Of a stretch of 64,000 nt of DNA, positions 1-64,000 are shown one piece after another. A model generated the notes under the pieces. It searched no databases. It was given only the letters and a program-made list of their open reading frames with translations, and was not told the DNA's origin. The DNA lies in the IMG/VR virus record IMGVR_UViG_3300025299_000102; one strand, written 5' to 3'. The number at the start of each line of letters is the position of its first letter. Within the stretch, counting starts at the first letter, position 1. The translations under genes were made by a program, and so were the position numbers. Origin of the DNA: a virus (lineage: Duplodnaviria; Heunggongvirae; Uroviricota; Caudoviricetes).

Positions 1-765
1 ATGTCTGGGGATTTTCTTTTCACCCTTACCCCACAATCCATGGTTTCGTACATACAGCGCGTTTCGCTCACTGGTCCCGACGACCAAACCGATATTTCAA
101 AGCTCATCGACCTGGCCGCACGGTATCCCTTCGTTGAATGGGCACTTCTGTACGTGCCTCATAATGAAGGGGCGCCACGCAATCCAACAAAACACTGGCG
201 CCAGGCATTCTTTAAGCACCTGGCTCATCAAAGCGCCGTTCACCTTTGTGGGGAACTCGCATTCAGGCAGCTGCTGTCTAATGACCTTCCTGAGGACATT
301 CTGGTGGCGCCGCGGCTGCAGCTGAACATTAACGCTCGCCGCCGGGAGTTCACCGACGACGAAGTCATCAGGGTCTATTCCCGAGCACTCGCTTTTGGCC
401 CAGACATCATCCTGCAATATCACCCAGGAACGGCCGCGAGTATTGAACGCTTTATTCAACAAGTGCCTGCCGCCCACCTGGACAGGGTTCACGTGCTACT
501 GGATTCTTCACTTGGGCTTGGGCGTGCACCAGACAAGTGGGCTTGCCCGGAAACCTTAAAGCACCGCTACGTTGGATTCGCAGGCGGAATCAGCCCAGAT
601 AACATCAACGCTGTCGTCACTGCGGTCGAGGGTATTGGCATGCCCTGTTGGATTGATATGGAAAGCGGCATTCGAACTGACAATCAGCTCGACGCAGCAA
701 AGGCCGAAATTGTGCTTAAAGCAGTCTTTGGGCACGACTATAAAGAACGAGTAACTGTCCTTTGA
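1..765 (+). CDS. hypothetical protein (254 aa)
   Basis: Long ORF starting at window edge; no motif I can assign; weak GG(I/L)SPDN-type glycine motif only. Confidence 0.45.
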   Translation: MSGDFLFTLTPQSMVSYIQRVSLTGPDDQTDISKLIDLAARYPFVEWALLYVPHNEGAPRNPTKHWRQAFFKHLAHQSAVHLCGELAFRQLLSNDLPEDILVAPRLQLNINARRREFTDDEVIRVYSRALAFGPDIILQYHPGTAASIERFIQQVPAAHLDRVHVLLDSSLGLGRAPDKWACPETLKHRYVGFAGGISPDNINAVVTAVEGIGMPCWIDMESGIRTDNQLDAAKAEIVLKAVFGHDYKERVTVL

Positions 766-907
766 ATAGCAAGGAGTCCTAAATCAAAAGCCGACTCCTA
801 ACTCACGCCAGAATTTTTAAAACTTTTTGCTAACAGGGGGCTTTTCTTTAATACGTCTAGCTGCTAAAGTGCAACTCAGCTTCAATTTACAAGGAGGAGT
901 GTACGCA

Positions 908-1195
908 ATGACCACTTACGCTGAGTATCAGGCGCAAATCGCGCAGCTTCAAAAAGAGGCAGCAGCAGTCCGGGAAAACGAAATCGCTGGTGCAAAAGCT
1001 CAGATTCATAAGCTCATGCAGGACTTCAATCTCACGATTGCAGACATTTCGCTGAAACCGAGCAAGGTCGCAAAGGAACGCAAGACTGTTGAAGCCAAAT
1101 ACCGCAATCCCGCGACGGGAGAACTCTGGACGGGCCGTGGCCGAGCACCGCGCTGGCTGGACGGTAAAGACAAAGCTGACTTCCTGATTAAGTAA
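908..1195 (+). CDS. H-NS family nucleoid-associated (xenogeneic silencer-like) protein
   Basis: C-terminus YRNPATGELWTGRGRAPRWL...DFLIK matches H-NS DNA-binding motif (TWTGQGRTP...FLIK); N-terminal heptad/coiled-coil; AGGAGG RBS upstream of ATG at 908 (ORF-track start at 827 lacks RBS). Confidence 0.75.
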   Translation: MTTYAEYQAQIAQLQKEAAAVRENEIAGAKAQIHKLMQDFNLTIADISLKPSKVAKERKTVEAKYRNPATGELWTGRGRAPRWLDGKDKADFLIK

Positions 1196-1288
1196 ATCAG
1201 CACAGATTAAAGCGGCCTAGTGCCGCTTTTTTGCTTTCTGGCAATTATTACATCAATTGCTAGCAATTTGATATCGAAAAGGTCGATT

Positions 1289-2290
1289 ATGTCCTGGTGT
1301 CAATACTCAACCGAAGTACCCGATAAAGACTTCGAGGCTTTTAAAGATGCACTTTCAGCCTTGCTGGAGGTTCCCGCGGCTGCAGTAAAAAACGGGGTTT
1401 CAGAGCTAATTCAACCTGATGGATTCATATCCATTGCCCATGACACCTCCAATAAATTCCTTGCTGCCCGTTGGTTGAAAAACAATCAATGCCATGAGCT
1501 ATTTTTTGTTAAGCCCGCCACGAAGCGCGCACGTATTGGCTACTCCTGTTTAGGTCCAACATTAAAAGCCATTCCCAATCCGCTTTTGCTTTGGCTTGAC
1601 GCCGACCGCCACAAAGTAGACAAACTCCCATCCTTTACAACCCTGTCCGGACTTTTAACCAGTCAGGGCGCGGCTGTGCGTGATGTCGGGACCCACGAAC
1701 GCCAGTTGGAGGCTGACAGCGAGTATCTTAAGCAGCTACTCGCCGAGCAGTCTGATTTACTGCGGCAAACGCAAGCCCAGTTACGCAATGCCCGCCAACG
1801 CCAGGTCCTGGTAGCGGCCGGCGCAGACGATTTACCGTATCCTCCAGCAGCAGACACTTGGGATTTGGTTGAGCTTCCCGAGTGGTGCGCGGAACACGAA
1901 AGCGAAATCGTCGTTCTATCGCGCGCGCGTAATGGCGCCAAGAAGTCCCGCTACGAAGACCCGTCACTTATCCGCACCGCATTAGAGTTACTGGCCGGGC
2001 CTTATCGTGATATGCGCTGCGGGCGTTTATCGCTGGAACAGTTCGAAGCGCATATGCTACCTACAGGCTTGAGGTTCGAGGGCTCGGTTTCTCCGAATAT
2101 TGCAGGTGAGCAGGGGGACACCTACTTCGTGAACTGGGCCGGGCGCCGGCGCTTTCTAGAGTTCCATCTGCTAAAAGGCGGTGGCCGCGACGAGCGCTTT
2201 TGCTTCCGACTCTACTTTTTCTGGGACGAAGAATCTCAGCGAGCCGTGGTCGGTTCGCTTCCGGCCCACCTGGCTAACAGCTTGAGCTAA
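1289..2290 (+). CDS. hypothetical protein
   Basis: ORF 1220..2290; internal ATG at 1289 preferred after terminator-like hairpin 1200-1225. Confidence 0.45.
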   Translation: MSWCQYSTEVPDKDFEAFKDALSALLEVPAAAVKNGVSELIQPDGFISIAHDTSNKFLAARWLKNNQCHELFFVKPATKRARIGYSCLGPTLKAIPNPLLLWLDADRHKVDKLPSFTTLSGLLTSQGAAVRDVGTHERQLEADSEYLKQLLAEQSDLLRQTQAQLRNARQRQVLVAAGADDLPYPPAADTWDLVELPEWCAEHESEIVVLSRARNGAKKSRYEDPSLIRTALELLAGPYRDMRCGRLSLEQFEAHMLPTGLRFEGSVSPNIAGEQGDTYFVNWAGRRRFLEFHLLKGGGRDERFCFRLYFFWDEESQRAVVGSLPAHLANSLS

Positions 2291-2294
2291 GACC

Positions 2295-3227
2295 ATGGCA
2301 AAGATGAAATCGAAAAAAAATGACGCTGGACTTCCGGAAGAAGTTCTCAATAGCTTCAACCGCATCATGCAGGCGGAAGGGAGGAAACTTTATCGTGATT
2401 TGCACATGTTGGCCAAGTGCCAGGTCAGCAGTCCGCGGCTAATGCGATTCCTCGCACCCGAATACTCGGGAGGGAAGTGGATTTGCGATAGCACTCAGAG
2501 CGCCAGGCCATCGTTTGGCTTCAATTCTGTCAACGCGGTAAAAACTGAGCTCAAAGCTCTAGCTGGTGCTGGGAAGCGAAAAGCCATTGCCGCCTATCTC
2601 GTTCCGAGCCCAGTTGACTTAGACATGGGGTTTACGCTGTTCTCGATATTCGGCGACAGCGAAGGCAATTTCGCTATCGGCGTCCAGCTTGATATTGGCT
2701 GCCAGTGGAAGTCCATCGAGTCGGCCCCCTCGGTGCATATCATCGAGTTGCTGATGGAGCAGGATGTCGGCATTGGTGTGAAGTTCTTTGACCGGGCAGC
2801 GCAACGCTTGGTTAAGGACCTGGCCAGTTCTGCCGGCGAAGCGCCGCTATCCGGGCCCGCGCAAGAAAAGTTCTTGGCCGCCTGGCTCAAACGCGAAATG
2901 CGTGAAGTTGGCTCACTCGAAACGCGTGCAACTGGCACCATGCTGGACTCGTTCATGGAGGCGTCCGAAAAGATGCATGAGGTCATGCTCTTGGATGTTA
3001 TCGAGAAAGCTACAAACCAGGAAATTCAGCACGCCAAGCAGGTGCAAAAGCTTCACGCGCGAATTGAGACTGCAGAAAAGCTTGCCCAGGGCAGCCAGGC
3101 ACGCGCGAATCGATTGGAAGCGGAGGCAAAAGAATTGCGCCAGGCCGGCCAGGCTAACAGCGCCAGCCACCAAACGGATTTACGTGACCAGTCTATCGGA
3201 CAGGCCCTGGACAGGCTCTTCGCATAA
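2295..3227 (+). CDS. hypothetical protein (310 aa), C-terminal coiled-coil
   Basis: ORF with plausible start 4 nt after previous stop. Confidence 0.5.
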   Translation: MAKMKSKKNDAGLPEEVLNSFNRIMQAEGRKLYRDLHMLAKCQVSSPRLMRFLAPEYSGGKWICDSTQSARPSFGFNSVNAVKTELKALAGAGKRKAIAAYLVPSPVDLDMGFTLFSIFGDSEGNFAIGVQLDIGCQWKSIESAPSVHIIELLMEQDVGIGVKFFDRAAQRLVKDLASSAGEAPLSGPAQEKFLAAWLKREMREVGSLETRATGTMLDSFMEASEKMHEVMLLDVIEKATNQEIQHAKQVQKLHARIETAEKLAQGSQARANRLEAEAKELRQAGQANSASHQTDLRDQSIGQALDRLFA

Positions 3228-3330
3228 CTCTGGCGGGCGGCCGCAACGTCGCCCGCACTAAGATTCAAAATACATGCGCATTGCGCATTTCATGGTATAC
3301 TGTTTCCCTGTATAAATATTTGGGTTACGT

Positions 3331-3753
3331 ATGCTTGAATTTCTGTTATCGCCGTGCCACCGCGGCGACGCGGCCGGGCGTGTCTATCCGCCCCGCGAGT
3401 TCCCGAACTTGCCGAGCTATGAAGAATCGTTGGACCTCTGGCGCGCGGAGCTCGACCAGGTCATTCCATGCCGGCGCCGACTGGCTCTGGTCTGCTCCAT
3501 CATTCTGGGCGCGCTGTTCCTCCTTATTTCACTGCTGTCATTTGCTTCGATGCCTACGCGCGTCGCAGATGGAAGCTTAGCTCCCGAACTGCTGTATCTC
3601 AGCGGCGTCTTGATGTTTTTCCTTCCTTTGATGTACTTGGGTTGGGCATTCATACAGATGCCTATCAAACCGACAAAAGAACATCACCGCAAAGCACTGG
3701 AGCTAATGCGGGTGTTTCGTGGTAGCCAGCTGGTTAAAGTAGGGGACGAATAA
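3331..3753 (+). CDS. small integral membrane protein
   Basis: Two hydrophobic helices; preceded by TATACT -10 at ~3294 and a perfect palindrome ATGCGCA-T-TGCGCAT. Confidence 0.45.
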   Translation: MLEFLLSPCHRGDAAGRVYPPREFPNLPSYEESLDLWRAELDQVIPCRRRLALVCSIILGALFLLISLLSFASMPTRVADGSLAPELLYLSGVLMFFLPLMYLGWAFIQMPIKPTKEHHRKALELMRVFRGSQLVKVGDE

Positions 3754-4040
3754 TGCCTTTGTTTTTCGTATTGGTGCTAGCGTCCCTTGGCATTTTTTGG
3801 GGAGGCTTCGCGGCCGCCACATTGTGGGGCTGGTTCATGGTTCCATTAGGGCTGCCCGCGATTTCATACTGGCATGCAGCCGGCCTCAGTATGCTGCTCG
3901 AGGTTCTAATGGGTTCCCGCGGTGTCTCGCGGAGCTCCGAGGCTGATGCTGAAAAAGCCGTCTCCTTTGCGCTGTACTGCGCCGTTCTTATCCCTGCCTT
4001 TGGCCTAGTTTTTGGTTTGCTGGTTCACCAGCAAATGTAA
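3753..4040 (+). CDS. small integral membrane protein
   Basis: Start overlaps previous stop (TAATG); 3 predicted TM helices. Confidence 0.45.
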   Translation: MPLFFVLVLASLGIFWGGFAAATLWGWFMVPLGLPAISYWHAAGLSMLLEVLMGSRGVSRSSEADAEKAVSFALYCAVLIPAFGLVFGLLVHQQM

Positions 4041-4074
4041 GCCGGTGCCTGGCTGCACATAACTATACCTTCGC

Positions 4075-5793
4075 ATGAACAAACAACTTACCATTTCCCT
4101 GGGGCAAATCAACCCAACCATTGGCGACTTCAAGGGCAACATCACTCTGATGCGCAATGCGGCCTTTGAGGCGCAAGCAGCTGAGGCTGACATGGTGGTG
4201 TTCCCAGAGCTATCCCTCACAGGCTATAGCCCAAGCGACCTGCTGGACGACAACATGTTCCAGCAACGCCTCGAACAGGCTCAGTCCGCCCTCTATGAAG
4301 CGTCCAAGGCTACTCCTGACGTTTATTGGGTAGTCGGATTGCCTATTCGTCGCTCCGGCCGTGGCGGCCGGCCGTATTACAACGCGCTGCAGGTGCTTCT
4401 CAATGGTGAAGTGGTCCACACCCAGTACAAGCAGCTCCTACCTACGTATGGCGTGTTCGATGAGCGGCGCCATTTCGAGCCAGGCCCTGACGTTGGCAAG
4501 GTCTTGCGAATCCGAGGGGTGACTATCGGATGGTTGGTCTGCGAAGACGCATGGAACGACACTGGCCTGGATTACCCAGTCAATCCGTTCCAGCGGCTGG
4601 CCGACGCATCGCCGGACTTGGTCATTTCGATAAACGCAAGTCCAAGTCACAAAGGCAAGCGTCAAGTTCGCCATTCGGTGATTTCCAAGGCCTGCGCGCG
4701 GCATAAACTTCCACTGGTTTATGTCGCCCAGGTCGGCGGCCATGACCAGCTGGTTTTCGATGGCGCATCGTTCGCGGTAAATGCTACAGGGGAAGTCGTA
4801 TTCGAGGCCAAGCGTTTTGACTCGGATGTCCCTACCATTCGACTGGATGTCGAGAGCCAGGCCTTTATGTCCGAAACTGGCGAGAAGCTGCCCCCAGTGG
4901 CTGCGGAGGGGTTGCCTGTGATGGAGTTCTACCGGCAGCAGCTTGTACTGGGAATCCGCGACTATGCGCGCCGCTGTGGCTTCACCAAAGCCCTGCTTGG
5001 CATGTCGGGTGGTATCGACTCCGCGCTGACCCTGATGCTGGCGGTCGAAGCGCTCGGAGCCCCGAACGTCGTGGCCGTGACGATGCCGTCCACCTACTCG
5101 AGCGAAGGTAGCGTGCTCGATTCCGAGTTGATGTGTCAGAACCTGGGAGTGCAGCTCATTGAGCTACCTATCCAGGAGATGGTCGACCAGTCATGCAAAT
5201 CGTTCGAAGCCAATGTCGGGGAGGCTCCGCGTGGGCTGGCTCTTGAGAACCTGCAGGCACGCATCCGCGGCATGATGCTGATGACTTACTCGAACCAGTA
5301 CGGCCAATTGTTGCTCACGACCGGGAATAAGAGTGAGCTTTCGGTAGGGTTCTGCACGCTCGGCGGCGACGTGCTGGGAGGCTTGTGCGTGCCCGGTGAC
5401 CTTTATAAAACGGAGGTAGTAGCGCTGTGCGAGCACATTAACGCTTCATACGGTCGAGAAGTAATTCCCGTGGCCATTATTACGAAGCCGCCGTCGGCCG
5501 AACTTTCACCAGGCCAGATGGACACCGACTCTTTGCCGCCATACCCAGTTCTGGATGAAATCCTGAAAGTGCACATTGAAGGCGACTTGCTCGATGTAGA
5601 AGAGCGCCGGCACGCCAATGCCGTGGTTCGCGGCCTAATGGCCGGACACAAAGGCCTCGACACAGTTGTCAAGGTGCGTCAGCTGATTGCACGCAGCGAG
5701 TACAAGCGCCGCCAGGCGCCACCCGTAATTCGAGTTCGTGCTCGCGCATTCGGTGTCGGGCGTCAAGTACCAATTACTGCTAAGCAATACTAA
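4075..5793 (+). CDS. nadE: glutamine-dependent NAD+ synthetase (CN-hydrolase domain + NAD synthase domain)
   Basis: N-terminal nitrilase-type domain (VVFPEL...; C in GWLVCED) and C-terminal PP-loop GMSGGIDSALTL, 572 aa typical of two-domain NadE. Confidence 0.85.
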   Translation: MNKQLTISLGQINPTIGDFKGNITLMRNAAFEAQAAEADMVVFPELSLTGYSPSDLLDDNMFQQRLEQAQSALYEASKATPDVYWVVGLPIRRSGRGGRPYYNALQVLLNGEVVHTQYKQLLPTYGVFDERRHFEPGPDVGKVLRIRGVTIGWLVCEDAWNDTGLDYPVNPFQRLADASPDLVISINASPSHKGKRQVRHSVISKACARHKLPLVYVAQVGGHDQLVFDGASFAVNATGEVVFEAKRFDSDVPTIRLDVESQAFMSETGEKLPPVAAEGLPVMEFYRQQLVLGIRDYARRCGFTKALLGMSGGIDSALTLMLAVEALGAPNVVAVTMPSTYSSEGSVLDSELMCQNLGVQLIELPIQEMVDQSCKSFEANVGEAPRGLALENLQARIRGMMLMTYSNQYGQLLLTTGNKSELSVGFCTLGGDVLGGLCVPGDLYKTEVVALCEHINASYGREVIPVAIITKPPSAELSPGQMDTDSLPPYPVLDEILKVHIEGDLLDVEERRHANAVVRGLMAGHKGLDTVVKVRQLIARSEYKRRQAPPVIRVRARAFGVGRQVPITAKQY

Positions 5794-5836
5794 ACTGATT
5801 GACCGATGATTAAATACTTGCCAAAGTGTTGCTTTG

Positions 5837-5845
5837 TGGTATAAT
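5837..5845 (+). promoter_or_regulatory. extended -10 promoter (TGgTATAAT)
   Basis: TGnTATAAT ending 9 nt before the predicted 5' end of the tRNA-like RNA. Confidence 0.4.
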
Positions 5846-5854
5846 GCAATTCAT

Positions 5855-5982
5855 CTCCCTGTGGCTGAGCTGGCTTAAGGCGGCGGACTCTAAACCCGAT
5901 GCGAAACCTGCTCTTGGCTACGGACTTTTGTTCGATGCAAGACTGGCGTTTGCCGTGGGTTCGAATCCCACCAGGGGGACCA
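5855..5982 (+). ncRNA. oversized tRNA-like RNA (7-bp acceptor stem, D-arm-like hairpin, canonical T-arm GTGGGTTCGAATCCCAC, discriminator A, CCA); 128 nt
   Basis: 3' end GTGGG-TTCGAAT-CCCAC-CAGGGGG-A-CCA; 5' CTCCCTG pairs with CAGGGGG (one G.U); GCTG/CGGC D-stem with GG loop; middle ~70 nt does not fold as a normal anticodon arm. Confidence 0.5.
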
Positions 5983-6030
5983 ATTTAAAGTAGTTGCCAT
6001 CATGAATGGGCAGCTATTTGCAGCAAAACA

Positions 6031-6056
6031 AACCCGCATTTTGCGGGTTTTCTTTT
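6031..6056 (+). terminator. intrinsic terminator
   Basis: AAACCCGCAttttGCGGGTTTT + T-tract ~50 nt after the tRNA-like 3' end. Confidence 0.6.
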
Positions 6057-6180
6057 ATACGTTCGAAAAGTCTGCAAATGTGAAGTCCAGCCAGTCCGGC
6101 CGCATTTTTTCATGGCCCAACGCGTGGTCAGCAAAGAATCTTTGCTATACGGAGTGTCAAAACCAAAAGGAGGAAACACC

Positions 6181-6468
6181 ATGCCCACGAACGAAGAACT
6201 TGTGCAACAACTGCAAGAACGCGGCATTACCCCGCACGACCTGGACGACACCATCCTGGCACTCATTCACGACAAGAATGCTGACCTGATTGCCTCGATG
6301 CCGGCGGCCTCGTCGACCACCATCATGCAGAACATCGCAACTGAAGCTCGTTTGCTGACTCAGAAAGGCCTGGCCGCTCAGGTCGAATGGATGGACAGCT
6401 ACTACAACAACCGCGAGTACCTGGTCTGGGCTCTCACCGGTTACCTGCGACTGCCTCTCGCCGCCTAA
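6181..6468 (+). CDS. hypothetical small protein (95 aa)
   Basis: AAGGAGGA RBS 6 nt upstream of ATG 6181; followed by terminator. Confidence 0.5.
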   Translation: MPTNEELVQQLQERGITPHDLDDTILALIHDKNADLIASMPAASSTTIMQNIATEARLLTQKGLAAQVEWMDSYYNNREYLVWALTGYLRLPLAA

Positions 6469-6470
6469 CT

Positions 6471-6502
6471 AAAAAGCCACCGGTATGGTGGCTTTTTCTT
6501 TT
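6471..6502. terminator. bidirectional intrinsic terminator
   Basis: AAAAAGCCACCggtatGGTGGCTTTTTCTTTT between convergent genes. Confidence 0.6.
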
Positions 6503-6513
6503 GCGGCTTGCGG

Positions 6514-7023
6514 TTAGGCCGCTTTCTGCTGCTGTCGAAGCCTGACGGTCATGCTTGTGTGTTGCGACACCGTCGGCAGCAAGATACGCTCTACGATGGA
6601 TATGGCTTCATCCAGGCTGTCCACCACATAGCCACAACATTCCAGCAGCATTGGGTGCACATGTACCTTATCGTGCTTTCCTATGACCAGCACGATTTGC
6701 TTTCGGGCTGAGTCGGCCCAGGCAATCTCCATAACGGTACCGATGGAGACTTTTGGCGCGTCAAGCAGATTTACCAGCACTGCGTCAGCACGCATGCAGT
6801 CGAAGCGGTCGCGCGACGTAATCCCCTTTGCTGAGCTCAGGGGATGCTGCTCGTATGAAGCAGCAATCGCTTTCTCGTTGGCTAAATACTCTTTGTGCCG
6901 CATCGGCGAGAGTACTTGCAGTTGCGCGTCCATGTTCTGCGAGACATAGTCACGCCAATCGGTAGCAGTGCCATACGATGCGTCTGTAATTGGCCCGGCC
7001 AAATAGACCAGTTTCCTATTCAT
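6514..7023 (-). CDS. nucleoside 2-deoxyribosyltransferase-like protein
   Basis: N-terminal VYLAGPITD...W motif characteristic of nucleoside 2-deoxyribosyltransferase/DNPH1 (Rcl) family. Confidence 0.55.
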   Translation of the reverse strand: MNRKLVYLAGPITDASYGTATDWRDYVSQNMDAQLQVLSPMRHKEYLANEKAIAASYEQHPLSSAKGITSRDRFDCMRADAVLVNLLDAPKVSIGTVMEIAWADSARKQIVLVIGKHDKVHVHPMLLECCGYVVDSLDEAISIVERILLPTVSQHTSMTVRLRQQQKAA

Positions 7024-7038
7024 TGTTTTCCTTAAAAA

Positions 7039-7455
7039 TTACACCAGCGCCAGCCGACGATATTGCACGTAAACGTTGTCACGGGTTAGGGCGTGGCCCT
7101 CATACATCATTTCTGGCTCGGTCCAGTCCCAGAGGTCCCGAACGACCAGGGTAGGGATAACACCTGCAGTGGCGTGCGCAAACTCCATATCGAGCAGTCG
7201 AAGCGAACCGCTAACATAAGGAATGACGCGAAGTGCTTTTTCTAACTTCTCTTTAATGGTTAGTTCAGCAGGCAGCAACGCTGTAATGTCGAGTAGCTCA
7301 CCAGGTGCTAGTGCCAGCGCAGCGTCTACGATGGCTAAGCCCAGCTCTTGTTCTTCCAATTCCTTGGTTGGCGATTCAGGGCGCCGGCGAGCGTATTCGA
7401 TGCGCCAGTTGAAGTGTTCCACCGCTTCTGCGCGAACGGATTCATTGGTTCTCAT
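7039..7455 (-). CDS. hypothetical protein
   Basis: ORF; ATG at 7455 overlaps stop of upstream gene (ATGA). Confidence 0.4.
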   Translation of the reverse strand: MRTNESVRAEAVEHFNWRIEYARRRPESPTKELEEQELGLAIVDAALALAPGELLDITALLPAELTIKEKLEKALRVIPYVSGSLRLLDMEFAHATAGVIPTLVVRDLWDWTEPEMMYEGHALTRDNVYVQYRRLALV

Positions 7456-8066
7456 GCGGCGACTCCATACAGTTTTCGACATGCTTCCTCATTCGCCTGC
7501 TGGCGCTGAGCTGCTTCCTTATCCTCTTCCGATTTCGTATGCAGGGCATGCATGATACCCACATCAAATACATACAAAATCTCTCGCTCGGCTATGGCCA
7601 GGTCACGCCACGCTAGCACCGCAGGAGCGCCGGCCTCAACGTAAGTCAACGCCTTGTGGCATTCGCCGGACGCAATTACTGGGCATAGCAAATCGAGTTG
7701 TTCTTCGATGGAATAGTAAACCTCCGGGTAGACCATGCAGCTCACCAGGCTAGCCACCAACGCCAAAATCAGTGTCAAAGCTAGCGCGCCGATTGGATAT
7801 TCATGGCGCTGCAAGATTGCCGCATGGTTTGTTGCGTCAAGTATGGACGCTGTGAACAGCAAGAGTAGAATTGCACCGAGTGAGGCACAAAATGCAATGG
7901 CAGTCCGCCCACGCCAAAGGCTCGCACGCTCAAGTTGTTTCTTAAGCGAAGCGGTTTCGATTTTTACTGCATCTGGCGTAGTCATTCTTTCGGCCATCGG
8001 TAGTGCGCCCCAGTATCTCGTCCATTTAGCTTGACGAGCAAGTGACAGCAGTTCTTGTCGGTGCAT
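7452..8066 (-). CDS. membrane protein
   Basis: Two strong hydrophobic helices; translational coupling to downstream gene. Confidence 0.45.
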   Translation of the reverse strand: MHRQELLSLARQAKWTRYWGALPMAERMTTPDAVKIETASLKKQLERASLWRGRTAIAFCASLGAILLLLFTASILDATNHAAILQRHEYPIGALALTLILALVASLVSCMVYPEVYYSIEEQLDLLCPVIASGECHKALTYVEAGAPAVLAWRDLAIAEREILYVFDVGIMHALHTKSEEDKEAAQRQQANEEACRKLYGVAA

Positions 8067-8222
8067 GAAATTTCCTCACGTAGAAGGCATGAGCCATAAA
8101 GTTTGAGTATGACTAAGAATATACCTTATAATAGCAACTTTGTCCACCATCTAAGCTCCTTGTGTAGTTGACGTCATATACTCTCAAGAGGCCATCTCAC
8201 AAACTATCTAAGGAGGAAATTT

Positions 8223-9125
8223 ATGAAGAAAATAGCAAGTCATGGCGGTTCCTTTCACGCTGATGATGCGCTTGGCATTTCGATGCTGCGCGCGCTGTAT
8301 CCTGATGCGGAAGTTGTTCGCACACGCGACCCGGCCGTTTGGGCTACCTGTGACGCGCTAGTTGACGTCGGCGGTGAACATGACCCCGTGCGCAACCGGT
8401 TCGACCATCACCAGAAGGGCTTTGCGGAGCGTCGCGCAAACGGTATTCCGTACGCAGGCTCAGGCCTGGTCTGGGCTGCCTATGGCGCCCGCTATGTATT
8501 GACCATGGTCGATTGGGCGTCGTACGCCGAAGCTGAAATCATTGCGCGGATGGTCGATGAAAAGCTCATCCAACATGCTGATGCCGTCGACAGCGGTATC
8601 AACGTTCCAGGGTCAATGCACTTCAACCTGTCGGGCATCATCGACACCCTGAACAGCCGCTGGTATGAGCCAGAAGGCGATGATGACCTGCTTTTCGCAG
8701 AAGCAGTTGAACTTGCGGGCACAGTTCTTCGGAACCTGGTGCGTGCGGTCGCAGCTGAATATGCAGCAGCAGACCGAGTTCGTAATGCACAGCAGCTTGC
8801 CGGCGGCCGTATTATCGTGCTTGACGCAGCTCGCCTGCCATACGACCCTGTTGTGGTCAATGAGCTGCCGGACTGCCTCTTCGTGGTGTACCCTGAATCG
8901 ACAGGCAAACAGCACCAGGTCCGAGTTGTTCCGAAGGTTCTGGGTAAGTACGAAGCTCGCGCAGACCTTCCTGAAGCATGGGCCGGCCTTCGTGACGATG
9001 CACTGGCCGCGGCTACCGGTGTCAAGGACGCGGTCTTCTGCCATAACGGTCGCTTCATCTGTGGTGCCGGGTCGAAAGCCGGCGCAATTCGCATGGCTGA
9101 GCTTGCGCTTGAGGCTCTGGAGTAA
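8223..9125 (+). CDS. MYG1/UPF0160 family metal-dependent hydrolase (paralog 1)
   Basis: N-terminal HGGSFHADDALG and DHHQ motifs typical of MYG1/GAMM1 exonuclease family; AAGGAGGA RBS; TTGACG-17-TATACT promoter upstream. Confidence 0.65.
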   Translation: MKKIASHGGSFHADDALGISMLRALYPDAEVVRTRDPAVWATCDALVDVGGEHDPVRNRFDHHQKGFAERRANGIPYAGSGLVWAAYGARYVLTMVDWASYAEAEIIARMVDEKLIQHADAVDSGINVPGSMHFNLSGIIDTLNSRWYEPEGDDDLLFAEAVELAGTVLRNLVRAVAAEYAAADRVRNAQQLAGGRIIVLDAARLPYDPVVVNELPDCLFVVYPESTGKQHQVRVVPKVLGKYEARADLPEAWAGLRDDALAAATGVKDAVFCHNGRFICGAGSKAGAIRMAELALEALE

Positions 9126-9134
9126 GCAATCTCT

Positions 9135-9166
9135 CGCCCACCATTTTTTGGTGGGCGTTTTTTCTT
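9135..9166 (+). terminator. intrinsic terminator
   Basis: CGCCCACCattttttgGTGGGCG + T-tract. Confidence 0.6.
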
Positions 9167-9222
9167 CCGCTAAAGAAAAACCTGCACACTAGGTGCAGGC
9201 TGAGAATAATGCTTTGGTGCGT

Positions 9223-9762
9223 TCAATCCGCGAGCGCATCCAGGTGCGCTTGATGCGCATAGCAGCTATTGCAAATCGGCACCCATTCGCGAGTGTCGTT
9301 GGCTTGTTGGCCACAATAAGCGCACTTACACAGTGTTTTAGTCAGCAGAACTCTCACGCAAACATGATGTCGCGCTGCTGCAGGATAGCCGCTCTTCTTA
9401 CAGATGGGGCAATCTCCAGGTGTATCCAACAAGCCGGCTTTGTCTAAGCTCAAATTTGCAGCTTCTACAAAATCCTTGTCCGATTTGAATTCGCCCCAGG
9501 GTTCCAAGATACCTGCCACGGTAAATAGCTCACTGGGCGTCAACTTCAGATTTGGCATCAGTGTATGCACACGATTTGCCAAAGCGAACAGTTCTGGCGT
9601 CAAAGTTACGTTTCCGGCGGCCGGGCCCGGTGTCCATGTCTTTACCAGTTGGTCAGCCTGCCGGTAAATTTGTCCAACTTTCGTGGGGGACAGCCCCATC
9701 TCGTTGGCCAATTCTTCCATGGTGTTCAAGCTAGGCATCAATACAGTTTCATTAGGGTTCAT
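9223..9762 (-). CDS. putative transcription regulator (HTH + C-terminal C4 zinc finger)
   Basis: Sigma region-4-like helix-turn-helix TMEELANEMGLSPTKVGQIYRQA; C-terminal CPICKK...CKCAYCG...CNSC; GGAGA RBS before ATG 9762. Confidence 0.45.
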   Translation of the reverse strand: MNPNETVLMPSLNTMEELANEMGLSPTKVGQIYRQADQLVKTWTPGPAAGNVTLTPELFALANRVHTLMPNLKLTPSELFTVAGILEPWGEFKSDKDFVEAANLSLDKAGLLDTPGDCPICKKSGYPAAARHHVCVRVLLTKTLCKCAYCGQQANDTREWVPICNSCYAHQAHLDALAD

Positions 9763-9810
9763 GCGTTTCTCCAAAGTTAGTTTCCTCAATCCTGTATAGC
9801 CCGACTTAAG

Positions 9811-9850
9811 TAACTTGCTTGAAGTTACGTTAATCGCTATTTCGTGGTAT
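9811..9850 (+). promoter_or_regulatory. promoter with operator-like inverted repeat (GTAACTT-n5-AAGTTAC) and TATACT -10
   Basis: Inverted repeat overlaps -35 position; -10 GGTATACT at ~9843. Confidence 0.4.
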
Positions 9851-9878
9851 ACTATCGGCTCCACAGGAGAATTTCCAC

Positions 9879-11105
9879 ATGACCGCCATTCAGCAGGAAC
9901 TGCGTCGCCTTGAAGGTTTGACGCCAGAGGCTATCGCCACGCACTTTTTCGACAACTACGGCATCATCGCGCAGCTGCATCATCACGGCGCGCTATGGCT
10001 GTTTGATTATGACCAACTGGCGGCACACAAGCACCGCATGACCGACATGGTTATGGAGTCCCGGGGGCTAATCCTATGCGCAGAAACCCTGGACATTGTG
10101 CGCCGGCCGTTTGCTCGCTTCTTCAACATCGGCGAGGCGCCAGCCTACGAAAGCGACATCGACTATGAGAAGCTGGAAGCTCTGGAAAAAGTGGACGGCA
10201 GCCTGGTCACGCTCTACTACAACAAGGTCACCAATCATTGGCATTTCGGCACCCGTGGCACTCCGTTTGCGGAAGGCCGCAACCGTCATACGGGAAAGGT
10301 AATGTCCGACCTAATTTCGCGCGCAGCTGGCTTGGTCCACAAGCCAGGTACTTCGGAGTTTGACAAGAACCTGCGCAGCGCCGGAATTCTTGACCCAGAC
10401 GTGACTTATCTGTTTGAGTTCATCGGTCCGGACAATCCCCATGTTACTCGCTACACTGAATCCGAGCTTGTGCTTCTCGGCGCTCGGCGGCTTAATGGCA
10501 TTGAATATACGCCGCAAGAGGTCAACTTCTTGTTCAACCTGTTTACGGCGGTTGGTTGGCGAGTCCGCATGCCAAAGCGCTATCCAATCCCGCTGGCGCT
10601 TGGCGGTCTGGCACGCTCGCTTCAGGTTGAGGCCATCAAGAACTGGGTCGCCTCGGCGCCTGAGTTCAAAGGCTTACATGAAGGTGTTGTATGCATCAAC
10701 GCATCCACCGGAAAACGCCTGAAGGTAAAGACCCCGCTGTACTGCGCTGTTCATCTCCAGGGAGATGAAGTGGAAGGACTCAGCATCAGTAAGGCTCGCG
10801 TTGCAGACCTCATTGTCAATGGGGATGCCGATGAGTTCTGTTTGTACTTCCCGGCGTTGGCGCCAAAGGTGCAAGCCATGGCTGGCCAGGTACAGGCCTT
10901 TATCGAAGGTTTGGCTCCCATTTGGGAAGAAGTCAAGGATATCGCGGACCAGAAGGATTTTGCCGTTGCTGTGCAAGCTAAAGCACCTGGTGCTGCATCG
11001 GCCATCTTCTTCCTTGCTCGCAAGACGGGCGTGACGCCCGCTCAGGCTTGGATGGGAATGCCTTTGAACAAAAAGGCATCGCTGGCCGAGAAGCTGGTGG
11101 GGTAA
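9879..11105 (+). CDS. ATP-dependent RNA ligase, T4 Rnl1-like
   Basis: Nucleotidyltransferase motif I EKVDGSLVTLYY (cf. T4 Rnl1 KEDGSLV); size 408 aa; further KxxG motifs. Confidence 0.7.
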   Translation: MTAIQQELRRLEGLTPEAIATHFFDNYGIIAQLHHHGALWLFDYDQLAAHKHRMTDMVMESRGLILCAETLDIVRRPFARFFNIGEAPAYESDIDYEKLEALEKVDGSLVTLYYNKVTNHWHFGTRGTPFAEGRNRHTGKVMSDLISRAAGLVHKPGTSEFDKNLRSAGILDPDVTYLFEFIGPDNPHVTRYTESELVLLGARRLNGIEYTPQEVNFLFNLFTAVGWRVRMPKRYPIPLALGGLARSLQVEAIKNWVASAPEFKGLHEGVVCINASTGKRLKVKTPLYCAVHLQGDEVEGLSISKARVADLIVNGDADEFCLYFPALAPKVQAMAGQVQAFIEGLAPIWEEVKDIADQKDFAVAVQAKAPGAASAIFFLARKTGVTPAQAWMGMPLNKKASLAEKLVG

Positions 11106-11111
11106 TCACCC

Positions 11112-11306
11112 ATGTACATCTTGGCCTACATTCTGATGCTTTTCCACTTCATTGCCGGATTGGCGTGTGGGGTGTACACCTGGGTAACGGGGAAGGATAT
11201 TCCTCACTTCGGCTACATGTCACTCTACACTTCGATTGCGTTGACCCTGGCGTACCTGGTTGTTCTTGAGGTACGCCGCTTTCGGAAAGCACGCCAGGCT
11301 GAATAG
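11112..11306 (+). CDS. small membrane protein
   Basis: 64 aa, two hydrophobic helices; start directly after ligase stop. Confidence 0.4.
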   Translation: MYILAYILMLFHFIAGLACGVYTWVTGKDIPHFGYMSLYTSIALTLAYLVVLEVRRFRKARQAE

Positions 11307-11333
11307 GCGCGTGCCTCAGGAAAGGGCTTCGAT

Positions 11334-11633
11334 TTGAATGGCTTGATTTCCCTATGCCCCGTAGAGATGCTTCTGGTGGTATCACAGTTGCTGCCCATTG
11401 TTCTTTGCCTAAAATTCTGTAAGGCGAACGGGAACAGCGTAGGGTCAAAGGTAGCTGCGGGTGCTTTTTTTATGCTTCAAGGGAGCTGGATTCTGCTTGG
11501 CTTGCTTGCGGCCGAAGACTGCGCCGTCCGTGCCATCATTGTGCACGCGATTCTCGTACCAGCTGCGCTTGTAGGCGTGTATATCGCCTGGCGACAGGGC
11601 AGGCCCTGCCAGCCGGTCAAAAAGCAGGACTAA
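11334..11633 (+). CDS. small membrane protein
   Basis: 99 aa, 3 predicted TM helices. Confidence 0.4.
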   Translation: MNGLISLCPVEMLLVVSQLLPIVLCLKFCKANGNSVGSKVAAGAFFMLQGSWILLGLLAAEDCAVRAIIVHAILVPAALVGVYIAWRQGRPCQPVKKQD

Positions 11634-11666
11634 ATGAAAAGCCGGAGTGCCCCGGCCTTTTCTCTG

Positions 11667-11945
11667 TCACGTCAGTTTGCGGGTATGCTCTTTACCGGCA
11701 CGCGCCTTGTGGCGCCGTTCGTGGCGAGTCTTGTGGTTCAGTCGGCTTTCCTGGGTGTAATCCAGTTTGCGCGCTGCGCCCCGTTCGTCTGGGTCTTCCT
11801 GCCGATGAGCATTGGGTTGTACAGGGTGGGCCAGCAGGTCTTCCAGTTGCCCCATCGACCGCGGCGCCGGGCTCACCCGGGCCTGGCTCACACCAGACAA
11901 GGCCAACAGTGCGGCAAGCAGGGCTGCGTTACGAATGCGTTTCAT
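11667..11945 (-). CDS. small secreted basic protein
   Basis: Signal peptide MKRIRNAALLAALLALSGVSQA; His/Arg/Lys-rich C-terminus. Confidence 0.4.
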   Translation of the reverse strand: MKRIRNAALLAALLALSGVSQARVSPAPRSMGQLEDLLAHPVQPNAHRQEDPDERGAARKLDYTQESRLNHKTRHERRHKARAGKEHTRKLT

Positions 11946-12039
11946 TGCACCTCCTTTTGGTGATGGAAGGTCATATTCTTCCACTCCTGTATAGGGCCGA
12001 ACGCCTTCGCAGTTAACGATTTAAGTGAACTATAAGTGT

Positions 12040-12110
12040 TAACACTTGACAGCATAGTAAACTTTGCTATACTTGCCAACATCTGATAACCGTGAGCTAT
12101 ACTCAGCATC
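12040..12110 (+). promoter_or_regulatory. tandem sigma70-like promoters (TTGACA-17-TATACT and TTGCCA-n-TATACT)
   Basis: Two consensus-like promoters 30 nt apart reading toward 12261. Confidence 0.45.
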
Positions 12111-12260
12111 ATGAAACTGTAGATTTCCTGCCCGCTCCGCTGCACCGCTAGCAACCCAGCTTGGGTTAGCGCACGTGGTCCGCCGCTACTCCATCGATGG
12201 CCTTTGGCCAAAGTACCTGCCATTTCTGGCAATCCTTAACTATCGACTGGAGTAACGCAA

Positions 12261-12626
12261 ATGACCACTATCAACAATTCCATCCTGACTTCCGACGAAC
12301 GCCGTGTTCTGTTCGGCACCTGGCGCTCGCTGTACGCATCTGGCAATGCCGTTGCGTTGGACTTCCTCATCTACGCACTGCTGCGCGGCAAAGACCCGCG
12401 GGCTGGCTTCACGCCAATCAGCAACAGCAATAAGCTGAACAACGGGTCTACCGCGGACCAGTGCTATAAGACCACTCTCCTGGCCGCGTCGAACATGGCC
12501 GGCCACCGCATGTCGGAAAAGGTGCGCGCATTGTTCCCTGACATGAGCGCAGAACGCAATGCCGAGGTAGTTGGCGCCATCTGGCAGGCCGCTACCAACC
12601 TGTACTACGGCAAGAAGGAGGCTTGA
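12261..12626 (+). CDS. hypothetical protein
   Basis: ORF with GGAG-type RBS; long structured 5'UTR. Confidence 0.5.
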   Translation: MTTINNSILTSDERRVLFGTWRSLYASGNAVALDFLIYALLRGKDPRAGFTPISNSNKLNNGSTADQCYKTTLLAASNMAGHRMSEKVRALFPDMSAERNAEVVGAIWQAATNLYYGKKEA

Positions 12627-12627
12627 T

Positions 12628-12966
12628 ATGAAGCCGTACACCTACGTTCTGATTCGCACGGATATCCCACTGGAACAGCAGATGGTGCAGGCCTGTCACG
12701 CTGCACTGGAGGCTGGTCACGCCTTTTCAGCGCCGGCTCAGACTTCTAGCCTCATCGTATGCACCGTGCCAAATCGCGAAGCCCTCCTCGAGGCGCGCGC
12801 ACGCCTGGCGCGTCACGGCATTCAAAGCGAGATGTTCTTCGAGCCTTCCTGGGAGATGGGGCACTCCGCCTTGGGAACCGAGGCTATCACCAATCGTAAG
12901 CAGCGCTTCGTTATGTCGAAGTATCCCCTCTGGCGCGCGCCAGTTTCCGTTCCTGCTGCAGCTTGA
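12628..12966 (+). CDS. peptidyl-tRNA hydrolase, PTH2 family
   Basis: N-terminal YVLIRTDIPL...QACHAAL resembles the PTH2 signature (VVRTDL...GKiaAQcsHAa); ~112 aa; RBS AAGGAGG. Confidence 0.6.
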   Translation: MKPYTYVLIRTDIPLEQQMVQACHAALEAGHAFSAPAQTSSLIVCTVPNREALLEARARLARHGIQSEMFFEPSWEMGHSALGTEAITNRKQRFVMSKYPLWRAPVSVPAAA

Positions 12967-12977
12967 AAGGACTGAAC

Positions 12978-13514
12978 ATGCTCACCAAACACGAACTTGA
13001 CGCTCAACTCGCATCCCTGGCTGCGCTTCAGACGAAAACCCAAACTATGGCCTTCACTGATGAAGAGAAGGAGCAGCTGGCCGAACTGTTACGGGAGGCC
13101 CGGGCTACTGAGCTGCGCGAATGGCGCCGTATGCGAGTCCGGCTTGCTGTCGACGTGCTGTTCCCAACCTGGCGCGGCGGCCGTATCGAGAAGCCAGGGC
13201 ACCCAGCATGGCATGAAAAATCCTGGTGGTGGAACGGCGCGCGCGTGAAAAGCGAGGAGGTGACTGAGGCCGGCGATGTCATCGTACGATTGTCGTCCTA
13301 TGTCGGGGGAGGGGAGACCGACGAAATTGACGAGTTGACCTTAAAGCGCGCCTGGCTCGAAGCCGACGACATGCCTGCGGTCATTCAGTCCTATATGCTG
13401 GCCGAGGCCGCGCGCTTGGAAGCGGAGCGACTGGCCGGCGAACGAGCACGTGCTCAAGCTGAATTAGCGGCTGCGCAGGCAAAACTCGCCAGCCTTGCGA
13501 ATGGAGCTGAGTGA
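12978..13514 (+). CDS. hypothetical protein, C-terminal coiled-coil
   Basis: ATG 12978 with AAAGGA RBS; ORF-track TTG at 12963 overlaps previous stop. Confidence 0.45.
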   Translation: MLTKHELDAQLASLAALQTKTQTMAFTDEEKEQLAELLREARATELREWRRMRVRLAVDVLFPTWRGGRIEKPGHPAWHEKSWWWNGARVKSEEVTEAGDVIVRLSSYVGGGETDEIDELTLKRAWLEADDMPAVIQSYMLAEAARLEAERLAGERARAQAELAAAQAKLASLANGAE

Positions 13515-13567
13515 TGACCAACCTGTAGATTGCTGTACCGCAGAATATTGATGCGCTGGAGCAAAGC

Positions 13568-14107
13568 ATGCGGGGATGCATGCAGTTCCGGTCACAAAAT
13601 GTGCTTGAACATGGTGATGCCGTGCTGGCCAAGTATCGCGAACTTAGGGCTAACGCTCGCGAGGGGCGCTTCCCCGCAGGTTGGCGCCAGCCTAAATGGT
13701 GGACACCTGAGCTTGCAAAACGCTTGGTCGAACTTCAACCAGGAGACGAAGTGATGTCAAATTACTTACGGTACCATGATTGCGGTAAGCCGATTTGTCG
13801 CAGCCAGGATGAAACTGGTAGGCAGCATTTCCCCAATCACGCCGAGGTGTCGGCCAAGCTATGGCAGGGCCTGGGCGGCCATCCGGATGAAGCCTGGCTC
13901 ATGTCCAACGACATGCTGCTGCACATCGGCTCTGCGGCCGACTGTGACGTGTTGAAAGGGCATCGGTTGGCGCCGGCGTTGATTTTCGCATCGCTGGCTG
14001 AAGTGCACTCCAATGCCGAGATGTTCGGCGGCATGGATACTGACAGTTTCAAGGCTAAGGCGAAGCAGCTCGAGCGCCGCGCCTCACAGCTGGTTAAGGA
14101 GGCCTAA
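13568..14107 (+). CDS. putative HD-domain phosphohydrolase
   Basis: H...HD...H...D spacing (LEHGD, YHDCGKP, NHAEVS, DCD) compatible with HD superfamily; tentative. Confidence 0.35.
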   Translation: MRGCMQFRSQNVLEHGDAVLAKYRELRANAREGRFPAGWRQPKWWTPELAKRLVELQPGDEVMSNYLRYHDCGKPICRSQDETGRQHFPNHAEVSAKLWQGLGGHPDEAWLMSNDMLLHIGSAADCDVLKGHRLAPALIFASLAEVHSNAEMFGGMDTDSFKAKAKQLERRASQLVKEA

Positions 14108-14152
14108 GTGCGCAATAAGTTGCTCAGTTTGTCCTGATGCGCAACTTATTGC

Positions 14153-14521
14153 TCAAAAAGGGTCGTCGGCGTCGCAACCTCGGCCCACTCCAAGTGCCTT
14201 TGCCACGTCCGTAGCAATCTCATCTCCGACAGGGCTAGGCGCGTTGGCCTCCTCGGGGGTGAGCGTAATGTCAGGACGCTGGGCTTTGAAGAGATGCACC
14301 AGTGGGCGACGTACCAACCCACAATAGGTTCTGCCATCTTCATGCTCGAGTGCTATGCAAGGACCTACGTGGCAATTCAACAATTCCTCTGCGAGCCGGC
14401 ACGGCTGCACGGTGCAGCAGTAGCCACAGCCGTTGCATGCCTGGCCGAGGGCTGGCTTGGGGAGGGGAAGGATTGCTATCGGAGCGAAAGTCATAGGTGA
14501 ACAAATGGACGAATGGCTCAA
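14153..14521 (-). CDS. cysteine-rich metal-binding protein (CxxCxxCC, UPF0153/YkgJ-like)
   Basis: CNGCGYCCT motif plus additional Cys/His; start uncertain (14521 or 14494). Confidence 0.4.
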   Translation of the reverse strand: MSHSSICSPMTFAPIAILPLPKPALGQACNGCGYCCTVQPCRLAEELLNCHVGPCIALEHEDGRTYCGLVRRPLVHLFKAQRPDITLTPEEANAPSPVGDEIATDVAKALGVGRGCDADDPF

Positions 14522-14764
14522 TCTTAAGCCGGCGCGGTCTGCCCGGCAAGTTTTAGGCCCCGTTGCTGGTCAAAATCGGCCAAAAGTGAGCGACAAGTGC
14601 CGTTGTTGCTCATGGATTGACGTCAAACTGTTTGGTGCTCAAAAATCGACAAATTTGGTGCTCAAAGCGGAAAGCTTCTTCAAAACAACGAGCCAAAAAG
14701 CTCACGTCTAGATGTGTTTTATGGTATACTGTCATTAATTAGAAGAACTTTCGAAAGACATCCT

Positions 14765-15661
14765 ATGTTAGTAATCGCCGTCAGCAGCCGTGCACTGTTC
14801 AACCTGGAAGATGGTCACACCATTTATCAAAACGAGGGTTGGGCTGCCTTCGATGCATACATGCAAAAGCATGAGAAGCGAGCGCTGCGCCCCGGCGTGG
14901 CCTTCCCGCTTATCAAGAAGATGCTGGCGCTGAACACCCCAGGCAAGCGCGACCGCGTCGAAGTCATGCTGCTGTCGTCCAATACGCTGGAGGCCGGCGC
15001 GCGTGTAATGAACTCGGTCCGCCACTACGAGCTGGACATCGAGAGTGCGTTCTTCACCTCCGGAGCTGACCGGTTCCGTATCGCCAAGGCGGGCAACGTT
15101 ACACTGTTCCTGTCGACGAACCCAAGTGAAGTGCGAAAAGCACTAGCGGCCGGTATTGCCAGCGCCAGCGTTATTCCGTCTTCGCGCTTCAATGAAAGTG
15201 CCGGCGACAAGGATAGCCTGGTTATCGCATTCGACGGCGACTCGGTGCTGTTTGACGATTCCGCAGAGAAAGTGCACCAGGCTGAAGGCCTGCCCGCCTT
15301 CCAGGAAAGCGAACGCCGTCAGGCCAAGATTCCGCTCGGTGACGGTCCCTTCAAGCCCGTCTTGCAGGCACTGCACGACATTCAGCAAAGCTTTGACTCG
15401 CGCGATGCCAATCGCCCGTTGCGTGTCGCACTGGTGACCGCCCGCGGCGTGCCTGCTTACGACCGCGTTTTGCGCACTTTCCGCACCTGGGGCGTCCATG
15501 TTGATGAATCCTTCTTCTGCGGCGGTAAAGCCAAAGGCCCGTTTCTCGATGCAATGAACGCTGACCTGTTCTTCGACGACGGCATGCATAACGTCGAATC
15601 CGCGATGCAGTTCGTCCCAGCTTGTCACGTGCCACACGGCATCGTGGGCTCGACGCAATAA
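14765..15661 (+). CDS. HAD-superfamily 5'-nucleotidase-like protein
   Basis: HAD motif I IAFDGDSVLFDDS, LVTARG, terminal FFDDG; upstream ATG 14714 lies inside the TATACT -10 and was rejected. Confidence 0.55.
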   Translation: MLVIAVSSRALFNLEDGHTIYQNEGWAAFDAYMQKHEKRALRPGVAFPLIKKMLALNTPGKRDRVEVMLLSSNTLEAGARVMNSVRHYELDIESAFFTSGADRFRIAKAGNVTLFLSTNPSEVRKALAAGIASASVIPSSRFNESAGDKDSLVIAFDGDSVLFDDSAEKVHQAEGLPAFQESERRQAKIPLGDGPFKPVLQALHDIQQSFDSRDANRPLRVALVTARGVPAYDRVLRTFRTWGVHVDESFFCGGKAKGPFLDAMNADLFFDDGMHNVESAMQFVPACHVPHGIVGSTQ

Positions 15662-15670
15662 GGACTCCCA

Positions 15671-16152
15671 TGGCTATCAAAAACCTCACTGAAGTTCCAC
15701 GTGACCAGCTGGTAGGCAAGTTCATCTGCGAGCCGTCGGTATACGGCGCCCCGTACGGATATCCTGCTGTCATCGAAAAGACTACGGCCGCGCGCTTGAC
15801 ATTCCGCCGCCTCCCGCGGGGCGCGTGGGACAATACACAAAAAGAATGGCAGGTGAGCCCTTCTCTTGTCGCGCCGGCTTCCGATAACGGGGCTGGCGAC
15901 CCGTTCGGGGAGCTGTTTCCAAAGGAAACTAGCCAGCAGTGCAATCATTCCAGCGTAAAACTGGTGTGTGACACTGCCCATGAGGCTATCGGGCTGTACC
16001 ATGCGGCACTTCAGGCCACCAAGGCGATTGAAAAATACAAAAAAGACATGCTGGCCAAACTGGACGCCGATGCGAAGGCCGGCTGGCTGCCTGTTCCATT
16101 CTACCTGGTGCAGGCAGCTCAGGAAAATCCACACACGCCCGGTTCCGAATAA
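15671..16152 (+). CDS. hypothetical protein (paralog A)
   Basis: Shares CDTAhEAIgLyhaalqat motif with next gene. Confidence 0.45.
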
Positions 16153-16457
16153 TGGCTGTTCATGAATTTTCTGCGGTCCCGCTGACTAAACTTCGCGGGA
16201 TGTTCAGCTGTGTCCCCACCAAGGTATTCCCTCAACAGACCGAACTTGAGTATGGACTCCCTGTGCTGATTGAGGTCGCGACACCGAATGTCATTCACTA
16301 TAGCCTCATCAGCGGCACGGCCGACGGCTTCACTCGCTGCTCTAACCGCCTCTTCAGCGAGCGAGCCATCTTCAAGGTAGCGTGTGATACCGCTCAAGAA
16401 GCGATAGAGCTCTGCCGCCAGCATGCCCCGCGCAGTGCCCGTGCTGCGCGTCGTTAA
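16152..16457 (+). CDS. hypothetical protein (paralog B)
   Basis: TAATG overlap with previous gene; shared VACDTAQEAIELCRQHA motif. Confidence 0.45.
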   Translation: MAVHEFSAVPLTKLRGMFSCVPTKVFPQQTELEYGLPVLIEVATPNVIHYSLISGTADGFTRCSNRLFSERAIFKVACDTAQEAIELCRQHAPRSARAARR

Positions 16458-16479
16458 TCAGGCATAATCCATAGTTTTC

Positions 16480-17268
16480 ATGAAGAAAAAGCTCCTCCTC
16501 ATCGACGGCCTAAACATCTTACGCCGCTGCTATGAAGCTAACCCTGCAGGCGATACCGTAGAGAAGGCTGAGGCCGCAGCGAGTTCAGCCCTACAGTCGA
16601 TGCGGCGTGCTGTACGAGCTCACGAGCCAACCCACTGCCTGGTCATTTTCGACGCCGGCGGCCCAACGTGGCGCCATGCTATTTATCCGGACTATAAAGC
16701 ACACCGCAAGCCGATGGCCCCGGTTTTGGCCGCCGAGCTGGAGGGCATGAAGGAACGGATGTCCACGCAGGGCTGGGCGCTAATGGCGCATCCGGGCGAG
16801 GAGGCTGATGACAGCATTTACGGCGTTGCGCAAGCCGCGCGCTTTGAAGATGCGGAGGTTGTCGTCGCTTCAACAGACAAGGACCTCGTCCGCCTGGTTG
16901 CGATGGGCGTCCAGGTGTACAACCATTTCGACCGGGAGTGGCGCGATGCCGCATGGTGCGAGAAGCGCTTTGGGGTTCATCCTGAACTGCTAACAGATTT
17001 CCTTGCTCTGATGGGCGACACCACCGACAACATCCCCGGGGTTGACGGTATTGGCGCCAAAACGGCTGCCAAACTGCTCAACGAACATGGCGGTTTGGCT
17101 CAGGTGCTTGCAGCCGCTGCGGCCGGTAGCGTCAAAGGAGTGGTCGGCGAGCGCCTGGTAAGCCAGCGAGACCGTGCACTGATTTCCCTGGAACTGGCTT
17201 CTTTCCGCAGTACGTTCTCATTTCTGGACCTGTGGTGGGACACCTTGGAGCGACCAGCTATCGCCTAA
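16480..17268 (+). CDS. 5'-3' exonuclease / flap endonuclease (FEN family)
   Basis: LLIDGLNILRR, GEEADD, TTDNIPGV(D)GIG motifs of Pol I 5' nuclease/T5 D15/T4 RNase H family. Confidence 0.8.
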   Translation: MKKKLLLIDGLNILRRCYEANPAGDTVEKAEAAASSALQSMRRAVRAHEPTHCLVIFDAGGPTWRHAIYPDYKAHRKPMAPVLAAELEGMKERMSTQGWALMAHPGEEADDSIYGVAQAARFEDAEVVVASTDKDLVRLVAMGVQVYNHFDREWRDAAWCEKRFGVHPELLTDFLALMGDTTDNIPGVDGIGAKTAAKLLNEHGGLAQVLAAAAAGSVKGVVGERLVSQRDRALISLELASFRSTFSFLDLWWDTLERPAIA

Positions 17269-17361
17269 AAAATCGACACGCAAAAGTAATCAAGGCTGAG
17301 GTCTTTGCATCGGTGATTTCCGCTCTATACGGAGATAGGAAACTTACCTTTACGAGGCCAT

Positions 17362-17523
17362 CATGCAATTCACTTTCTGGTGTGTTCTGCCAAACGGCAA
17401 CCAAAACCCAATCGACACCCACAACCTGTTCGACGCAGCCCGCCGCGCACGCTCGCTTGGCGCCAAGGCTTGCTTCGGCAAGAATCCTGGCACCGGCGCT
17501 TCGTTCTCGGTTAGCATCTAATT
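17362..17523 (+). CDS. small protein (53 aa), own promoter and terminator
   Basis: GAGG RBS; preceded by GCTCTATACGG promoter-like motif (also at 39478); followed by terminator 17533-17560. Confidence 0.3.
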
Positions 17524-17532
17524 CTCTCTCCA

Positions 17533-17560
17533 ACGCCTCCTCTGTGAGGCGTTTTCATTT
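17533..17560. terminator. bidirectional intrinsic terminator
   Basis: AACGCCTCctctgtGAGGCGTTTT. Confidence 0.6.
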
Positions 17561-18169
17561 GCGCGAAGTCATCTCGCGCACGACACCTTGAGCCAGGCGC
17601 TCAATAATCTTTGCCCTCTTCGCGCGCGGTACCGTCACCTCAGGGTGAATGAGGTACTTCAATAGCACGCCACTGGTAGTTTCCAGCCAAGCCACTTCGG
17701 CCTCTTTCATGGCACTCGACATCCTGACCATGACCGGGTTAGGTAAAGCCATTTCCCATTCCGGCCGGCTCAACTGGTCCACGCTAGGGTCGACCAGATA
17801 ATCCTCTACCACGCACACCACATGCCCAACAAAACGGTTGTTTTCCGTGTCCATTCGACCGAGATAGTCGCCTGGGTGCTGATTAATGCCTACGCCCACC
17901 GACCATATGCCCGGCTCGCCCATAGAATTTTTATCCACTGTGCCGGATTTCAGTTGCGCAGCCAGCTTGGGCGAGTAAGCGACGGCTCGGCATACAACCC
18001 GGCTGGCGCTCAATCCCAGCAATTCGGCGGCTCGAACGAAAATCTCGGTAGTCTCGATGCAGGATGTTTTGTGGGCGGGGAAGCTCAGTAGCGCTGCTTT
18101 TCGACAACGCTGAGCCAGTGTCAGGGCGTCGACGGTTGAATTTTCTTGAGGGCAAGCAGCTGTGGGCAT
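17555..18169 (-). CDS. hypothetical protein (204 aa)
   Basis: ORF; no recognisable motif. Confidence 0.5.
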   Translation of the reverse strand: MPTAACPQENSTVDALTLAQRCRKAALLSFPAHKTSCIETTEIFVRAAELLGLSASRVVCRAVAYSPKLAAQLKSGTVDKNSMGEPGIWSVGVGINQHPGDYLGRMDTENNRFVGHVVCVVEDYLVDPSVDQLSRPEWEMALPNPVMVRMSSAMKEAEVAWLETTSGVLLKYLIHPEVTVPRAKRAKIIERLAQGVVREMTSRK

Positions 18170-25711: not shown

Positions 25712-27226
25712 TTACTCGACTGCAGCTGGAGCTGCTTCCGCGGCTGCGGCCGCACCAGCGCCAGCCACGGCACCAGCAGTCACATCGGCAGTAATTGCGC
25801 CAACCAGGGCACCAGCCGTAGCGCCGTTACCCAGCAGGGGAGCCAGTCCGTTCAGCAGTTGTTTGCCTTCCTCGGTCTGACCCAGAGCAGTCAGCATGCC
25901 CGACAGCTTCAGACCACCAGCCGGTGTGAACAGGTCGCCCAGTTTGGCCACACCTTGCTGCATGTCGCCGGAATTGGCGATGACCTTCAGGTCTGCTTGC
26001 TGCATTGCACGTGCCATTTCCAGGCCTACGTCTCGGCCGGCTTCGACCTGCTTTACCGAAATCAGGTATTGCTGGTAGGCCGGGTTCGTACCGATTTCCT
26101 TTGCCAGCGTGATTTGGGTGGCGACAGGTGCCATCAGACTGGCTTGTTCCGCGGCGGCGACTGCTTCACCTTTGGCTTTGATACCTTCAGCGTCCTTCAG
26201 CGCGGCGGCCAGACCACCTTCGGCCTTGGTCACAGTAGCCTGACGCTCTGCGTCGGCCTTGGTCACGGTCACCTGGCGCTCCGCGTCTGCCTGCACCACT
26301 TGAACTTCGCGACTTGCTTCTGCCGAAACCACCGACACTTTTTTGTGCTGTTCAGCCTGCACGACGGCGACTTCACTTTGGATTTGCGCGTCTGCGACTT
26401 CATTCACCTTCTTCACCGCCATGTCGCGCTCTGCGGTGGTTTTGGCTGCCGACATGATTTCCTGCTTGGAGAGCTCGTTGGCGATACCTACGGCTTTATC
26501 CTTCTCGGCGGTACGCAGTCCAACTTGTTGGGCCGCGTCCTGGCGCTGGACATCAACAGTACGGCGCGCGTCGATTTCGGCCAGCTCAGCTTGGCGGTTG
26601 TTCTCAGCCACTTTGACGCGGCTTTCCATCTCGATGCGGGACTTTTCTTTCGCCATCACGTTGGCAATGACGGTACTGCCTTTAGCATCGACCAGATTCA
26701 TGAACTCAATGGTTTTAACAGTGACAACGCCCCATTGCTTCACCTGCTCTTGCACTTCCTCAGTAAACTGGCTGCCCAGTTCCGAACGCGACTGCATGAT
26801 GTGCTCGAGGGTATTCGTTGCGAGCACCCGTCGTACTGCGCCTTGCAGAACCGCATGCAGGTCGGTCTTCAGCTCACTGAACGTGGCAACACGTTGCGCT
26901 GCGGTTTCAGCATTGTCCACACGGAAAAATGCGACCGCAGTTACCTCAAATGGTAAACGGGCCTGGTCGTAGGCTTCGTAGTCAGAAAGAGCCACCTGGA
27001 AGATGCTTTCTGGGAATTCCGTCACGGTAATACCCAGCTTAGGCACCCAGCTCGGGAATGCATAGTAGGTGTTGCCGGCCTCTTTGCCGCGACCATAAGG
27101 CGTGCTCGACCGGGTCGTCTGCACAATGTGCACCATGTTCGTTGGCACGACGCGGCGCAGGAAGATTGCGGCGGTCAAGCTGCCGATGCCGGCCAGCGCC
27201 AGCAAAACAAATAACATAACTAGCAT
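25712..27226 (-). CDS. flotillin-like SPFH/band-7 protein
   Basis: N-terminal TM + SPFH domain followed by long Ala/Glu-rich coiled-coil (EA repeats) and Gly/Ala tail, as in YqiK/flotillins. Confidence 0.7.
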   Translation of the reverse strand: MLVMLFVLLALAGIGSLTAAIFLRRVVPTNMVHIVQTTRSSTPYGRGKEAGNTYYAFPSWVPKLGITVTEFPESIFQVALSDYEAYDQARLPFEVTAVAFFRVDNAETAAQRVATFSELKTDLHAVLQGAVRRVLATNTLEHIMQSRSELGSQFTEEVQEQVKQWGVVTVKTIEFMNLVDAKGSTVIANVMAKEKSRIEMESRVKVAENNRQAELAEIDARRTVDVQRQDAAQQVGLRTAEKDKAVGIANELSKQEIMSAAKTTAERDMAVKKVNEVADAQIQSEVAVVQAEQHKKVSVVSAEASREVQVVQADAERQVTVTKADAERQATVTKAEGGLAAALKDAEGIKAKGEAVAAAEQASLMAPVATQITLAKEIGTNPAYQQYLISVKQVEAGRDVGLEMARAMQQADLKVIANSGDMQQGVAKLGDLFTPAGGLKLSGMLTALGQTEEGKQLLNGLAPLLGNGATAGALVGAITADVTAGAVAGAGAAAAAEAAPAAVE

Positions 27227-27410
27227 AATTAGGATATCTCCTTAAAATTGGGGCCTTACTTCGAGGATGAAGTCTCGGCAATATACCGTGTAATACGCTA
27301 TGCGTCAAGCAAGCCGCAGATATCAGGCTTATCCGCGGCTATACTCAGGGTCAAAACAACTCCCCACTACGGCGCGCGGCGCCGTTTTGCGCATCCAAGG
27401 AATCCTGCTT

Positions 27411-28094
27411 ATGCCGTACACGTCAGCACCGCTTTCGCTCGAATACTGGTCCCGCCTTCAAGCACGCGTGGACACTGAATACCAGGCCCAGCTCGGCCGC
27501 TTGCAGGAAGCTTTTAAGCCGACTGCCGCAACGGTCGACAACTTCGAACAGGTTCAGCGCAATGCGCAGCTTCGCCGTGATGCTGTTTTCGAGCAACTAC
27601 GGGAAATGGAGAGCATGCATGTTCTGCAGATGGTTCTAGGCAGCCAGGTGCGGAATGCCTTGTACCGGGCTGAAATCCCGGATGTCGAGGCACACATTGC
27701 CTGTCTGCGTGCTGTAGCAGGCCTGTTCGACGAGTTCCTTATTGGGCTGCCGCGGCGCGCGCCGGCAGAGCAGGAACTGCAGAACCTGGTGACCCAATTC
27801 GCGGCAATGCGCTCTGGCGGCAATAGTGAGACGCTCGTCGCTGAACGCCAGCGGCTTCGCACCCAGGTACTGAGCCTGCCCGTACTCGGGGCAGAAGACA
27901 CCAGTGACCACGAACGCTCCCTGCGGTCGCTGCACGCCAATATCGACCAGCAGGAAACCGCCCTCCAGAACCTGCGCGTCAGCACCACAATGACTCTGCG
28001 GCTGCCGGACGACCTCGCCGCCCTGGTTGCGAAATTTGGCGTGGAATTGACGCAGGATGTGCCAGCCCAAGCTGCGCCCACAGAAGAAAGCTAA
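27411..28094 (+). CDS. hypothetical protein
   Basis: ATG 27411 downstream of GGCTATACTCAG promoter motif at ~27335; earlier ATG 27300 would precede the promoter. Confidence 0.4.
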   Translation: MPYTSAPLSLEYWSRLQARVDTEYQAQLGRLQEAFKPTAATVDNFEQVQRNAQLRRDAVFEQLREMESMHVLQMVLGSQVRNALYRAEIPDVEAHIACLRAVAGLFDEFLIGLPRRAPAEQELQNLVTQFAAMRSGGNSETLVAERQRLRTQVLSLPVLGAEDTSDHERSLRSLHANIDQQETALQNLRVSTTMTLRLPDDLAALVAKFGVELTQDVPAQAAPTEES

Positions 28095-28142
28095 GTGACA
28101 ATCAGGCTATTTGGCGCTATAATTCACCGATAGGAGAGGTGA

Positions 28143-28637
28143 TTGCGCACGTCATACGAAGAAGCTGTAAAGCGCGGTTGGATTAAGCCTGATGATGTCC
28201 CGAAAGCGGCCAGGCCCAGTCGCGCCCGAAAAGCTGACATTGAGACTGAAGAGCAGACTGAGGTCATCAAAAAATTCCGGGAGCAGTACCCTGATATCGG
28301 CGAGCTGCTAATTCACCCTCCGAATGGCGGCTTCCGCAAGAATGCATTTGAAGGCTGGCGGCTGAAACAGGCCGGCGTTCGCGCGGGGGTAAGCGACCTG
28401 TTCTTGCCTATTGCACGCGGCGGATATTTCGGCCTGTGGATTGAGTTCAAGGCGGCCCCTCCCAATAACGCTCCCGTGTCCGATAATCAGAAAAAATGGC
28501 TGGAGCTCATGGCGGCGCAGGGATATGCTACGCACATCTGTCTAGGTGTTGAGGCAGCCATGAAGGTGCTCGACGAATACATGGCCCTGCCGCTGACGAA
28601 AGTGGCCCGTACCCGGAAAACCGCCAGCCCGGCCTAA
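28143..28637 (+). CDS. VRR-NUC domain nuclease (PD-(D/E)xK)
   Basis: E..EQ..V...PNGG..R..G..KGV.D...P..G..GLWIEFK...S..Q..W pattern; TTG start with GGAGAGG RBS. Confidence 0.55.
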   Translation: MRTSYEEAVKRGWIKPDDVPKAARPSRARKADIETEEQTEVIKKFREQYPDIGELLIHPPNGGFRKNAFEGWRLKQAGVRAGVSDLFLPIARGGYFGLWIEFKAAPPNNAPVSDNQKKWLELMAAQGYATHICLGVEAAMKVLDEYMALPLTKVARTRKTASPA

Positions 28638-28644
28638 GCACGAT

Positions 28645-29109
28645 ATGCGCATCTCACGACTACTTTCGGCGACGGTGGCGCTTGTGCTTTGTTCCCCTGT
28701 CTTTGCCCAGCAGGCAATCAAGGAACTGAGCGGGGCGCTGACCCTAAATTCCGGGCTGGATTTGACGTACGCAGGTCCAGTTCTCTACCGGGCGACACTG
28801 CATACACGCACTGGCCTAGATTGTCAGTTGACAGGCACATTCACCGTCCGTAAAGGTGCTGAACACAAGCCGCGCTGGCTGGAAGCGCTGCCCAATTCAT
28901 CGTTCATTCATTGCCCAGGCCAGGCTCCGGCACTGGTGTCTGGTCATATTTTCCCGGTGGTTTGGATGCCGCCTCAGACAGTATGGTGCCGGGACAAGAC
29001 GTCCAAGGGCAAATGCCAAGCCTATTCTGCTGCGGCTGGCGCCGGGATTACTGCGCTATGGGTAACTTGGCATGCGATGACAAGTAAGGGTTCCGCTAAA
29101 CGCAAATGA
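28645..29109 (+). CDS. secreted protein
   Basis: Signal peptide LLSATVALVLCSPVFA; Cys-containing. Confidence 0.45.
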   Translation: MRISRLLSATVALVLCSPVFAQQAIKELSGALTLNSGLDLTYAGPVLYRATLHTRTGLDCQLTGTFTVRKGAEHKPRWLEALPNSSFIHCPGQAPALVSGHIFPVVWMPPQTVWCRDKTSKGKCQAYSAAAGAGITALWVTWHAMTSKGSAKRK

Positions 29110-29140
29110 AAACCCGCACCATGAAAGTGCGGGTTGAGTT

Positions 29141-29374
29141 TTAGTGCGATTCCGTTTCGATATGCCACCAGCCACGGTGTTCAGTCTCACCATCGGCCGA
29201 CATCACGCACAGCTCGCCTTGATTGACCCCGTCACGGATGAGGGTTTCGATATGCTCAATTGAGCATTCGTCCAGCTCAGTCGGTGGCTGGATTTCGCCG
29301 ACCGCGCGCACAAACCACGAAATGCGGTGCTGCAGGATTTCGGTGATGTTGTTGCCCTTTTTCATGATGTTCAT
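29141..29374 (-). CDS. hypothetical small acidic protein (77 aa)
   Basis: ORF preceded on minus strand by terminator 29107-29140. Confidence 0.4.
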   Translation of the reverse strand: MNIMKKGNNITEILQHRISWFVRAVGEIQPPTELDECSIEHIETLIRDGVNQGELCVMSADGETEHRGWWHIETESH

Positions 29375-29544
29375 GGTTGCCCTTTAGAGTGCTTGAAATT
29401 GAGATGACCTACGTTGAAGTATAGTGCGCAACATGCAAAGCGAGAACTAGCACTAATTTCAGTGATAACTCACTGACTTAGCATTGCCGTATGTGCTGTT
29501 TTCAGCTATAATAGTCACATATTCAATGCACCACTTCTTTCGCT

Positions 29545-30468
29545 ATGATTGACTCCCTCAGCATCAAGCCGCAGGCTGAAAGTGTCCTGCCTTGGGCCGC
29601 GAAGCTTGACTATTTCAAGGCCCACCCTGTGACCGAATTCAAGCCGGGTTTGAACATCCTATTCGGACTCAACGGGTCGGGCAAAAGCACCGTACTGCAA
29701 CTACTGGCCACGACCTTGGCTGCTGCCCAAGGCGGCACGTCGGTGGTGACGTCATCCTGGATGAGGGAAGTGCTGGGCTTCGATGATAAAGGTCATAAGG
29801 TTCCGTGCGAGGTCGTTCACGATGGGCAGCCGGTGATGTTCTTTGATGCTCGGGCACAGGAAGGCCTGATTGGCGGCTCGTTCGATGACGACTTCTTCAA
29901 TCTGGGAGTTGCTAACTCGATGGCCAAGGGCTCGACCGGCCAACTTAACCTGCGGCGCCTCGACAGGCTGCTCAGTGTACTGGTGGAAAAGCGCGCCAAT
30001 CCCGAATCTGGCAAGACGCAAAAATCGCCTGCGGATAAACCGAAACGAGTCGGCCGGACTGCCAAGAGCTTTGAGCGCAAAGCTTCAAACCAAAGTCTTG
30101 TTCCAGAAGGATTTCCAGAGGAAATCGTATGGAAGGTGTCACGTGGTCATGTAAATGACCACTGGGCCAATCGCTTCGCATTGATTGAAGAACTGCTGGC
30201 GCCTAAGCGCGCATCCGGACCAAAGACCCTAATTTTCGACGAACCTGAATCGGGCTTCTCGCTGCCCTGGCAAGCTGGCTTGTGGGCAAACATCTTTTCG
30301 AGAATCGACCCTGCCAAGTTCCAGGTCATCGTAGCCACTCATAGCCCATTCGCATTGGGTATCCCAGGCGCGAACTACATCGAAATGAGTCCAGGCTACT
30401 TGGCCGAAAGCATTGCAGCAACGCTGACGCTGTTTGAGCGTCCAATTTACCATTCGGAGACCAAATGA
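29545..30468 (+). CDS. minimal ABC/SMC-type ATPase (AAA_21-like)
   Basis: Walker A GLNGSGKST, Walker B LIFDEPESG, C-terminal VIVATHSP(F) motif typical of RecF/SMC-like and OLD/Abi-type ATPases. Confidence 0.65.
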   Translation: MIDSLSIKPQAESVLPWAAKLDYFKAHPVTEFKPGLNILFGLNGSGKSTVLQLLATTLAAAQGGTSVVTSSWMREVLGFDDKGHKVPCEVVHDGQPVMFFDARAQEGLIGGSFDDDFFNLGVANSMAKGSTGQLNLRRLDRLLSVLVEKRANPESGKTQKSPADKPKRVGRTAKSFERKASNQSLVPEGFPEEIVWKVSRGHVNDHWANRFALIEELLAPKRASGPKTLIFDEPESGFSLPWQAGLWANIFSRIDPAKFQVIVATHSPFALGIPGANYIEMSPGYLAESIAATLTLFERPIYHSETK

Positions 30469-31310
30469 AGGCCCCTATCCGCTTGCCGCATGATGCAACC
30501 AGTGAGGCGGAAGTTCGCCAATATTTCGACACCCGCGCGCGCCAGTTGTTGCATGAAGATTTCCGATGGTCCGGGACCCTGAACTGGGCCTCTGGGTTCG
30601 AGGGGGACGTGTATCAAACCACATTCATTGAGCTCGGCAAAAACCCCTTTGCCTCCTACTTTATCCTGCCGCATGCTCGCGGCAAGGGCATCCTGCGCAG
30701 ACTGGTTGAGCGCGGCACGCCTATCGTCACTGTGCCTGACTGCAATATCGAAGAAGCGCTCAAGCACGTCGGCGCGAACTACCGCCTGGCCGGCCGGCTG
30801 ACCGAGACCGTTGAGTACCGGCTCATTCAGGCCGACTATGGCAGTAAACGTGCCCAGCGCAGCCAGGTGTTCCTCATGAACCACATCGACGAAGGTTTGG
30901 CCGTAATGGCTTGGGCCGGCGCGTCTGAGCGAGCCATGCGTGCGTTCTGCCTGCACCCGCTGGTTCAGGATGATGCGAGTCTGTCCCTGAACTTCGAGCG
31001 AGTCGCCCTGGAGGTGACTGCGCAACCTGACGGTGCTGCAGTTCTGGCGCTTGCGATGGAGTATCGCTCCGTGGCCAATGAATACCTGGCTCACTGCGTT
31101 ATGCGGCCAAATGGCATTCGGTTGAGCCCAGTGCAGGACGTGAATCAGATGCTTGTCGGCGACAAGGTTCAGAACTTCAAAGACTTCCAGCAGTACCACG
31201 CAACGACACATGAAAACCGCGACCGCCTGACCGAGTATTTCCAGCAGTGGGTCACCGCCCTGGGCGTCGCGGATAAGTATGAAACCCTGAAATCATGGCT
31301 TCCGGCCTGA
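30465..31310 (+). CDS. hypothetical protein, translationally coupled partner of the ATPase
   Basis: ATGA start/stop overlap with upstream ATPase; 281 aa; no known motif recognised. Confidence 0.5.
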   Translation: MKAPIRLPHDATSEAEVRQYFDTRARQLLHEDFRWSGTLNWASGFEGDVYQTTFIELGKNPFASYFILPHARGKGILRRLVERGTPIVTVPDCNIEEALKHVGANYRLAGRLTETVEYRLIQADYGSKRAQRSQVFLMNHIDEGLAVMAWAGASERAMRAFCLHPLVQDDASLSLNFERVALEVTAQPDGAAVLALAMEYRSVANEYLAHCVMRPNGIRLSPVQDVNQMLVGDKVQNFKDFQQYHATTHENRDRLTEYFQQWVTALGVADKYETLKSWLPA

Positions 31311-31331
31311 CCTAACCTCACGGAGATTGAA

Positions 31332-31712
31332 TTGAGCCATCCACTTCTCGACCTCGTTAAGTTCAACAAAGACCATCCACCGCGCGACCAAGGCGACGGT
31401 GCATGGAGTCCCCGTCACGTCTATACGCTGTTCCGCAAGCCATGTGAACGCGTCCAGCTCACCATTGAGCAGGCGAATGATATTGGCCACGGGCTATGGC
31501 GTGATGAAGAGCTCTCCAAGGCCGGCATCTTTGCCTCCGACGCCGACTCGCTGGCGTTTGCTGAGAGCCTGAACGCAACCCTCGGTGAGCACCTGTCCAT
31601 CCGCAACCTGGAGCATCTCGTGAAAGTGTTCGCTGGCGAGCTGGCGGCGCGCGAGGCGGCGCGCCAGGCTTCCCTCAGGGCCTCTAATTCACCGCAACTG
31701 GCGGCGGCATAA
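31332..31712 (+). CDS. hypothetical protein (126 aa)
   Basis: ORF 20 nt after previous stop; followed by bidirectional terminator 31733-31751. Confidence 0.4.
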   Translation: MSHPLLDLVKFNKDHPPRDQGDGAWSPRHVYTLFRKPCERVQLTIEQANDIGHGLWRDEELSKAGIFASDADSLAFAESLNATLGEHLSIRNLEHLVKVFAGELAAREAARQASLRASNSPQLAAA

Positions 31713-31772
31713 CGGATACTCTGAAAAGAAAATGCCCCGATATCATCGGGGCAGAGTTTGAACGTGTCCTAA

Positions 31773-32243
31773 TTAGGCCGGCCAGATGCCTTGTTGCACC
31801 TCGCTGACGATAAATGCCGGATTCTGTTTTTCGAACCAGTGCCAGATGTCTTCACGAGGAGTGCCTGGCTGGAAGTTTAGAAACTCGCTCTCGATTTCGT
31901 CGTCAGCGAACTGGTCCGAACCTTGTGCCACGGGCACATCCTGCAGCAACTCCCACAAAATCTTCAGCTCTACCATGGTTCGGCCAACGACAGGGTGCGA
32001 AGCAGCCTTCACTGCGATATAGCACGAATTCCGCACCATTTCGTAGAATAGAGACTCGTCGGCCGGAACTTCGTCGAGGACTGCCGGCGAGATATTGCAT
32101 AATTCGCCCACCATGTTGCCTACGGACGATTCGCTGGTCAGGGCGCGCGATATTGCATCACGCGGGTCATACGCAACAACTTTCCCCGTCGAGTAGATTT
32201 CACCAGAAATAACGGTCCATGCCCAGGTAGTTTTCTGTTTCAT
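31773..32243 (-). CDS. hypothetical protein (156 aa)
   Basis: ORF. Confidence 0.5.
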   Translation of the reverse strand: MKQKTTWAWTVISGEIYSTGKVVAYDPRDAISRALTSESSVGNMVGELCNISPAVLDEVPADESLFYEMVRNSCYIAVKAASHPVVGRTMVELKILWELLQDVPVAQGSDQFADDEIESEFLNFQPGTPREDIWHWFEKQNPAFIVSEVQQGIWPA

Positions 32244-32348
32244 ATATTTCTCCTTTGTTAATAAATGGCCTGAACCTCCGTATAGGCGAAAAAATACCCC
32301 GCAAGAGCGGGGTACGTGCTGATGGCGCTTATTGGCGTCGACAGTGAA

Positions 32349-32930
32349 TTACTTGCGGTTAACCGCAGTATTTTTGTTCACCATGAAGCCCAGCGGAGTC
32401 TTATCCTTGACGAACTTGATAAGGGCGCCATTGCCCGAGCTTTGCGTCTCGATGGCGACCACGGCGCCGGCCTTTACAGCCAGGCCAGTCACCAGGCTGG
32501 TAGCGACATCCATATCCAGCATGGCGTTGCTCGATGCACTCTTGAGGAACAGGCGGGACGTGTCACCGTGACCAACTACTTTCACGACGGTCCACTTCGG
32601 ATTTGCCCGGCCGATATCAAACAGCGTCTGGAAGGATGGCTCAGCTGCTTTCTCGCCTTTTAGCGACATCATAAGCGGCGCGCCAGCGACGGTCGAGGCG
32701 CCAGTAATGCTCACGGTGGCCTGGTCAATAGCCGCAGCTGCTGCCGCGGCCGCTGGAACGATTGCGGCACCGCCGGTAGCAGCAGTGGCAACCGCTGCAG
32801 CCGCCATGGAGGCGCCGGCAACGGCAACCGCTGCGGCAGTCTGCCCAGCAGATTTAGCTTCTGGGGTTGGCGAGGCTTGCGATGCCAGAGCGGTGGACAG
32901 CAAGGCGATAGTCAGAATGGTCTTTTTCAT
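32349..32930 (-). CDS. secreted Ala-rich protein
   Basis: Signal peptide MKKTILTIALLSTALASQA; poly-Ala region. Confidence 0.5.
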   Translation of the reverse strand: MKKTILTIALLSTALASQASPTPEAKSAGQTAAAVAVAGASMAAAAVATAATGGAAIVPAAAAAAAAIDQATVSITGASTVAGAPLMMSLKGEKAAEPSFQTLFDIGRANPKWTVVKVVGHGDTSRLFLKSASSNAMLDMDVATSLVTGLAVKAGAVVAIETQSSGNGALIKFVKDKTPLGFMVNKNTAVNRK

Positions 32931-33019
32931 AACGGTTCTCCGTAAAAAGTAAGTTTTGTCCTACACCGCGTGTTACACGCCTCGATGGGACGGATTGTGT
33001 TGCAAGGTTCAGTTAAGGT

Positions 33020-33463
33020 TCACTGCACAACTTCTTCTGGTAGTGCCGCTGCCAGTTTGTCGACCGTGTCGCTGGCGCTGGCCGGCAACAAGACCAGGGC
33101 ACCCTGCACCGGAAGGCACATTCCTGCACCAAGTTCACCCCGGTATAGCTGTGCGGTCCAGACCCCAGCGCTGCTATCAAGCACCGTCGCCAGTGCCGTG
33201 CGCTGTGATTCAGGTAGCGTCATCAAAAGCTCGACCACCCTGGTCGGTTCCAGAATGCTTGTGCTGCAGCCAGAGGAAGGGAGTGGTGCCATTTGCATTC
33301 CCGCGGCCTTCGCGGCCGCAAGCGCCAGGTCGCCGGCCGCCGACAGGGCAATGCCAGCACTAAGCGGGGTTGGCGCCGTACCGTCTTCGGACGAAGAACA
33401 GGCGGAAAGACTTAGGGCGCAGCAGATGGCCAGCGCGCGCGTGATGAGGGAAAGTTTAGGCAT
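33020..33463 (-). CDS. putative lipoprotein
   Basis: Signal peptide with lipobox-like LSLSAC. Confidence 0.5.
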   Translation of the reverse strand: MPKLSLITRALAICCALSLSACSSSEDGTAPTPLSAGIALSAAGDLALAAAKAAGMQMAPLPSSGCSTSILEPTRVVELLMTLPESQRTALATVLDSSAGVWTAQLYRGELGAGMCLPVQGALVLLPASASDTVDKLAAALPEEVVQ

Positions 33464-33478
33464 GGCTACGGACCGGAG

Positions 33479-33919
33479 TCAGGTTCCCTGCGCCACATAG
33501 CGTAGGGTTCGAGCGTTCGTCAGCAATTTCGTGCGCTCATCCAGTATAGATTTCGCTTCACGAATCAATTTCGCCGTTGACTTGTAGTGCTCGCTCTTGC
33601 GCTTCAGGGCCAAAATTGGCTCCCGGTCTTGCGCGTCCAAGTTCGTGCCCATCAAAACGCCAGGCTTATCGGTCGTACCCTGCGTCCAGTTGTACTGGAC
33701 CCACCGCGGATGCGGGCAGCCGGTGCAGCCCGGGCCGCATGGATACAGCTCAAGGCAAACCGCCCCCGAGGTCACAGGCTGGGCCGCCTTGATTTCATCA
33801 TGCAGTTCGGCTAGCCGCGAGTTGAGCCAATGCAGTCGGTCGAGAACCTGGTGAAACATCTTTTCAATTTTGGTCTCAGCCGAGATAGCTGCTTCGCGCG
33901 CCTGGACAATATCAGTCAT
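33479..33919 (-). CDS. hypothetical protein with CxxC pairs
   Basis: CGPGCTGCPHP motif. Confidence 0.45.
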   Translation of the reverse strand: MTDIVQAREAAISAETKIEKMFHQVLDRLHWLNSRLAELHDEIKAAQPVTSGAVCLELYPCGPGCTGCPHPRWVQYNWTQGTTDKPGVLMGTNLDAQDREPILALKRKSEHYKSTAKLIREAKSILDERTKLLTNARTLRYVAQGT

Positions 33920-34062
33920 TCAACGCGTGCGAGGAGCTTTTGGCTCCTCAATTATGTACAATAATCCATAGTATACCATAAATAGCTGCTATTCGCTATC
34001 CCAAAGCCCATAAAAGCAAAACCCCGGCATGCCGGGGTTTTAGGTGCAGAGAGGCGCTCTGC

Positions 34063-35220
34063 TTAGTGCATGTGAGCGGCGCCGTGCTCAGCCATACCTT
34101 TGTTCAGGGAGTCGGCGTGTGGCAGCGCGAACTGGAACTCGCCGCAGTGCTGGCAGGCGGTGGTGTTGATTGGCTCGTGATAGCCTTGAATGCAGTCCAG
34201 GCCCATGTCTTTCAGGATATGGCTTGCCAGTGCTACTTCTTCTTGGCCATCAGCGGTCACGACCGGCAACTCCAGCGTCGCCACGACGTTCTTGGTCAGG
34301 CGGGAGGTTAGCGTTACGCCGACCATGAAGGTATCGTCCGATTGACGCACAGCGTAGGGAGCCACCAGCGCGGCCAGACCGTTAGGTTCCACGCCAGAGT
34401 GGACGCAAACATTCATCATCATTTCACGGAATTGCACATCCATGCGCAGGCGTTCGCCCATCGACAAGGCTTGTGTGAATGGTTGCGGCAGCGAAGCCAC
34501 ATGCACAGCGAAGTCTTTGCCCAGCGATGCCGACAACGTTTCAGTTGCCCACTGGCTCATGCGGTTCATCGTTTGAGCCGAGCCCATTGGCATGGTCGGG
34601 GTCAGTCCTTCAGGGTTGAAGGCTACGAATGGCAGGTAATACAGGCTTACACCCTTGCCAACATTGCCAGTATCGACACCGGTAGTGAAGTCCAGCTGTT
34701 TACTTTCGCCGCGAACTACCTCGCGAGCTTCGTGCGGCAGACGCACCAAGGAACCCAGGTCGGTATTGCGAATCTGTTCGTCGGAATACAGCGCCGGGAC
34801 AATGAAGGTCCAGCCAGTGCGATTGCCGTTGGCCTTAATGGCGGACAGGCCCAACTGCTGCAGCAGGCAACCCGACATCTTCAGGGCATTCAGATTGCGT
34901 TGCAGGGGCAGAATCGAAGGCAGGGTTGCATCTGTGCTTACGACCACTGGCAGCAGCCACAGTCCCAAGGTGCCGCCGCAGTCCAGCAAGTGGAAGTTAG
35001 TGGCGCGGTCCAGGGCGGCCGTCAGCTGCGGGCCAAGGGCCTCTGGGCAGCTATCCAGAGCTTCAGTGAACGATTGTTGAGGCTGACCCGACAAAACGGC
35101 CTCTTGAATCAGTGCAGCGGTGGATACCAGTGCGGTCGCGCAATCATGTTCAGTTTTCGCGGAGGCCAGGCATTCCAGGGAAACCATCAGAGAAGAAGGG
35201 GTCAGTGCAGCAGAAGTCAT
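34063..35220 (-). CDS. hypothetical protein (~385 aa)
   Basis: ORF; ATG 35220 preferred; AT-rich promoter island upstream. Confidence 0.5.
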   Translation of the reverse strand: MTSAALTPSSLMVSLECLASAKTEHDCATALVSTAALIQEAVLSGQPQQSFTEALDSCPEALGPQLTAALDRATNFHLLDCGGTLGLWLLPVVVSTDATLPSILPLQRNLNALKMSGCLLQQLGLSAIKANGNRTGWTFIVPALYSDEQIRNTDLGSLVRLPHEAREVVRGESKQLDFTTGVDTGNVGKGVSLYYLPFVAFNPEGLTPTMPMGSAQTMNRMSQWATETLSASLGKDFAVHVASLPQPFTQALSMGERLRMDVQFREMMMNVCVHSGVEPNGLAALVAPYAVRQSDDTFMVGVTLTSRLTKNVVATLELPVVTADGQEEVALASHILKDMGLDCIQGYHEPINTTACQHCGEFQFALPHADSLNKGMAEHGAAHMH

Positions 35221-35562
35221 CGGGTAAGGTTCCTTGTTTGTCCGTGGTATCGTGTACCACCATGGGACAGAACTATACCGTGTGACGCCACTTTTGTCAA
35301 GTGATTGGGCGAAAACCAACCTTGTTTTAAGCCTAATTCTGCCCAAAACTACGTAGTACTACCGACGAATCGGCACAAAAATACCATTTTCGTAACTATT
35401 ATAGCTCAAAATTATAACTTATGCATTACAAAATGTAACGCCAAAATTACAACCGTGTACGAGTTAACTTCACAACCGCGTCAGTTCGCGTGTACATGCG
35501 TGTAATGTAAACTCAATTCTATCCAATACTCACCCCTTCTTTTCCTAGAGTATTCCCTCTAG

Positions 35563-35844
35563 TTATGCCCCGCTTGGAGTGTCCCAGTCGTTTTGCGGCA
35601 TAGCTGGCCGGGCAACGAGCTTTCCGCGGTGCTCTTTCTCGGACTGGCAGCGCACGCAACGGATGCGGCCCATGTCCAGACGTGCCTTAGGAATGTCATC
35701 CCCACAGTCGATGCAGGTCACTCCATCGAAGTCTGGGTGGGTCTCTGGTGCGTTGGCGCGGCGCGCGGCCGCAATGCCGCCGTCCGCCAAAGAGGCGGCC
35801 AGGGCTGCTGCCTCGTCAATCGGGTCAGCGTGTCGTTCAAACAT
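35563..35844 (-). CDS. TraR/DksA-family C4 zinc-finger protein
   Basis: CIDCGDDIP...RIRCVRCQ (C-x2-C-x17-C-x2-C) at C-terminus. Confidence 0.6.
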   Translation of the reverse strand: MFERHADPIDEAAALAASLADGGIAAARRANAPETHPDFDGVTCIDCGDDIPKARLDMGRIRCVRCQSEKEHRGKLVARPAMPQNDWDTPSGA

Positions 35845-36062
35845 GGCAGGTCCTTCACCTGAGTTTTCCCAGTTCAGGCAAAAAGCGCCCCGCATAGTCA
35901 GCGGGGCAGGGTTGAGGATGCATCTGTGCGCTGGGTCGCACGCGATTGACCAGTATAGGTGCGCGCAACTTGACAAACTCGACAAATTAGCTATTTGTTG
36001 ATATACTATGAAATACCCATTGTTGCACCTATCAACTTGACCGACCTCCGGTCGGAGCATAA

Positions 36063-38342
36063 ATGTCTACTATTCTTGCAATTACTGAGAAACCCTCGGT
36101 CGCGAAAACCTTGGCGGCTTGGCTGGCAAAAACGTATGGTTTTACAGCGCGCTCCTGTGGCTCGTACATCCAAGTGGGCCATTACCAAGTGGGCTGGCTG
36201 TACGGGCACATGCTGGAGAACTATGAGCCCCACGACTACGACCCAATGTATCGAAAGTGGAGCGTCACCCACTTGCCCTTCTTCCCAGGCGAATGGAAAT
36301 TGAAGGTTCGCGAAGAAGTCGATAAAAAGACTGGCAAGAAGACCGGTAAGCCTGACCCGGGCACCCTGGCTCAAATCAACGCCCTGAAAGTTCTGATGAA
36401 AGACGCGACCGAGATTATCGGCGCGGGCGACCCGGACCAGGAAGGCCAGCTGCTTCAAGATGAATTCTTGATTTGGGCAGGCAACCGCGCGCCAGTCAAG
36501 CGCCTCTGGCTGGCTGCAACCGACGACGCCTCGGTCGCTAAAGCCTGGGCAGCGATGAAGCCCAACAGCGAGTATGCGGGGTATTTCTGGTCGGCCCTAT
36601 CCCGCTCGCAAGGTGACTTTGCTTCCGGTATCAATCTTTCGCGAGCATGCACGTTGGCCTCGCAAGCCAATGGTGGCAATGCGGTGCTTCCTGTCGGACG
36701 AGTGCAAACTCCGACGCTGGCGCTGATTGTTGAGCTCGAAAAGCGCATCCGCCACTTTAAGCCGGTCGATTACTACACGCCATTCATCGCCTTGGCGACA
36801 AGCCCGGCGTTCAAAGCATCCTGGTCGCCAGACAAGGAAAAGGACGCCCGACTCGACCCTGAAGGACGTCTGCTGGACAAGAAGGTTACCCAGGCTATCG
36901 TGGACGCCTGCAAGAAGGCCGGTAAAGCTACGGTAACCAGCGTCAAGGCGACCAAGGGGAAGGAAGGTCCAAAGCTGCCATTCTCCTTGTCGACCCTCCA
37001 GGAGCACATGTCCAAACGATTTGGCATGGGTGTGCAGGATGTGCTGAAGTTTGCGCAGGCTCTCTATGAGAAGAAGATTGCGACGTATCCGCGTACCGAT
37101 TGCGAATACCTCCCGGAATCGCAGCACGAAGAAGCCGCGGACATCTTCAAGGGACTGCGTGCTGGTATCAAGGAGCTTGGCGCTGCGCCAGGCAAGGCCG
37201 ACCTGTCTATCAAATCGCGTGCGTACAACGACAAGAACGTTACCGCCCACCACGCAATCGTTCCGCGTCCAACGACGCTCGCCCAACTGGCCGACCTGTC
37301 CGCGCAAGAACGTCTGGTTTGGATTGAGGTCGCCAAGCGGTATCTGCTCCAGTTCTTCCCTGCTGCAGAGTTCCTGAAGTCGGAAATCGAACTGCTGTGC
37401 GCCGGCGAACAGTTCTTTGTGTCAGGCAAGGTCTTCACCTCGCGCGGGTGGAAAGACGCGTTTGCGGCTGAAGGCGATGAGGGTGAGGAAGAGAAGGGCT
37501 CCGGTAAAACGCTGCCGAAGGTCGAAAAAGGCGACGTCTTGACCCTTGCCGATGCAGGGTTCGACTCGACCACGACCAAAGCTCCTGAGCGGTTCACCGA
37601 GGGCACCTTGATTGCTGCGATGAAGGCGGTTCACAAGTACGTGAGCGATGCAAGGCTCAAGGCTATTCTGCGTGAGAACATCGGCATCGGTACGGAAGCA
37701 ACTCGTGCAAACATCATCGGCGAGCTGTTCGGCCGGAAGTTTATCGAGCTGAACAAGAAGAAGGACATTGTCCCTACCGACCTGGGCGAGCAGTTTATTG
37801 ACGCACTGCCACGTCAGATTACGGCTCCGGACATGACTGCCATGTGGCAGCAGGCCATGGACGACATCAAAAAAACCAAGGAAGCGGGCTACAAGGCATT
37901 CATGGCCGCCCAGCAGAAGTGGTTGACCGATATCGTCAATGAAGTTCCTGGCTGGTTCCTGGGTAAAGCGCTTATTCGAAAAGACCTGAAGTCGACCGTC
38001 AAGGTCAAGGAAACCGAGCACACTTGCCTGAAATGCTCCAGTGCCTTGAAACACATTGAAGGCAAATTTGGCTGGTTCTTCGGCTGCCAGAACGACGCCT
38101 GCAAAGCTGTATTCAAGGACGTCGAAGGTAAGCCCGTCGAAAAAGTCGCGGCGCCAACCGGTAAGGTGACCATCGCTGGCATCGACTCGGGCTCCAAGTG
38201 CACGAAGTGCAAGAAGGGCGAAATGCAGGTCCGCGTGTGCGGTCCGGCCAGCAAAACGCCCGGCAAGCAGTTCCTGTCGTGCTCGAATTTCTTCGCAAAA
38301 ACGGCCAAGACGAAATGCGACCACAGCGTCTGGCCGACTTGA
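36063..38342 (+). CDS. type IA DNA topoisomerase (topoisomerase III-like) with C-terminal zinc ribbons
   Basis: N-terminal Toprim LAITEKPSVAK; 759 aa; C-terminal CLKCSS...CQNDAC and CTKCKKG...CSNFF zinc-ribbon repeats. Confidence 0.8.
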   Translation: MSTILAITEKPSVAKTLAAWLAKTYGFTARSCGSYIQVGHYQVGWLYGHMLENYEPHDYDPMYRKWSVTHLPFFPGEWKLKVREEVDKKTGKKTGKPDPGTLAQINALKVLMKDATEIIGAGDPDQEGQLLQDEFLIWAGNRAPVKRLWLAATDDASVAKAWAAMKPNSEYAGYFWSALSRSQGDFASGINLSRACTLASQANGGNAVLPVGRVQTPTLALIVELEKRIRHFKPVDYYTPFIALATSPAFKASWSPDKEKDARLDPEGRLLDKKVTQAIVDACKKAGKATVTSVKATKGKEGPKLPFSLSTLQEHMSKRFGMGVQDVLKFAQALYEKKIATYPRTDCEYLPESQHEEAADIFKGLRAGIKELGAAPGKADLSIKSRAYNDKNVTAHHAIVPRPTTLAQLADLSAQERLVWIEVAKRYLLQFFPAAEFLKSEIELLCAGEQFFVSGKVFTSRGWKDAFAAEGDEGEEEKGSGKTLPKVEKGDVLTLADAGFDSTTTKAPERFTEGTLIAAMKAVHKYVSDARLKAILRENIGIGTEATRANIIGELFGRKFIELNKKKDIVPTDLGEQFIDALPRQITAPDMTAMWQQAMDDIKKTKEAGYKAFMAAQQKWLTDIVNEVPGWFLGKALIRKDLKSTVKVKETEHTCLKCSSALKHIEGKFGWFFGCQNDACKAVFKDVEGKPVEKVAAPTGKVTIAGIDSGSKCTKCKKGEMQVRVCGPASKTPGKQFLSCSNFFAKTAKTKCDHSVWPT

Positions 38343-38409
38343 TGTAGCAACCTCGCAGCGCACCAGGATTACTCAGTGATTCTGGTGTGTTCTTTTAGGA
38401 CAACCTCAA

Positions 38410-39456
38410 ATGGACAATCAAATGACCGACCTCAAAAACTCTGTTCCTCGCGGCGTAGCCTCATTGATGTTTGCCGCTTGCGTCATTGCGGCTCTCGCTC
38501 TGCACACGATTCCAGCTCTGCTTGCGGGCCTGCTCGCTTTCGTCTTGACCAGCAGCCTGCTCAATGCCCTGCGGCGCTGGGACCCGAAACTCAAGTTGGT
38601 TTCGCATACTTTGCTGTCCAGTGTCATCGTCGGCATCGGCTCGCTCGCAGTGCTGGCGGCAATCAGCACCCTGGTTGCCCGACTGCTGGGCGGCGAAAAC
38701 CTGCGCGAGTTCATGCTCACCCTGGCGGAAACCATCACCCAGGCAAAACAATACCTGCCTGATTCAATCGCGGCCGCAATTCCTGATTCGCTTATGGAAA
38801 TGCGCGAGTTGGCCGCCGGCGCGCTGAAGGAGCATGCCAATGCGGTTGCTGGATTCGGCACTCACCTGCTGCATAGCGTTCTTCTCACCCTGATTGGCTG
38901 GATTGCTGGGGTGCTGGCTGCAGTAAGTATGGCAGCGCATCCAAAGACCAGTGCCCAATCTCAAGAAGCTCCAGCCTTTTATGCGACATGGCACCGTCTG
39001 TGGGGGCAGCTGTCGCTGTCTTTCAAAAATGTTGCTTGGGCTCAGGCAAAAATCGCAGCGCTCAACTCTCTATTCACTGGTTTGTTCTTGTTGTTGGTTA
39101 TGCCGAAACTCGGTTGGAGCCTGCCATATGCCAAAACGCTCGTTCTAGCCACTTTTGTCTGCGGTCTGCTGCCCGTGCTGGGCAATCTCATGTCCAATGC
39201 TCTCATTTGCGTGCTGGCGCTGAGCGTCGCGTTTCCGGCCGCAGTCGTTTCACTGGTCTACCTGGTCGTGATTCACAAAGTTGAATACCTGCTCAACGCA
39301 CGTATTCAGGGTAAAGAAATCGGTGCCGCGACCTGGGAGCTGCTTATCGTGCTGTTCGCGTTTGAGCTGCTGTTCGGCCCTGCGGGCATGGTAGCCGCTC
39401 CGGTAATTTATGCCTTTATCAAGGCAGAATTCAAGCGTGCTGCTTGGCTCTCGTAA
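38410..39456 (+). CDS. polytopic membrane protein (possibly AI-2E/UPF0118 transporter-like)
   Basis: ~8 TM helices, 348 aa. Confidence 0.4.
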   Translation: MDNQMTDLKNSVPRGVASLMFAACVIAALALHTIPALLAGLLAFVLTSSLLNALRRWDPKLKLVSHTLLSSVIVGIGSLAVLAAISTLVARLLGGENLREFMLTLAETITQAKQYLPDSIAAAIPDSLMEMRELAAGALKEHANAVAGFGTHLLHSVLLTLIGWIAGVLAAVSMAAHPKTSAQSQEAPAFYATWHRLWGQLSLSFKNVAWAQAKIAALNSLFTGLFLLLVMPKLGWSLPYAKTLVLATFVCGLLPVLGNLMSNALICVLALSVAFPAAVVSLVYLVVIHKVEYLLNARIQGKEIGAATWELLIVLFAFELLFGPAGMVAAPVIYAFIKAEFKRAAWLS

Positions 39457-39532
39457 TTTGTGTATCTCACAGGCAGCTTTCGCTCTATACGGCACTAAGG
39501 ACACAACGATTAATTTTTCTTAGAGGCTAAAT

Positions 39533-40489
39533 ATGACGACAACTGTCAAACTAATCACGCATGACCGCGTGGTCCATGCGGACGATGCATTTGCTGTGGC
39601 AATCCTGCGGATTGCCTTTGGCGAAGTGGCTGTAATTCGTACCCGTAACCCTGAAATCCTCTATGTCGAGGCAGGGAAGCCGGATACATTCCTGCTCGAT
39701 GTAGGCGGGCGCTACGACCCTGAACAGCGCCTGTTCGACCATCACCAGCCGGAAGGTGCAGGTTACCGCAACATGCAGGTTTCGCCTCCAGAATGGCCGT
39801 ATGCAACTGCTGGCCTGGTCTGGAAGCATTACGGTGCCCAAGCCGTTCGTGCGCTGCATCCGTTTCTGAACGAAGAAGGTGTTCAAGAACTGGTGCAGCA
39901 CATCGACGACATCCTGTTGAAGTACATCGATGCGGTCGATTGTGGCGTACGCCTCAAGACCTCCGGACCATCCGTGTCCGCAATTATCGGTAGCTTCAAC
40001 TCGGCCTGGTTTGAGAAGGAGGAGGATGCGTTTCCACTGGCGAATTCTGTCGCCCAGGTGATTCTGTCCAACTTCATCAAGCGCCATGCCGGAAAGGTTC
40101 TGGCCCGTGACAAGGTGCGTCATGCGGAGTCTCGCATGGATGGTCGTGTACTTCTGCTGGAGGAATGCGTTCCTTGGGTTGAAGTTGTCATGGATGAAAT
40201 GCCCGACGTGATGTTTGTCGTGTATCCAGTTCGTGATGAATCGGAGACCATCCTCCAATGGCAGCTGCGTGCGGCGGCCAACAAGGATAAAACTCCACGT
40301 GTGATGCTCCCTCAAGCCTGGGGCGGGTTGGAGCGCAATGCTCTGGCACGTGTTTCTGGCGAACGAGATGCTGTGTTTTGTCACCGTTCGCGGCACCTCG
40401 CCGGAGCTATGTCTCAGGAAGGTGTCATGCACATGGCTGACATGGCAATTCGTGAGCACGTTCAGTCCGCGGAGCTGTTGGCCGCGTAG
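39533..40489 (+). CDS. MYG1/UPF0160 family metal-dependent hydrolase (paralog 2)
   Basis: THDRVVHADDAFA and DHHQ motifs; collinear with 8223..9125 product. Confidence 0.65.
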   Translation: MTTTVKLITHDRVVHADDAFAVAILRIAFGEVAVIRTRNPEILYVEAGKPDTFLLDVGGRYDPEQRLFDHHQPEGAGYRNMQVSPPEWPYATAGLVWKHYGAQAVRALHPFLNEEGVQELVQHIDDILLKYIDAVDCGVRLKTSGPSVSAIIGSFNSAWFEKEEDAFPLANSVAQVILSNFIKRHAGKVLARDKVRHAESRMDGRVLLLEECVPWVEVVMDEMPDVMFVVYPVRDESETILQWQLRAAANKDKTPRVMLPQAWGGLERNALARVSGERDAVFCHRSRHLAGAMSQEGVMHMADMAIREHVQSAELLAA

Positions 40490-40598
40490 TTGCTTTTCTG
40501 ACTTAATTCCCCCAGGTTTTTGCCTGGGGGTTTTTTCCTTTTCAAGGGAAAGAAATTTGGAGGGTTTTCCTATACTGAATACCCTCACTTTTGGAGTA

Positions 40599-41999
40599 AT
40601 GATGCTGTCTTCGGAACCCGTCCAAGTCAACGACGTAGCGAATGCCAACACCCTTAAGTACGTTCTCGACACAAACGTACTGCTGCATGACCCCGCCGCA
40701 CTGTTCCGCTTCCAGGAGCACGACATCTACCTCCCACTGGTCGTTCTTGAAGAACTTGACCGGCACAAGAAAGGCGTTGAGGACCTGGCGCGCAACGCAC
40801 GCCAGGTGACCCGTAGCCTGGACAACCTGCTGCAGCACGGCTCGATGGAACAAGGCTTTGCCCTCGCTGGCGCCTCGGAAGGTCGCGCCACCGGCAAACT
40901 GTACTTCCGGGAATCGACTGACCTCAACGACCAGGATGGCCCGGTCGGGCTGCAAGAGGGTAAAGCAGACAACCAGATTCTCGCCTGCGCGCGTAACCTC
41001 CTCCATGCACACGGCAATGCAGTTCTGGTCACCAAGGATATCAACCTGCGGGTCAAGGCGCTGGCGCTTAAAGTCCCCGCACAGGATTACCGCAGTGACC
41101 GTGTGCTTTCCGATGAAGACATCCTTCCAACGGGCTACATGGAAATTGATGCCTCCTTCTGGCTCGAACATGGCGTCACCGAGAAGAGCTACTTCCGCCG
41201 CAATAAAGTGCAGGCTGTGCGGGTGCCCACGCAACTCCCGGTCAATTCGTTCTTGGTCGAGCAAATCGAACGTAACGACCGCAAGAAAACCCGCCTGTGG
41301 CGTGTTGAAAGCTTCTCGTCCGAAGGTTCGGTACTTCTGGCTATCCCAAGCCAAGCGCCAAGCGATAATCCGCTGATTAGCGCACAAAATGAAGAACAGC
41401 AGATGGCGCTAAACCTGCTGCATGACACGAACGTGGACTTCGTTGCACTGCTAGGTAAGGCAGGCTCCGGGAAGACGCTGCTGGCGCTGGCCGCCGGCCT
41501 GGAGCAGGTGAGCGCTGGCCTTTTCGATAAAGTACTGATTACCCGCGCCACGGTTCCTCTGGGGGATGATATCGGCTTCTTGCCGGGCACCGAGGAAGAA
41601 AAGATGGCGCCATGGCTGAAAGGCACGCTGGAAGACCAGTATGTGGCTCTGCAGTTGGATGAAAAGAATCCTCTGCGTCAGAAGGTTGTCGTGGCCTCGA
41701 TGTCGTTCATGCGCGGCCGCAGCTTCCCTCGCACCTTCCTTATCCTCGATGAAGGCCAAAATCTGCGGCCAGAGCAGATGCGTGCACTGCTGACCCGTGC
41801 GGGCGAAGGCACCAAAATCGTGGTGACCGGCAACCTTGCCCAGATTGATACGCCGTATCTCGATGAAGGTACTTCGGGTCTTACCTGGGCGGCAAAGAAC
41901 CTGCATGACTGGCCGCACGCAGGACACATCATCCTGCCGCGCGGTGTCCGCAGCCGGCTGGCGACCTATGTCGAAGACATCGCAGCCAAGAAAACGTAA
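40599..41999 (+). CDS. phoH: PhoH2 (PIN domain + PhoH-like ATPase)
   Basis: N-terminal PIN (YVLDTNVLLHD); Walker A GKAGSGKT, VLITRATVPLGDDIGFLPGTEEEK, ILDEGQNL motifs of PhoH; GGAG RBS before ATGATG 40599. Confidence 0.8.
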   Translation: MMLSSEPVQVNDVANANTLKYVLDTNVLLHDPAALFRFQEHDIYLPLVVLEELDRHKKGVEDLARNARQVTRSLDNLLQHGSMEQGFALAGASEGRATGKLYFRESTDLNDQDGPVGLQEGKADNQILACARNLLHAHGNAVLVTKDINLRVKALALKVPAQDYRSDRVLSDEDILPTGYMEIDASFWLEHGVTEKSYFRRNKVQAVRVPTQLPVNSFLVEQIERNDRKKTRLWRVESFSSEGSVLLAIPSQAPSDNPLISAQNEEQQMALNLLHDTNVDFVALLGKAGSGKTLLALAAGLEQVSAGLFDKVLITRATVPLGDDIGFLPGTEEEKMAPWLKGTLEDQYVALQLDEKNPLRQKVVVASMSFMRGRSFPRTFLILDEGQNLRPEQMRALLTRAGEGTKIVVTGNLAQIDTPYLDEGTSGLTWAAKNLHDWPHAGHIILPRGVRSRLATYVEDIAAKKT

Positions 42000-42011
42000 C
42001 GTGTAACTGAA

Positions 42012-42584
42012 ATGGACCGACGCGAATTCCTTAAACAGGGTATGCGTCTGGGTGTAGCGACCGCGGGGAGCCTAGTGCTCCCCCCTGGTTTTACGGCTCA
42101 GGTGCTTGCTTCAGACCTCGGATTTGACCTGACCAAAGGTTCCCGAGTGCTCAACCTCACTCGTCCAGAGACTGGCGAGCGGCTGCACCTTGAGTACCTG
42201 CGCAATGGCAAATGGTTGGACAACTCCTACACCTACCTTTGCTGGCTGATGCGAGACATCCATGTAAACCAGCCGTTCGCCATGGATTACAACCTCATCG
42301 GCATCCTGGATTGGACGCAATGGTTCTTGGCACAGCATGGCTACACTAAGCCGCTCCAGATTTTGTCGGGCTACCGGTCCCCGCATACAAACCAGAACAC
42401 GGAAGGCGCGGCTAAAAACTCGCAGCACCTGTACGGCAAGGCCATTGACCTGCGAATTCCAGGCTTGTCGGCCGAATACCTCGGAAAACTGTTTCAATGG
42501 CTGTCACGAGGCGGCGTGGGAGTCTATCCTGGTAGCGAATTTGTCCACATCGACACCGGGCGAGTGCGCACTTGGCGCGGCTAA
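42012..42584 (+). CDS. Tat-secreted YcbK/DUF882 (peptidase M15-like) protein
   Basis: Twin-arginine signal RREFLK; SGYRSP..N and H..GKA.D zinc-peptidase-like motifs. Confidence 0.6.
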   Translation: MDRREFLKQGMRLGVATAGSLVLPPGFTAQVLASDLGFDLTKGSRVLNLTRPETGERLHLEYLRNGKWLDNSYTYLCWLMRDIHVNQPFAMDYNLIGILDWTQWFLAQHGYTKPLQILSGYRSPHTNQNTEGAAKNSQHLYGKAIDLRIPGLSAEYLGKLFQWLSRGGVGVYPGSEFVHIDTGRVRTWRG

Positions 42585-42624
42585 CCATTAAAAAAAAACA
42601 CCCACTGTTAAGTGGGTGGTTGAG

Positions 42625-43125
42625 TTACAGATAGCCAACTGCAGTAGGCGGGAGGCCCAGGCGTTGTGCAACATGAATAGCATGCTGTCCTGTCGGCATG
42701 GTGCCGCGCTCCCAGTTTTGCAGCGTAGTGATGGGTATGCCCCAAGCTGCCGCAAATTCCCTCAAATTCAGCCCCAGTTGCATTCTCTTTGCGATAATCA
42801 GCGTCGCAATATCAATAACCGGAGAGGGCGCCTGCTTAGTCAAACGCAGCGCGCGCTGAATGCGGAGAGTTTGAACTGCGTCTGTCGGATAGCTAAGCAA
42901 GTTAAGTCCCAGTAGTCGCGCTACGCGGACCAGCTTCAGTCCTTTCGGTATGCGCAATTCCGTCTCCCAACCGGCCAAATCGCTTCCGGTAATCCCGGTC
43001 ATCAACTCGACCAAATCAGCCCGCGTCCAACCATTTGCACTGCGGAGACTGCTCAAGCCTTGTGCGATGTCTCGCTTAAGCTTTGCATCCGATTTCTGCG
43101 GTGCAGTTTGCACGTGTTGTTCCAT
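42625..43125 (-). CDS. XRE-type helix-turn-helix regulator
   Basis: C-terminal LREFAAAWGIPITTLQNWERG HTH. Confidence 0.5.
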   Translation of the reverse strand: MEQHVQTAPQKSDAKLKRDIAQGLSSLRSANGWTRADLVELMTGITGSDLAGWETELRIPKGLKLVRVARLLGLNLLSYPTDAVQTLRIQRALRLTKQAPSPVIDIATLIIAKRMQLGLNLREFAAAWGIPITTLQNWERGTMPTGQHAIHVAQRLGLPPTAVGYL

Positions 43126-43129
43126 AATA

Positions 43130-44520
43130 TCCTCAAGTCAGATTCAAACCAGTTAGGTGTTTTTCCACTTCAAGGTATAGTTCCAGGAACGTAAAAACCC
43201 CGGTTGACCCGGGGTTTGAGGTTAGCCGCGGCGAATTTCGCCGGCATATTCTTGACGTCCGCCCAGCCCTAAAGGGCAGGGATTCCTGCTGCCAGGCCCG
43301 CACGTCCGCGGGCGAGGATGTTCTTGGCGGCATTGACATCGCGGTCGTGTTCCGCGTTGCAAGCACAGCACTGCCATCCTCTTATTCCAAGACCTGCGAC
43401 ACCTTTCGGCCCCGTGCGTGAACCGCAGCACGAACAAGTCTGGGTGGAAAACGCTTCATTGACTTCCTCGAACCATACGCCGGCGTCAGCGCACTTGTAC
43501 TGCAGCATGGTTCGGAATGCACGCCAGCCGGCATCGAGCACGGACTTCGCCATGCCGGTTTTTGCCAGGGCGGCCGCATTCACGTTGCCTACGAAGATAG
43601 CACCATACTCGCGTGCGAGCGTGGTACTGAATTTGTGCAAGGCGTCCTTGCGCCTGTTTGCTATTTTTGCATGCAGGGCTTTGACGCGTTGTTTCTTATT
43701 CGCCCGCTGAGCCATCGCCAACGCCGGCTCCAGGTCCCGATAGAACCGGTTTGCCTCGAGTGTCTCGCCAGTGCTGAGCGCAGCGAAGTCTTTCAGGCCC
43801 AGGTCGATACCGACTTCCCGGGTGGTGGTACTGCGCGCTGGCTTGGAGAACTTGACCGTAACGTTCAGGTACCAACGGCCACGGCTATCCTCGCTGAACG
43901 AGCCAGGTCCCAGTTCGAATTGGCTTAGGCTGTAGCTGTCCCACAGCGAAAACGGTTGACCACAATACCAGAGCTGGCCCTGTCGGTATCGCAAGGCTGA
44001 TGCCTTAAACGGTACCCAACCTAATGACCTGCGTGCGCCACCTGATTTGCGCCAGGCCAACCGCCGTTTATTAAATTGTCGCCGCCGAGTGACCAGTTCC
44101 TTGCTAATTGCCTGTACCGTTTGCGAATGGAGTGATAGACCTACTTTTGTCGCACCTGACGTGTAGCGGTCCAACTCAATGTTTGAGCAGAATCGTCCCT
44201 CGCGTTCTAACACTTTTACAGCTAGCTCGTTACAGAAGTTCCACACGAAGTTAACTTCCCGAGCCTGTGCGCGCAAGAACGCACTGTGCTTGTCTTTCAG
44301 TCTAAGGCGCAAGGTTCGTATTGTCGACGAAGAACTACTGGTCATATGTACAGTATATTCGATGCCCGCCGTATCAGCAAGTCACTGGATGCGCCCAACA
44401 TCCCCGGCCTTTAGGCCGGAGCCTTCGAATACCTCTTTGAGCCTGCCTGCGACTAACGCATCCTTCAGTTCACCGCACCGGACATAGCCCAGGCTTGGAG
44501 TTATTGCTCATAGGTATAAG
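43130..44520 (-). mobile_element. IS200/IS605-family insertion element carrying only tnpB (IS1341-like)
   Basis: TnpB ORF flanked by subterminal hairpins (AAACCCCGGttgaCCCGGGGTTT 43196-43218; CCCCGGCCtttaGGCCGGAG ~44395-44415; GGCCGtttaGCGGCC ~44523); boundaries approximate. Confidence 0.55.
43269..44345 (-). CDS. tnpB: TnpB (OrfB) RNA-guided endonuclease-type transposase accessory protein
   Basis: 358 aa; RuvC-like residues and C-terminal zinc finger CSCCGS...CCACNAEHDRDVNAAKNI typical of IS605 OrfB. Confidence 0.8.
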   Translation of the reverse strand: MTSSSSSTIRTLRLRLKDKHSAFLRAQAREVNFVWNFCNELAVKVLEREGRFCSNIELDRYTSGATKVGLSLHSQTVQAISKELVTRRRQFNKRRLAWRKSGGARRSLGWVPFKASALRYRQGQLWYCGQPFSLWDSYSLSQFELGPGSFSEDSRGRWYLNVTVKFSKPARSTTTREVGIDLGLKDFAALSTGETLEANRFYRDLEPALAMAQRANKKQRVKALHAKIANRRKDALHKFSTTLAREYGAIFVGNVNAAALAKTGMAKSVLDAGWRAFRTMLQYKCADAGVWFEEVNEAFSTQTCSCCGSRTGPKGVAGLGIRGWQCCACNAEHDRDVNAAKNILARGRAGLAAGIPAL

Positions 44521-44580
44521 CGGCCGTTTAGCGGCCTCCGCAAATACGCTATACGCATGGACTTTTTGACGTGACCGACC

Positions 44581-45093
44581 ATGATTGATTTCCTTGCCAC
44601 CTTGTTAGCCGACCTGCCGCCCGGCGCCGTCGCCATGTACCTTGGCCTGGCCATTTTTACTGTGCTGCTCCTGCGCTGTACTGCGCGGCCGTCCGTGTTT
44701 GCAGTTATCGCGTTGCCAGGTACGGCTATGCACGAGGCCTCACACCTAGTTGTGGGGAAACTTCTCGGTGCGCAGCCTGTTTCCATGTCCCTCTGGCCGA
44801 AAGACTTGGGGGGAGGGCGGTGGCAGTTGGGCGCGGTAGGCTTCACAAACCTGACCTGGTGGAATGCGCCGTGGACGGCAATGGCACCAATGCTTTTGGC
44901 CCCATTGTCACTTTGCCTTGCACTTATCTGGGCATACCCAGCTTTCGAGTCTGGTGCCAGCGTGCACGGCGCCTTCGCGCTGTACGTGTGCGCCAGCATC
45001 CTGCAGGCATCCTGGCCAAGCTCAACGGACTTCAAAGAGGCACTACCAGGGCTGGTCATCCTTGGCCTGCTCGGTGCCTGGGCGCTTCAATGA
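44581..45093 (+). CDS. membrane protein with HExxH motif (putative membrane zinc metalloprotease)
   Basis: MHEASHLVVG within TM-rich protein. Confidence 0.4.
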   Translation: MIDFLATLLADLPPGAVAMYLGLAIFTVLLLRCTARPSVFAVIALPGTAMHEASHLVVGKLLGAQPVSMSLWPKDLGGGRWQLGAVGFTNLTWWNAPWTAMAPMLLAPLSLCLALIWAYPAFESGASVHGAFALYVCASILQASWPSSTDFKEALPGLVILGLLGAWALQ

Positions 45094-45152
45094 CGTTCCT
45101 ATACTAATGAACCCATATCGGGCCGCCCGGTGGTGGCCTGGAGAATTCGTCC

Positions 45153-45548
45153 ATGAACCTTATCGACTACACACATCCTGACCGTGTTCCGGCGTTGTAC
45201 CTGCCGGACAACCGGCGCTCGCCGAGTTTCTACATTCGCCTGGACGAGCTGCCGCCTGGTCATCGCTTCTACTCGATTCACTGGGCCCTATTCCGCTATC
45301 CAGAATGGCTGGACGGGGGTTCTGCCTGGGTCCACTCCAAAGCAATTTATGAGGACCTGCAGCGCGTAGCGGCCGAAAAGGGCGTCGATGTGACTCAATT
45401 GCGACCGGTCGTCGGAAGCGATGACCCGGGCTATGACGAAGCGCTTGCCCAGGCCCTGCGCACCTTTGACCTCCGCCCAATGGTGGCCGAGGTCGTCCCT
45501 CGCAAGCTGACGATGCCGTCGGCAGCTGCTGTAACCGCTGGAGAGTAA
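45153..45548 (+). CDS. hypothetical protein (131 aa)
   Basis: ORF. Confidence 0.45.
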   Translation: MNLIDYTHPDRVPALYLPDNRRSPSFYIRLDELPPGHRFYSIHWALFRYPEWLDGGSAWVHSKAIYEDLQRVAAEKGVDVTQLRPVVGSDDPGYDEALAQALRTFDLRPMVAEVVPRKLTMPSAAAVTAGE

Positions 45549-45549
45549 T

Positions 45550-46899
45550 ATGGCAATTGCACAAACCTCGGCCGACGAACTTCTTGACCAGTTCAAGGCG
45601 TCACGTATGCGCGCTTCGTCCGACAAGGAAGCACAAAACCAAGAAGCACGGCTGCGCTTGCGTGATTCAGTCGTTCAGCTGCGTGAGCCAAACTCGCATC
45701 CGTCTTCGCCTGCCAGCACGTCTCAGCCAACATTCAAGATTGGCGATGCAAAGGGCTTCCCCTTTGTTCCTGAACGTGGGGAAGTTACGCCTGGGAGCGG
45801 AAACATGTCACCCAAAGCTTCCGAGGCGTTCTTTTCCCACATGCAGGACGCCGCATCCCGGTCGGATGCAAATTCGCGCGATGCCAGTGTTGGCAAGGCC
45901 GCAAAAGCAATTGCGCACGACTGGGCCGAGAAGCATGGCCTCACGGGTCACCACGGAAAAGAAGGAATGCTCGCTCACGCGCTCCACGAAGCTCGCGCCC
46001 AGGCTGCGTTTGTCTCGCGCGAAATCGGACAAAAGCTCGGTTTGAACCCGCTCGAGTCTACGCTTATCGGCCACTCCCTGGAGCGCGCGCTGGAAAAGGA
46101 AGGCTTCAAAGTCTTCGCCAACCACGCCATCGATAAAGGTGCCGAATTCTTCAAGGCCACGGCTTCGTCGGTGGCCCATGCCTCCGGTATGCGTCACGCA
46201 CTCGAAGAAAATCTGAGCAAGTCCCTTAACTGGATGGCAACCCATGGCGTCACCAAAGATGCGCTGAAAGAGGCCCTGGGCAAGCACGCCGGCAAACTTG
46301 CGGTTGTCGCAGAGCTGTCGCAGCATCCCGAAGTCATGCAGCGCGTGGCCTACACTATGTCCAAGTCCGACAAGGTTCTGGACGGGGTACTGATGCTGGC
46401 CAAGGATGATGAGTTCCGCAAGGGGATTGGTTCCCTTACCCTTGCCGCCGGCGAAACCGTCGCCAGCGTCAACAAGGGCGTCGGGTCCGTGGCCATCCTG
46501 GCCGGTTCGGCGCTGAAAGGGGATTCTACCGAAGATACGGCCCGTCATGCATTCCGAGCAGCTTTGACGGTGCTGGGCGGCGCGGCAGGCGGCCTGGCCG
46601 GCGGTGGCGTGGCTAGCTTGGCAACCGGTACCGCCGGCGCCATGGCAGGTAGCTGGGCGGCAGACAAGATTCTTGACCTCTATGACAAGCACATGGGGAA
46701 AGGTCCGCACGTTCAAGAGCGAACCGTCAACAAAGATGAAGTCGTCGCTGGCGCAAAGGTTATCGCTGACCGGGTCTCACACCGAATGGCAGAGGAGGGT
46801 GGACATGCCGCCAAGAGCGCGTTGTCGCCTGCCCTGGCCGAACGTGGCCGAGAAATGGAACGCGAGTACAGCCTGGGTAAGAGCGCGGGCCACAGCTAA
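45550..46899 (+). CDS. hypothetical protein with Gly-rich hydrophobic C-terminal segment
   Basis: 449 aa; GGAAGGLAGGGVASLATGTAGAMAG segment. Confidence 0.5.
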   Translation: MAIAQTSADELLDQFKASRMRASSDKEAQNQEARLRLRDSVVQLREPNSHPSSPASTSQPTFKIGDAKGFPFVPERGEVTPGSGNMSPKASEAFFSHMQDAASRSDANSRDASVGKAAKAIAHDWAEKHGLTGHHGKEGMLAHALHEARAQAAFVSREIGQKLGLNPLESTLIGHSLERALEKEGFKVFANHAIDKGAEFFKATASSVAHASGMRHALEENLSKSLNWMATHGVTKDALKEALGKHAGKLAVVAELSQHPEVMQRVAYTMSKSDKVLDGVLMLAKDDEFRKGIGSLTLAAGETVASVNKGVGSVAILAGSALKGDSTEDTARHAFRAALTVLGGAAGGLAGGGVASLATGTAGAMAGSWAADKILDLYDKHMGKGPHVQERTVNKDEVVAGAKVIADRVSHRMAEEGGHAAKSALSPALAERGREMEREYSLGKSAGHS

Positions 46900-46913
46900 T
46901 ATGGCTCTACAAG

Positions 46914-46945
46914 AAAAGCCCCTCGCAAGGGGCTTTTCGTTTTTA
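46914..46945 (+). terminator. intrinsic terminator
   Basis: AAAAGCCCCTCGCAAGGGGCTTTTCGTTTTT. Confidence 0.65.
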
Positions 46946-47065
46946 AGGTAATAGAAATACCTCAGCCAATACTTGCTGTTATTGCCGTTTCATGCGATAC
47001 TAGTCGAGTTAAAACCTGAATTTGTTATCGTGAAAACAACCAGTCATCCCCATGAAGTCGGCGCA

Positions 47066-47722
47066 TCACCGCACGCCGTAGGTACGCAGGAAGCTCAAGT
47101 CGAGCGTCCAGGCGCGCTTCGACAGCTCAATTTGGCGCTTCTCAACCTTCTCCAGCTCGGTAGTCAGCACCTTGGCGTCCCAATCATTCAGCCACTGCAG
47201 ACGCTCGTAAACCTGGTCCAGCCGGCCAATTCGATTGGCATAGCCCAGGTGCTTAGCTTTATGGCAGGTCGGGCATAGGCAAAGCAGCCCGCGAAGCGCC
47301 TGAACTCCGGTCTTTTCATCAAACTTCCATGCCTCGTGTGCTTCGACATGAGGTTCGCCGCGCGAGCCGCACGCGACGCAGGTGTTGCCGGCCGCCTGGT
47401 AGCAGAACTTACGCAAGCGGTCCCATTCCGTTTCTGAAAAGAGGGAGCGCAGGTTGGCCTCCCAGGTCGTAGTGGGAAGCATATCTGGCAGCAGGACCGG
47501 CGCCGGCGGGTTCCCGCGGTACTGCCATTTACGAGGCAACCACTCTTCGAAGGGCTCTAGGTAGGCATCGGAAGGTACATGGTACCCACGCTTTTCGGTG
47601 TACAGCCCGCCGGCGCGCAGAAAGCGCTGGCTATCCCAATACGGAACGCAGCAGGGGATAAATTCTTCTCCGCTCGGCGGAACAGTTAGGGTGGTATGGC
47701 GTGAGTTTAGAGCGTTTCGCAT
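47066..47722 (-). CDS. hypothetical zinc-finger protein
   Basis: CVACGS...H...H...CLCPTCH (possible HNH-like fold). Confidence 0.4.
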   Translation of the reverse strand: MRNALNSRHTTLTVPPSGEEFIPCCVPYWDSQRFLRAGGLYTEKRGYHVPSDAYLEPFEEWLPRKWQYRGNPPAPVLLPDMLPTTTWEANLRSLFSETEWDRLRKFCYQAAGNTCVACGSRGEPHVEAHEAWKFDEKTGVQALRGLLCLCPTCHKAKHLGYANRIGRLDQVYERLQWLNDWDAKVLTTELEKVEKRQIELSKRAWTLDLSFLRTYGVR

Positions 47723-48114
47723 AGCTGGTTCCGAAAAAAGAACCCTGGCAAAGCCAGGATTCAGGAGTTAGCGGATAACGATGAGGCATTTCGTTTTGCT
47801 GGGCAAATAGCGGCAGGAAACGTTGACGTCGCCCGCACGAGTGCTGGAGGCCTTCGGATGCTGGCAGAAGCCCATCCCCGGACATTGGCCTCGGGTCTCT
47901 TTCCAGTTTTGACAATTTCCGCATGTGTCAGCGGTTTCGGTTTGATTAGGCACGGTATTTCCTTTCATATCTTTTTGATGTCCTGTGACCCTTTGTATAG
48001 CTCAAAAGAAGCAGTGTGCAATTGATGGATTTAGCACTATACGTTCACGTAGGCACATATACCGAGCGGTGGTTATCCGCCCTCGATTCTAAGTTTATTT
48101 ACGCATAGGAAAAA

Positions 48115-49584
48115 ATGATGAAAAAATTCCACTGGTTTGATAACGCTGCTGAACTGTTGGCCCTGGGTTCGCCACAACCTACGATGAACGCGACCGAGAT
48201 GTATGCTGGTCCTTTCCCGATGGTGCTGGATGAACTCAATCCAGACGACACGCCAGGTCCACGCCAAAGCCACGAGCTGGTGAGCTCGCGCATCTACCAG
48301 GTAAAGGTAGGTGCAGACGTGTATGCTGCGGTGGTGCTTTGCCGTATCGAAGCGGGCAAGCCACAGTGGACAGTTTACTGTGGCGACGAGCAAGCTGACG
48401 GCAAGCAAACGCTGGACGGCAAGACTCTGGCGGGTAAAATGCGTGCGGATGCGGCAGCCAACGTTTCGTTGGCTAACATGATGGAAGCATCTGGCTGGGT
48501 GAATTCGGTTCCTGACCAAAACACCGGTTGTGGCTTCTGGCGCATGTTGGCTCGCGGTCTGGCTAAAGTCCCGGCTGTGGTCAAGATTTGCCCGCATACG
48601 CAGATTGCGTTGTCTCTGCTTCAAGAGAGCGACCTGAAAGCCATGGCAACGGAGGTTCAGGACTGGAAGGATGGTAAAGTTGCAGCCGTTGTAGCTCCAA
48701 CTGGTCCGCTCTCTCCAGAGGAGGAAGCTTTCCATGACGCGGCCTTCATCCAGCACGTACTGCTGGCTGGTGAACGCGGTGCTGGTAAGTCCTGGCTGGC
48801 TCGTGCAGCGGCTGCTCAGCATGACGCCGTCTACCTCGAGATGCAGATGCATCCCTCCATGGAAGCATGGGAGTTCCGTGCACATGACCGCGCCTGGAAC
48901 GGCAAAGTCTACACGGTGCTGGGTAAGCTCGCTGAAGCTGTGTACTGGATTCAACAGGGTAAGAAGGTCATTCTGTGTATGGACGAGTTCTTGAACATGA
49001 ACCCGCTCTACACGACTGCCATCAACTCCCCGCTGACCCTGACCGACGACGACCACTACATCATTGAGACTGGCCGCATCATCGACTTAGGCGATGGTAT
49101 CGGTCAAATCGAAACGGTGAAAGTGCCGGCCGACAAGTTCTGGGTGGTTGCGACGACTAACATCGGCGCCCGCTACAACCTGGACAAGATGGCACCGTCG
49201 GTACGTGCTCGCTTCCAAATCATCCTGATGAATACCAACCCAGAACGTACCAAGACGATTCTCGAAAAGACTCTCGCTAAGTACGGTATGCCGTTGGCAT
49301 TCGCAGAAATGTTCAAGAAGTTCATCGAGGCAGCTAACCAGGCTGTTGCGGAGAACACCTTGGATGAGGAGGCAACGACTCGTCTGGCGTGCAATGTGGT
49401 GCGCGCTGTTCATCTGAAGGCCAAACGCGACCGCAAGTCGTACCCTTCGGTTGCACTGTGGCTGCCGGTCATCAAGAAGCAACTGCTGCGAGAAATCGCG
49501 CAGGTAGTGAACTTCGAACTGGGACCGTTGGACGTAGAGCAGGAACTGCACTTCAAGGGTCTCGTCGACGCATCCTTCAAGTAA
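48115..49584 (+). CDS. CobS-like / MoxR-type AAA+ ATPase
   Basis: Walker A GERGAGKS, Walker B ILCMDEF; paired with downstream vWA protein as in phage cobS/cobT modules. Confidence 0.6.
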   Translation: MMKKFHWFDNAAELLALGSPQPTMNATEMYAGPFPMVLDELNPDDTPGPRQSHELVSSRIYQVKVGADVYAAVVLCRIEAGKPQWTVYCGDEQADGKQTLDGKTLAGKMRADAAANVSLANMMEASGWVNSVPDQNTGCGFWRMLARGLAKVPAVVKICPHTQIALSLLQESDLKAMATEVQDWKDGKVAAVVAPTGPLSPEEEAFHDAAFIQHVLLAGERGAGKSWLARAAAAQHDAVYLEMQMHPSMEAWEFRAHDRAWNGKVYTVLGKLAEAVYWIQQGKKVILCMDEFLNMNPLYTTAINSPLTLTDDDHYIIETGRIIDLGDGIGQIETVKVPADKFWVVATTNIGARYNLDKMAPSVRARFQIILMNTNPERTKTILEKTLAKYGMPLAFAEMFKKFIEAANQAVAENTLDEEATTRLACNVVRAVHLKAKRDRKSYPSVALWLPVIKKQLLREIAQVVNFELGPLDVEQELHFKGLVDASFK

Positions 49585-49704
49585 GTACCAGTATTGAAAA
49601 CCTCATCTCCCGGGCTTTGCCTGGGAGATTTCCCGCGAAACGGCTGTACTGCAGCCTCTTTCGAGGATTGCTTTCAGTGCTGATTACTAATTAGGAGAAG
49701 AAAT

Positions 49705-51741
49705 ATGTCGAGTGGATTTTTGCTGGCCGATGCGCTTTCGAAAGTTTTGCGCAGGCCATACCAACAAGGTGATATGACCATTACGCTCAACTATCTGGTT
49801 GAGGGTCTTAAAATCGGTGCCTATCGTGTGATGTTGAAGCGTGACTTCGACACCGCATGCTGGATTCCACCGGTCGGGAAACGTGCTTCGCATTCCATCT
49901 ACTACGGTGACCGCATGGTCGCTCGCGTGCTGGAGCGCTTCGTGAGTGTGAACGAAATCGAGATGCCTGCAGCGAAAGACTTTGTTGCTCAAGTCAAAGC
50001 TGAAGTCACACGCGAAAAAGAAGCAATGCGGCTGGCCAAGGAAGCGCGCGATAAGGCCGGAACTCTGCCTGCAATGAAAGGTAAGGTTCCAGCGCTTCCC
50101 AAGTCGAATCCGATGTCCTTGAAAACTCGCCTGCTGGACGCGCAGCTGCAATGGCTGCATGACAACGGCGAAAAAGAACAGTGGGAACTGTTCCTGGAAT
50201 GGTTGCTCAAGGCTGTGGCGTCTTATGGCCGCCACGAACGTGAGCATGCCCGTAATACGCCTCAGGATATGAAGCAGGTCAATCGCGACCTGAAGACCCT
50301 GGGCATTCCGTTCAAGTACTTCAACTTGTTTGAGGACGCACGCATCGAACACATCTCCCGGAAGGAATTGGGCGGCAAGTTCGATTGGATGATGTTTGAG
50401 GAACTGGCTCCGGCCAACCACCCATTCAACATCTTCCTGCGCTGCATTCAGTTTGAAGGCGAGCAGGACGTCATTGCCCTCAACAGCGAGGACCCTTACG
50501 CTAAGGACCCTTCGCTGACGATTGGCCACATCGCTGAATCCGTCGAAACCTACTACCAGAAGGCGTGCGGCTGCAAAACGGCCGAACACCTTTACCCCAT
50601 CATCCTTGAGTTCTTGGAAGAATTCAAGGAAGACCTGGAAGAAGAAGAACCTCCTTCGGGTGGTTCAGGTGACGGGGAAGAAGGCGAGGGTGGTGGTGGA
50701 GGCAGCAGTAGTGCTCCACCTTCCGGTTCGGGTTCCAAGGGCCGTGGTAAGAAGGGCCCTGAGTCCGAAGATGAAGACGAAGGGGAAGACAATGGCGCCG
50801 GCGAACGTGCTGGGGACCTGTCTACGGCCGCTGATGCAGCGGACAAGGGGGACGAATTCTTCGACGACTTCGAAAAAGACGCGGATGTCATCGGCGGTAC
50901 TGATGCGGAAGGCAAAGCTGCTGAAGCTAAGGCAAAGGAGGCAATCGATGGTGCAAAGAAACCTGCACCAAAGAGTGGCGAGGGTGGCGGCCAGGGTGAG
51001 GCTGGTTCAGTTGAACCATCTGAGTCTGGTGGCCAAGCCAAACCTGAACACTTCCTGGCTAAGCATTCTGGCGAAATGGATGACGTCTACCGAAAACGTG
51101 TCGACAACCTAACCAGTATGTTGATGCGCATGTTTAAGACGCATTCATTGCCAGCGGCAGTGGAAACTCCTGGGCAGCGTATGTCTGGGCGCCATTTGGC
51201 CCACGGCGAGCTGCGTTGGCTGCATAAACGGGTATTCGGAGGCAAAGGGAAACGCAAGTACACCATTGTCTTTGACTGCTCTGGTTCCATGGCTGGCAAA
51301 CCCACCCGGGAAGGCAAGTTGTTGGTTCTGGCGCTGAACAACCTGGCCAAGCGCGGCTTTTTGGAAGGTAAGCTCATCCTATCGGGATACCCAAACGGCC
51401 GCCCTGGCTGGTTGACGTATGATTTCCCGGTTGCGGAAGATGTGGTCCTCCGAATCAACCCATGCCATGGCTCTGAAGGTCTCCAGTCTGCACTGGCCGA
51501 CAATCTGAAGCACATTACTGGCATGGATGATGTGTTTGTAGTTACTGATGCAAACATCTGCGATGCTCCCCTCAATCGTGACCAGTTTGCGAAACGCCGC
51601 GTATGGCCTGTGGGCTTGTATGTGGGGTCTCGTAAAATGGCAACGGAGATGGAAGTGCATTTCCCGCAGAACATCATTCGTGACACCATTGAAGAAGTGG
51701 TGGAAGCGATGTTGACGCGTAACCGTCGTACTGTTGGCTAA
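49705..51741 (+). CDS. CobT-like protein (acidic Gly/Glu-rich linker + C-terminal vWA/MIDAS)
   Basis: Acidic low-complexity region EEEEPPSGGSGDGEEGEGGGGG...; VFDCSGSM MIDAS motif near C-terminus. Confidence 0.6.
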   Translation: MSSGFLLADALSKVLRRPYQQGDMTITLNYLVEGLKIGAYRVMLKRDFDTACWIPPVGKRASHSIYYGDRMVARVLERFVSVNEIEMPAAKDFVAQVKAEVTREKEAMRLAKEARDKAGTLPAMKGKVPALPKSNPMSLKTRLLDAQLQWLHDNGEKEQWELFLEWLLKAVASYGRHEREHARNTPQDMKQVNRDLKTLGIPFKYFNLFEDARIEHISRKELGGKFDWMMFEELAPANHPFNIFLRCIQFEGEQDVIALNSEDPYAKDPSLTIGHIAESVETYYQKACGCKTAEHLYPIILEFLEEFKEDLEEEEPPSGGSGDGEEGEGGGGGSSSAPPSGSGSKGRGKKGPESEDEDEGEDNGAGERAGDLSTAADAADKGDEFFDDFEKDADVIGGTDAEGKAAEAKAKEAIDGAKKPAPKSGEGGGQGEAGSVEPSESGGQAKPEHFLAKHSGEMDDVYRKRVDNLTSMLMRMFKTHSLPAAVETPGQRMSGRHLAHGELRWLHKRVFGGKGKRKYTIVFDCSGSMAGKPTREGKLLVLALNNLAKRGFLEGKLILSGYPNGRPGWLTYDFPVAEDVVLRINPCHGSEGLQSALADNLKHITGMDDVFVVTDANICDAPLNRDQFAKRRVWPVGLYVGSRKMATEMEVHFPQNIIRDTIEEVVEAMLTRNRRTVG

Positions 51742-51912
51742 CTATCTGGGCCGGAGGAATCCGGTCCAGTAAGCCTAAGGCATATATGGTCTAGCCGCAC
51801 GTATGTGCTGCCGAAGATTCAACCTCTAGCCACCCACACCAGGGTGGCTTTTCTTTTGTCCGATAAAAAACAAGCCCACCAGGAGGTGGGCTTGCAGAGT
51901 TACATCATTCAG

Positions 51913-52713
51913 CTAGTTCAACGACACGGACTCGCCAGTGATACGATTGATGATGCGCGCATCGTGGCCTTCTTTCAGAATGTCCTCAGCATTGCTGCGA
52001 GCTGCTTTCAGGCTGTCAAACGAATGGTCAGCCAGCCATCCGGCAACCGAACCTCCCTCACAGCGATAAGTCATGTCGAAGCCCAATATAGCTGGCTGCT
52101 CCAAGACTTCCGCTGTTGCCTTCTCATCTGTCACCTTTGCCAGCACGATGCCGCGGACTGGCATCAGCTTGCCGTCAGGCGTCACCAGGATGTCATTGTA
52201 GCTAACCAGGAAGGGCGTATCGCCCGTGCTGGCTGTCGTCACAATATCACCCCTGCGAACATCCTTAGGCAGTTCGCGTACCTGCAGCAGTCGGGGCTGA
52301 TACCCAAGTGGGTACTCCTGCAAGTGCAGGGTTACCTTTTGGACCGGCGCGTTTTTCGCACCGCCACCGAGCAATTCTGCAAACTGCAGAATGTGTTTTG
52401 GTGAGCCGCTTACTGCATGCGTACGAATCAGCAGAGGAAGCCAGCATTCCTTGTTCAGTACGGCATCGTTTAGCTTCAGGGTTTCCCCATCCACCACAAA
52501 TACCATCCCGAACCGGGCGCACCAGTCAACGAGCGCTTGAAGCGGATTCGCAACCAGGTCCTGCAGCGCCTCCCATTGCTGCTCGGCCGGCAGCGCCTGC
52601 CGCAAGATGTCACGCCCAGAAAGAAACACTGGGTTATTACGCAGGAGCCGGATAAGCTGACCGGTCGGTCCAACCACGGTAATCCCCAATTCAGTTTCCA
52701 TGCTAGAGAGCAT
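51913..52713 (-). CDS. hypothetical protein (266 aa), downstream partner of GHKL ATPase
   Basis: 33 nt after GHKL gene on same strand. Confidence 0.5.
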   Translation of the reverse strand: MLSSMETELGITVVGPTGQLIRLLRNNPVFLSGRDILRQALPAEQQWEALQDLVANPLQALVDWCARFGMVFVVDGETLKLNDAVLNKECWLPLLIRTHAVSGSPKHILQFAELLGGGAKNAPVQKVTLHLQEYPLGYQPRLLQVRELPKDVRRGDIVTTASTGDTPFLVSYNDILVTPDGKLMPVRGIVLAKVTDEKATAEVLEQPAILGFDMTYRCEGGSVAGWLADHSFDSLKAARSNAEDILKEGHDARIINRITGESVSLN

Positions 52714-52746
52714 GTGATTCTCCTTTTCCTTTAGGCCTATGGCCGA

Positions 52747-55203
52747 TTAGCGATACACGGCAGCCAAGGCCACGCATAAATCTTTCACCGCGTCCGCCGG
52801 CGCAGCACCATTACTGGTGGTCATCATGCGTAGCAGCGGAAACCGTGTCAGCAGATTCCTGTACACCAGGTCATAATTCACCATGCCCTGGTGCTTCAAG
52901 CGCTCCAGCGAATCCAGAAGTTCCGTGCGGTCCTTCGTATCCGTTGGCTGCGCAGCCAAGTGATTGCCAAAGCGGATTAGACCACCGCAAAGTTTGCCGA
53001 AGTTCTGATTCACAATTGCGGACTTATGCAATTTAGTGGTCCCAGTTAGCAAATCGACGTGAGGTGAAATCTCCTTGTCGAACTGCGTTCCGGTCAACTC
53101 CAAGCGGGGGCTCTTTGCTAGCATCTCGCACAGGTTGGTAAACTGCCAGCATTCGGATACTTGTCGAACCTTTTTCCCCGCCAGGACGTTTTGAACGTCA
53201 GGGCGAGCAACTAGCTCCGATAGCAGGGCCTCCACTGGTTTCCAGGATTTAAGAGCTTTGACTTCAGCTATCGTTGCTTCGTCGATTTCGTTGTCAATGA
53301 AATCGGCCTCGCTCATCTCAAGTAACCCTTCAGCATCGGCTTCATCAATCGCTTGACGAAGTTCTGCTGCTTGTTTGGGATTGAGAAGATACAGGCGGTC
53401 GACTTTCACAGCCTCCAAAATGTGCTCAAGTCCGCCTTCCGACCCGTAACTAGCGTGCAAATGGCCAAGCTGGGAATCTTTAGCAAAGCCGGCCAGCGCC
53501 CCGCCATCCTTTTCCAGCCACACGCGAACAGGCTCCGTGGTGCTGATAGCCATCATGTTCATCGGCTCCGTCACCTGCTTGTCCGCTTTAACAGAGAAAT
53601 ACGTCAAGGCAGCTCGCCGGCTCACTGAACTACGTGAACCTGCTTCCCGCGGTACGTCCGGCATTTTCGAGGTGAGTATAATTTCCAACTCACCAAGGAA
53701 TGCTTTCGAGACCGAGTCAGCCGCTGCTTTCGCTTCGCCAGCAACGGTTGAAGCAAAAAAGATGAACTGACGATGCTTGTTGTTGTTCACCCAAGCTCGA
53801 GCTCGCTGCGTTCCGCCAGACTTCATGTCATCCACCAGCAGGATGACGGGGTCATTTGCGATGAAGGTCTGTGCAACGTAAGAACCTTTTTCAGCAGGAA
53901 TCGCAATTCGGCCAGAAACTACATAGGCCGCACGCATAGTTCCACTTCCCTTGCTGGTGTATTTCAACTTCAGGTCGTCTCCCGACGCTGAAATCGGCAT
54001 ACGCAGCTTGCCATTCCACTCATACCCACCTGTAGCCGTTTTCAGCGTCTTGTTAAGCACATACTCAATTTTCTCCTGCGGTGTGTTCTTGATGTACTGC
54101 TGCCGGGTGCTCTTCGCAAACCAATGCCAGGCCTCGGTATTTCCGAGCAGATTAGAAAGCAAAGCTCTAGGTGTTAGGCCAGGCAAGGAATATAGCTCCT
54201 GCGCCTTCGCAACAACAGCTTTTCCGGCTGCAGCGTCTATGCGTTTCAAGAGTTCGTTTACTTCGTCGGTGTATTTAATTTCTTCACGTGACGGCATGAA
54301 CGGAATCTTGAACGACATCGGGACCTCAACTACCATTCCCTCCTCAAACACTGACTCCACGTCGGTAGGTGTTTGAACATGGAAAGGCAAGCCGCCTACG
54401 CCAAATTCTTTGTTAGTCATGACCAACAAAGAACCCTTCTGCGTGCCCTGACGATGGTACTTCAGATTCGACCCCTTCATGGGGTAAACACGAACCCCTT
54501 TCAGACCCGAATCCACCGTTCCCAGGTCCAGTACTGTGCCCGAGAATTCTGGCAGCATGGTTGGTAGGGCGCCGAGGTTGTCCACTGTGAAGGAGTCTCC
54601 CATAGTCAGCTGCATCACTTCTTTCAGCCAGGCCACAGCCCGCAGAGCTTCAGCGATGTCAGTTTCTTTGACAGGGAAGTACACCCTGGTTCCAACTACA
54701 GAGCCCGGCACCTCAGAGGCCTTTTGCACACGAGGCTTCAAGCCGTCGCCCTGGAATTGGAAGTAAGTACGTTCCACCATGTCACTTTCGTGGCAGGTAG
54801 TGATGTAGCACTCACGGATATAACCGTAAGCTGCCCATCGCCCTACGCCCAGGCCGCCGGCCGCGTTGTTATCGCCTTCCTTAGTTGATTTGCCAAACGA
54901 CAGATAACCGTTAGGGTCTTCCATGAAGGTCTGCGTCATGCCAGAGCCTTTGTCGATGACGGTAATCATCGGATTAGCGATGGTCGGCAACTGCACCAGT
55001 ACGCCTTCAGCGAACGACAAACCAGCACGTCGCGACGCATCACAGGCATTCTGAATGGCCTCACGAATGGCCGACATCAAGATGAACGCATACACTGTGG
55101 ACAGCATCTCCATCAGTGCACCATTCAAGTTGACCGTCGCATCCATCGCGCTGCCCATTGCCGTCACATCCGCCTTTTTCGAGTCGGTTGCAATAATTGC
55201 CAT
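52747..55203 (-). CDS. GHKL-superfamily ATPase, Hsp90-like N-terminal domain (818 aa)
   Basis: N-box REAIQNACDA (cf. Hsp90 RELISNASDA), G1 IDKGSGMT, G2 GGLGVGRWAAYGY (cf. GQFGVGFYSAF). Confidence 0.6.
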   Translation of the reverse strand: MAIIATDSKKADVTAMGSAMDATVNLNGALMEMLSTVYAFILMSAIREAIQNACDASRRAGLSFAEGVLVQLPTIANPMITVIDKGSGMTQTFMEDPNGYLSFGKSTKEGDNNAAGGLGVGRWAAYGYIRECYITTCHESDMVERTYFQFQGDGLKPRVQKASEVPGSVVGTRVYFPVKETDIAEALRAVAWLKEVMQLTMGDSFTVDNLGALPTMLPEFSGTVLDLGTVDSGLKGVRVYPMKGSNLKYHRQGTQKGSLLVMTNKEFGVGGLPFHVQTPTDVESVFEEGMVVEVPMSFKIPFMPSREEIKYTDEVNELLKRIDAAAGKAVVAKAQELYSLPGLTPRALLSNLLGNTEAWHWFAKSTRQQYIKNTPQEKIEYVLNKTLKTATGGYEWNGKLRMPISASGDDLKLKYTSKGSGTMRAAYVVSGRIAIPAEKGSYVAQTFIANDPVILLVDDMKSGGTQRARAWVNNNKHRQFIFFASTVAGEAKAAADSVSKAFLGELEIILTSKMPDVPREAGSRSSVSRRAALTYFSVKADKQVTEPMNMMAISTTEPVRVWLEKDGGALAGFAKDSQLGHLHASYGSEGGLEHILEAVKVDRLYLLNPKQAAELRQAIDEADAEGLLEMSEADFIDNEIDEATIAEVKALKSWKPVEALLSELVARPDVQNVLAGKKVRQVSECWQFTNLCEMLAKSPRLELTGTQFDKEISPHVDLLTGTTKLHKSAIVNQNFGKLCGGLIRFGNHLAAQPTDTKDRTELLDSLERLKHQGMVNYDLVYRNLLTRFPLLRMMTTSNGAAPADAVKDLCVALAAVYR

Positions 55204-55379
55204 AATTTACCTCCGTTAGATAATTGAAAACTCAGAAAGCGCAAGCTTCGCGCCCTATATGTGCCTACAAGGCCGTATAGCTCTCTGCGAAAGGCGTTCC
55301 TGATGTTATGCAGACCGAATTAAGACCCAGGCCGTCCCAGCGGTTTAGGCGCGGGCGCGTCGGGCTGACCAGTACCCCT

Positions 55380-55505
55380 AAGCAGTACGGTCGATTAATG
55401 ATATATCGTTGATAAATAACGTATTTTACGCTATTATGCGTTTATACGCTATACGAAAACGGACATATAGTCCGTGTCAACCCGCCGGGTTGCACACGTG
55501 TGAAC
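55380..55505. promoter_or_regulatory. AT-rich intergenic region with clustered palindromes and short direct repeats
   Basis: ACGGACatataGTCCGT, CAACCCGcCGGGTTG, CACACGTGTG in tandem; TACGCTAT repeats; CGATtaatgatatATCG. Confidence 0.4.
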
Positions 55506-55524
55506 ATTACGAGAGGAAACAACT

Positions 55525-56700
55525 ATGACTATCACTTGCCTGAGCCAGGTTGCATTGCATTGCAAAGACGGTAGCAGCGACAAGCTGTACATTATCCAGG
55601 TGCAGGAGGAGACTACTGCGGCTGGAACTAAGTACAAGACTGTGGGCTACTACGGTCGTAGGGGCGGCACCTTGAACACCTCTCAGAAGTTTGAGGGGCC
55701 TAGTCTCGCAGCCGCAAATGCGAAATCCAATGCCTTGGAAAAGGAGAAGCGGGGCAAGGGTTACGACGACTATACAGACCCAATTCCTGGGATGCCTTCG
55801 GCTGCACCTAAGTTCGGCGGTCCTGCGGTGGCATCTGCTGCGGCTGCAGTAGCTGCTGCGGTGCCCCCTAAGAAGGCATCCGTAGGGCCGCTGCCTATGC
55901 TCGCTGAAGTCGCGGACGAAGCTCGTGCAGAAGTGCTGATGTCCGACCCAGACTGGGTGGGGCAAAAGAAGTACGACGGTGAGCGCGTGACGGTTTCTAT
56001 TCGTCGAAACGGTATCCAGGCATATAACCGAAAAGGCGAGGAGCGCGCACTGTCCGGGCCGGCAGAAGCTTCTTTGAAGCGACTGGTTGCACGTACGGAC
56101 TTCAGCGATGACCGTGAGACGGTTCTCGATGGTGAACTGATGGGTGACGTGTACGTTGCCTATGACGTCCTTGTTCTGCGCGATAACGACATTCGCAAGA
56201 CGTCGTACGAAGAACGTTACTATCAGCTGGAAGCGCTGCTCGAAGACAACCTCGGGCTGCTGGCCGAAACCGCCTGGACCGAAGAGGCAAAGCGTGCCAT
56301 GTACGCTCGTGCCTTGAAAGAGGGTTGGGAAGGCATGATGTTCCGTAATGTGGAAGGCAACTACGTTACCGGACGCACGCCGCTCCTGCTGAAGTTCAAG
56401 CTCTGGGCTACTGCAACTTGCCGTGTTTTGACGGTGAACTCGAAGCGTTCTGTTCAACTCGCCCTGCGAGACGAACACGACAACGAACAGTTCTGCGGCA
56501 ATGTCACGGTGCCGGTCAATCAGGACATCCCTACCGGCGATGACCTGGTCGAAGTTCGCTACCTCTATGCAATGGAAGGTGGCAGCTTGTACCAACCAGT
56601 GCTGATTCGTGTGCGTACAGACATCGATGAGGCAGACCTGCGTTCAACCCTGCGACAAGCACCGCCAGAAAAGCGTGAACCTCTGGCTGCTGCCGCATAA
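55525..56700 (+). CDS. ATP-dependent DNA ligase with N-terminal WGR domain
   Basis: WGR-like KLYIIQV...VGYYGRRGG...KGY; ligase motifs KKYDGERV (I), DGELM (III), EGMMFR (IV), LLKFK (V). Confidence 0.8.
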   Translation: MTITCLSQVALHCKDGSSDKLYIIQVQEETTAAGTKYKTVGYYGRRGGTLNTSQKFEGPSLAAANAKSNALEKEKRGKGYDDYTDPIPGMPSAAPKFGGPAVASAAAAVAAAVPPKKASVGPLPMLAEVADEARAEVLMSDPDWVGQKKYDGERVTVSIRRNGIQAYNRKGEERALSGPAEASLKRLVARTDFSDDRETVLDGELMGDVYVAYDVLVLRDNDIRKTSYEERYYQLEALLEDNLGLLAETAWTEEAKRAMYARALKEGWEGMMFRNVEGNYVTGRTPLLLKFKLWATATCRVLTVNSKRSVQLALRDEHDNEQFCGNVTVPVNQDIPTGDDLVEVRYLYAMEGGSLYQPVLIRVRTDIDEADLRSTLRQAPPEKREPLAAAA

Positions 56701-56788
56701 AACACCTCACTCGGCCCGGTCACTTTTGTGACTGGGCCTTTTTCTATACTGGGTTTCGGCGCGTTGGCGTCTTTTCTCAGAAAGAACC

Positions 56789-57754
56789 ATGTTTTATCGA
56801 AAAAATAGTGAAGGTGAGGTCCTGACGCAGGAATCCCTGGTAGCAGAGCTTCTCAAAGAGCGAAAGCGTGACCGGCGCGCGGGCCTGTTGAAAACCGCGT
56901 TCTTCGTGCTGGCGGGTATCGCATATTTTTGGTGGTGGTCGGCCATCTTCAATTTTGGTGGCGCTCAGGGTGAGGTTGAAACGAGCAAGCCATTTGCGGC
57001 CGTCGTCAAGATTTCAGGCATGATTAGCCCTGACAGTGAAGCCAGCTACGAAGTATTGGCCCCTACACTCAAAAAGGCGTTTGAGCATCCCAACTCCAAA
57101 GGCGTGGTCTTGGCCATCAACAGCCCTGGCGGCACGCCCGTGCAGTCTGCACTCATCCACGACCTCATTGTCAAGCTGAAGAAAGAAACCGGCAAGCCGG
57201 TGGTTGCGGTCGGCGAAGATATGATGACATCTGGCGCCTACATGATTGCTGTTGCGGCTGACCAGCTTGTCGTCAATCGCTCAACCGTAACTGGCTCGGT
57301 AGGGGTGATTTCTTCCGGCTTCGGATTTAGCGGGTTGATGGATAAGCTCGGTGTCGAGCGCCGTGTTGCGACTGCCGGCCAGTCCAAAAATCTCCTGGAC
57401 CCGTTCAGCCCTCAGACCGAAAACAGCATCGCAAAGCAGCACGAGCTGCTGTCGGCTATCCACGGGCACTTCATCGACATCGTTAAAGCAGGGCGTGGCG
57501 ACCGGCTAGACCTGCATACCAAAGGCCTTTTTGAAGGCACTGTCTGGACAGGCGAGGAAGCAGTGAAGCTCGGCGTGGTGGATGAACTGGGTGACATGCA
57601 GGGTGCTGCTAAGAAGTACCTCGGTGTCGATACCGTTGTCTCGCTGTCCCGCCGGAAGCCAATGCTTCAATCCTTGCTGGATACCGCTGGAGTCAAAGTG
57701 GCAAACTCGGTCATCAACAGCTCGGTTCAAATGCCAATGGCAACCTTCCAGTAA
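56789..57754 (+). CDS. sppA: S49-family peptidase (SppA/SohB-like)
   Basis: N-terminal TM; GKPVVAVGEDMMTSGAYMIAVAAD...GSVGVISSGFGFSGLMDKLGVE catalytic Ser/Lys regions of S49. Confidence 0.75.
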   Translation: MFYRKNSEGEVLTQESLVAELLKERKRDRRAGLLKTAFFVLAGIAYFWWWSAIFNFGGAQGEVETSKPFAAVVKISGMISPDSEASYEVLAPTLKKAFEHPNSKGVVLAINSPGGTPVQSALIHDLIVKLKKETGKPVVAVGEDMMTSGAYMIAVAADQLVVNRSTVTGSVGVISSGFGFSGLMDKLGVERRVATAGQSKNLLDPFSPQTENSIAKQHELLSAIHGHFIDIVKAGRGDRLDLHTKGLFEGTVWTGEEAVKLGVVDELGDMQGAAKKYLGVDTVVSLSRRKPMLQSLLDTAGVKVANSVINSSVQMPMATFQ

Positions 57755-57772
57755 GGCTGTAAGGCCTTCTAA

Positions 57773-57997
57773 CTAGCCGCCGCGCTCTTCGGAGTCGGCG
57801 GCTTCTTCATGTTCAACAAGCTCGACCTCGTTGAAGCCATCCATGAACGACACCGCAACCAGGTATCCGGACGCCAGCGTTAAGGCGAGCGCAATAAAGT
57901 CAAACTCGGCGCCAGTGAGTGCTGTTTCAGCATGGCAGATGCCGGACAAGATGAAGAAACTGAGGTAGAGTCCTTGTGGCGCGCTAGTCCAGCTCAT
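57773..57997 (-). CDS. small membrane protein
   Basis: Internal ATG chosen to avoid 76-nt overlap with next gene. Confidence 0.3.
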   Translation of the reverse strand: MSWTSAPQGLYLSFFILSGICHAETALTGAEFDFIALALTLASGYLVAVSFMDGFNEVELVEHEEAADSEERGG

Positions 57998-58044
57998 TAC
58001 CCAAGTCTCCTTGAGTCCGCGGCCTACTCTTCGAAGTAGTGTGC

Positions 58045-58449
58045 TCACATTGCGGCCTTCGGCGTGCGCACATAGCAAAGCAGTAGCCGCAGCAGCGCGA
58101 ACAGGCACCAACCAGACCAAACCAGCGTGGCAGTGTCAACAACACCCCGGCTGCCAAACAGCGATACCACGGTAACAATCAGCCAGCTGCACGCGGCTTG
58201 GGCTATGTACAGGCCACCTACAGCGCCTGAAAGTCGTGCAGGTAGAGCCCAGAATACGAGGATGGTCAGTGTCGACGCCAGGATAGTGAAAAGACTGGGC
58301 TGACCTACCAGGTACTGCACCAGCATGTCAGCGGCGACGGCGCCAACCAACCAGCCGCGCGCCTGGCCAGGCGTAGCCTTCCAGTACGGGTCCGTAAAGT
58401 CAACACGTAAGGTTAGCGGGTCGAGGAATCGTTTGATAAGAAACAGCAT
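58045..58449 (-). CDS. membrane protein
   Basis: 4 TM helices. Confidence 0.4.
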   Translation of the reverse strand: MLFLIKRFLDPLTLRVDFTDPYWKATPGQARGWLVGAVAADMLVQYLVGQPSLFTILASTLTILVFWALPARLSGAVGGLYIAQAACSWLIVTVVSLFGSRGVVDTATLVWSGWCLFALLRLLLCYVRTPKAAM

Positions 58450-58460
58450 GGCCTAAGACA

Positions 58461-58682
58461 TCATACTTGTGAAAGAGAGGGTGCCGCCTGTTCGTCGTCG
58501 TCGGAAGAAGTATCCTCGTCATCCAGTCGAACGCAGGCTTCGCTGGTCTCTCCAGGCACGCACAGAAATACTTGCGAGGCAGGGGCCGGCACCAAGTGCT
58601 GGCCAATGTTCAGTCCCATGCCAAAAAGCATACCCACCACCAGCACGAGGGCGGACAACTTCAAGGCCCCTAAAACTCTCAT
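58461..58682 (-). CDS. small membrane protein with acidic tail
   Basis: ATGA overlap with upstream gene. Confidence 0.35.
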   Translation of the reverse strand: MRVLGALKLSALVLVVGMLFGMGLNIGQHLVPAPASQVFLCVPGETSEACVRLDDEDTSSDDDEQAAPSLSQV

Positions 58683-59170
58683 GGAGCGTTGACCGCCGGC
58701 GCCATGCCTGACCGTTCCCCGAATGTGCCAAGCAGTCGGCGACCAACTGCGTAACGCCAAGCAAAGAACGACGTGACGGCCACCACGGGCCAGGTAATCG
58801 CCGGCGCGTTGCCGGCGGCGGCCAGCACTGGGCGCATTGCATTGAGAATCGGCCCTGCCAGCACCAGGGCACAGACGAGCAGCAGACCGCCGCCGGCGAT
58901 GGATAGGACGCTTGCGGGCTTCAGGTTCTCAAACTTCGGCTCGATGAATAACAAAGACAGCCAACCAGCTGCGAAGTAGGCGCAGTGGCGCTGGAAGGTG
59001 CCGCGCTGCGACTCTTTCAGCAGCTGAGCATAGAGGCGATTTTGCCAAACTTGTGGGTTCATGTCGCTAGTATAACCAAATTCAGTAATTGCGCAAGTGC
59101 TATACCGGATAGGCCATTTTGCCAGCGTATTGCTGGTGTAACTACTTTGAGGAAAAATCATGAGCACCAA
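58679..59170 (-). CDS. membrane protein
   Basis: 4 TM helices; start uncertain. Confidence 0.4.
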   Translation of the reverse strand: MVLMIFPQSSYTSNTLAKWPIRYSTCAITEFGYTSDMNPQVWQNRLYAQLLKESQRGTFQRHCAYFAAGWLSLLFIEPKFENLKPASVLSIAGGGLLLVCALVLAGPILNAMRPVLAAAGNAPAITWPVVAVTSFFAWRYAVGRRLLGTFGERSGMAPAVNAP

Positions 59171-59492
59171 CAGTGAATGCCTGTTTATTCAAGTGCGAGC
59201 CGACCAATGGTATTACGTACTGGAGGACTCCAATGCACCAAAAAATGCATGGGACTGGCGCGAATATGCCACTGCATACGGCCCCTTCCCCTCGGAAGAT
59301 GCCGCTGATGAGCATCTCCGGGACAACCATTCAAATCCAGGCGGGGCGACTATTCAATCGTTGGCTGACGGTGAAACTGAGCTGAGCCTCGAAAAAGATG
59401 GCGTGCTTAAGAAGCTTATCGAGGAGGCGCCGAAAAACACTCGACCAACAGGCCATAGCTCGTTTGGGTTCGGCATTCGTCGTCGGTTCTAA
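59160..59492 (+). CDS. hypothetical protein (110 aa)
   Basis: ORF. Confidence 0.45.
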   Translation: MSTNSECLFIQVRADQWYYVLEDSNAPKNAWDWREYATAYGPFPSEDAADEHLRDNHSNPGGATIQSLADGETELSLEKDGVLKKLIEEAPKNTRPTGHSSFGFGIRRRF

Positions 59493-59516
59493 ATCTCTTC
59501 CAAAGCTCCGTGCATC

Positions 59517-60083
59517 TTGATGCCGGAGCTTTTTCTATACTCAGAATCGGCGCTCAGCGCCTCTTCTTTTGTGACTATGACTGGACGCGGACATCGATGG
59601 ACTGGGCTGGGCGCGGCCTTTATGGCGGCCGCGTTGGCGCGGCTTAGCGGCATGCCGGAGTTTTCCGAAATCGCTGCAGCTGTTGTTGCCGCTTTCTCAA
59701 CAACCATGCCTGACTGGATTGAAATTCCGTTCTACCGCGACGGCGTCCGCACTGGTTCTTTGATTACTCACCGAACGATAACCCATTGGCCCCCGCTTTG
59801 GGCCAGTCTGATTGCTTGGTGTGCCCACGATGGCTCCATCATTGGCGCCATCGGCATCGGCGCTGCAGTCGGGTCGCTCTACCATATTTTCGGTGACGCC
59901 CCGAATCCGATGGGAGTCCCATGGTTGCTGCCGCATAAGCGCCTTCGCTTCGGTAAGAAGGGGTGGTGGCGCTCTGGACAACACGAAATCCTGATGACGC
60001 TGTTCTTCACTGCTCTCGGCTTTTTGACGTGGCACTTTGCCGGCGGCACCGCGGCCTACGACTTGACAAAATCTGTACTTTAA
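59517..60083 (+). CDS. membrane-bound metal-dependent hydrolase-like protein (DUF457/YdjM-like)
   Basis: TM-rich with conserved His (HRTITHWPP, HDGS, YHIFGD); tentative. Confidence 0.35.
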   Translation: MMPELFLYSESALSASSFVTMTGRGHRWTGLGAAFMAAALARLSGMPEFSEIAAAVVAAFSTTMPDWIEIPFYRDGVRTGSLITHRTITHWPPLWASLIAWCAHDGSIIGAIGIGAAVGSLYHIFGDAPNPMGVPWLLPHKRLRFGKKGWWRSGQHEILMTLFFTALGFLTWHFAGGTAAYDLTKSVL

Positions 60084-60139
60084 GGTACATTTCGTTATCA
60101 GTTAACCTTCTTTGTAGTGCCGCCGCCGATACACGTCCT

Positions 60140-60499
60140 ATGAACTCGTTGCACATCAATTTACCGCACGCACAGCGTCCCTTCGGGCCGTCGCAGGTAT
60201 TGATGTATTACGACGGCCCGTTGCTCTTCTGGCTGCCATGTGATGGCCGCCGGCTGCTGGCAATGGCCATCCTGGGTTCCGAGTATCGCTATCCGTTTTT
60301 AGTTCTTGAGCTCTCCGACGCACAGGTTCTTGCGCTGGAGTCCAATCAGCTGTCCTTGCGCGCGGCTTCGCTCGAGGCCCAGGCTACATGGGTGATTCCT
60401 GACTACGATGCTGAAGAGTTGGCGCTCGTGCCACTGGCAGCTATTCCGGATGAGTGGCTGGCTGGAGACGTTTTCTTGAAGCCAAAGGCCAGCGCATGA
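60140..60499 (+). CDS. hypothetical protein
   Basis: ATG 60140; ATGA overlap with next gene. Confidence 0.45.
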   Translation: MNSLHINLPHAQRPFGPSQVLMYYDGPLLFWLPCDGRRLLAMAILGSEYRYPFLVLELSDAQVLALESNQLSLRAASLEAQATWVIPDYDAEELALVPLAAIPDEWLAGDVFLKPKASA

Positions 60500-60855
60500 C
60501 CGTCGCTCTCTATGGGTCGATGACAAGCCCTGACATCCTGGCCCAGCTAGACAAAGCCAAACTGCAGCCAGAGAAATGGTCTGTTTACTTGGTTCGGGGT
60601 AATTCCTGTCAGCGAACGGTGGCGCAAAACAAGCTTTTCCGGTCGGTACTTCGGAAACTGGCACAGCAGACCGGCCGCCCTGTCCAGTACTGGAGCGACT
60701 TCCTGGTCGAGCGTTTCTTGGGCTACGATGAGGTCATCACCGAAGACGGGTACAAGCGCAACGTATTGCCGTCTACTGCAGATTTAACGGTGGCTGAGTT
60801 CACTGACTTCCTCAATGCCTGCCTGATTTTCGCCTCCGAGAATCAAATTAGCTAA
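60496..60855 (+). CDS. NinB/Orf-like recombination mediator (tentative)
   Basis: CQRTVAQNKLFRSVLRKLAQQTG resembles the NinB/Orf-family QN..LH..L..IA.Q.G motif. Confidence 0.4.
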   Translation: MTVALYGSMTSPDILAQLDKAKLQPEKWSVYLVRGNSCQRTVAQNKLFRSVLRKLAQQTGRPVQYWSDFLVERFLGYDEVITEDGYKRNVLPSTADLTVAEFTDFLNACLIFASENQIS

Positions 60856-60999
60856 GCAAATCAGCTATACAGTCTGATGTCGAATCCGACCATTGGCTTG
60901 CATTAAGCCAATGTTTTGTCGCGCGTGGTAGACATATACATATTTCCACGTTATACTACTCGACAAATTCCCTTCGTGTTTACCTCAAGGACTTACTGT

Positions 61000-61869
61000 A
61001 TGCTGAAGAAAACCCTGGTGGCGATGGCTGCCGTTATTGGCGGCGCCGCCGCTATGCCTGCCCTGGCGGCCAATGCACTGAAGTGCGAGCCGCCGGTGGT
61101 GCAGGTGCCTGCTGACCTCGAAACCGGTGTCGCACAATACACCGTTCAATGCGTGGGCGCCAATGGCCTGGCCGTAACCCCATCCGTGCTGTTCTCCGGT
61201 GAAGTCTGGGCACACGGCACTCCTCCGTACGACATTAAAGCGTCGTACAGCATCGACATCCGCGGCGCTCACGCCAAGAAAGTCGGGCTGGATGCTCGCG
61301 ACGACCAAGTCGCAAACGGCGTCATCCGCGCCAGCACCGTTTCGGTTGCATCGTTGCCGTCTCAGTTTGCCGCCCAGACTGAATGGGACGCCAAGTCAAG
61401 CACCCTGTCCATCGAAGAAAAGCCTGGCGTGTGGCGCGCCTTCGTCATCGACCATGTTGCCGACGCTGGCGACTCACTGTCCGACGCTGGTGAAGCTTCC
61501 GCGCCAGTTAAGAATGGCCGCTCGAATTCCAAAGTAATTCTCGGCAAGACGTATTCACGCTTTGCGGGCAAGGGCGCCGACCAGCCCATCGTGACTGCTC
61601 AGCTGGGTCTGCGCGACGGCAAATTTGAAGTGCTGCTGGGTGAAACTCGCGCGGCAGGCCAGCAGGCTGTGCAAGATGCGCTGCTGAAGCTGGACAAAAA
61701 GCCTACCGATGTTACTCGCGCGTGGGCGCTGGCGGCCGTTGCCCAGTTCCTGGGCCTGTCGGATGAAGTGCGCTACGCCGAAATGAAGGTTGCGGCACAC
61801 AACCCGCAACTGCTGGAAGAATTCCAGCAGAACGTGCAGCGTATCAAGCCTTACCAACTGGCTCGTTAA
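61000..61869 (+). CDS. secreted protein (290 aa)
   Basis: Signal peptide MLKKTLVAMAAVIGGAAAMPALA; AAGGA RBS. Confidence 0.5.
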   Translation: MLKKTLVAMAAVIGGAAAMPALAANALKCEPPVVQVPADLETGVAQYTVQCVGANGLAVTPSVLFSGEVWAHGTPPYDIKASYSIDIRGAHAKKVGLDARDDQVANGVIRASTVSVASLPSQFAAQTEWDAKSSTLSIEEKPGVWRAFVIDHVADAGDSLSDAGEASAPVKNGRSNSKVILGKTYSRFAGKGADQPIVTAQLGLRDGKFEVLLGETRAAGQQAVQDALLKLDKKPTDVTRAWALAAVAQFLGLSDEVRYAEMKVAAHNPQLLEEFQQNVQRIKPYQLAR

Positions 61870-61932
61870 TCACACCTGCACCATGCGTCGGCTGCGGCCG
61901 GCGCTCTTCTTTTATCCTTGAAGGATTGACTG

Positions 61933-64000
61933 ATGAAACTGAAGACCATTGCCCTCGCGATGATGCTCGCGACCGGTAGCGCGTATGCCGCGCCGGCGCT
62001 GCAAACCTGCTCTCCAATGGAGGTGACCCACAACGGCGCTGCGGGCATCTCCTACAGCCTCTCTTGCGAAGCTGGTGGATGGGCGCTGAAGTACACCGGC
62101 TCCGTGCCAGCTGGTGCAGATGCGATTACTGCGCAGTACCGCGTCCAGGTTCGCAATGCCGACGGCGCTAACTTCACCAACAACCGCGCTGTACGCCTGC
62201 CGTCCCCAGCGATGCTGGGTCAGGCCTTGGTCCGCGAGGCTATCGTTCTGGACAATGGCGACCTGGCTTTGCGTGATTGCCCTGACTTTGGCTGTACCCT
62301 GTACCGCCCCCTGGGTAACGCCGAAAAGCTTGCCAAAGCGACCATCACGATTACCCCTGAGGTTAAACGCCTCAATGAAGAAGCCCTTCGCTTGACCCAG
62401 GAATTGGCTGCCCGCCAGATTCAGCTGGATGCCCAAAAAGCTGATATCGAGGTGCTTAAGGCATTAGCCCAGCACCGTGCGGACCAGCTCGCTGCAGCTG
62501 AAAAGTCCCTGGCAGACCTGCAAGGCGCCTTCCAGGCTGCGAAGGAGCAGAATGCGGCGGACATTGCCGGCTTGCTGCAATCCAGTCAGGCCGACCTGAA
62601 AAAAGCCAGCGAGGCAGCGGACGCCAAGGCAAACGGTCAGATGGCCAGTATGTCGTCGCAGCTGGCCGCCGCTGGCGCCTCTCTGGCAAAAGCTCAAGCT
62701 GACTTCAACGAGTGCTCGTTGGCACACAATGAAGCCGCAGCCGCACAGAAAAAGGCATCCGAAGACGTCGAGTCGCTCAATAAGAAGCTTGTCGACCTGC
62801 AGGAGGCCTTGGCTGCCGCAGGCGAGAAGCTGAAAACCGAGCAAGACGGCTTCGCTTCCGAGCGCAACGACCTGCAAACAAAACAAGCCCAGCTGCTTTC
62901 TGCGAAGAACTCCGACCTCGCAACGGCTCAAGCAAGCCTTTCCGGCGCCAACAGCCAAGTAGCGGACCTGTCTGACCAAGTTGCCGGCCTGGAACGCGCT
63001 CTCAACTTGGCTCAGCAGGAGTTGAAATCAGCCAAGGACGCTCTTGTTGCCCGCGATGCTGAGTTCAGCGCCAAAACTACTGAACTGGTTGTTCAGCGTG
63101 CTGACCTGGAAGCCGCACATGCGGCCGCCCGACAAGCTATTGCGGAATTGAAGTCGCACCATGCTGCACAGGTTGAAAACCTGCAAGCTTCCTTCAACAA
63201 AGCGTCGGATGAACTTGCCGCTTTGTCCGCAAAGGCAAATGCCAAGGAACTGGAGCTGGCTGAAAAAGTGGCCAGCCAGTCTAAGCTGGCCGCGGAGCAG
63301 GACGCAGACCTGCACGACGTGCGCTCGCGTGTGGAGCTCGCAGCAAGTCAGCTCGAGCAACAGGCAAAGAAGGTTGCGGACCTGGAGCAAAGCTTGGCGG
63401 CCGCCCGGCAGACCATTGCTGAGGCTCAGAACGCCAAAGCAGATAACCTGGCTGCGCTGGATGAAGCAGTCGCCTCTACGAGTGAAGCCCGTGCGGTGGC
63501 TGAGCAACGTGCACAGCAACTGGCAGAAGCCCAAAAAGCGTTGGATGACTGTTCTGCAGCTCATCAGCGGGAACTCGCAGCACTCACGGCTAGCCTCGCC
63601 GCAAACCAATCGACCACGGAAGCAGAAGTCGGCGACCTCAGAAAGGAAGTTTCCGGCCTGACCACTGAACGCAACGTTGCCAAGGAAGAAACTTCTCGCC
63701 TTACGGCTGAGCTGGCCGAGCTCAGCGCCGCCATGGACAAACTCGAGCTTGAGCGCACGGATGCGTTGAAGGGCGCCCAGACTGTGGCCAAAGAGATGCT
63801 TGCGGCCTTGGACCAATTCCAGGAGCTGCTGGCAGCCAAAGCCGACGTCGACAAGGCGCTGGAGACCACCACCAACAAAGTTTTCGAACTGTCGACTAAG
63901 CTCGATGCGGCAAACCTTACCCGCGACCTGGCAATGCAAGCCGCAACCGCCGCTAATTCGGATGCAGATACCCAGGCGCTGAAGAATCAGGAACTGGCAC
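61933..64000 (+). CDS. large secreted coiled-coil protein (partial; continues beyond window)
   Basis: Signal peptide MKLKTIALAMMLATGSAYA; Cys-containing N-domain then >550 aa continuous Ala/Glu/Leu/Gln coiled-coil; no stop before window end. Confidence 0.6.
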   Translation, partial: MKLKTIALAMMLATGSAYAAPALQTCSPMEVTHNGAAGISYSLSCEAGGWALKYTGSVPAGADAITAQYRVQVRNADGANFTNNRAVRLPSPAMLGQALVREAIVLDNGDLALRDCPDFGCTLYRPLGNAEKLAKATITITPEVKRLNEEALRLTQELAARQIQLDAQKADIEVLKALAQHRADQLAAAEKSLADLQGAFQAAKEQNAADIAGLLQSSQADLKKASEAADAKANGQMASMSSQLAAAGASLAKAQADFNECSLAHNEAAAAQKKASEDVESLNKKLVDLQEALAAAGEKLKTEQDGFASERNDLQTKQAQLLSAKNSDLATAQASLSGANSQVADLSDQVAGLERALNLAQQELKSAKDALVARDAEFSAKTTELVVQRADLEAAHAAARQAIAELKSHHAAQVENLQASFNKASDELAALSAKANAKELELAEKVASQSKLAAEQDADLHDVRSRVELAASQLEQQAKKVADLEQSLAAARQTIAEAQNAKADNLAALDEAVASTSEARAVAEQRAQQLAEAQKALDDCSAAHQRELAALTASLAANQSTTEAEVGDLRKEVSGLTTERNVAKEETSRLTAELAELSAAMDKLELERTDALKGAQTVAKEMLAALDQFQELLAAKADVDKALETTTNKVFELSTKLDAANLTRDLAMQAATAANSDADTQALKNQELA

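Follow-up and report, generated by a model that had tools for sequence, protein, structure and literature searches.

What role do a large GHKL ATPase and its co-directional partner protein play on a phage-like DNA element? The question is raised by two genes on the minus strand of the window, i.e. the whole stretch of 64,000 nt analysed here (Table 1), the first of which encodes a protein of 818 aa and the second a protein of 266 aa. We find that the 818-aa protein belongs to the rIIA family, and not to HtpG/Hsp90 or MORC, and that the locus is quite probably a deeply diverged version of the rIIA-rIIB two-gene module of large bacteriophages, with a likely function in ATP-driven counter-defence. 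The rIIA-rIIB module is of a familiar kind, and its second gene is here unusually diverged.

Table 1. Features of the two-gene locus and its flanks, with positions counted from the first nucleotide of the window
Feature	Position	Strand	Remarks
rIIA-like GHKL ATPase gene	52747..55203	-	818 aa, 89 kDa; ORF list
N-terminal rIIA-homology region, aa 1-355	54139..55203	-	GHKL ATP-binding domain and second domain
Clade-specific C-terminal region, aa 356-818	52750..54138	-	Confident AF2 model
Intercistronic spacer, 33 nt	52714..52746	-	Carries the ribosome-binding site (AAAGGAGAA) of the partner gene
rIIB-position partner gene	51913..52713	-	266 aa, 29 kDa; ORF list
Partner N-terminal domain, aa 2-119	52357..52710	-	Homologous to rIIB central domain (T4-like rIIB aa 56-162)
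Partner C-terminal beta-rich half, aa 120-266	51916..52356	-	Most conserved part of the partner family
Intrinsic-terminator-like hairpin	51870..51895	-	11 pairs, 7 G-C, then TTTTTAT; terminator scan
Divergent intergenic region, rIIA-like gene / WGR/DNA-ligase gene	55204..55524	.	Presumed promoter region

Organization of the two-gene locus

The two co-directional ORFs are separated by exactly 33 nt, as the earlier note had stated. Both are genuine genes, with 87 clusters of homologues, nearly all full length, for the 818-aa protein and 61 homologues of 43-100% identity for the 266-aa protein. The terminator scan found no terminator in the spacer between the two genes, and the terminator-like hairpin lies 18 nt past the stop codon of the partner gene. 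The view that the genes make up a single unit was borne out by this layout and by their linkage, since a locus-wide hmmsearch placed the partner directly 3′ of the ATPase in 17 of the 17 clade loci having downstream DNA. The linkage was strict over 12 distinct elements. ATPase and partner are thus predicted to be one bicistronic transcription unit, closed by a strong terminator, the hairpin 3′ of the partner gene. Within the divergent intergenic region a GGAGG motif is located 8 nt 5′ of the ATPase ATG and a hairpin is present at positions 55236-55256 (minus strand); the promoter scan detected no sigma-70-like promoter for the two-gene operon on the minus strand. The gene on the other side of this region, divergent from the ATPase gene, encodes a WGR/ATP-dependent DNA ligase, and this adjacency is conserved in all related elements.

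The arrangement is that of rII loci. In T4, as here, the A gene is directly followed by the B gene on the same strand, and the hmmsearch located canonical rIIB directly 3′ of canonical rIIA in all 16 canonical loci, with zero exceptions. The position and strand of the partner match those of rIIB in 10 phages from at least six lineages, and rIIAB loci also occur in N4-like, Vi01-like, FelixO1-like, rV5-like and Streptomyces phages. Among the Foldseek matches of the 818-aa protein was the RIIA-RIIB fusion protein of Escherichia phage RB43 (1,049 aa; E 6e-22, rank 12). In RB43 the A and B parts are fused, whereas here they are separate genes and the B part is of a divergent type. This natural fusion shows that A and B function together as a unit.

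The 818-aa protein is a member of the rIIA family

The three ATPase motifs quoted in the earlier note were found at aa 47 (REAIQNACDA), aa 83 (IDKGSGMT) and aa 116 (GGLGVGRWAAYGY), and the motifs of the GHKL domain span aa 47-56, 83-90, 116-128 and 171-178. The assignment to the GHKL/Bergerat fold stands, as HATPase_c_3 matched aa 43-146 above the gathering score of Pfam (E 3e-7) and the catalytic residues are invariant, that is, E48, N52, D55, D84, G86, G88, G116, G119, G121, G171 and T172 are unchanged in 35 homologues of 34-100% identity. Judged from the sequence, the ATP-binding site is intact. All GHKL ATPases have the motif order (N box, G1, G2) that had been called Hsp90-like, so it does not single out Hsp90. 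No transmembrane segment was predicted in the 818-aa protein by hydropathy, and T4 rIIA and rIIB, like both proteins here, are all without one.

The best PHROG match of the 818-aa protein was rIIA (phrog_612, E 2e-29). Comparison with eight phage rIIA proteins by hhalign gave 99.6% (E 7.8e-25), and domain-wise comparison of aa 1-352 with rIIA 1-341 gave 99.8% (E 1.2e-28). When the model of the protein was searched with Foldseek, nearly all of the best 50 named BFVD matches were rIIA, with E values down to 2e-26 and global TM-scores that were low (within 0.2-0.4). In addition, relatives were found by tblastn in 1,199 phage records, almost all of which carry the annotation rIIA, although the matches are distant and the identity to phage rIIA amounts to only ~21-27% over aa 30-320. 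This contradicts the idea that a GHKL ATPase of this type would be unusual on a phage-like element; rIIA is common in large phages. The rIIA-type STK (aa 106-108) and PSRE (aa 304-307) motifs, which lie outside the generic GHKL core, are both present, and invariant S/K and R/E columns are common to the alignments of the ATPase clade and of phage rIIA. That is, the N-terminal GHKL ATPase is followed by an STK/PSRE second domain, as in rIIA of the T4 type. The GHKL domain is nearer to the general consensus than that of T4: Pfam HATPase_c_3 accepts it but not a T4-like rIIA.

The C-terminal region, by contrast, is unrelated to phage rIIA in sequence: hhalign of the C-terminal ~460 aa against the C-terminal halves of phage rIIA proteins gave 0.4%, equal to the reversed control. 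The Foldseek alignments of the 818-aa protein to rIIA proteins of 640-775 aa span 830-920 columns, which suggests, at the level of the predicted fold, a likeness to rIIA over the full length of A, including this region. A C-terminus that is dissimilar in sequence is normal for the rIIA family, in which an N-terminal GHKL domain is combined with a variable C-terminus (PMC7824862), and the 818-aa protein has the full-length rIIA architecture, i.e. a long and variable C-terminal region behind the GHKL domain, in a protein of similar size (640-850 aa).

The earlier note had favoured an Hsp90- or MORC-like identity. An acquired HtpG/Hsp90-type chaperone that would act with a co-chaperone in folding or virion assembly has next to no likelihood, and as a reading of the 818-aa protein it is effectively refuted. 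HtpG/Hsp90 has the Bergerat ATP-binding fold and the motif order in common with the 818-aa protein, and the annotation 'HSP90 family' is attached to some rIIA-like proteins of phages (Foldseek ranks 43 and 45), but the similarity is marginal: the sole PDB phmmer match was to the N-terminal ATP-binding domain of Hsp90 (E 0.13), limited to ~80 residues, and collinearity with HtpG ends at the ATP-binding fold. The middle and C-terminal dimerisation domains of Hsp90 are absent by Pfam and NCBIfam, with no match to PF00183 or to an HtpG model, and the second domain carries the PSRE motif of rIIA. Full-length collinearity with HtpG, named beforehand as refuting, is thus absent, the conserved linkage to the partner gene has been described above, and nothing supports a role as virion-assembly chaperone. 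The protein is not MORC-like either, and its match to the sacsin N-domain in NCBIfam was sub-threshold (E 0.003). The 'Hsp90/MORC chaperone on a phage' can hence be removed as a false lead.

A MutL- or topoisomerase-VI-B-like GHKL enzyme that would act on DNA, cooperating in replication/repair with the ligase encoded next to it and with a topoisomerase encoded nearby, is likewise extremely unlikely. The ATPase domains of topoisomerase II were matched weakly (PHROG E 0.003, PDB E 0.68), far more so than rIIA, and Toprim, transducer and endonuclease domains are all absent by Pfam. The adjoining ligase gene could be seen as a second argument for such an enzyme, yet related elements would share their gene order through common ancestry anyway, so the adjacency does not show a functional link.

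The 266-aa partner as a probable counterpart of rIIB

The AF2 model of the partner has a pLDDT of 92.6. When compared by hhalign with a profile of 53 rIIB sequences, its N-terminal domain matched at 96.4% (E 1.2e-9, 107 columns), which points to a central domain common to T4-type rIIB and the partner. In the Foldseek search of BFVD, the best named matches were RIIB of Pectobacterium phage Arno162 (E 8.8e-5, probability 1.0, 263 columns) and an N4 rIIB-like protein (E 9.8e-3), both within the top four of the whole database, with TM-scores of only 0.2-0.3.

The C-terminal half of the partner has a conserved motif of its own (TYRCEEG..GWLED.SFDSL...ARIINRITG) and is, by sequence, not recognisable as the hallmark C-terminal domain of rIIB (DIEI.EDG...TCS.GLHV...VNPRDVVSVP.DY...CRY). 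Comparison of the two by hhalign gave 0.3%, with no signal over controls, and the scan with the PHROG rIIB models (609/3803) gave no match in the window partner or in any of 36 family members. Likewise, in the precomputed Pfam assignments none of the 61 partner homologues carries the rIIB family PF26926, whereas every listed canonical rIIB does. No N-terminal helix-turn-helix was found in the partner, whose aa 2 aligns with aa 56 of rIIB, whereas a T4-like rIIB shows several helix-turn-helix matches within aa 5-48. The partner would therefore be a partial homologue of rIIB only, in which the central domain is found but the hallmark C-terminal domain and the helix-turn-helix are not, and which has its own conserved beta-rich domain instead. 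It is also smaller, at 266 aa versus 293-707 aa in rIIB.

Searches with the partner at the sequence level gave no match to phages by tblastn and nothing significant by BLASTP against T4-like and N4-like rIIB. An exhaustive HMMER run of the partner profile against 1.84 billion representative proteins yielded 38 clusters, all from the same family except two spurious repeat proteins, and no bridge to rIIB. It could thus be argued that the ATPase is a true rIIA whose rIIB has been displaced by an unrelated gene particular to this lineage, in which case the central-domain match would be convergent or spurious and the two proteins may cooperate, though not as a rIIA-rIIB complex. The failure of the rIIB HMMs to detect the partner, the absence of PF26926, the missing hallmark domain and helix-turn-helix, and the first comparison with a shallow profile, which gave only 33%, are in line with such a displacement. 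We nevertheless consider it unlikely, because the hhalign probability climbed with the depth of the rIIB profile (33%, 79%, 95% and finally 96%) while four cross-domain controls all stayed below 5%, because the structure search, which is independent, placed RIIB proteins in the top four of BFVD, and because the partner gene occupies the exact positional equivalent of rIIB.

If the partner is a diverged B subunit, as we favour, an A protein keeping only the ATPase and second domain and a B protein keeping only the central domain point to a minimal conserved core of rII, which may correspond to the interaction surface of A and B. The well-folding model of the 266-aa variant makes it a candidate for structural work.

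Putative role in counter-defence

Few phage modules have been known for as long as the rII locus or are as poorly understood, and in T4 both rIIA and rIIB are needed to escape the RexAB abortive infection of lambda lysogens. Counteraction of RexAB by rIIA/rIIB has been described (PMC8594841; bioRxiv 10.1101/2025.11.20.689424; PMC10312443), and rIIA is needed for growth on hosts with RexAB-type abortive infection, its mutants leading to rapid lysis (PMC8594841; bioRxiv 10.1101/2025.11.20.689424). For the pair described here, the analysis establishes how the proteins are related and built, that their catalytic residues are conserved, and that the genes form an operon and are strictly linked. By analogy with T4, the pair is most likely an ATP-driven counter-defence module against abortive infection.

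In the mechanism that we propose, the bicistronic unit would yield both proteins, transcription ending at the terminator. The 818-aa protein would act as a rIIA orthologue-like GHKL ATPase with an intact ATP site, a PSRE second domain and a lineage-specific C-terminal region, and the 266-aa protein would be the B subunit of this lineage, having kept the rIIB central domain without a helix-turn-helix and carrying a C-terminal domain that is either different from that of rIIB or diverged beyond recognition. The two proteins presumably form a complex that would be driven by ATP hydrolysis, and their target may be a Rex-like abortive-infection system. By countering such systems, the pair could keep the infected cell alive until the element can replicate.

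The earlier note had also considered a GHKL-type defence or anti-defence ATPase. The second half of this proposal agrees with the role for which the rIIA family is known, but the first half finds no support in PADLOC, which gave no match for either protein. A defence system belonging to the element or its host, made up of a MORC/paraMORC-like GHKL ATPase and an effector partner, would fit with the occurrence of GHKL ATPases in several defence systems, with the sub-threshold sacsin-type match and with the adjoining WGR-ligase gene, which matches two candidate PADLOC models. Such a system is very unlikely, though, given that the closest relatives of the ATPase by sequence and fold are phage rIIA, not MORC or MutL, and that no nuclease or other effector domain was found in the partner.

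The host element

The ~66 ORFs of the window include no gene recognised as capsid, portal, terminase or otherwise structural or for packaging, and the window has no tRNA; phage relatives of the topoisomerase and of a 678-aa neighbour were not informative. Searched as DNA against the 50,697 phage records of INPHARED, the 3.3-kb region gave no match, tblastn of the rIIA-like protein against the plasmids of PLSDB gave nothing, and IMG/VR held no close relative of the ATPase or partner gene. The host element was found on contigs of 0.2-0.7 Mb of Burkholderia, Paraburkholderia, Achromobacter and Novimethylophilus, for which the sequence read was ~10 kb around the gene pair. These contigs, LPBJ01000047.1 (640,310 bp) and NZ_CAHLAR010000005.1 (486,889 bp) among them, come from isolate genomes and are rich in large-phage auxiliary genes; B. 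ubonensis and Achromobacter anxifer LMG 26857 are among the carriers. No description of such 0.2-0.7 Mb elements was found in the literature, and the host element may be an uncharacterised, very large, phage-like one.

It is possible, though we regard this as tentative, that the pair is a separate and previously unannotated type of rII module, with a B subunit in which both terminal domains have been exchanged, and that it is the signature of a family of phage-like extrachromosomal elements, 0.2-0.7 Mb in size and so far undescribed, in cultured members of these four genera, missing from INPHARED, PLSDB and IMG/VR as searched. The host element may outrank the gene pair in importance, and the half-megabase contigs, being present in isolate genomes yet in none of the three databases, deserve separate study. 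As a smaller outcome, two genes that in Burkholderia assemblies are labelled 'hypothetical' or 'ATP-binding protein' can now be given an annotation.

The rII module and its large subunit

The pair formed by the 818-aa ATPase gene and the 266-aa gene directly downstream of it (the partner) is a diverged form of the familiar rII module, and not a new Hsp90/MORC-type system as the earlier note had proposed. The HATPase_c_3 model covers aa 43-146 of the large protein (Pfam; above the gathering score), and the three motifs quoted in that note were located at aa 47, 83 and 116. The Hsp90 reading fails, since neither Pfam nor NCBIfam found an Hsp90 middle or C-terminal domain and the PDB offered only an Hsp90 N-domain (E 0.13); the MORC or defence reading of the pair likewise fails, PADLOC being without a match. 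Neither collinearity with HtpG nor a lack of conserved linkage to the partner was found.

The large protein is instead a new, distant rIIA member. It matched five rIIA families in the PHROG scan (best E 2e-29), and a tblastn search of 50,697 phage genomes retrieved 1,199 records, nearly all annotated as rIIA, with ~21-27 % identity over roughly aa 6-480 and mostly over aa 30-320. When an alignment of 35 homologues of the window ATPase was compared, profile to profile, with one of eight rIIA proteins (from T4-like, N4-like, FelixO1-like, rV5-like, KVP40-like and Streptomyces phages), a probability of 99.6 % was obtained (E 7.8e-25; aa 1-352 against rIIA 1-341), rising to 99.8 % with the N-terminal halves alone. 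Invariant S/K (STK, aa 106-108) and R/E (PSRE, aa 304-307) columns outside the generic GHKL residues are common to the two alignments, and the ATP-binding site is intact and invariant across the 35 homologues. The C-terminal 460 aa matched nothing in phage rIIA at the sequence level in the profile-profile comparison, in line with the literature, where rIIA is described as consisting of a GHKL domain and a highly variable C-terminus (PMC7824862). A BFVD search with the AlphaFold2 model (pLDDT 86.7) returned almost only rIIA, with E-values down to 2e-26, and because the alignments ran over 830-920 columns against targets of 640-775 aa, the predicted fold similarity to rIIA probably spans the whole protein. 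No transmembrane segments were predicted in either protein of the pair. The T4-like rIIA of Yersinia phage JC221 (locus L001, 3390-5576) matched none of the Pfam GHKL models, even with a limit of E 10; because HATPase_c_3 does recognise the window protein, the ATP-binding domain of the clade (the homologues of the window ATPase, 34-100 % identity) is, by these models, nearer to the general consensus of GHKL domains than the one in the model phage.

The partner as a structural variant of rIIB

The partner had no match in Pfam, PHROG, PADLOC or NCBIfam, and BLAST found no similarity to rIIB. AlphaFold2 modelled it with very high confidence (pLDDT 92.6). Among the four best BFVD matches of the model are an N4 rIIB-like protein and the RIIB of Pectobacterium phage Arno162 (E 8.8e-5, probability 1.0), although global TM-scores are low. 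The profile-profile probability against rIIB climbed steadily with deeper profiles, from 33 % with the first alignment to 79 % once an exhaustive HMMER search had supplied divergent members, 95 % in a domain-wise comparison and 96.4 % (E 1.2e-9) against a 53-sequence rIIB profile, while none of four cross-domain controls reached 5 %. The matched region, aa 2-119, corresponds to the rIIB central domain (T4-like aa 56-162). From its position, the fold matches and this central-domain match, the partner is therefore regarded as the rIIB counterpart of the clade lineage. It nevertheless stands outside rIIB as currently defined, because the N-terminal helix-turn-helix is absent, the C-terminal half reached only 0.3 % against the rIIB hallmark domain (profile-profile), and the precomputed Pfam rIIB family PF26926, present on every canonical rIIB listed, is found in none of the 61 partner homologues. 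Structurally it is a variant of rIIB without the C-terminal feature by which the family is defined.

Linkage and operon structure

The layout of the window pair is exactly that of ten phages of at least six lineages, where rIIB comes right after rIIA on the same strand, and phage RB43 encodes a natural A-B fusion protein. Four HMMs (clade rIIA-like, canonical rIIA, partner and canonical rIIB) were run over all ORFs of 37 fetched loci. In all 17 clade-type loci with downstream DNA the partner comes directly after the ATPase gene on the same strand, which bears out the proposed linkage as a unit. These loci belong to 12 separate elements, among them those of Burkholderia ubonensis, Novimethylophilus kurashikiensis and Achromobacter anxifer, whose ATPases are 34-100 % identical to that of the window. 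Canonical rIIB lies downstream in all 16 canonical rIIA loci. The two A-type HMMs always cross-match; the two B-type HMMs never do. The two genes are strictly co-inherited.

The ORF list confirmed the two co-directional ORFs, separated by exactly 33 nt. Sequence inspection and a terminator scan showed a ribosome-binding site and no terminator in this spacer, and a strong terminator hairpin 3′ of the partner gene (51895-51870); the two genes form an operon. A scan for its promoter found no sigma-70-like candidate. A GC-rich hairpin, GGGCGCGAAGCTTGCGCTTT, is located at 55236-55256 (-), ~33 nt upstream of the rIIA-like start codon in the presumed 5′ leader.

T4 can do without both rIIA and rIIB unless its host has the abortive-infection system RexAB, which depolarises the membrane (PMC8594841; bioRxiv 10.1101/2025.11.20.689424), and bacterial gasdermin defence can be triggered by RIIB alone (PMC10312443). 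By analogy, the A and B proteins would most likely form an ATP-driven complex by which a Rex-like suicide response is blocked or outlasted. As the shared core, the strongest candidates are the parts that are conserved (ATPase and second domain of A, central domain of B), and through its variable ends the module may be adapted to individual hosts or defences.

The host element and its other genes

Homologues of both rII-type genes are carried on contigs of 225-720 kb from metagenomes and from cultured isolates of B. ubonensis, B. multivorans, B. vietnamiensis, Paraburkholderia, Achromobacter and Novimethylophilus, e.g. LPBJ01000047.1 (640,310 bp), LPBK01000018.1 (640,048 bp), NZ_CAHLAR010000005.1 (486,889 bp) and NZ_BDOQ01000007.1 (225,409 bp). 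This host element, of which the window is one stretch, had no DNA match among INPHARED phages (protein matches to rIIA being only distant), was not found in PLSDB plasmids or IMG/VR, and we found no published description of it. It could be a megaphage, a phage-plasmid or another kind of element, and could belong to an undescribed family of megaphage-like or plasmid-like elements; this half-megabase uncharacterised element is the lead most worth following.

Features of the rII region and other genes in the window
Feature	Position	Strand	Source
Glutamine-dependent NAD synthetase	4075-5793	+	
T4 Rnl1-like RNA ligase	9879-11105	+	
DUF2828/DUF7788 TROVE-like vWA protein	18549-19925	+	
PIN-PhoH fusion	40338-41999	+	
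Helix-turn-helix gene, adjacent to TnpB	42625-43125	-	
TnpB/IS605 OrfB (Cas12f-like TNB domain)	43269-44345	-	
MoxR-type AAA_5 ATPase	48115-49584	+	
678-aa vWA-like protein	49705-51741	+	
Partner gene, 266 aa	51913-52713	-	ORF list
rIIA-like ATPase gene, 818 aa	52747-55203	-	ORF list
WGR ATP-dependent DNA ligase	55525-56700	+	
S49 peptidase	56789-57754	+	
Large ORF running off window end	~61934-64000	+	

No capsid, portal, terminase or tail genes lie within the 64-kb window, whose auxiliary genes are of the kind usual in very large lytic phages. The first four genes of the table, which form a cluster, are auxiliary genes of NAD+ and RNA-repair type; among their products, the DUF2828 protein has 694 phage relatives and is 39 % identical to those of T4-like phages. 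Further genes encode a topoisomerase IA, a class II aminoacyl-tRNA synthetase, HNH endonucleases, a NinB-like protein and an M15 peptidase, and elsewhere a histone-deacetylase-like protein, a 5′-nucleotidase and an MYG1 exonuclease. The MoxR-type ATPase, its 678-aa partner (which has a long linker rich in acidic residues and Gly, and near its C-terminus a vWA-like DCSGS (MIDAS) motif) and the WGR ligase flank the rII pair identically in related elements down to 34 % identity, an arrangement that may be plain synteny by descent; only the closer relatives (B. ubonensis) retain the S49 peptidase next to the ligase. TnpB and the helix-turn-helix gene seem to have been inserted recently in the window-type element, since B. 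ubonensis has other small genes and a PAAR protein at that position. The ORF running off the window end, with faint matches to coiled-coil families, extends to at least 860 aa in a related contig, where it is cut at the contig end, and to 745 aa in B. ubonensis.

Follow-up and report, generated by a model that had tools for sequence, protein, structure and literature searches.

Organization of the locus

The spacer at positions 55204-55524 is exactly the gap between two divergent start codons (55203 on the minus strand and 55525 on the plus strand), and it is the longest spacer in the window, by which we mean the whole 64-kb stretch of DNA that was analysed. The minus-strand gene codes for an rIIA-like GHKL ATPase (hereafter HATPase; phrog_612, E=2e-29, with tblastn matches to T4-type rIIA), and a partner gene of ~266-267 codons is carried on the same side. 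The plus-strand gene codes for a WGR ATP-dependent DNA ligase. The order (218 aa) <-|-> AAA_5, 678 aa, 267 aa, HATPase <-|-> ligase is kept in 11-15 loci, and our comparisons were made among 14-17 related loci of the same gene order, whose ligases are 50-94% identical.

The locus belongs to a giant mobile element of Burkholderiales-type hosts, with contigs of up to ~0.57-0.7 Mb. Contigs of the family (0.2-0.7 Mb) derive from Burkholderia, Paraburkholderia, Achromobacter, Novimethylophilus and soil metagenomes; members occur, for instance, in the Burkholderia ambifaria assembly GCA_900631675.1 and in strains of B. ubonensis. A megablast search of plasmid and phage collections at the DNA level gave no match to positions 54000-57000, a scan of genome contigs with a single ligase sequence gave no match, and the corresponding profile scan yielded four loci only. 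Viral contigs gave only distant ligases (31-37% identity) without synteny, and these loci served as outgroups. Given that plasmids with distant WGR ligases (Mycobacterium, Variovorax) have no HATPase neighbour, the HATPase-ligase pair is taken to be family-specific. PADLOC assigned no defence system to the neighbouring genes, and a literature search on the CTATAC motif described below and on the element family returned nothing relevant.

Table 1. Features of the HATPase-ligase spacer and related sites in the window
Feature	Position	Strand	Basis or remark
Shine-Dalgarno sequence of HATPase gene, GGAGG (start codon 55203-55201)	55210..55215	-	sequence
GC-rich hairpin in HATPase leader, AGGGCGCGA-agc-TTGCGCTTT, ~+11 to +31 of predicted transcript	55236..55256	-	terminator-like scan
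Start region AGGCACATATAG of HATPase promoter, predicted start A ~55266	55255..55266	-	conservation
Promoter box GCTATAC facing HATPase	55275..55281	-	inverted partner of 55448-55454
GC-rich filler between the two promoters	55286..55391	none	differs most from the 94% relative, with an indel
CGAT-n9-ATCG, AT-rich, just 5' of P1 -35 hexamer (UP-element position)	55392..55408	none	sequence
P1, sigma70-like promoter TTGATA - 17 nt - TATTAT	55409..55437	+	promoter scan, 10/12 matches
Two TACGCTAT direct repeats (55427-55434, 55445-55452) as tandem -10-like boxes: GCTATTAT of P1, GCTATAC of P2	55427..55452	+	
Promoter box GCTATAC (P2) facing ligase	55448..55454	+	conserved spacing in relatives
Palindrome 1, ACGGACatataGTCCGT	55459..55475		
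Hairpin 1 (HP1), GGAC-auaua-GUCC, from predicted +1; carries GGACATAT; core of palindrome 1	55461..55473	+	
Hairpin 2 (HP2), GUGU-CAACCC-gcc-GGGUUG-c-ACAC; palindrome 2 plus left half of palindrome 3	55474..55497	+	
Palindrome 2, CAACCCGcCGGGTTG	55478..55492		
Palindrome 3, CACACGTGTG; not a unit: ACAC is the HP2 3' base, CGTGTGA a conserved single-stranded sequence	55493..55502		
Shine-Dalgarno sequence GAGAGGA and ATG of WGR DNA ligase	55511..55527	+	GAGAGGAAA conserved
Third copy of box and start region, ACTATAC-gttcacgt-AGGCACATATAC, 5' of AAA_5 ATPase gene (48115)	48036..48062	+	conserved in L030-L033
Weaker divergent copy beside the AAA_5 copy	48000-47995	-	

Composition and chance statistics

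A preliminary description of this DNA depicted the spacer as an AT-rich island in a GC-rich genome that harbours direct repeats, CGAT-n9-ATCG and three palindromes. All of these motifs are present exactly as listed (Table 1). The island itself shrinks to one dip of ~60 nt (55394-55453), which at 25% GC is the second-lowest 60-mer of the window after one at 35375. The window is only ~55% GC, and the spacer as a whole, at 48% GC, falls within the range of the 28 other window spacers longer than 60 nt (0.38-0.61).

The middle of the spacer (55286-55391) is GC-rich and variable among the relatives. This filler is absent where the boxes described below lie only ~60 nt apart (spacer ~200 nt), and in two relatives it is replaced by a 45-aa ORF and a terminator. 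A 34-aa ORF in the present spacer (55308..55412) was rejected as a gene because of its place within the variable segment and a frame-shift in the 94% relative. Spacer length in the relatives ranges from 201 to 524 nt, and only two promoter-leader modules are common to all of them.

A count of four palindromes (arms of 5 nt or more) over the 321 nt is not unusual (P=0.16). The occurrence of three non-overlapping palindromes within 50 nt has P ~0.0035 per spacer in 2000 dinucleotide shuffles, which is borderline given multiple testing over 29 spacers. CGAT-n9-ATCG has trivial 4-nt arms, the left of which reads CGAC in the 94% relative, and the motif is missing from the other relatives. Conservation, not within-window statistics, is what tells the real pieces apart.

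A recurrent, putative promoter box and start region

One copy of the heptamer GCTATAC faces each gene of the divergent pair, and the start region that follows it, (A)GG(N)ACATAT, is conserved. These two copies and the third, in front of the AAA_5 gene, are all conserved and have fixed spacing in the relatives. On the ligase side, GGACA is present in 17 relatives, and in these the interval from CTATAC to GGACA is always exactly 6 nt and that from CTATAC to the ATG 73-84 nt; one further relative has CTATAC, no GGACA start and a box that is nearer to the ATG. On the HATPase side, AGG(N)(N)CA(Y)AT keeps a constant distance to its box in 15 relatives, and the Shine-Dalgarno sequence and protein N-terminus are conserved in all of them. 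Across the 64 kb there are two occurrences of the combination GCTATAC-N-ACATA, oppositely oriented, versus 0.02 expected. The order downstream is likewise regular: the box is followed 6-9 nt on by the start region, and then by a GC-rich hairpin, a U-rich stretch, the Shine-Dalgarno sequence and the ATG at near-fixed distances. Every conserved piece of the spacer is at a fixed distance to a start codon. The suggestion that this is a dense regulatory spacer is borne out, in the form of two oriented, predicted promoters with leaders that are conserved in relatives.

Among upstream hexamers, CTATAC dominates throughout the element family. It heads the upstream-enriched hexamers together with TATACG and TATACT, it occurs 33 times in the window versus 7.7 expected, and it is enriched 4-10 fold over the family, with 5-10 fold in every family locus compared and no enrichment in the outgroup loci; TATAAT occurs at expectation in the family loci. 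Of 111 CTATAC sites, 72 lead into a Shine-Dalgarno sequence and a start codon no more than 100 nt away (median 62 nt), and the sites mostly lie 30-85 nt upstream. The box shows the orientation, the upstream over-representation and the consistent short distance to start codons that mark a generic promoter element. It lacks the hallmarks of a canonical sigma70 promoter, namely a -35 element and a conserved T at the end of the -10 hexamer. The base after CTATAC in the 72 gene-proximal sites is G33/C15/A13/T11, so T is not conserved there, and it is never T in the ligase, HATPase and AAA_5 promoters of any relative. The -35 position of the CTATAC sites carries no information content.

Two other promoter types were considered and rejected. 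The resemblance to promoters of T7-like single-subunit polymerases (...CTATA / TAGGTG.ACA) was set aside because nothing is conserved upstream of the box, and a sigma54 promoter (GG..GC) was discarded for want of a match to TGGCAC-N5-TTGC. No gene for a sigma factor, a gp55-like protein or a polymerase was found among the window ORFs scanned (64 kb).

The AT-rich stretch and the direct repeats

On the ligase side, the putative promoter P1 shows the -35 hexamer, 17-nt spacer and -10 hexamer of a canonical sigma70 promoter, and these lie at the same distance from the box in six relatives, including the 94% relative. Three other relatives lack the AT-rich P1 segment altogether. Both the TACGCTAT repeat and the AT-rich dip would arise because P1 sits in tandem 18 nt upstream of the box, each repeat copy covering one -10-like element. 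The second copy is changed to TATGCTAT in the 94% relative, and similar tandem boxes recur in three other relatives and in the AAA_5 promoter of one locus.

These observations bear on the proposal that the AT-rich island with its repeats and palindromes might be a replication origin or a packaging (pac/cos-type) site, which we consider highly improbable. The spacer does contain the second-lowest GC 60-mer, is the longest in the window and adjoins DNA-metabolism genes including the ligase. However, it holds no DnaA box TTATCCACA within one mismatch and no iterons, its repeats being two-copy repeats of 9-11 nt, and the ~60-nt AT stretch is fully explained by the conserved -35/-10 promoter. Features typical of an oriV or oriC are therefore lacking. 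The GC-skew analysis proposed in the preliminary description does reveal a sign flip at the spacer, but within this 64-kb window of a ~570-kb replicon the flip coincides with the switch in coding strand, and the same pattern is seen elsewhere in the window. An AT-rich repeat region at 35347-35560 would be the better local candidate for an origin. Moreover, the relatives' spacers share nothing but the two promoter-leader modules, and all conserved pieces keep their distance to a start codon.

A second proposal, that an encoded H-NS-like protein would prefer this DNA, is compatible with a promoter function. The window does encode a protein with an H-NS C-terminal domain (827..1195; Histone_HNS, E=6e-13), and the P1/P2 segment 55394-55453 stands at 25% GC in an element of 55% GC. 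The sequence tCGATAAATT is a high-affinity H-NS nucleation motif (PMC2094087), and TTGATAAATA (55409-55418, inside P1) matches it at 8 of 10 positions, the consensus being derived from E. coli. A nucleation site there might silence or tune the ligase promoters. Binding of the protein to this stretch would be plausible, and we regard the silencing or tuning role as rather unlikely. Points against it are that the AT-rich tract is short, that other window spacers are equally AT-rich overall, that the motif consensus comes from E. coli and that several relatives are without the AT-rich P1 segment.

Two adjacent hairpins in the ligase leader

Palindromes 1 and 2 coincide with two hairpins, HP1 and HP2, that directly adjoin each other (spacing 0 nt) in every ortholog. 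The four pairs of HP1 are present in 14/14 aligned orthologs with loops of 4-10 nt; the only changes are C-to-U substitutions that leave G.U pairs, and HP1 lacks true covariation because its 5' arm is invariant. HP2 has ten pairs, seven of which show compensatory double changes, with 89.5% of cells paired and a loop that is conserved neither in sequence nor in length. Taken together, the two stems have 92.6% of cells paired and double changes in 7 pairs (22 cells), versus 20-50% paired in slid-register controls. None of 500 shuffles reached the covariation score, a control that overstates significance because the orthologs are phylogenetically related. A plain MAFFT alignment that was not fitted to the structure gave the same pairing result, and individual folds show the same HP1-HP2 architecture in most orthologs. 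Since the stems contain 25 G.U cells versus a single A.C cell, the sense strand is the one that pairs. The ligase leader thus exhibits the compensatory, strand-specific substitutions expected of a conserved RNA structure.

RNAalifold on the raw MAFFT alignment of whole leaders recovered HP1 only, because indels misalign HP2, and a covariance model (R1) was used to resolve this misalignment. Over 241 kb the model matches ligase leaders only. Folded as a whole, the ligase leader has an energy only modestly better than that of shuffles (z=-1.5). No Rfam family matches the spacer at its gathering threshold, and the sole match at E up to 1 is a chance hit to CRISPR-DR (17 bits versus a threshold of 39). 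A role as intrinsic terminator or attenuator was rejected because no U-run abuts the hairpins, and no terminator-like site was found on the plus strand. A U-rich stretch that follows HP2 by 7-9 nt in relatives is absent in the window.

Palindrome 3 has a different history. In the 94% relative it reads CACGTGTG after a 2-nt deletion, and in other relatives GCGTGTGTGA, CGCGTGT or GCGAGTGA, in each case without symmetry. By contrast, palindromes 1 and 2 mirror, at the DNA level, two adjacent predicted RNA hairpins at the putative 5' end of the ligase mRNA, as opposed to being sites for dimeric proteins, because pairing is kept while loops vary and G.U pairs appear only in the sense strand. The double hairpin is a covariation-supported leader RNA located 5' of WGR-type DNA ligase genes and absent from Rfam.

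The palindromes had been read as multiple regulator binding sites, and operators for the encoded HTH proteins (9223..9864 and 42625..43125) could in principle act on the ligase and HATPase promoters. The spacer is indeed a promoter region, and the protein encoded at 42625..43125 is a double HTH_3 protein. In addition, (A)GG(N)ACATAT is confined to a few promoters of the neighbourhood, three (ligase, HATPase and AAA_5) or, with the weak copy at the 218-aa gene, four, a pattern of sharing that a class-specific operator overlapping +1 would give. The evidence from the palindromes points the other way. None of the three has another copy in 64 kb, and a comparison with relatives shows that the first two persist as pairing while the third is lost. 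The arms of palindrome 1 are separated by a variable 4-10 nt among orthologs, palindrome 2 keeps its pairing through covarying arms and not its sequence, and the G.U-only asymmetry indicates that a single RNA strand is under selection. The start region common to these promoters is itself non-palindromic. The arrangement is therefore unlike that of dimeric operators, and we judge operator function for these repeats rather improbable. Regardless, a simple promoter model does not account for the conserved start region, which could alternatively be an operator.

The HATPase leader also carries a hairpin, the GCGC..GCGC stem of which is kept in 13 relatives with few compensatory changes, and this leader folds no better than shuffles (z=-0.24). 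Among leaders located 3' of CTATAC in the window, 7/12 fold with z < -1.5 versus 9% of control segments.

Proposed function

On the basis of these characteristics, we propose with a probability of roughly 70% that the spacer is the bidirectional promoter region of the divergent pair, equipped with a family-specific box and, on the ligase side, with leader RNA hairpins. GCTATAC would be a -10-type, -35-independent promoter element, and the geometry suggests the A or G of (T)AGG / (Y)GGACA as the point where transcription begins. Recognition of the -10 element by the sigma70 family normally requires T(-7). For the box, the presumed reader would be an RNA polymerase of bacterial type, with a specificity factor from either the host or the element that accepts any base at this position. 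On the ligase side, the canonical sigma70-like P1 would operate in tandem with the box. The ligase transcript is predicted to begin with HP1 (+1..+13) followed by HP2 (+14..+37); the pairing is shown by covariation, and the 5' end is a prediction. The most likely role of the hairpins would be protection of the message against 5'-end-dependent decay (RppH / RNase E) through shielding of its terminus, as in ompA and papA, and a binding site for a translational or autoregulatory protein may be considered a secondary possibility.

This last possibility can be given a more specific form, in which the two hairpins are a dedicated cis-acting RNA device, either an operator at which the ligase, or a different nucleic-acid-binding protein, would autoregulate translation, or a put-like RNA that modifies the transcribing polymerase. 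The T4 gp32 and gp43 operators exemplify translational autoregulation. The restriction of the two-hairpin unit to ligase leaders, the invariant GGACAYAT and CGTGTGA sequences around the hairpins and their abutment in every ortholog would all suit such a device. Nevertheless, the HP2 loop is not conserved, which speaks against contact with a specific ligand or protein at that point, Rfam has no matching family, GGACAYAT is also accounted for as the shared promoter start region, and there is no terminator before the ligase ORF that would require read-through. We view the device as a doubtful candidate.

A broader interpretation would be that this family of giant elements runs its own transcription programme, comprising an undescribed -35-less GCTATAC promoter that breaks the sigma70 T(-7) rule, an element-encoded sigma-like factor or polymerase modifier, an initiator-marked promoter sub-class and a new leader RNA. 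We offer this as a tentative idea that is unlikely to be correct. If it is true, the (A)GG(N)ACATAT initiator would co-regulate a module composed of the rIIA-like ATPase, the AAA_5 ATPase and the WGR ligase, and the covarying double hairpin of the ligase would be a new cis-regulatory RNA motif.

The spacer itself is an ordinary kind of element whose promoter motif is family-specific and unusual. The conserved signature, GCTATAC with or without the AGGNACATAT initiator, makes transcription units mappable across these very large, uncharacterised mobile elements, and it suggests that researchers may wish to look for a non-canonical specificity factor. The locus also carries a warning that clustered DNA palindromes beside a start codon may reflect RNA hairpins instead of protein sites or origins.

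Comparison with known systems

Plasmid oriV and phage pac regions likewise display a local AT-rich dip and short direct repeats. Unlike those regions, which combine an AT-rich DUE with iterons or DnaA boxes, the spacer has neither; its repeats are promoter hexamers, and its conservation is tied to start codons.

A 5'-terminal stem-loop stabilises mRNA, as for ompA and papA (Emory, Bouvet and Belasco 1992; Bouvet and Belasco 1992; Bricker and Belasco 1999; all as listed in PMC3997798). The ligase leader resembles these stabilisers in that a hairpin starts at or within 1-2 nt of the predicted mRNA 5' end and in that loops vary while pairing covaries. It differs in having two abutting hairpins and a 5' end that is predicted. 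The HATPase and AAA_5 leaders begin with ~11 unpaired nt, and because their hairpins start at that distance from the predicted 5' end, they are a misfit to the rule of 5'-terminal protection.

Among promoters, T4 late promoters are -35-independent and -10-only, with the sequence TATAAATA, and are read by gp55-RNAP. The box is similar in being one short motif at the -10 position, without a -35, that stands before many genes of one element with host-type spacing to the predicted start site. The differences are that the motif is GCTATAC rather than TATAAATA, that a subset of promoters has a conserved initiator and that no gp55-like or other sigma gene was found among the ORFs scanned in the 64-kb window. 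Extended -10 promoters carry TGnTATAAT, and sigmaS-type -10 elements carry C(-13)TATACT. The box shares G(-14) and C(-13) followed by TATAC with these, and one third of the sites read CTATACT, a 5/6 match to TATAAT; T(-7) and T(-15), however, are not conserved in it.

In layout, the spacer resembles the back-to-back promoter regions of bacteria and phages that have 5'-UTR stem-loops, where each gene has its own oriented promoter, hairpin and Shine-Dalgarno sequence, and where the stretch between the promoters is variable and dispensable. What sets this spacer apart from ordinary regions of that kind is that an unusual box and a conserved start sequence recur in both promoters, and in a third at a distance of 7 kb, in place of ordinary -35/-10 pairs.

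Gene context of the spacer

Divergent start codons bound the spacer at 55204-55524, which lies between the genes for an 818-amino-acid (aa) HATPase protein and a WGR-domain DNA ligase (see table). The former is rIIA-like, matching phrog_612 (E=2e-29) and, by tblastn, T4-type rIIA/rIIB. This gene and its conserved partner are syntenic with the ligase throughout the family, whose local gene order is (218 aa) <-|-> AAA_5, 678 aa / 267 aa, rIIA-like <-|-> ligase (with or without an S49 peptidase). No DNA-level match to the element was found in plasmid or phage collections. An identical ligase is found on contigs of up to 572 kb, and contigs of 0.2-0.7 Mb from Burkholderia, Paraburkholderia, Achromobacter, Novimethylophilus and soil metagenomes carry homologues of 50-68% identity.

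Features of the spacer and of the window
Feature	Position	Strand	Remark
HATPase_c_3 protein, 818 aa	52747..55203	-	One flank of spacer
WGR / ATP-dependent DNA ligase	55525..56700	+	Other flank of spacer
Conserved partner, 266-267 aa	51913-52713	-	After rIIA-like gene, in rIIB position
CGAT-n9-ATCG	55392-55408		Sequence read
P1, sigma70-like promoter, TTGATA-17-TATTAT	55409-55437		Promoter scan
TACGCTAT direct repeats	55427-34 and 55445-52		Sequence read
Palindrome 1, ACGGACatataGTCCGT	55459-75		Sequence read
Palindrome 2, CAACCCGcCGGGTTG	55478-92		Sequence read
Palindrome 3, CACACGTGTG	55493-55502		Sequence read
Hairpin HP2	55474-55497		Centroid structure
Third full copy of box and start region	48036-48062		Before AAA_5 gene
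H-NS-like protein	827-1195	+	Histone_HNS C-terminal domain, E=6e-13
tRNA match (Rfam)	5855-5979	+	36.9 bits over 125 nt
MYG1-family (UPF0160) exonuclease paralogues	8223-9125; 39533-40489	+; +
Protein with two HTH_3 domains	42625..43125		Adjoins TnpB gene
TnpB / IS605 OrfB-type	43269-44345	-	Cas12f1-like TNB and OrfB_IS605 domains

The window also encodes nucleic-acid and translation auxiliaries, namely NAD synthase, RNA ligase, a 5'-3' exonuclease, a class II tRNA synthetase, topoisomerase, PhoH-PIN, MYG1 (two copies within a single 64-kb window), TnpB, a DksA/TraR-like protein and an H-NS-like protein. The Rfam tRNA match lies downstream of the NAD synthase gene and may represent an atypical tRNA gene, for instance one interrupted by an intron; ARAGORN predicts no tRNA in the window despite this match.

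Composition of the spacer

All motifs listed in the preliminary description were recovered where it placed them. The sharp fall in GC content that it reported for a GC-rich genome (window GC ~55%) holds for 55394-55453, which at 25% GC is the second-lowest 60-mer of the window, but not for the spacer as a whole, whose 48% GC is normal within the 0.38-0.61 range of spacers here and whose middle is GC-rich. Four palindromes per 321 nt are not unusual (P=0.16), whereas three within 50 nt are (P ~0.0035 per spacer). None of the three recurs elsewhere in the window.

GC content in the window is lowest at 35347-35560 (22% over 60 nt), a stretch that carries repeated TGTAA/TTACA motifs (e.g. ATTACAAAATGTAA), lies upstream of the gene at 34063..35346 (-), and adjoins the topoisomerase gene and the DksA/TraR zinc-finger gene (35563..36060). 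It is a better local candidate than the spacer for an origin-like or H-NS-bound region.

Two conserved modules face the flanking genes

Compared with a 94% relative (L023), the ~80 nt beside each start codon are nearly identical, and variation is greatest in the GC-rich middle (55286-55391), where there is also an indel. Among 16-18 more distant relatives the spacer ranges from 201 to 524 nt, and two modules alone are shared, one facing each gene. Each consists of a GCTATAC box, a gap (6 nt on the ligase side, 8-9 nt on the HATPase side), a conserved start region of the form (Y)GGACAYAT or (T)AGG(N)(N)CAYAT, and then a GC-rich hairpin followed by a U-rich stretch ahead of the Shine-Dalgarno (SD) sequence and ATG. 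On the ligase side, the CTATAC-N6-GGACA spacing is invariant in 17 loci, with the box 73-84 nt from the ATG; an eighteenth (L013) has the box nearer the ATG and lacks GGACA. The inverted repeats found in the spacer (I3/I4) are its two oppositely oriented boxes.

The preliminary suggestion of a replication origin or packaging element was rejected: the spacer has neither DnaA boxes nor iterons, its GC-skew change follows the coding strand, conservation is confined to parts linked to the start codons, and the filler can be done without. A small ORF in the spacer was also dismissed, as it is not conserved. In two relatives (L015 1019-1542, L024 3479-4000) the spacer reaches ~520 nt through an insert between the conserved promoter modules that carries a 45-aa ORF, a terminator belonging to it and one more CTATAC box.

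The third full copy of box and start region has a weaker divergent partner at 48000 (-), and both are conserved in relatives. These boxes stand back to back in a second divergent spacer (47969-48114), where the AAA_5 ATPase has the one at 48037 (+), and a small gene together with the 218-aa gene has the one at 48000 (-). Because both spacers carry a AGGCACATAT-type start region, their comparison suggests a co-regulated 10-kb module joining them. The start region is limited to the promoter cluster at 47-56 kb, where it may either help to specify a promoter class or act as an operator.

The CTATAC box as a promoter signature

The window contains 33 copies of CTATAC where 7.7 are expected, and the hexamers most enriched upstream of genes are CTATAC, TATACG and TATACT, ahead of SD words. 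The box is enriched 5-10 fold in 14/14 family loci and not in nine outgroup loci; TATAAT is not enriched (7 observed, 7.2 expected). An SD and start codon in the same orientation follow within 100 nt at 72 of 111 sites (median 62 nt), compared with ~7% for random sites as estimated from gene density. Across the window and loci L002-L033 as a whole, the excess is 4-10 fold and boxes lie upstream of most genes; one at 39485 precedes the second MYG1 paralogue.

No -35 signal was detected at positions -45 to -10 of these sites; all that stands out ahead of the box is a short T-rich stretch and G-C. The base 3' of the box is G33/C15/A13/T11, and many sites come after a terminator hairpin with T-run that belongs to the gene before. 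On the basis of start-codon distance, lack of a -35 and the base after the box, this geometry would fit a -35-independent -10-type element of a bacterial-type polymerase, with transcription starting 6-8 nt downstream at a Y-R step. The sigma70 -10 element has T at -7, a rule that the box, so aligned, would break. No sigma or polymerase gene was found among the window ORFs scanned. The element family seems to rely on a -35-less promoter signature of its own.

Palindromes 1 and 2 are conserved as RNA hairpins

When orthologs are folded singly from the predicted +1, most form a first hairpin, HP1 (GGAC-loop-GUCC/U), followed directly by a second, HP2, of 9-11 bp. In the window HP2 is GUGU-CAACCC-gcc-GGGUUG-c-ACAC, which takes in palindrome 2 and the left half of palindrome 3. 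A covariance model built from nine sequences and searched against 241 kb matched ligase leaders alone (14 orthologs). In its alignment 92.6% of cells are paired, compensatory double changes affect 7/10 HP2 pairs (22 cells), and the covariation score was reached by 0/500 shuffles; slid registers give 20-50% pairing. In a plain MAFFT alignment, not fitted to structure, pairing is still 91.9% and 5 pairs covary. The only stem changes in HP1 are C-to-U opposite G, and its loop spans 4-10 nt. Non-Watson-Crick cells comprise 25 G.U versus 1 A.C, an asymmetry which argues that selection acts on the sense-strand RNA and not on duplex DNA.

The dense palindromes had been proposed to be multiple regulator binding sites. 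This operator reading was rejected on the G.U asymmetry, the compensatory changes, the variable HP1 loop and the single copies in the window: palindromes 1 and 2 are kept as sense-strand pairing, and the symmetry of palindrome 3 is lost in L023 (2-nt deletion) and every other relative. Conservation at palindrome 3 is confined to ACAC, which forms the foot of the HP2 stem, and a single-stranded CGTGTGA.

Folding energy alone is modest evidence for the ligase leader (z=-1.5). For the HATPase leader z=-0.24, and its hairpin is conserved mainly at the sequence level. Leaders after CTATAC boxes in the window fall below z=-1.5 in 7/12 cases versus 9% of controls. The spacer matched no known RNA family in Rfam.

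The AT-rich segment and P1

The P1 promoter faces the ligase; its -35, spacer and -10 are kept in six relatives (L023, L009, L031, L025, L010, L032), with the distance to the box unchanged. The two TACGCTAT copies, 18 nt apart, are the -10 regions of P1 (GCTATTAT) and of P2, the GCTATAC box. Relatives have tandem boxes of a similar kind, as does the L033 AAA_5 promoter, and the second TACGCTAT copy is already changed in L023. CGAT-n9-ATCG, just upstream of the P1 -35, is not conserved. Within the P1 segment, TTGATAAATA matches the H-NS motif tCGATAAATT (PMC2094087) at 8/10 positions, and the H-NS-like gene was confirmed; modulation by H-NS at this putative site is possible.

Proposed function

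The comparisons establish that the spacer has two conserved and oriented promoter-leader modules, that the box is found throughout the family and that the double hairpin covaries on the sense strand. Judged by sequence comparison, the spacer is a real, functional region but an ordinary one, with promoters facing both ways and structured 5' leaders. The analysis adds a family-specific, non-canonical promoter box and a new covariation-supported hairpin pair in the leaders upstream of WGR ligase genes.

Transcription would start at ~55461/62 (+) and ~55266 (-), and with the former start HP1 would begin at the extreme 5' end of the ligase mRNA. Given that the loops are free to vary, we favour a role for the leader hairpin as an mRNA stabiliser, by analogy with E. 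coli, in which a stem-loop at the mRNA 5' end blocks 5'-end-dependent decay (Emory et al. 1992; Bouvet and Belasco 1992, as listed in PMC3997798).
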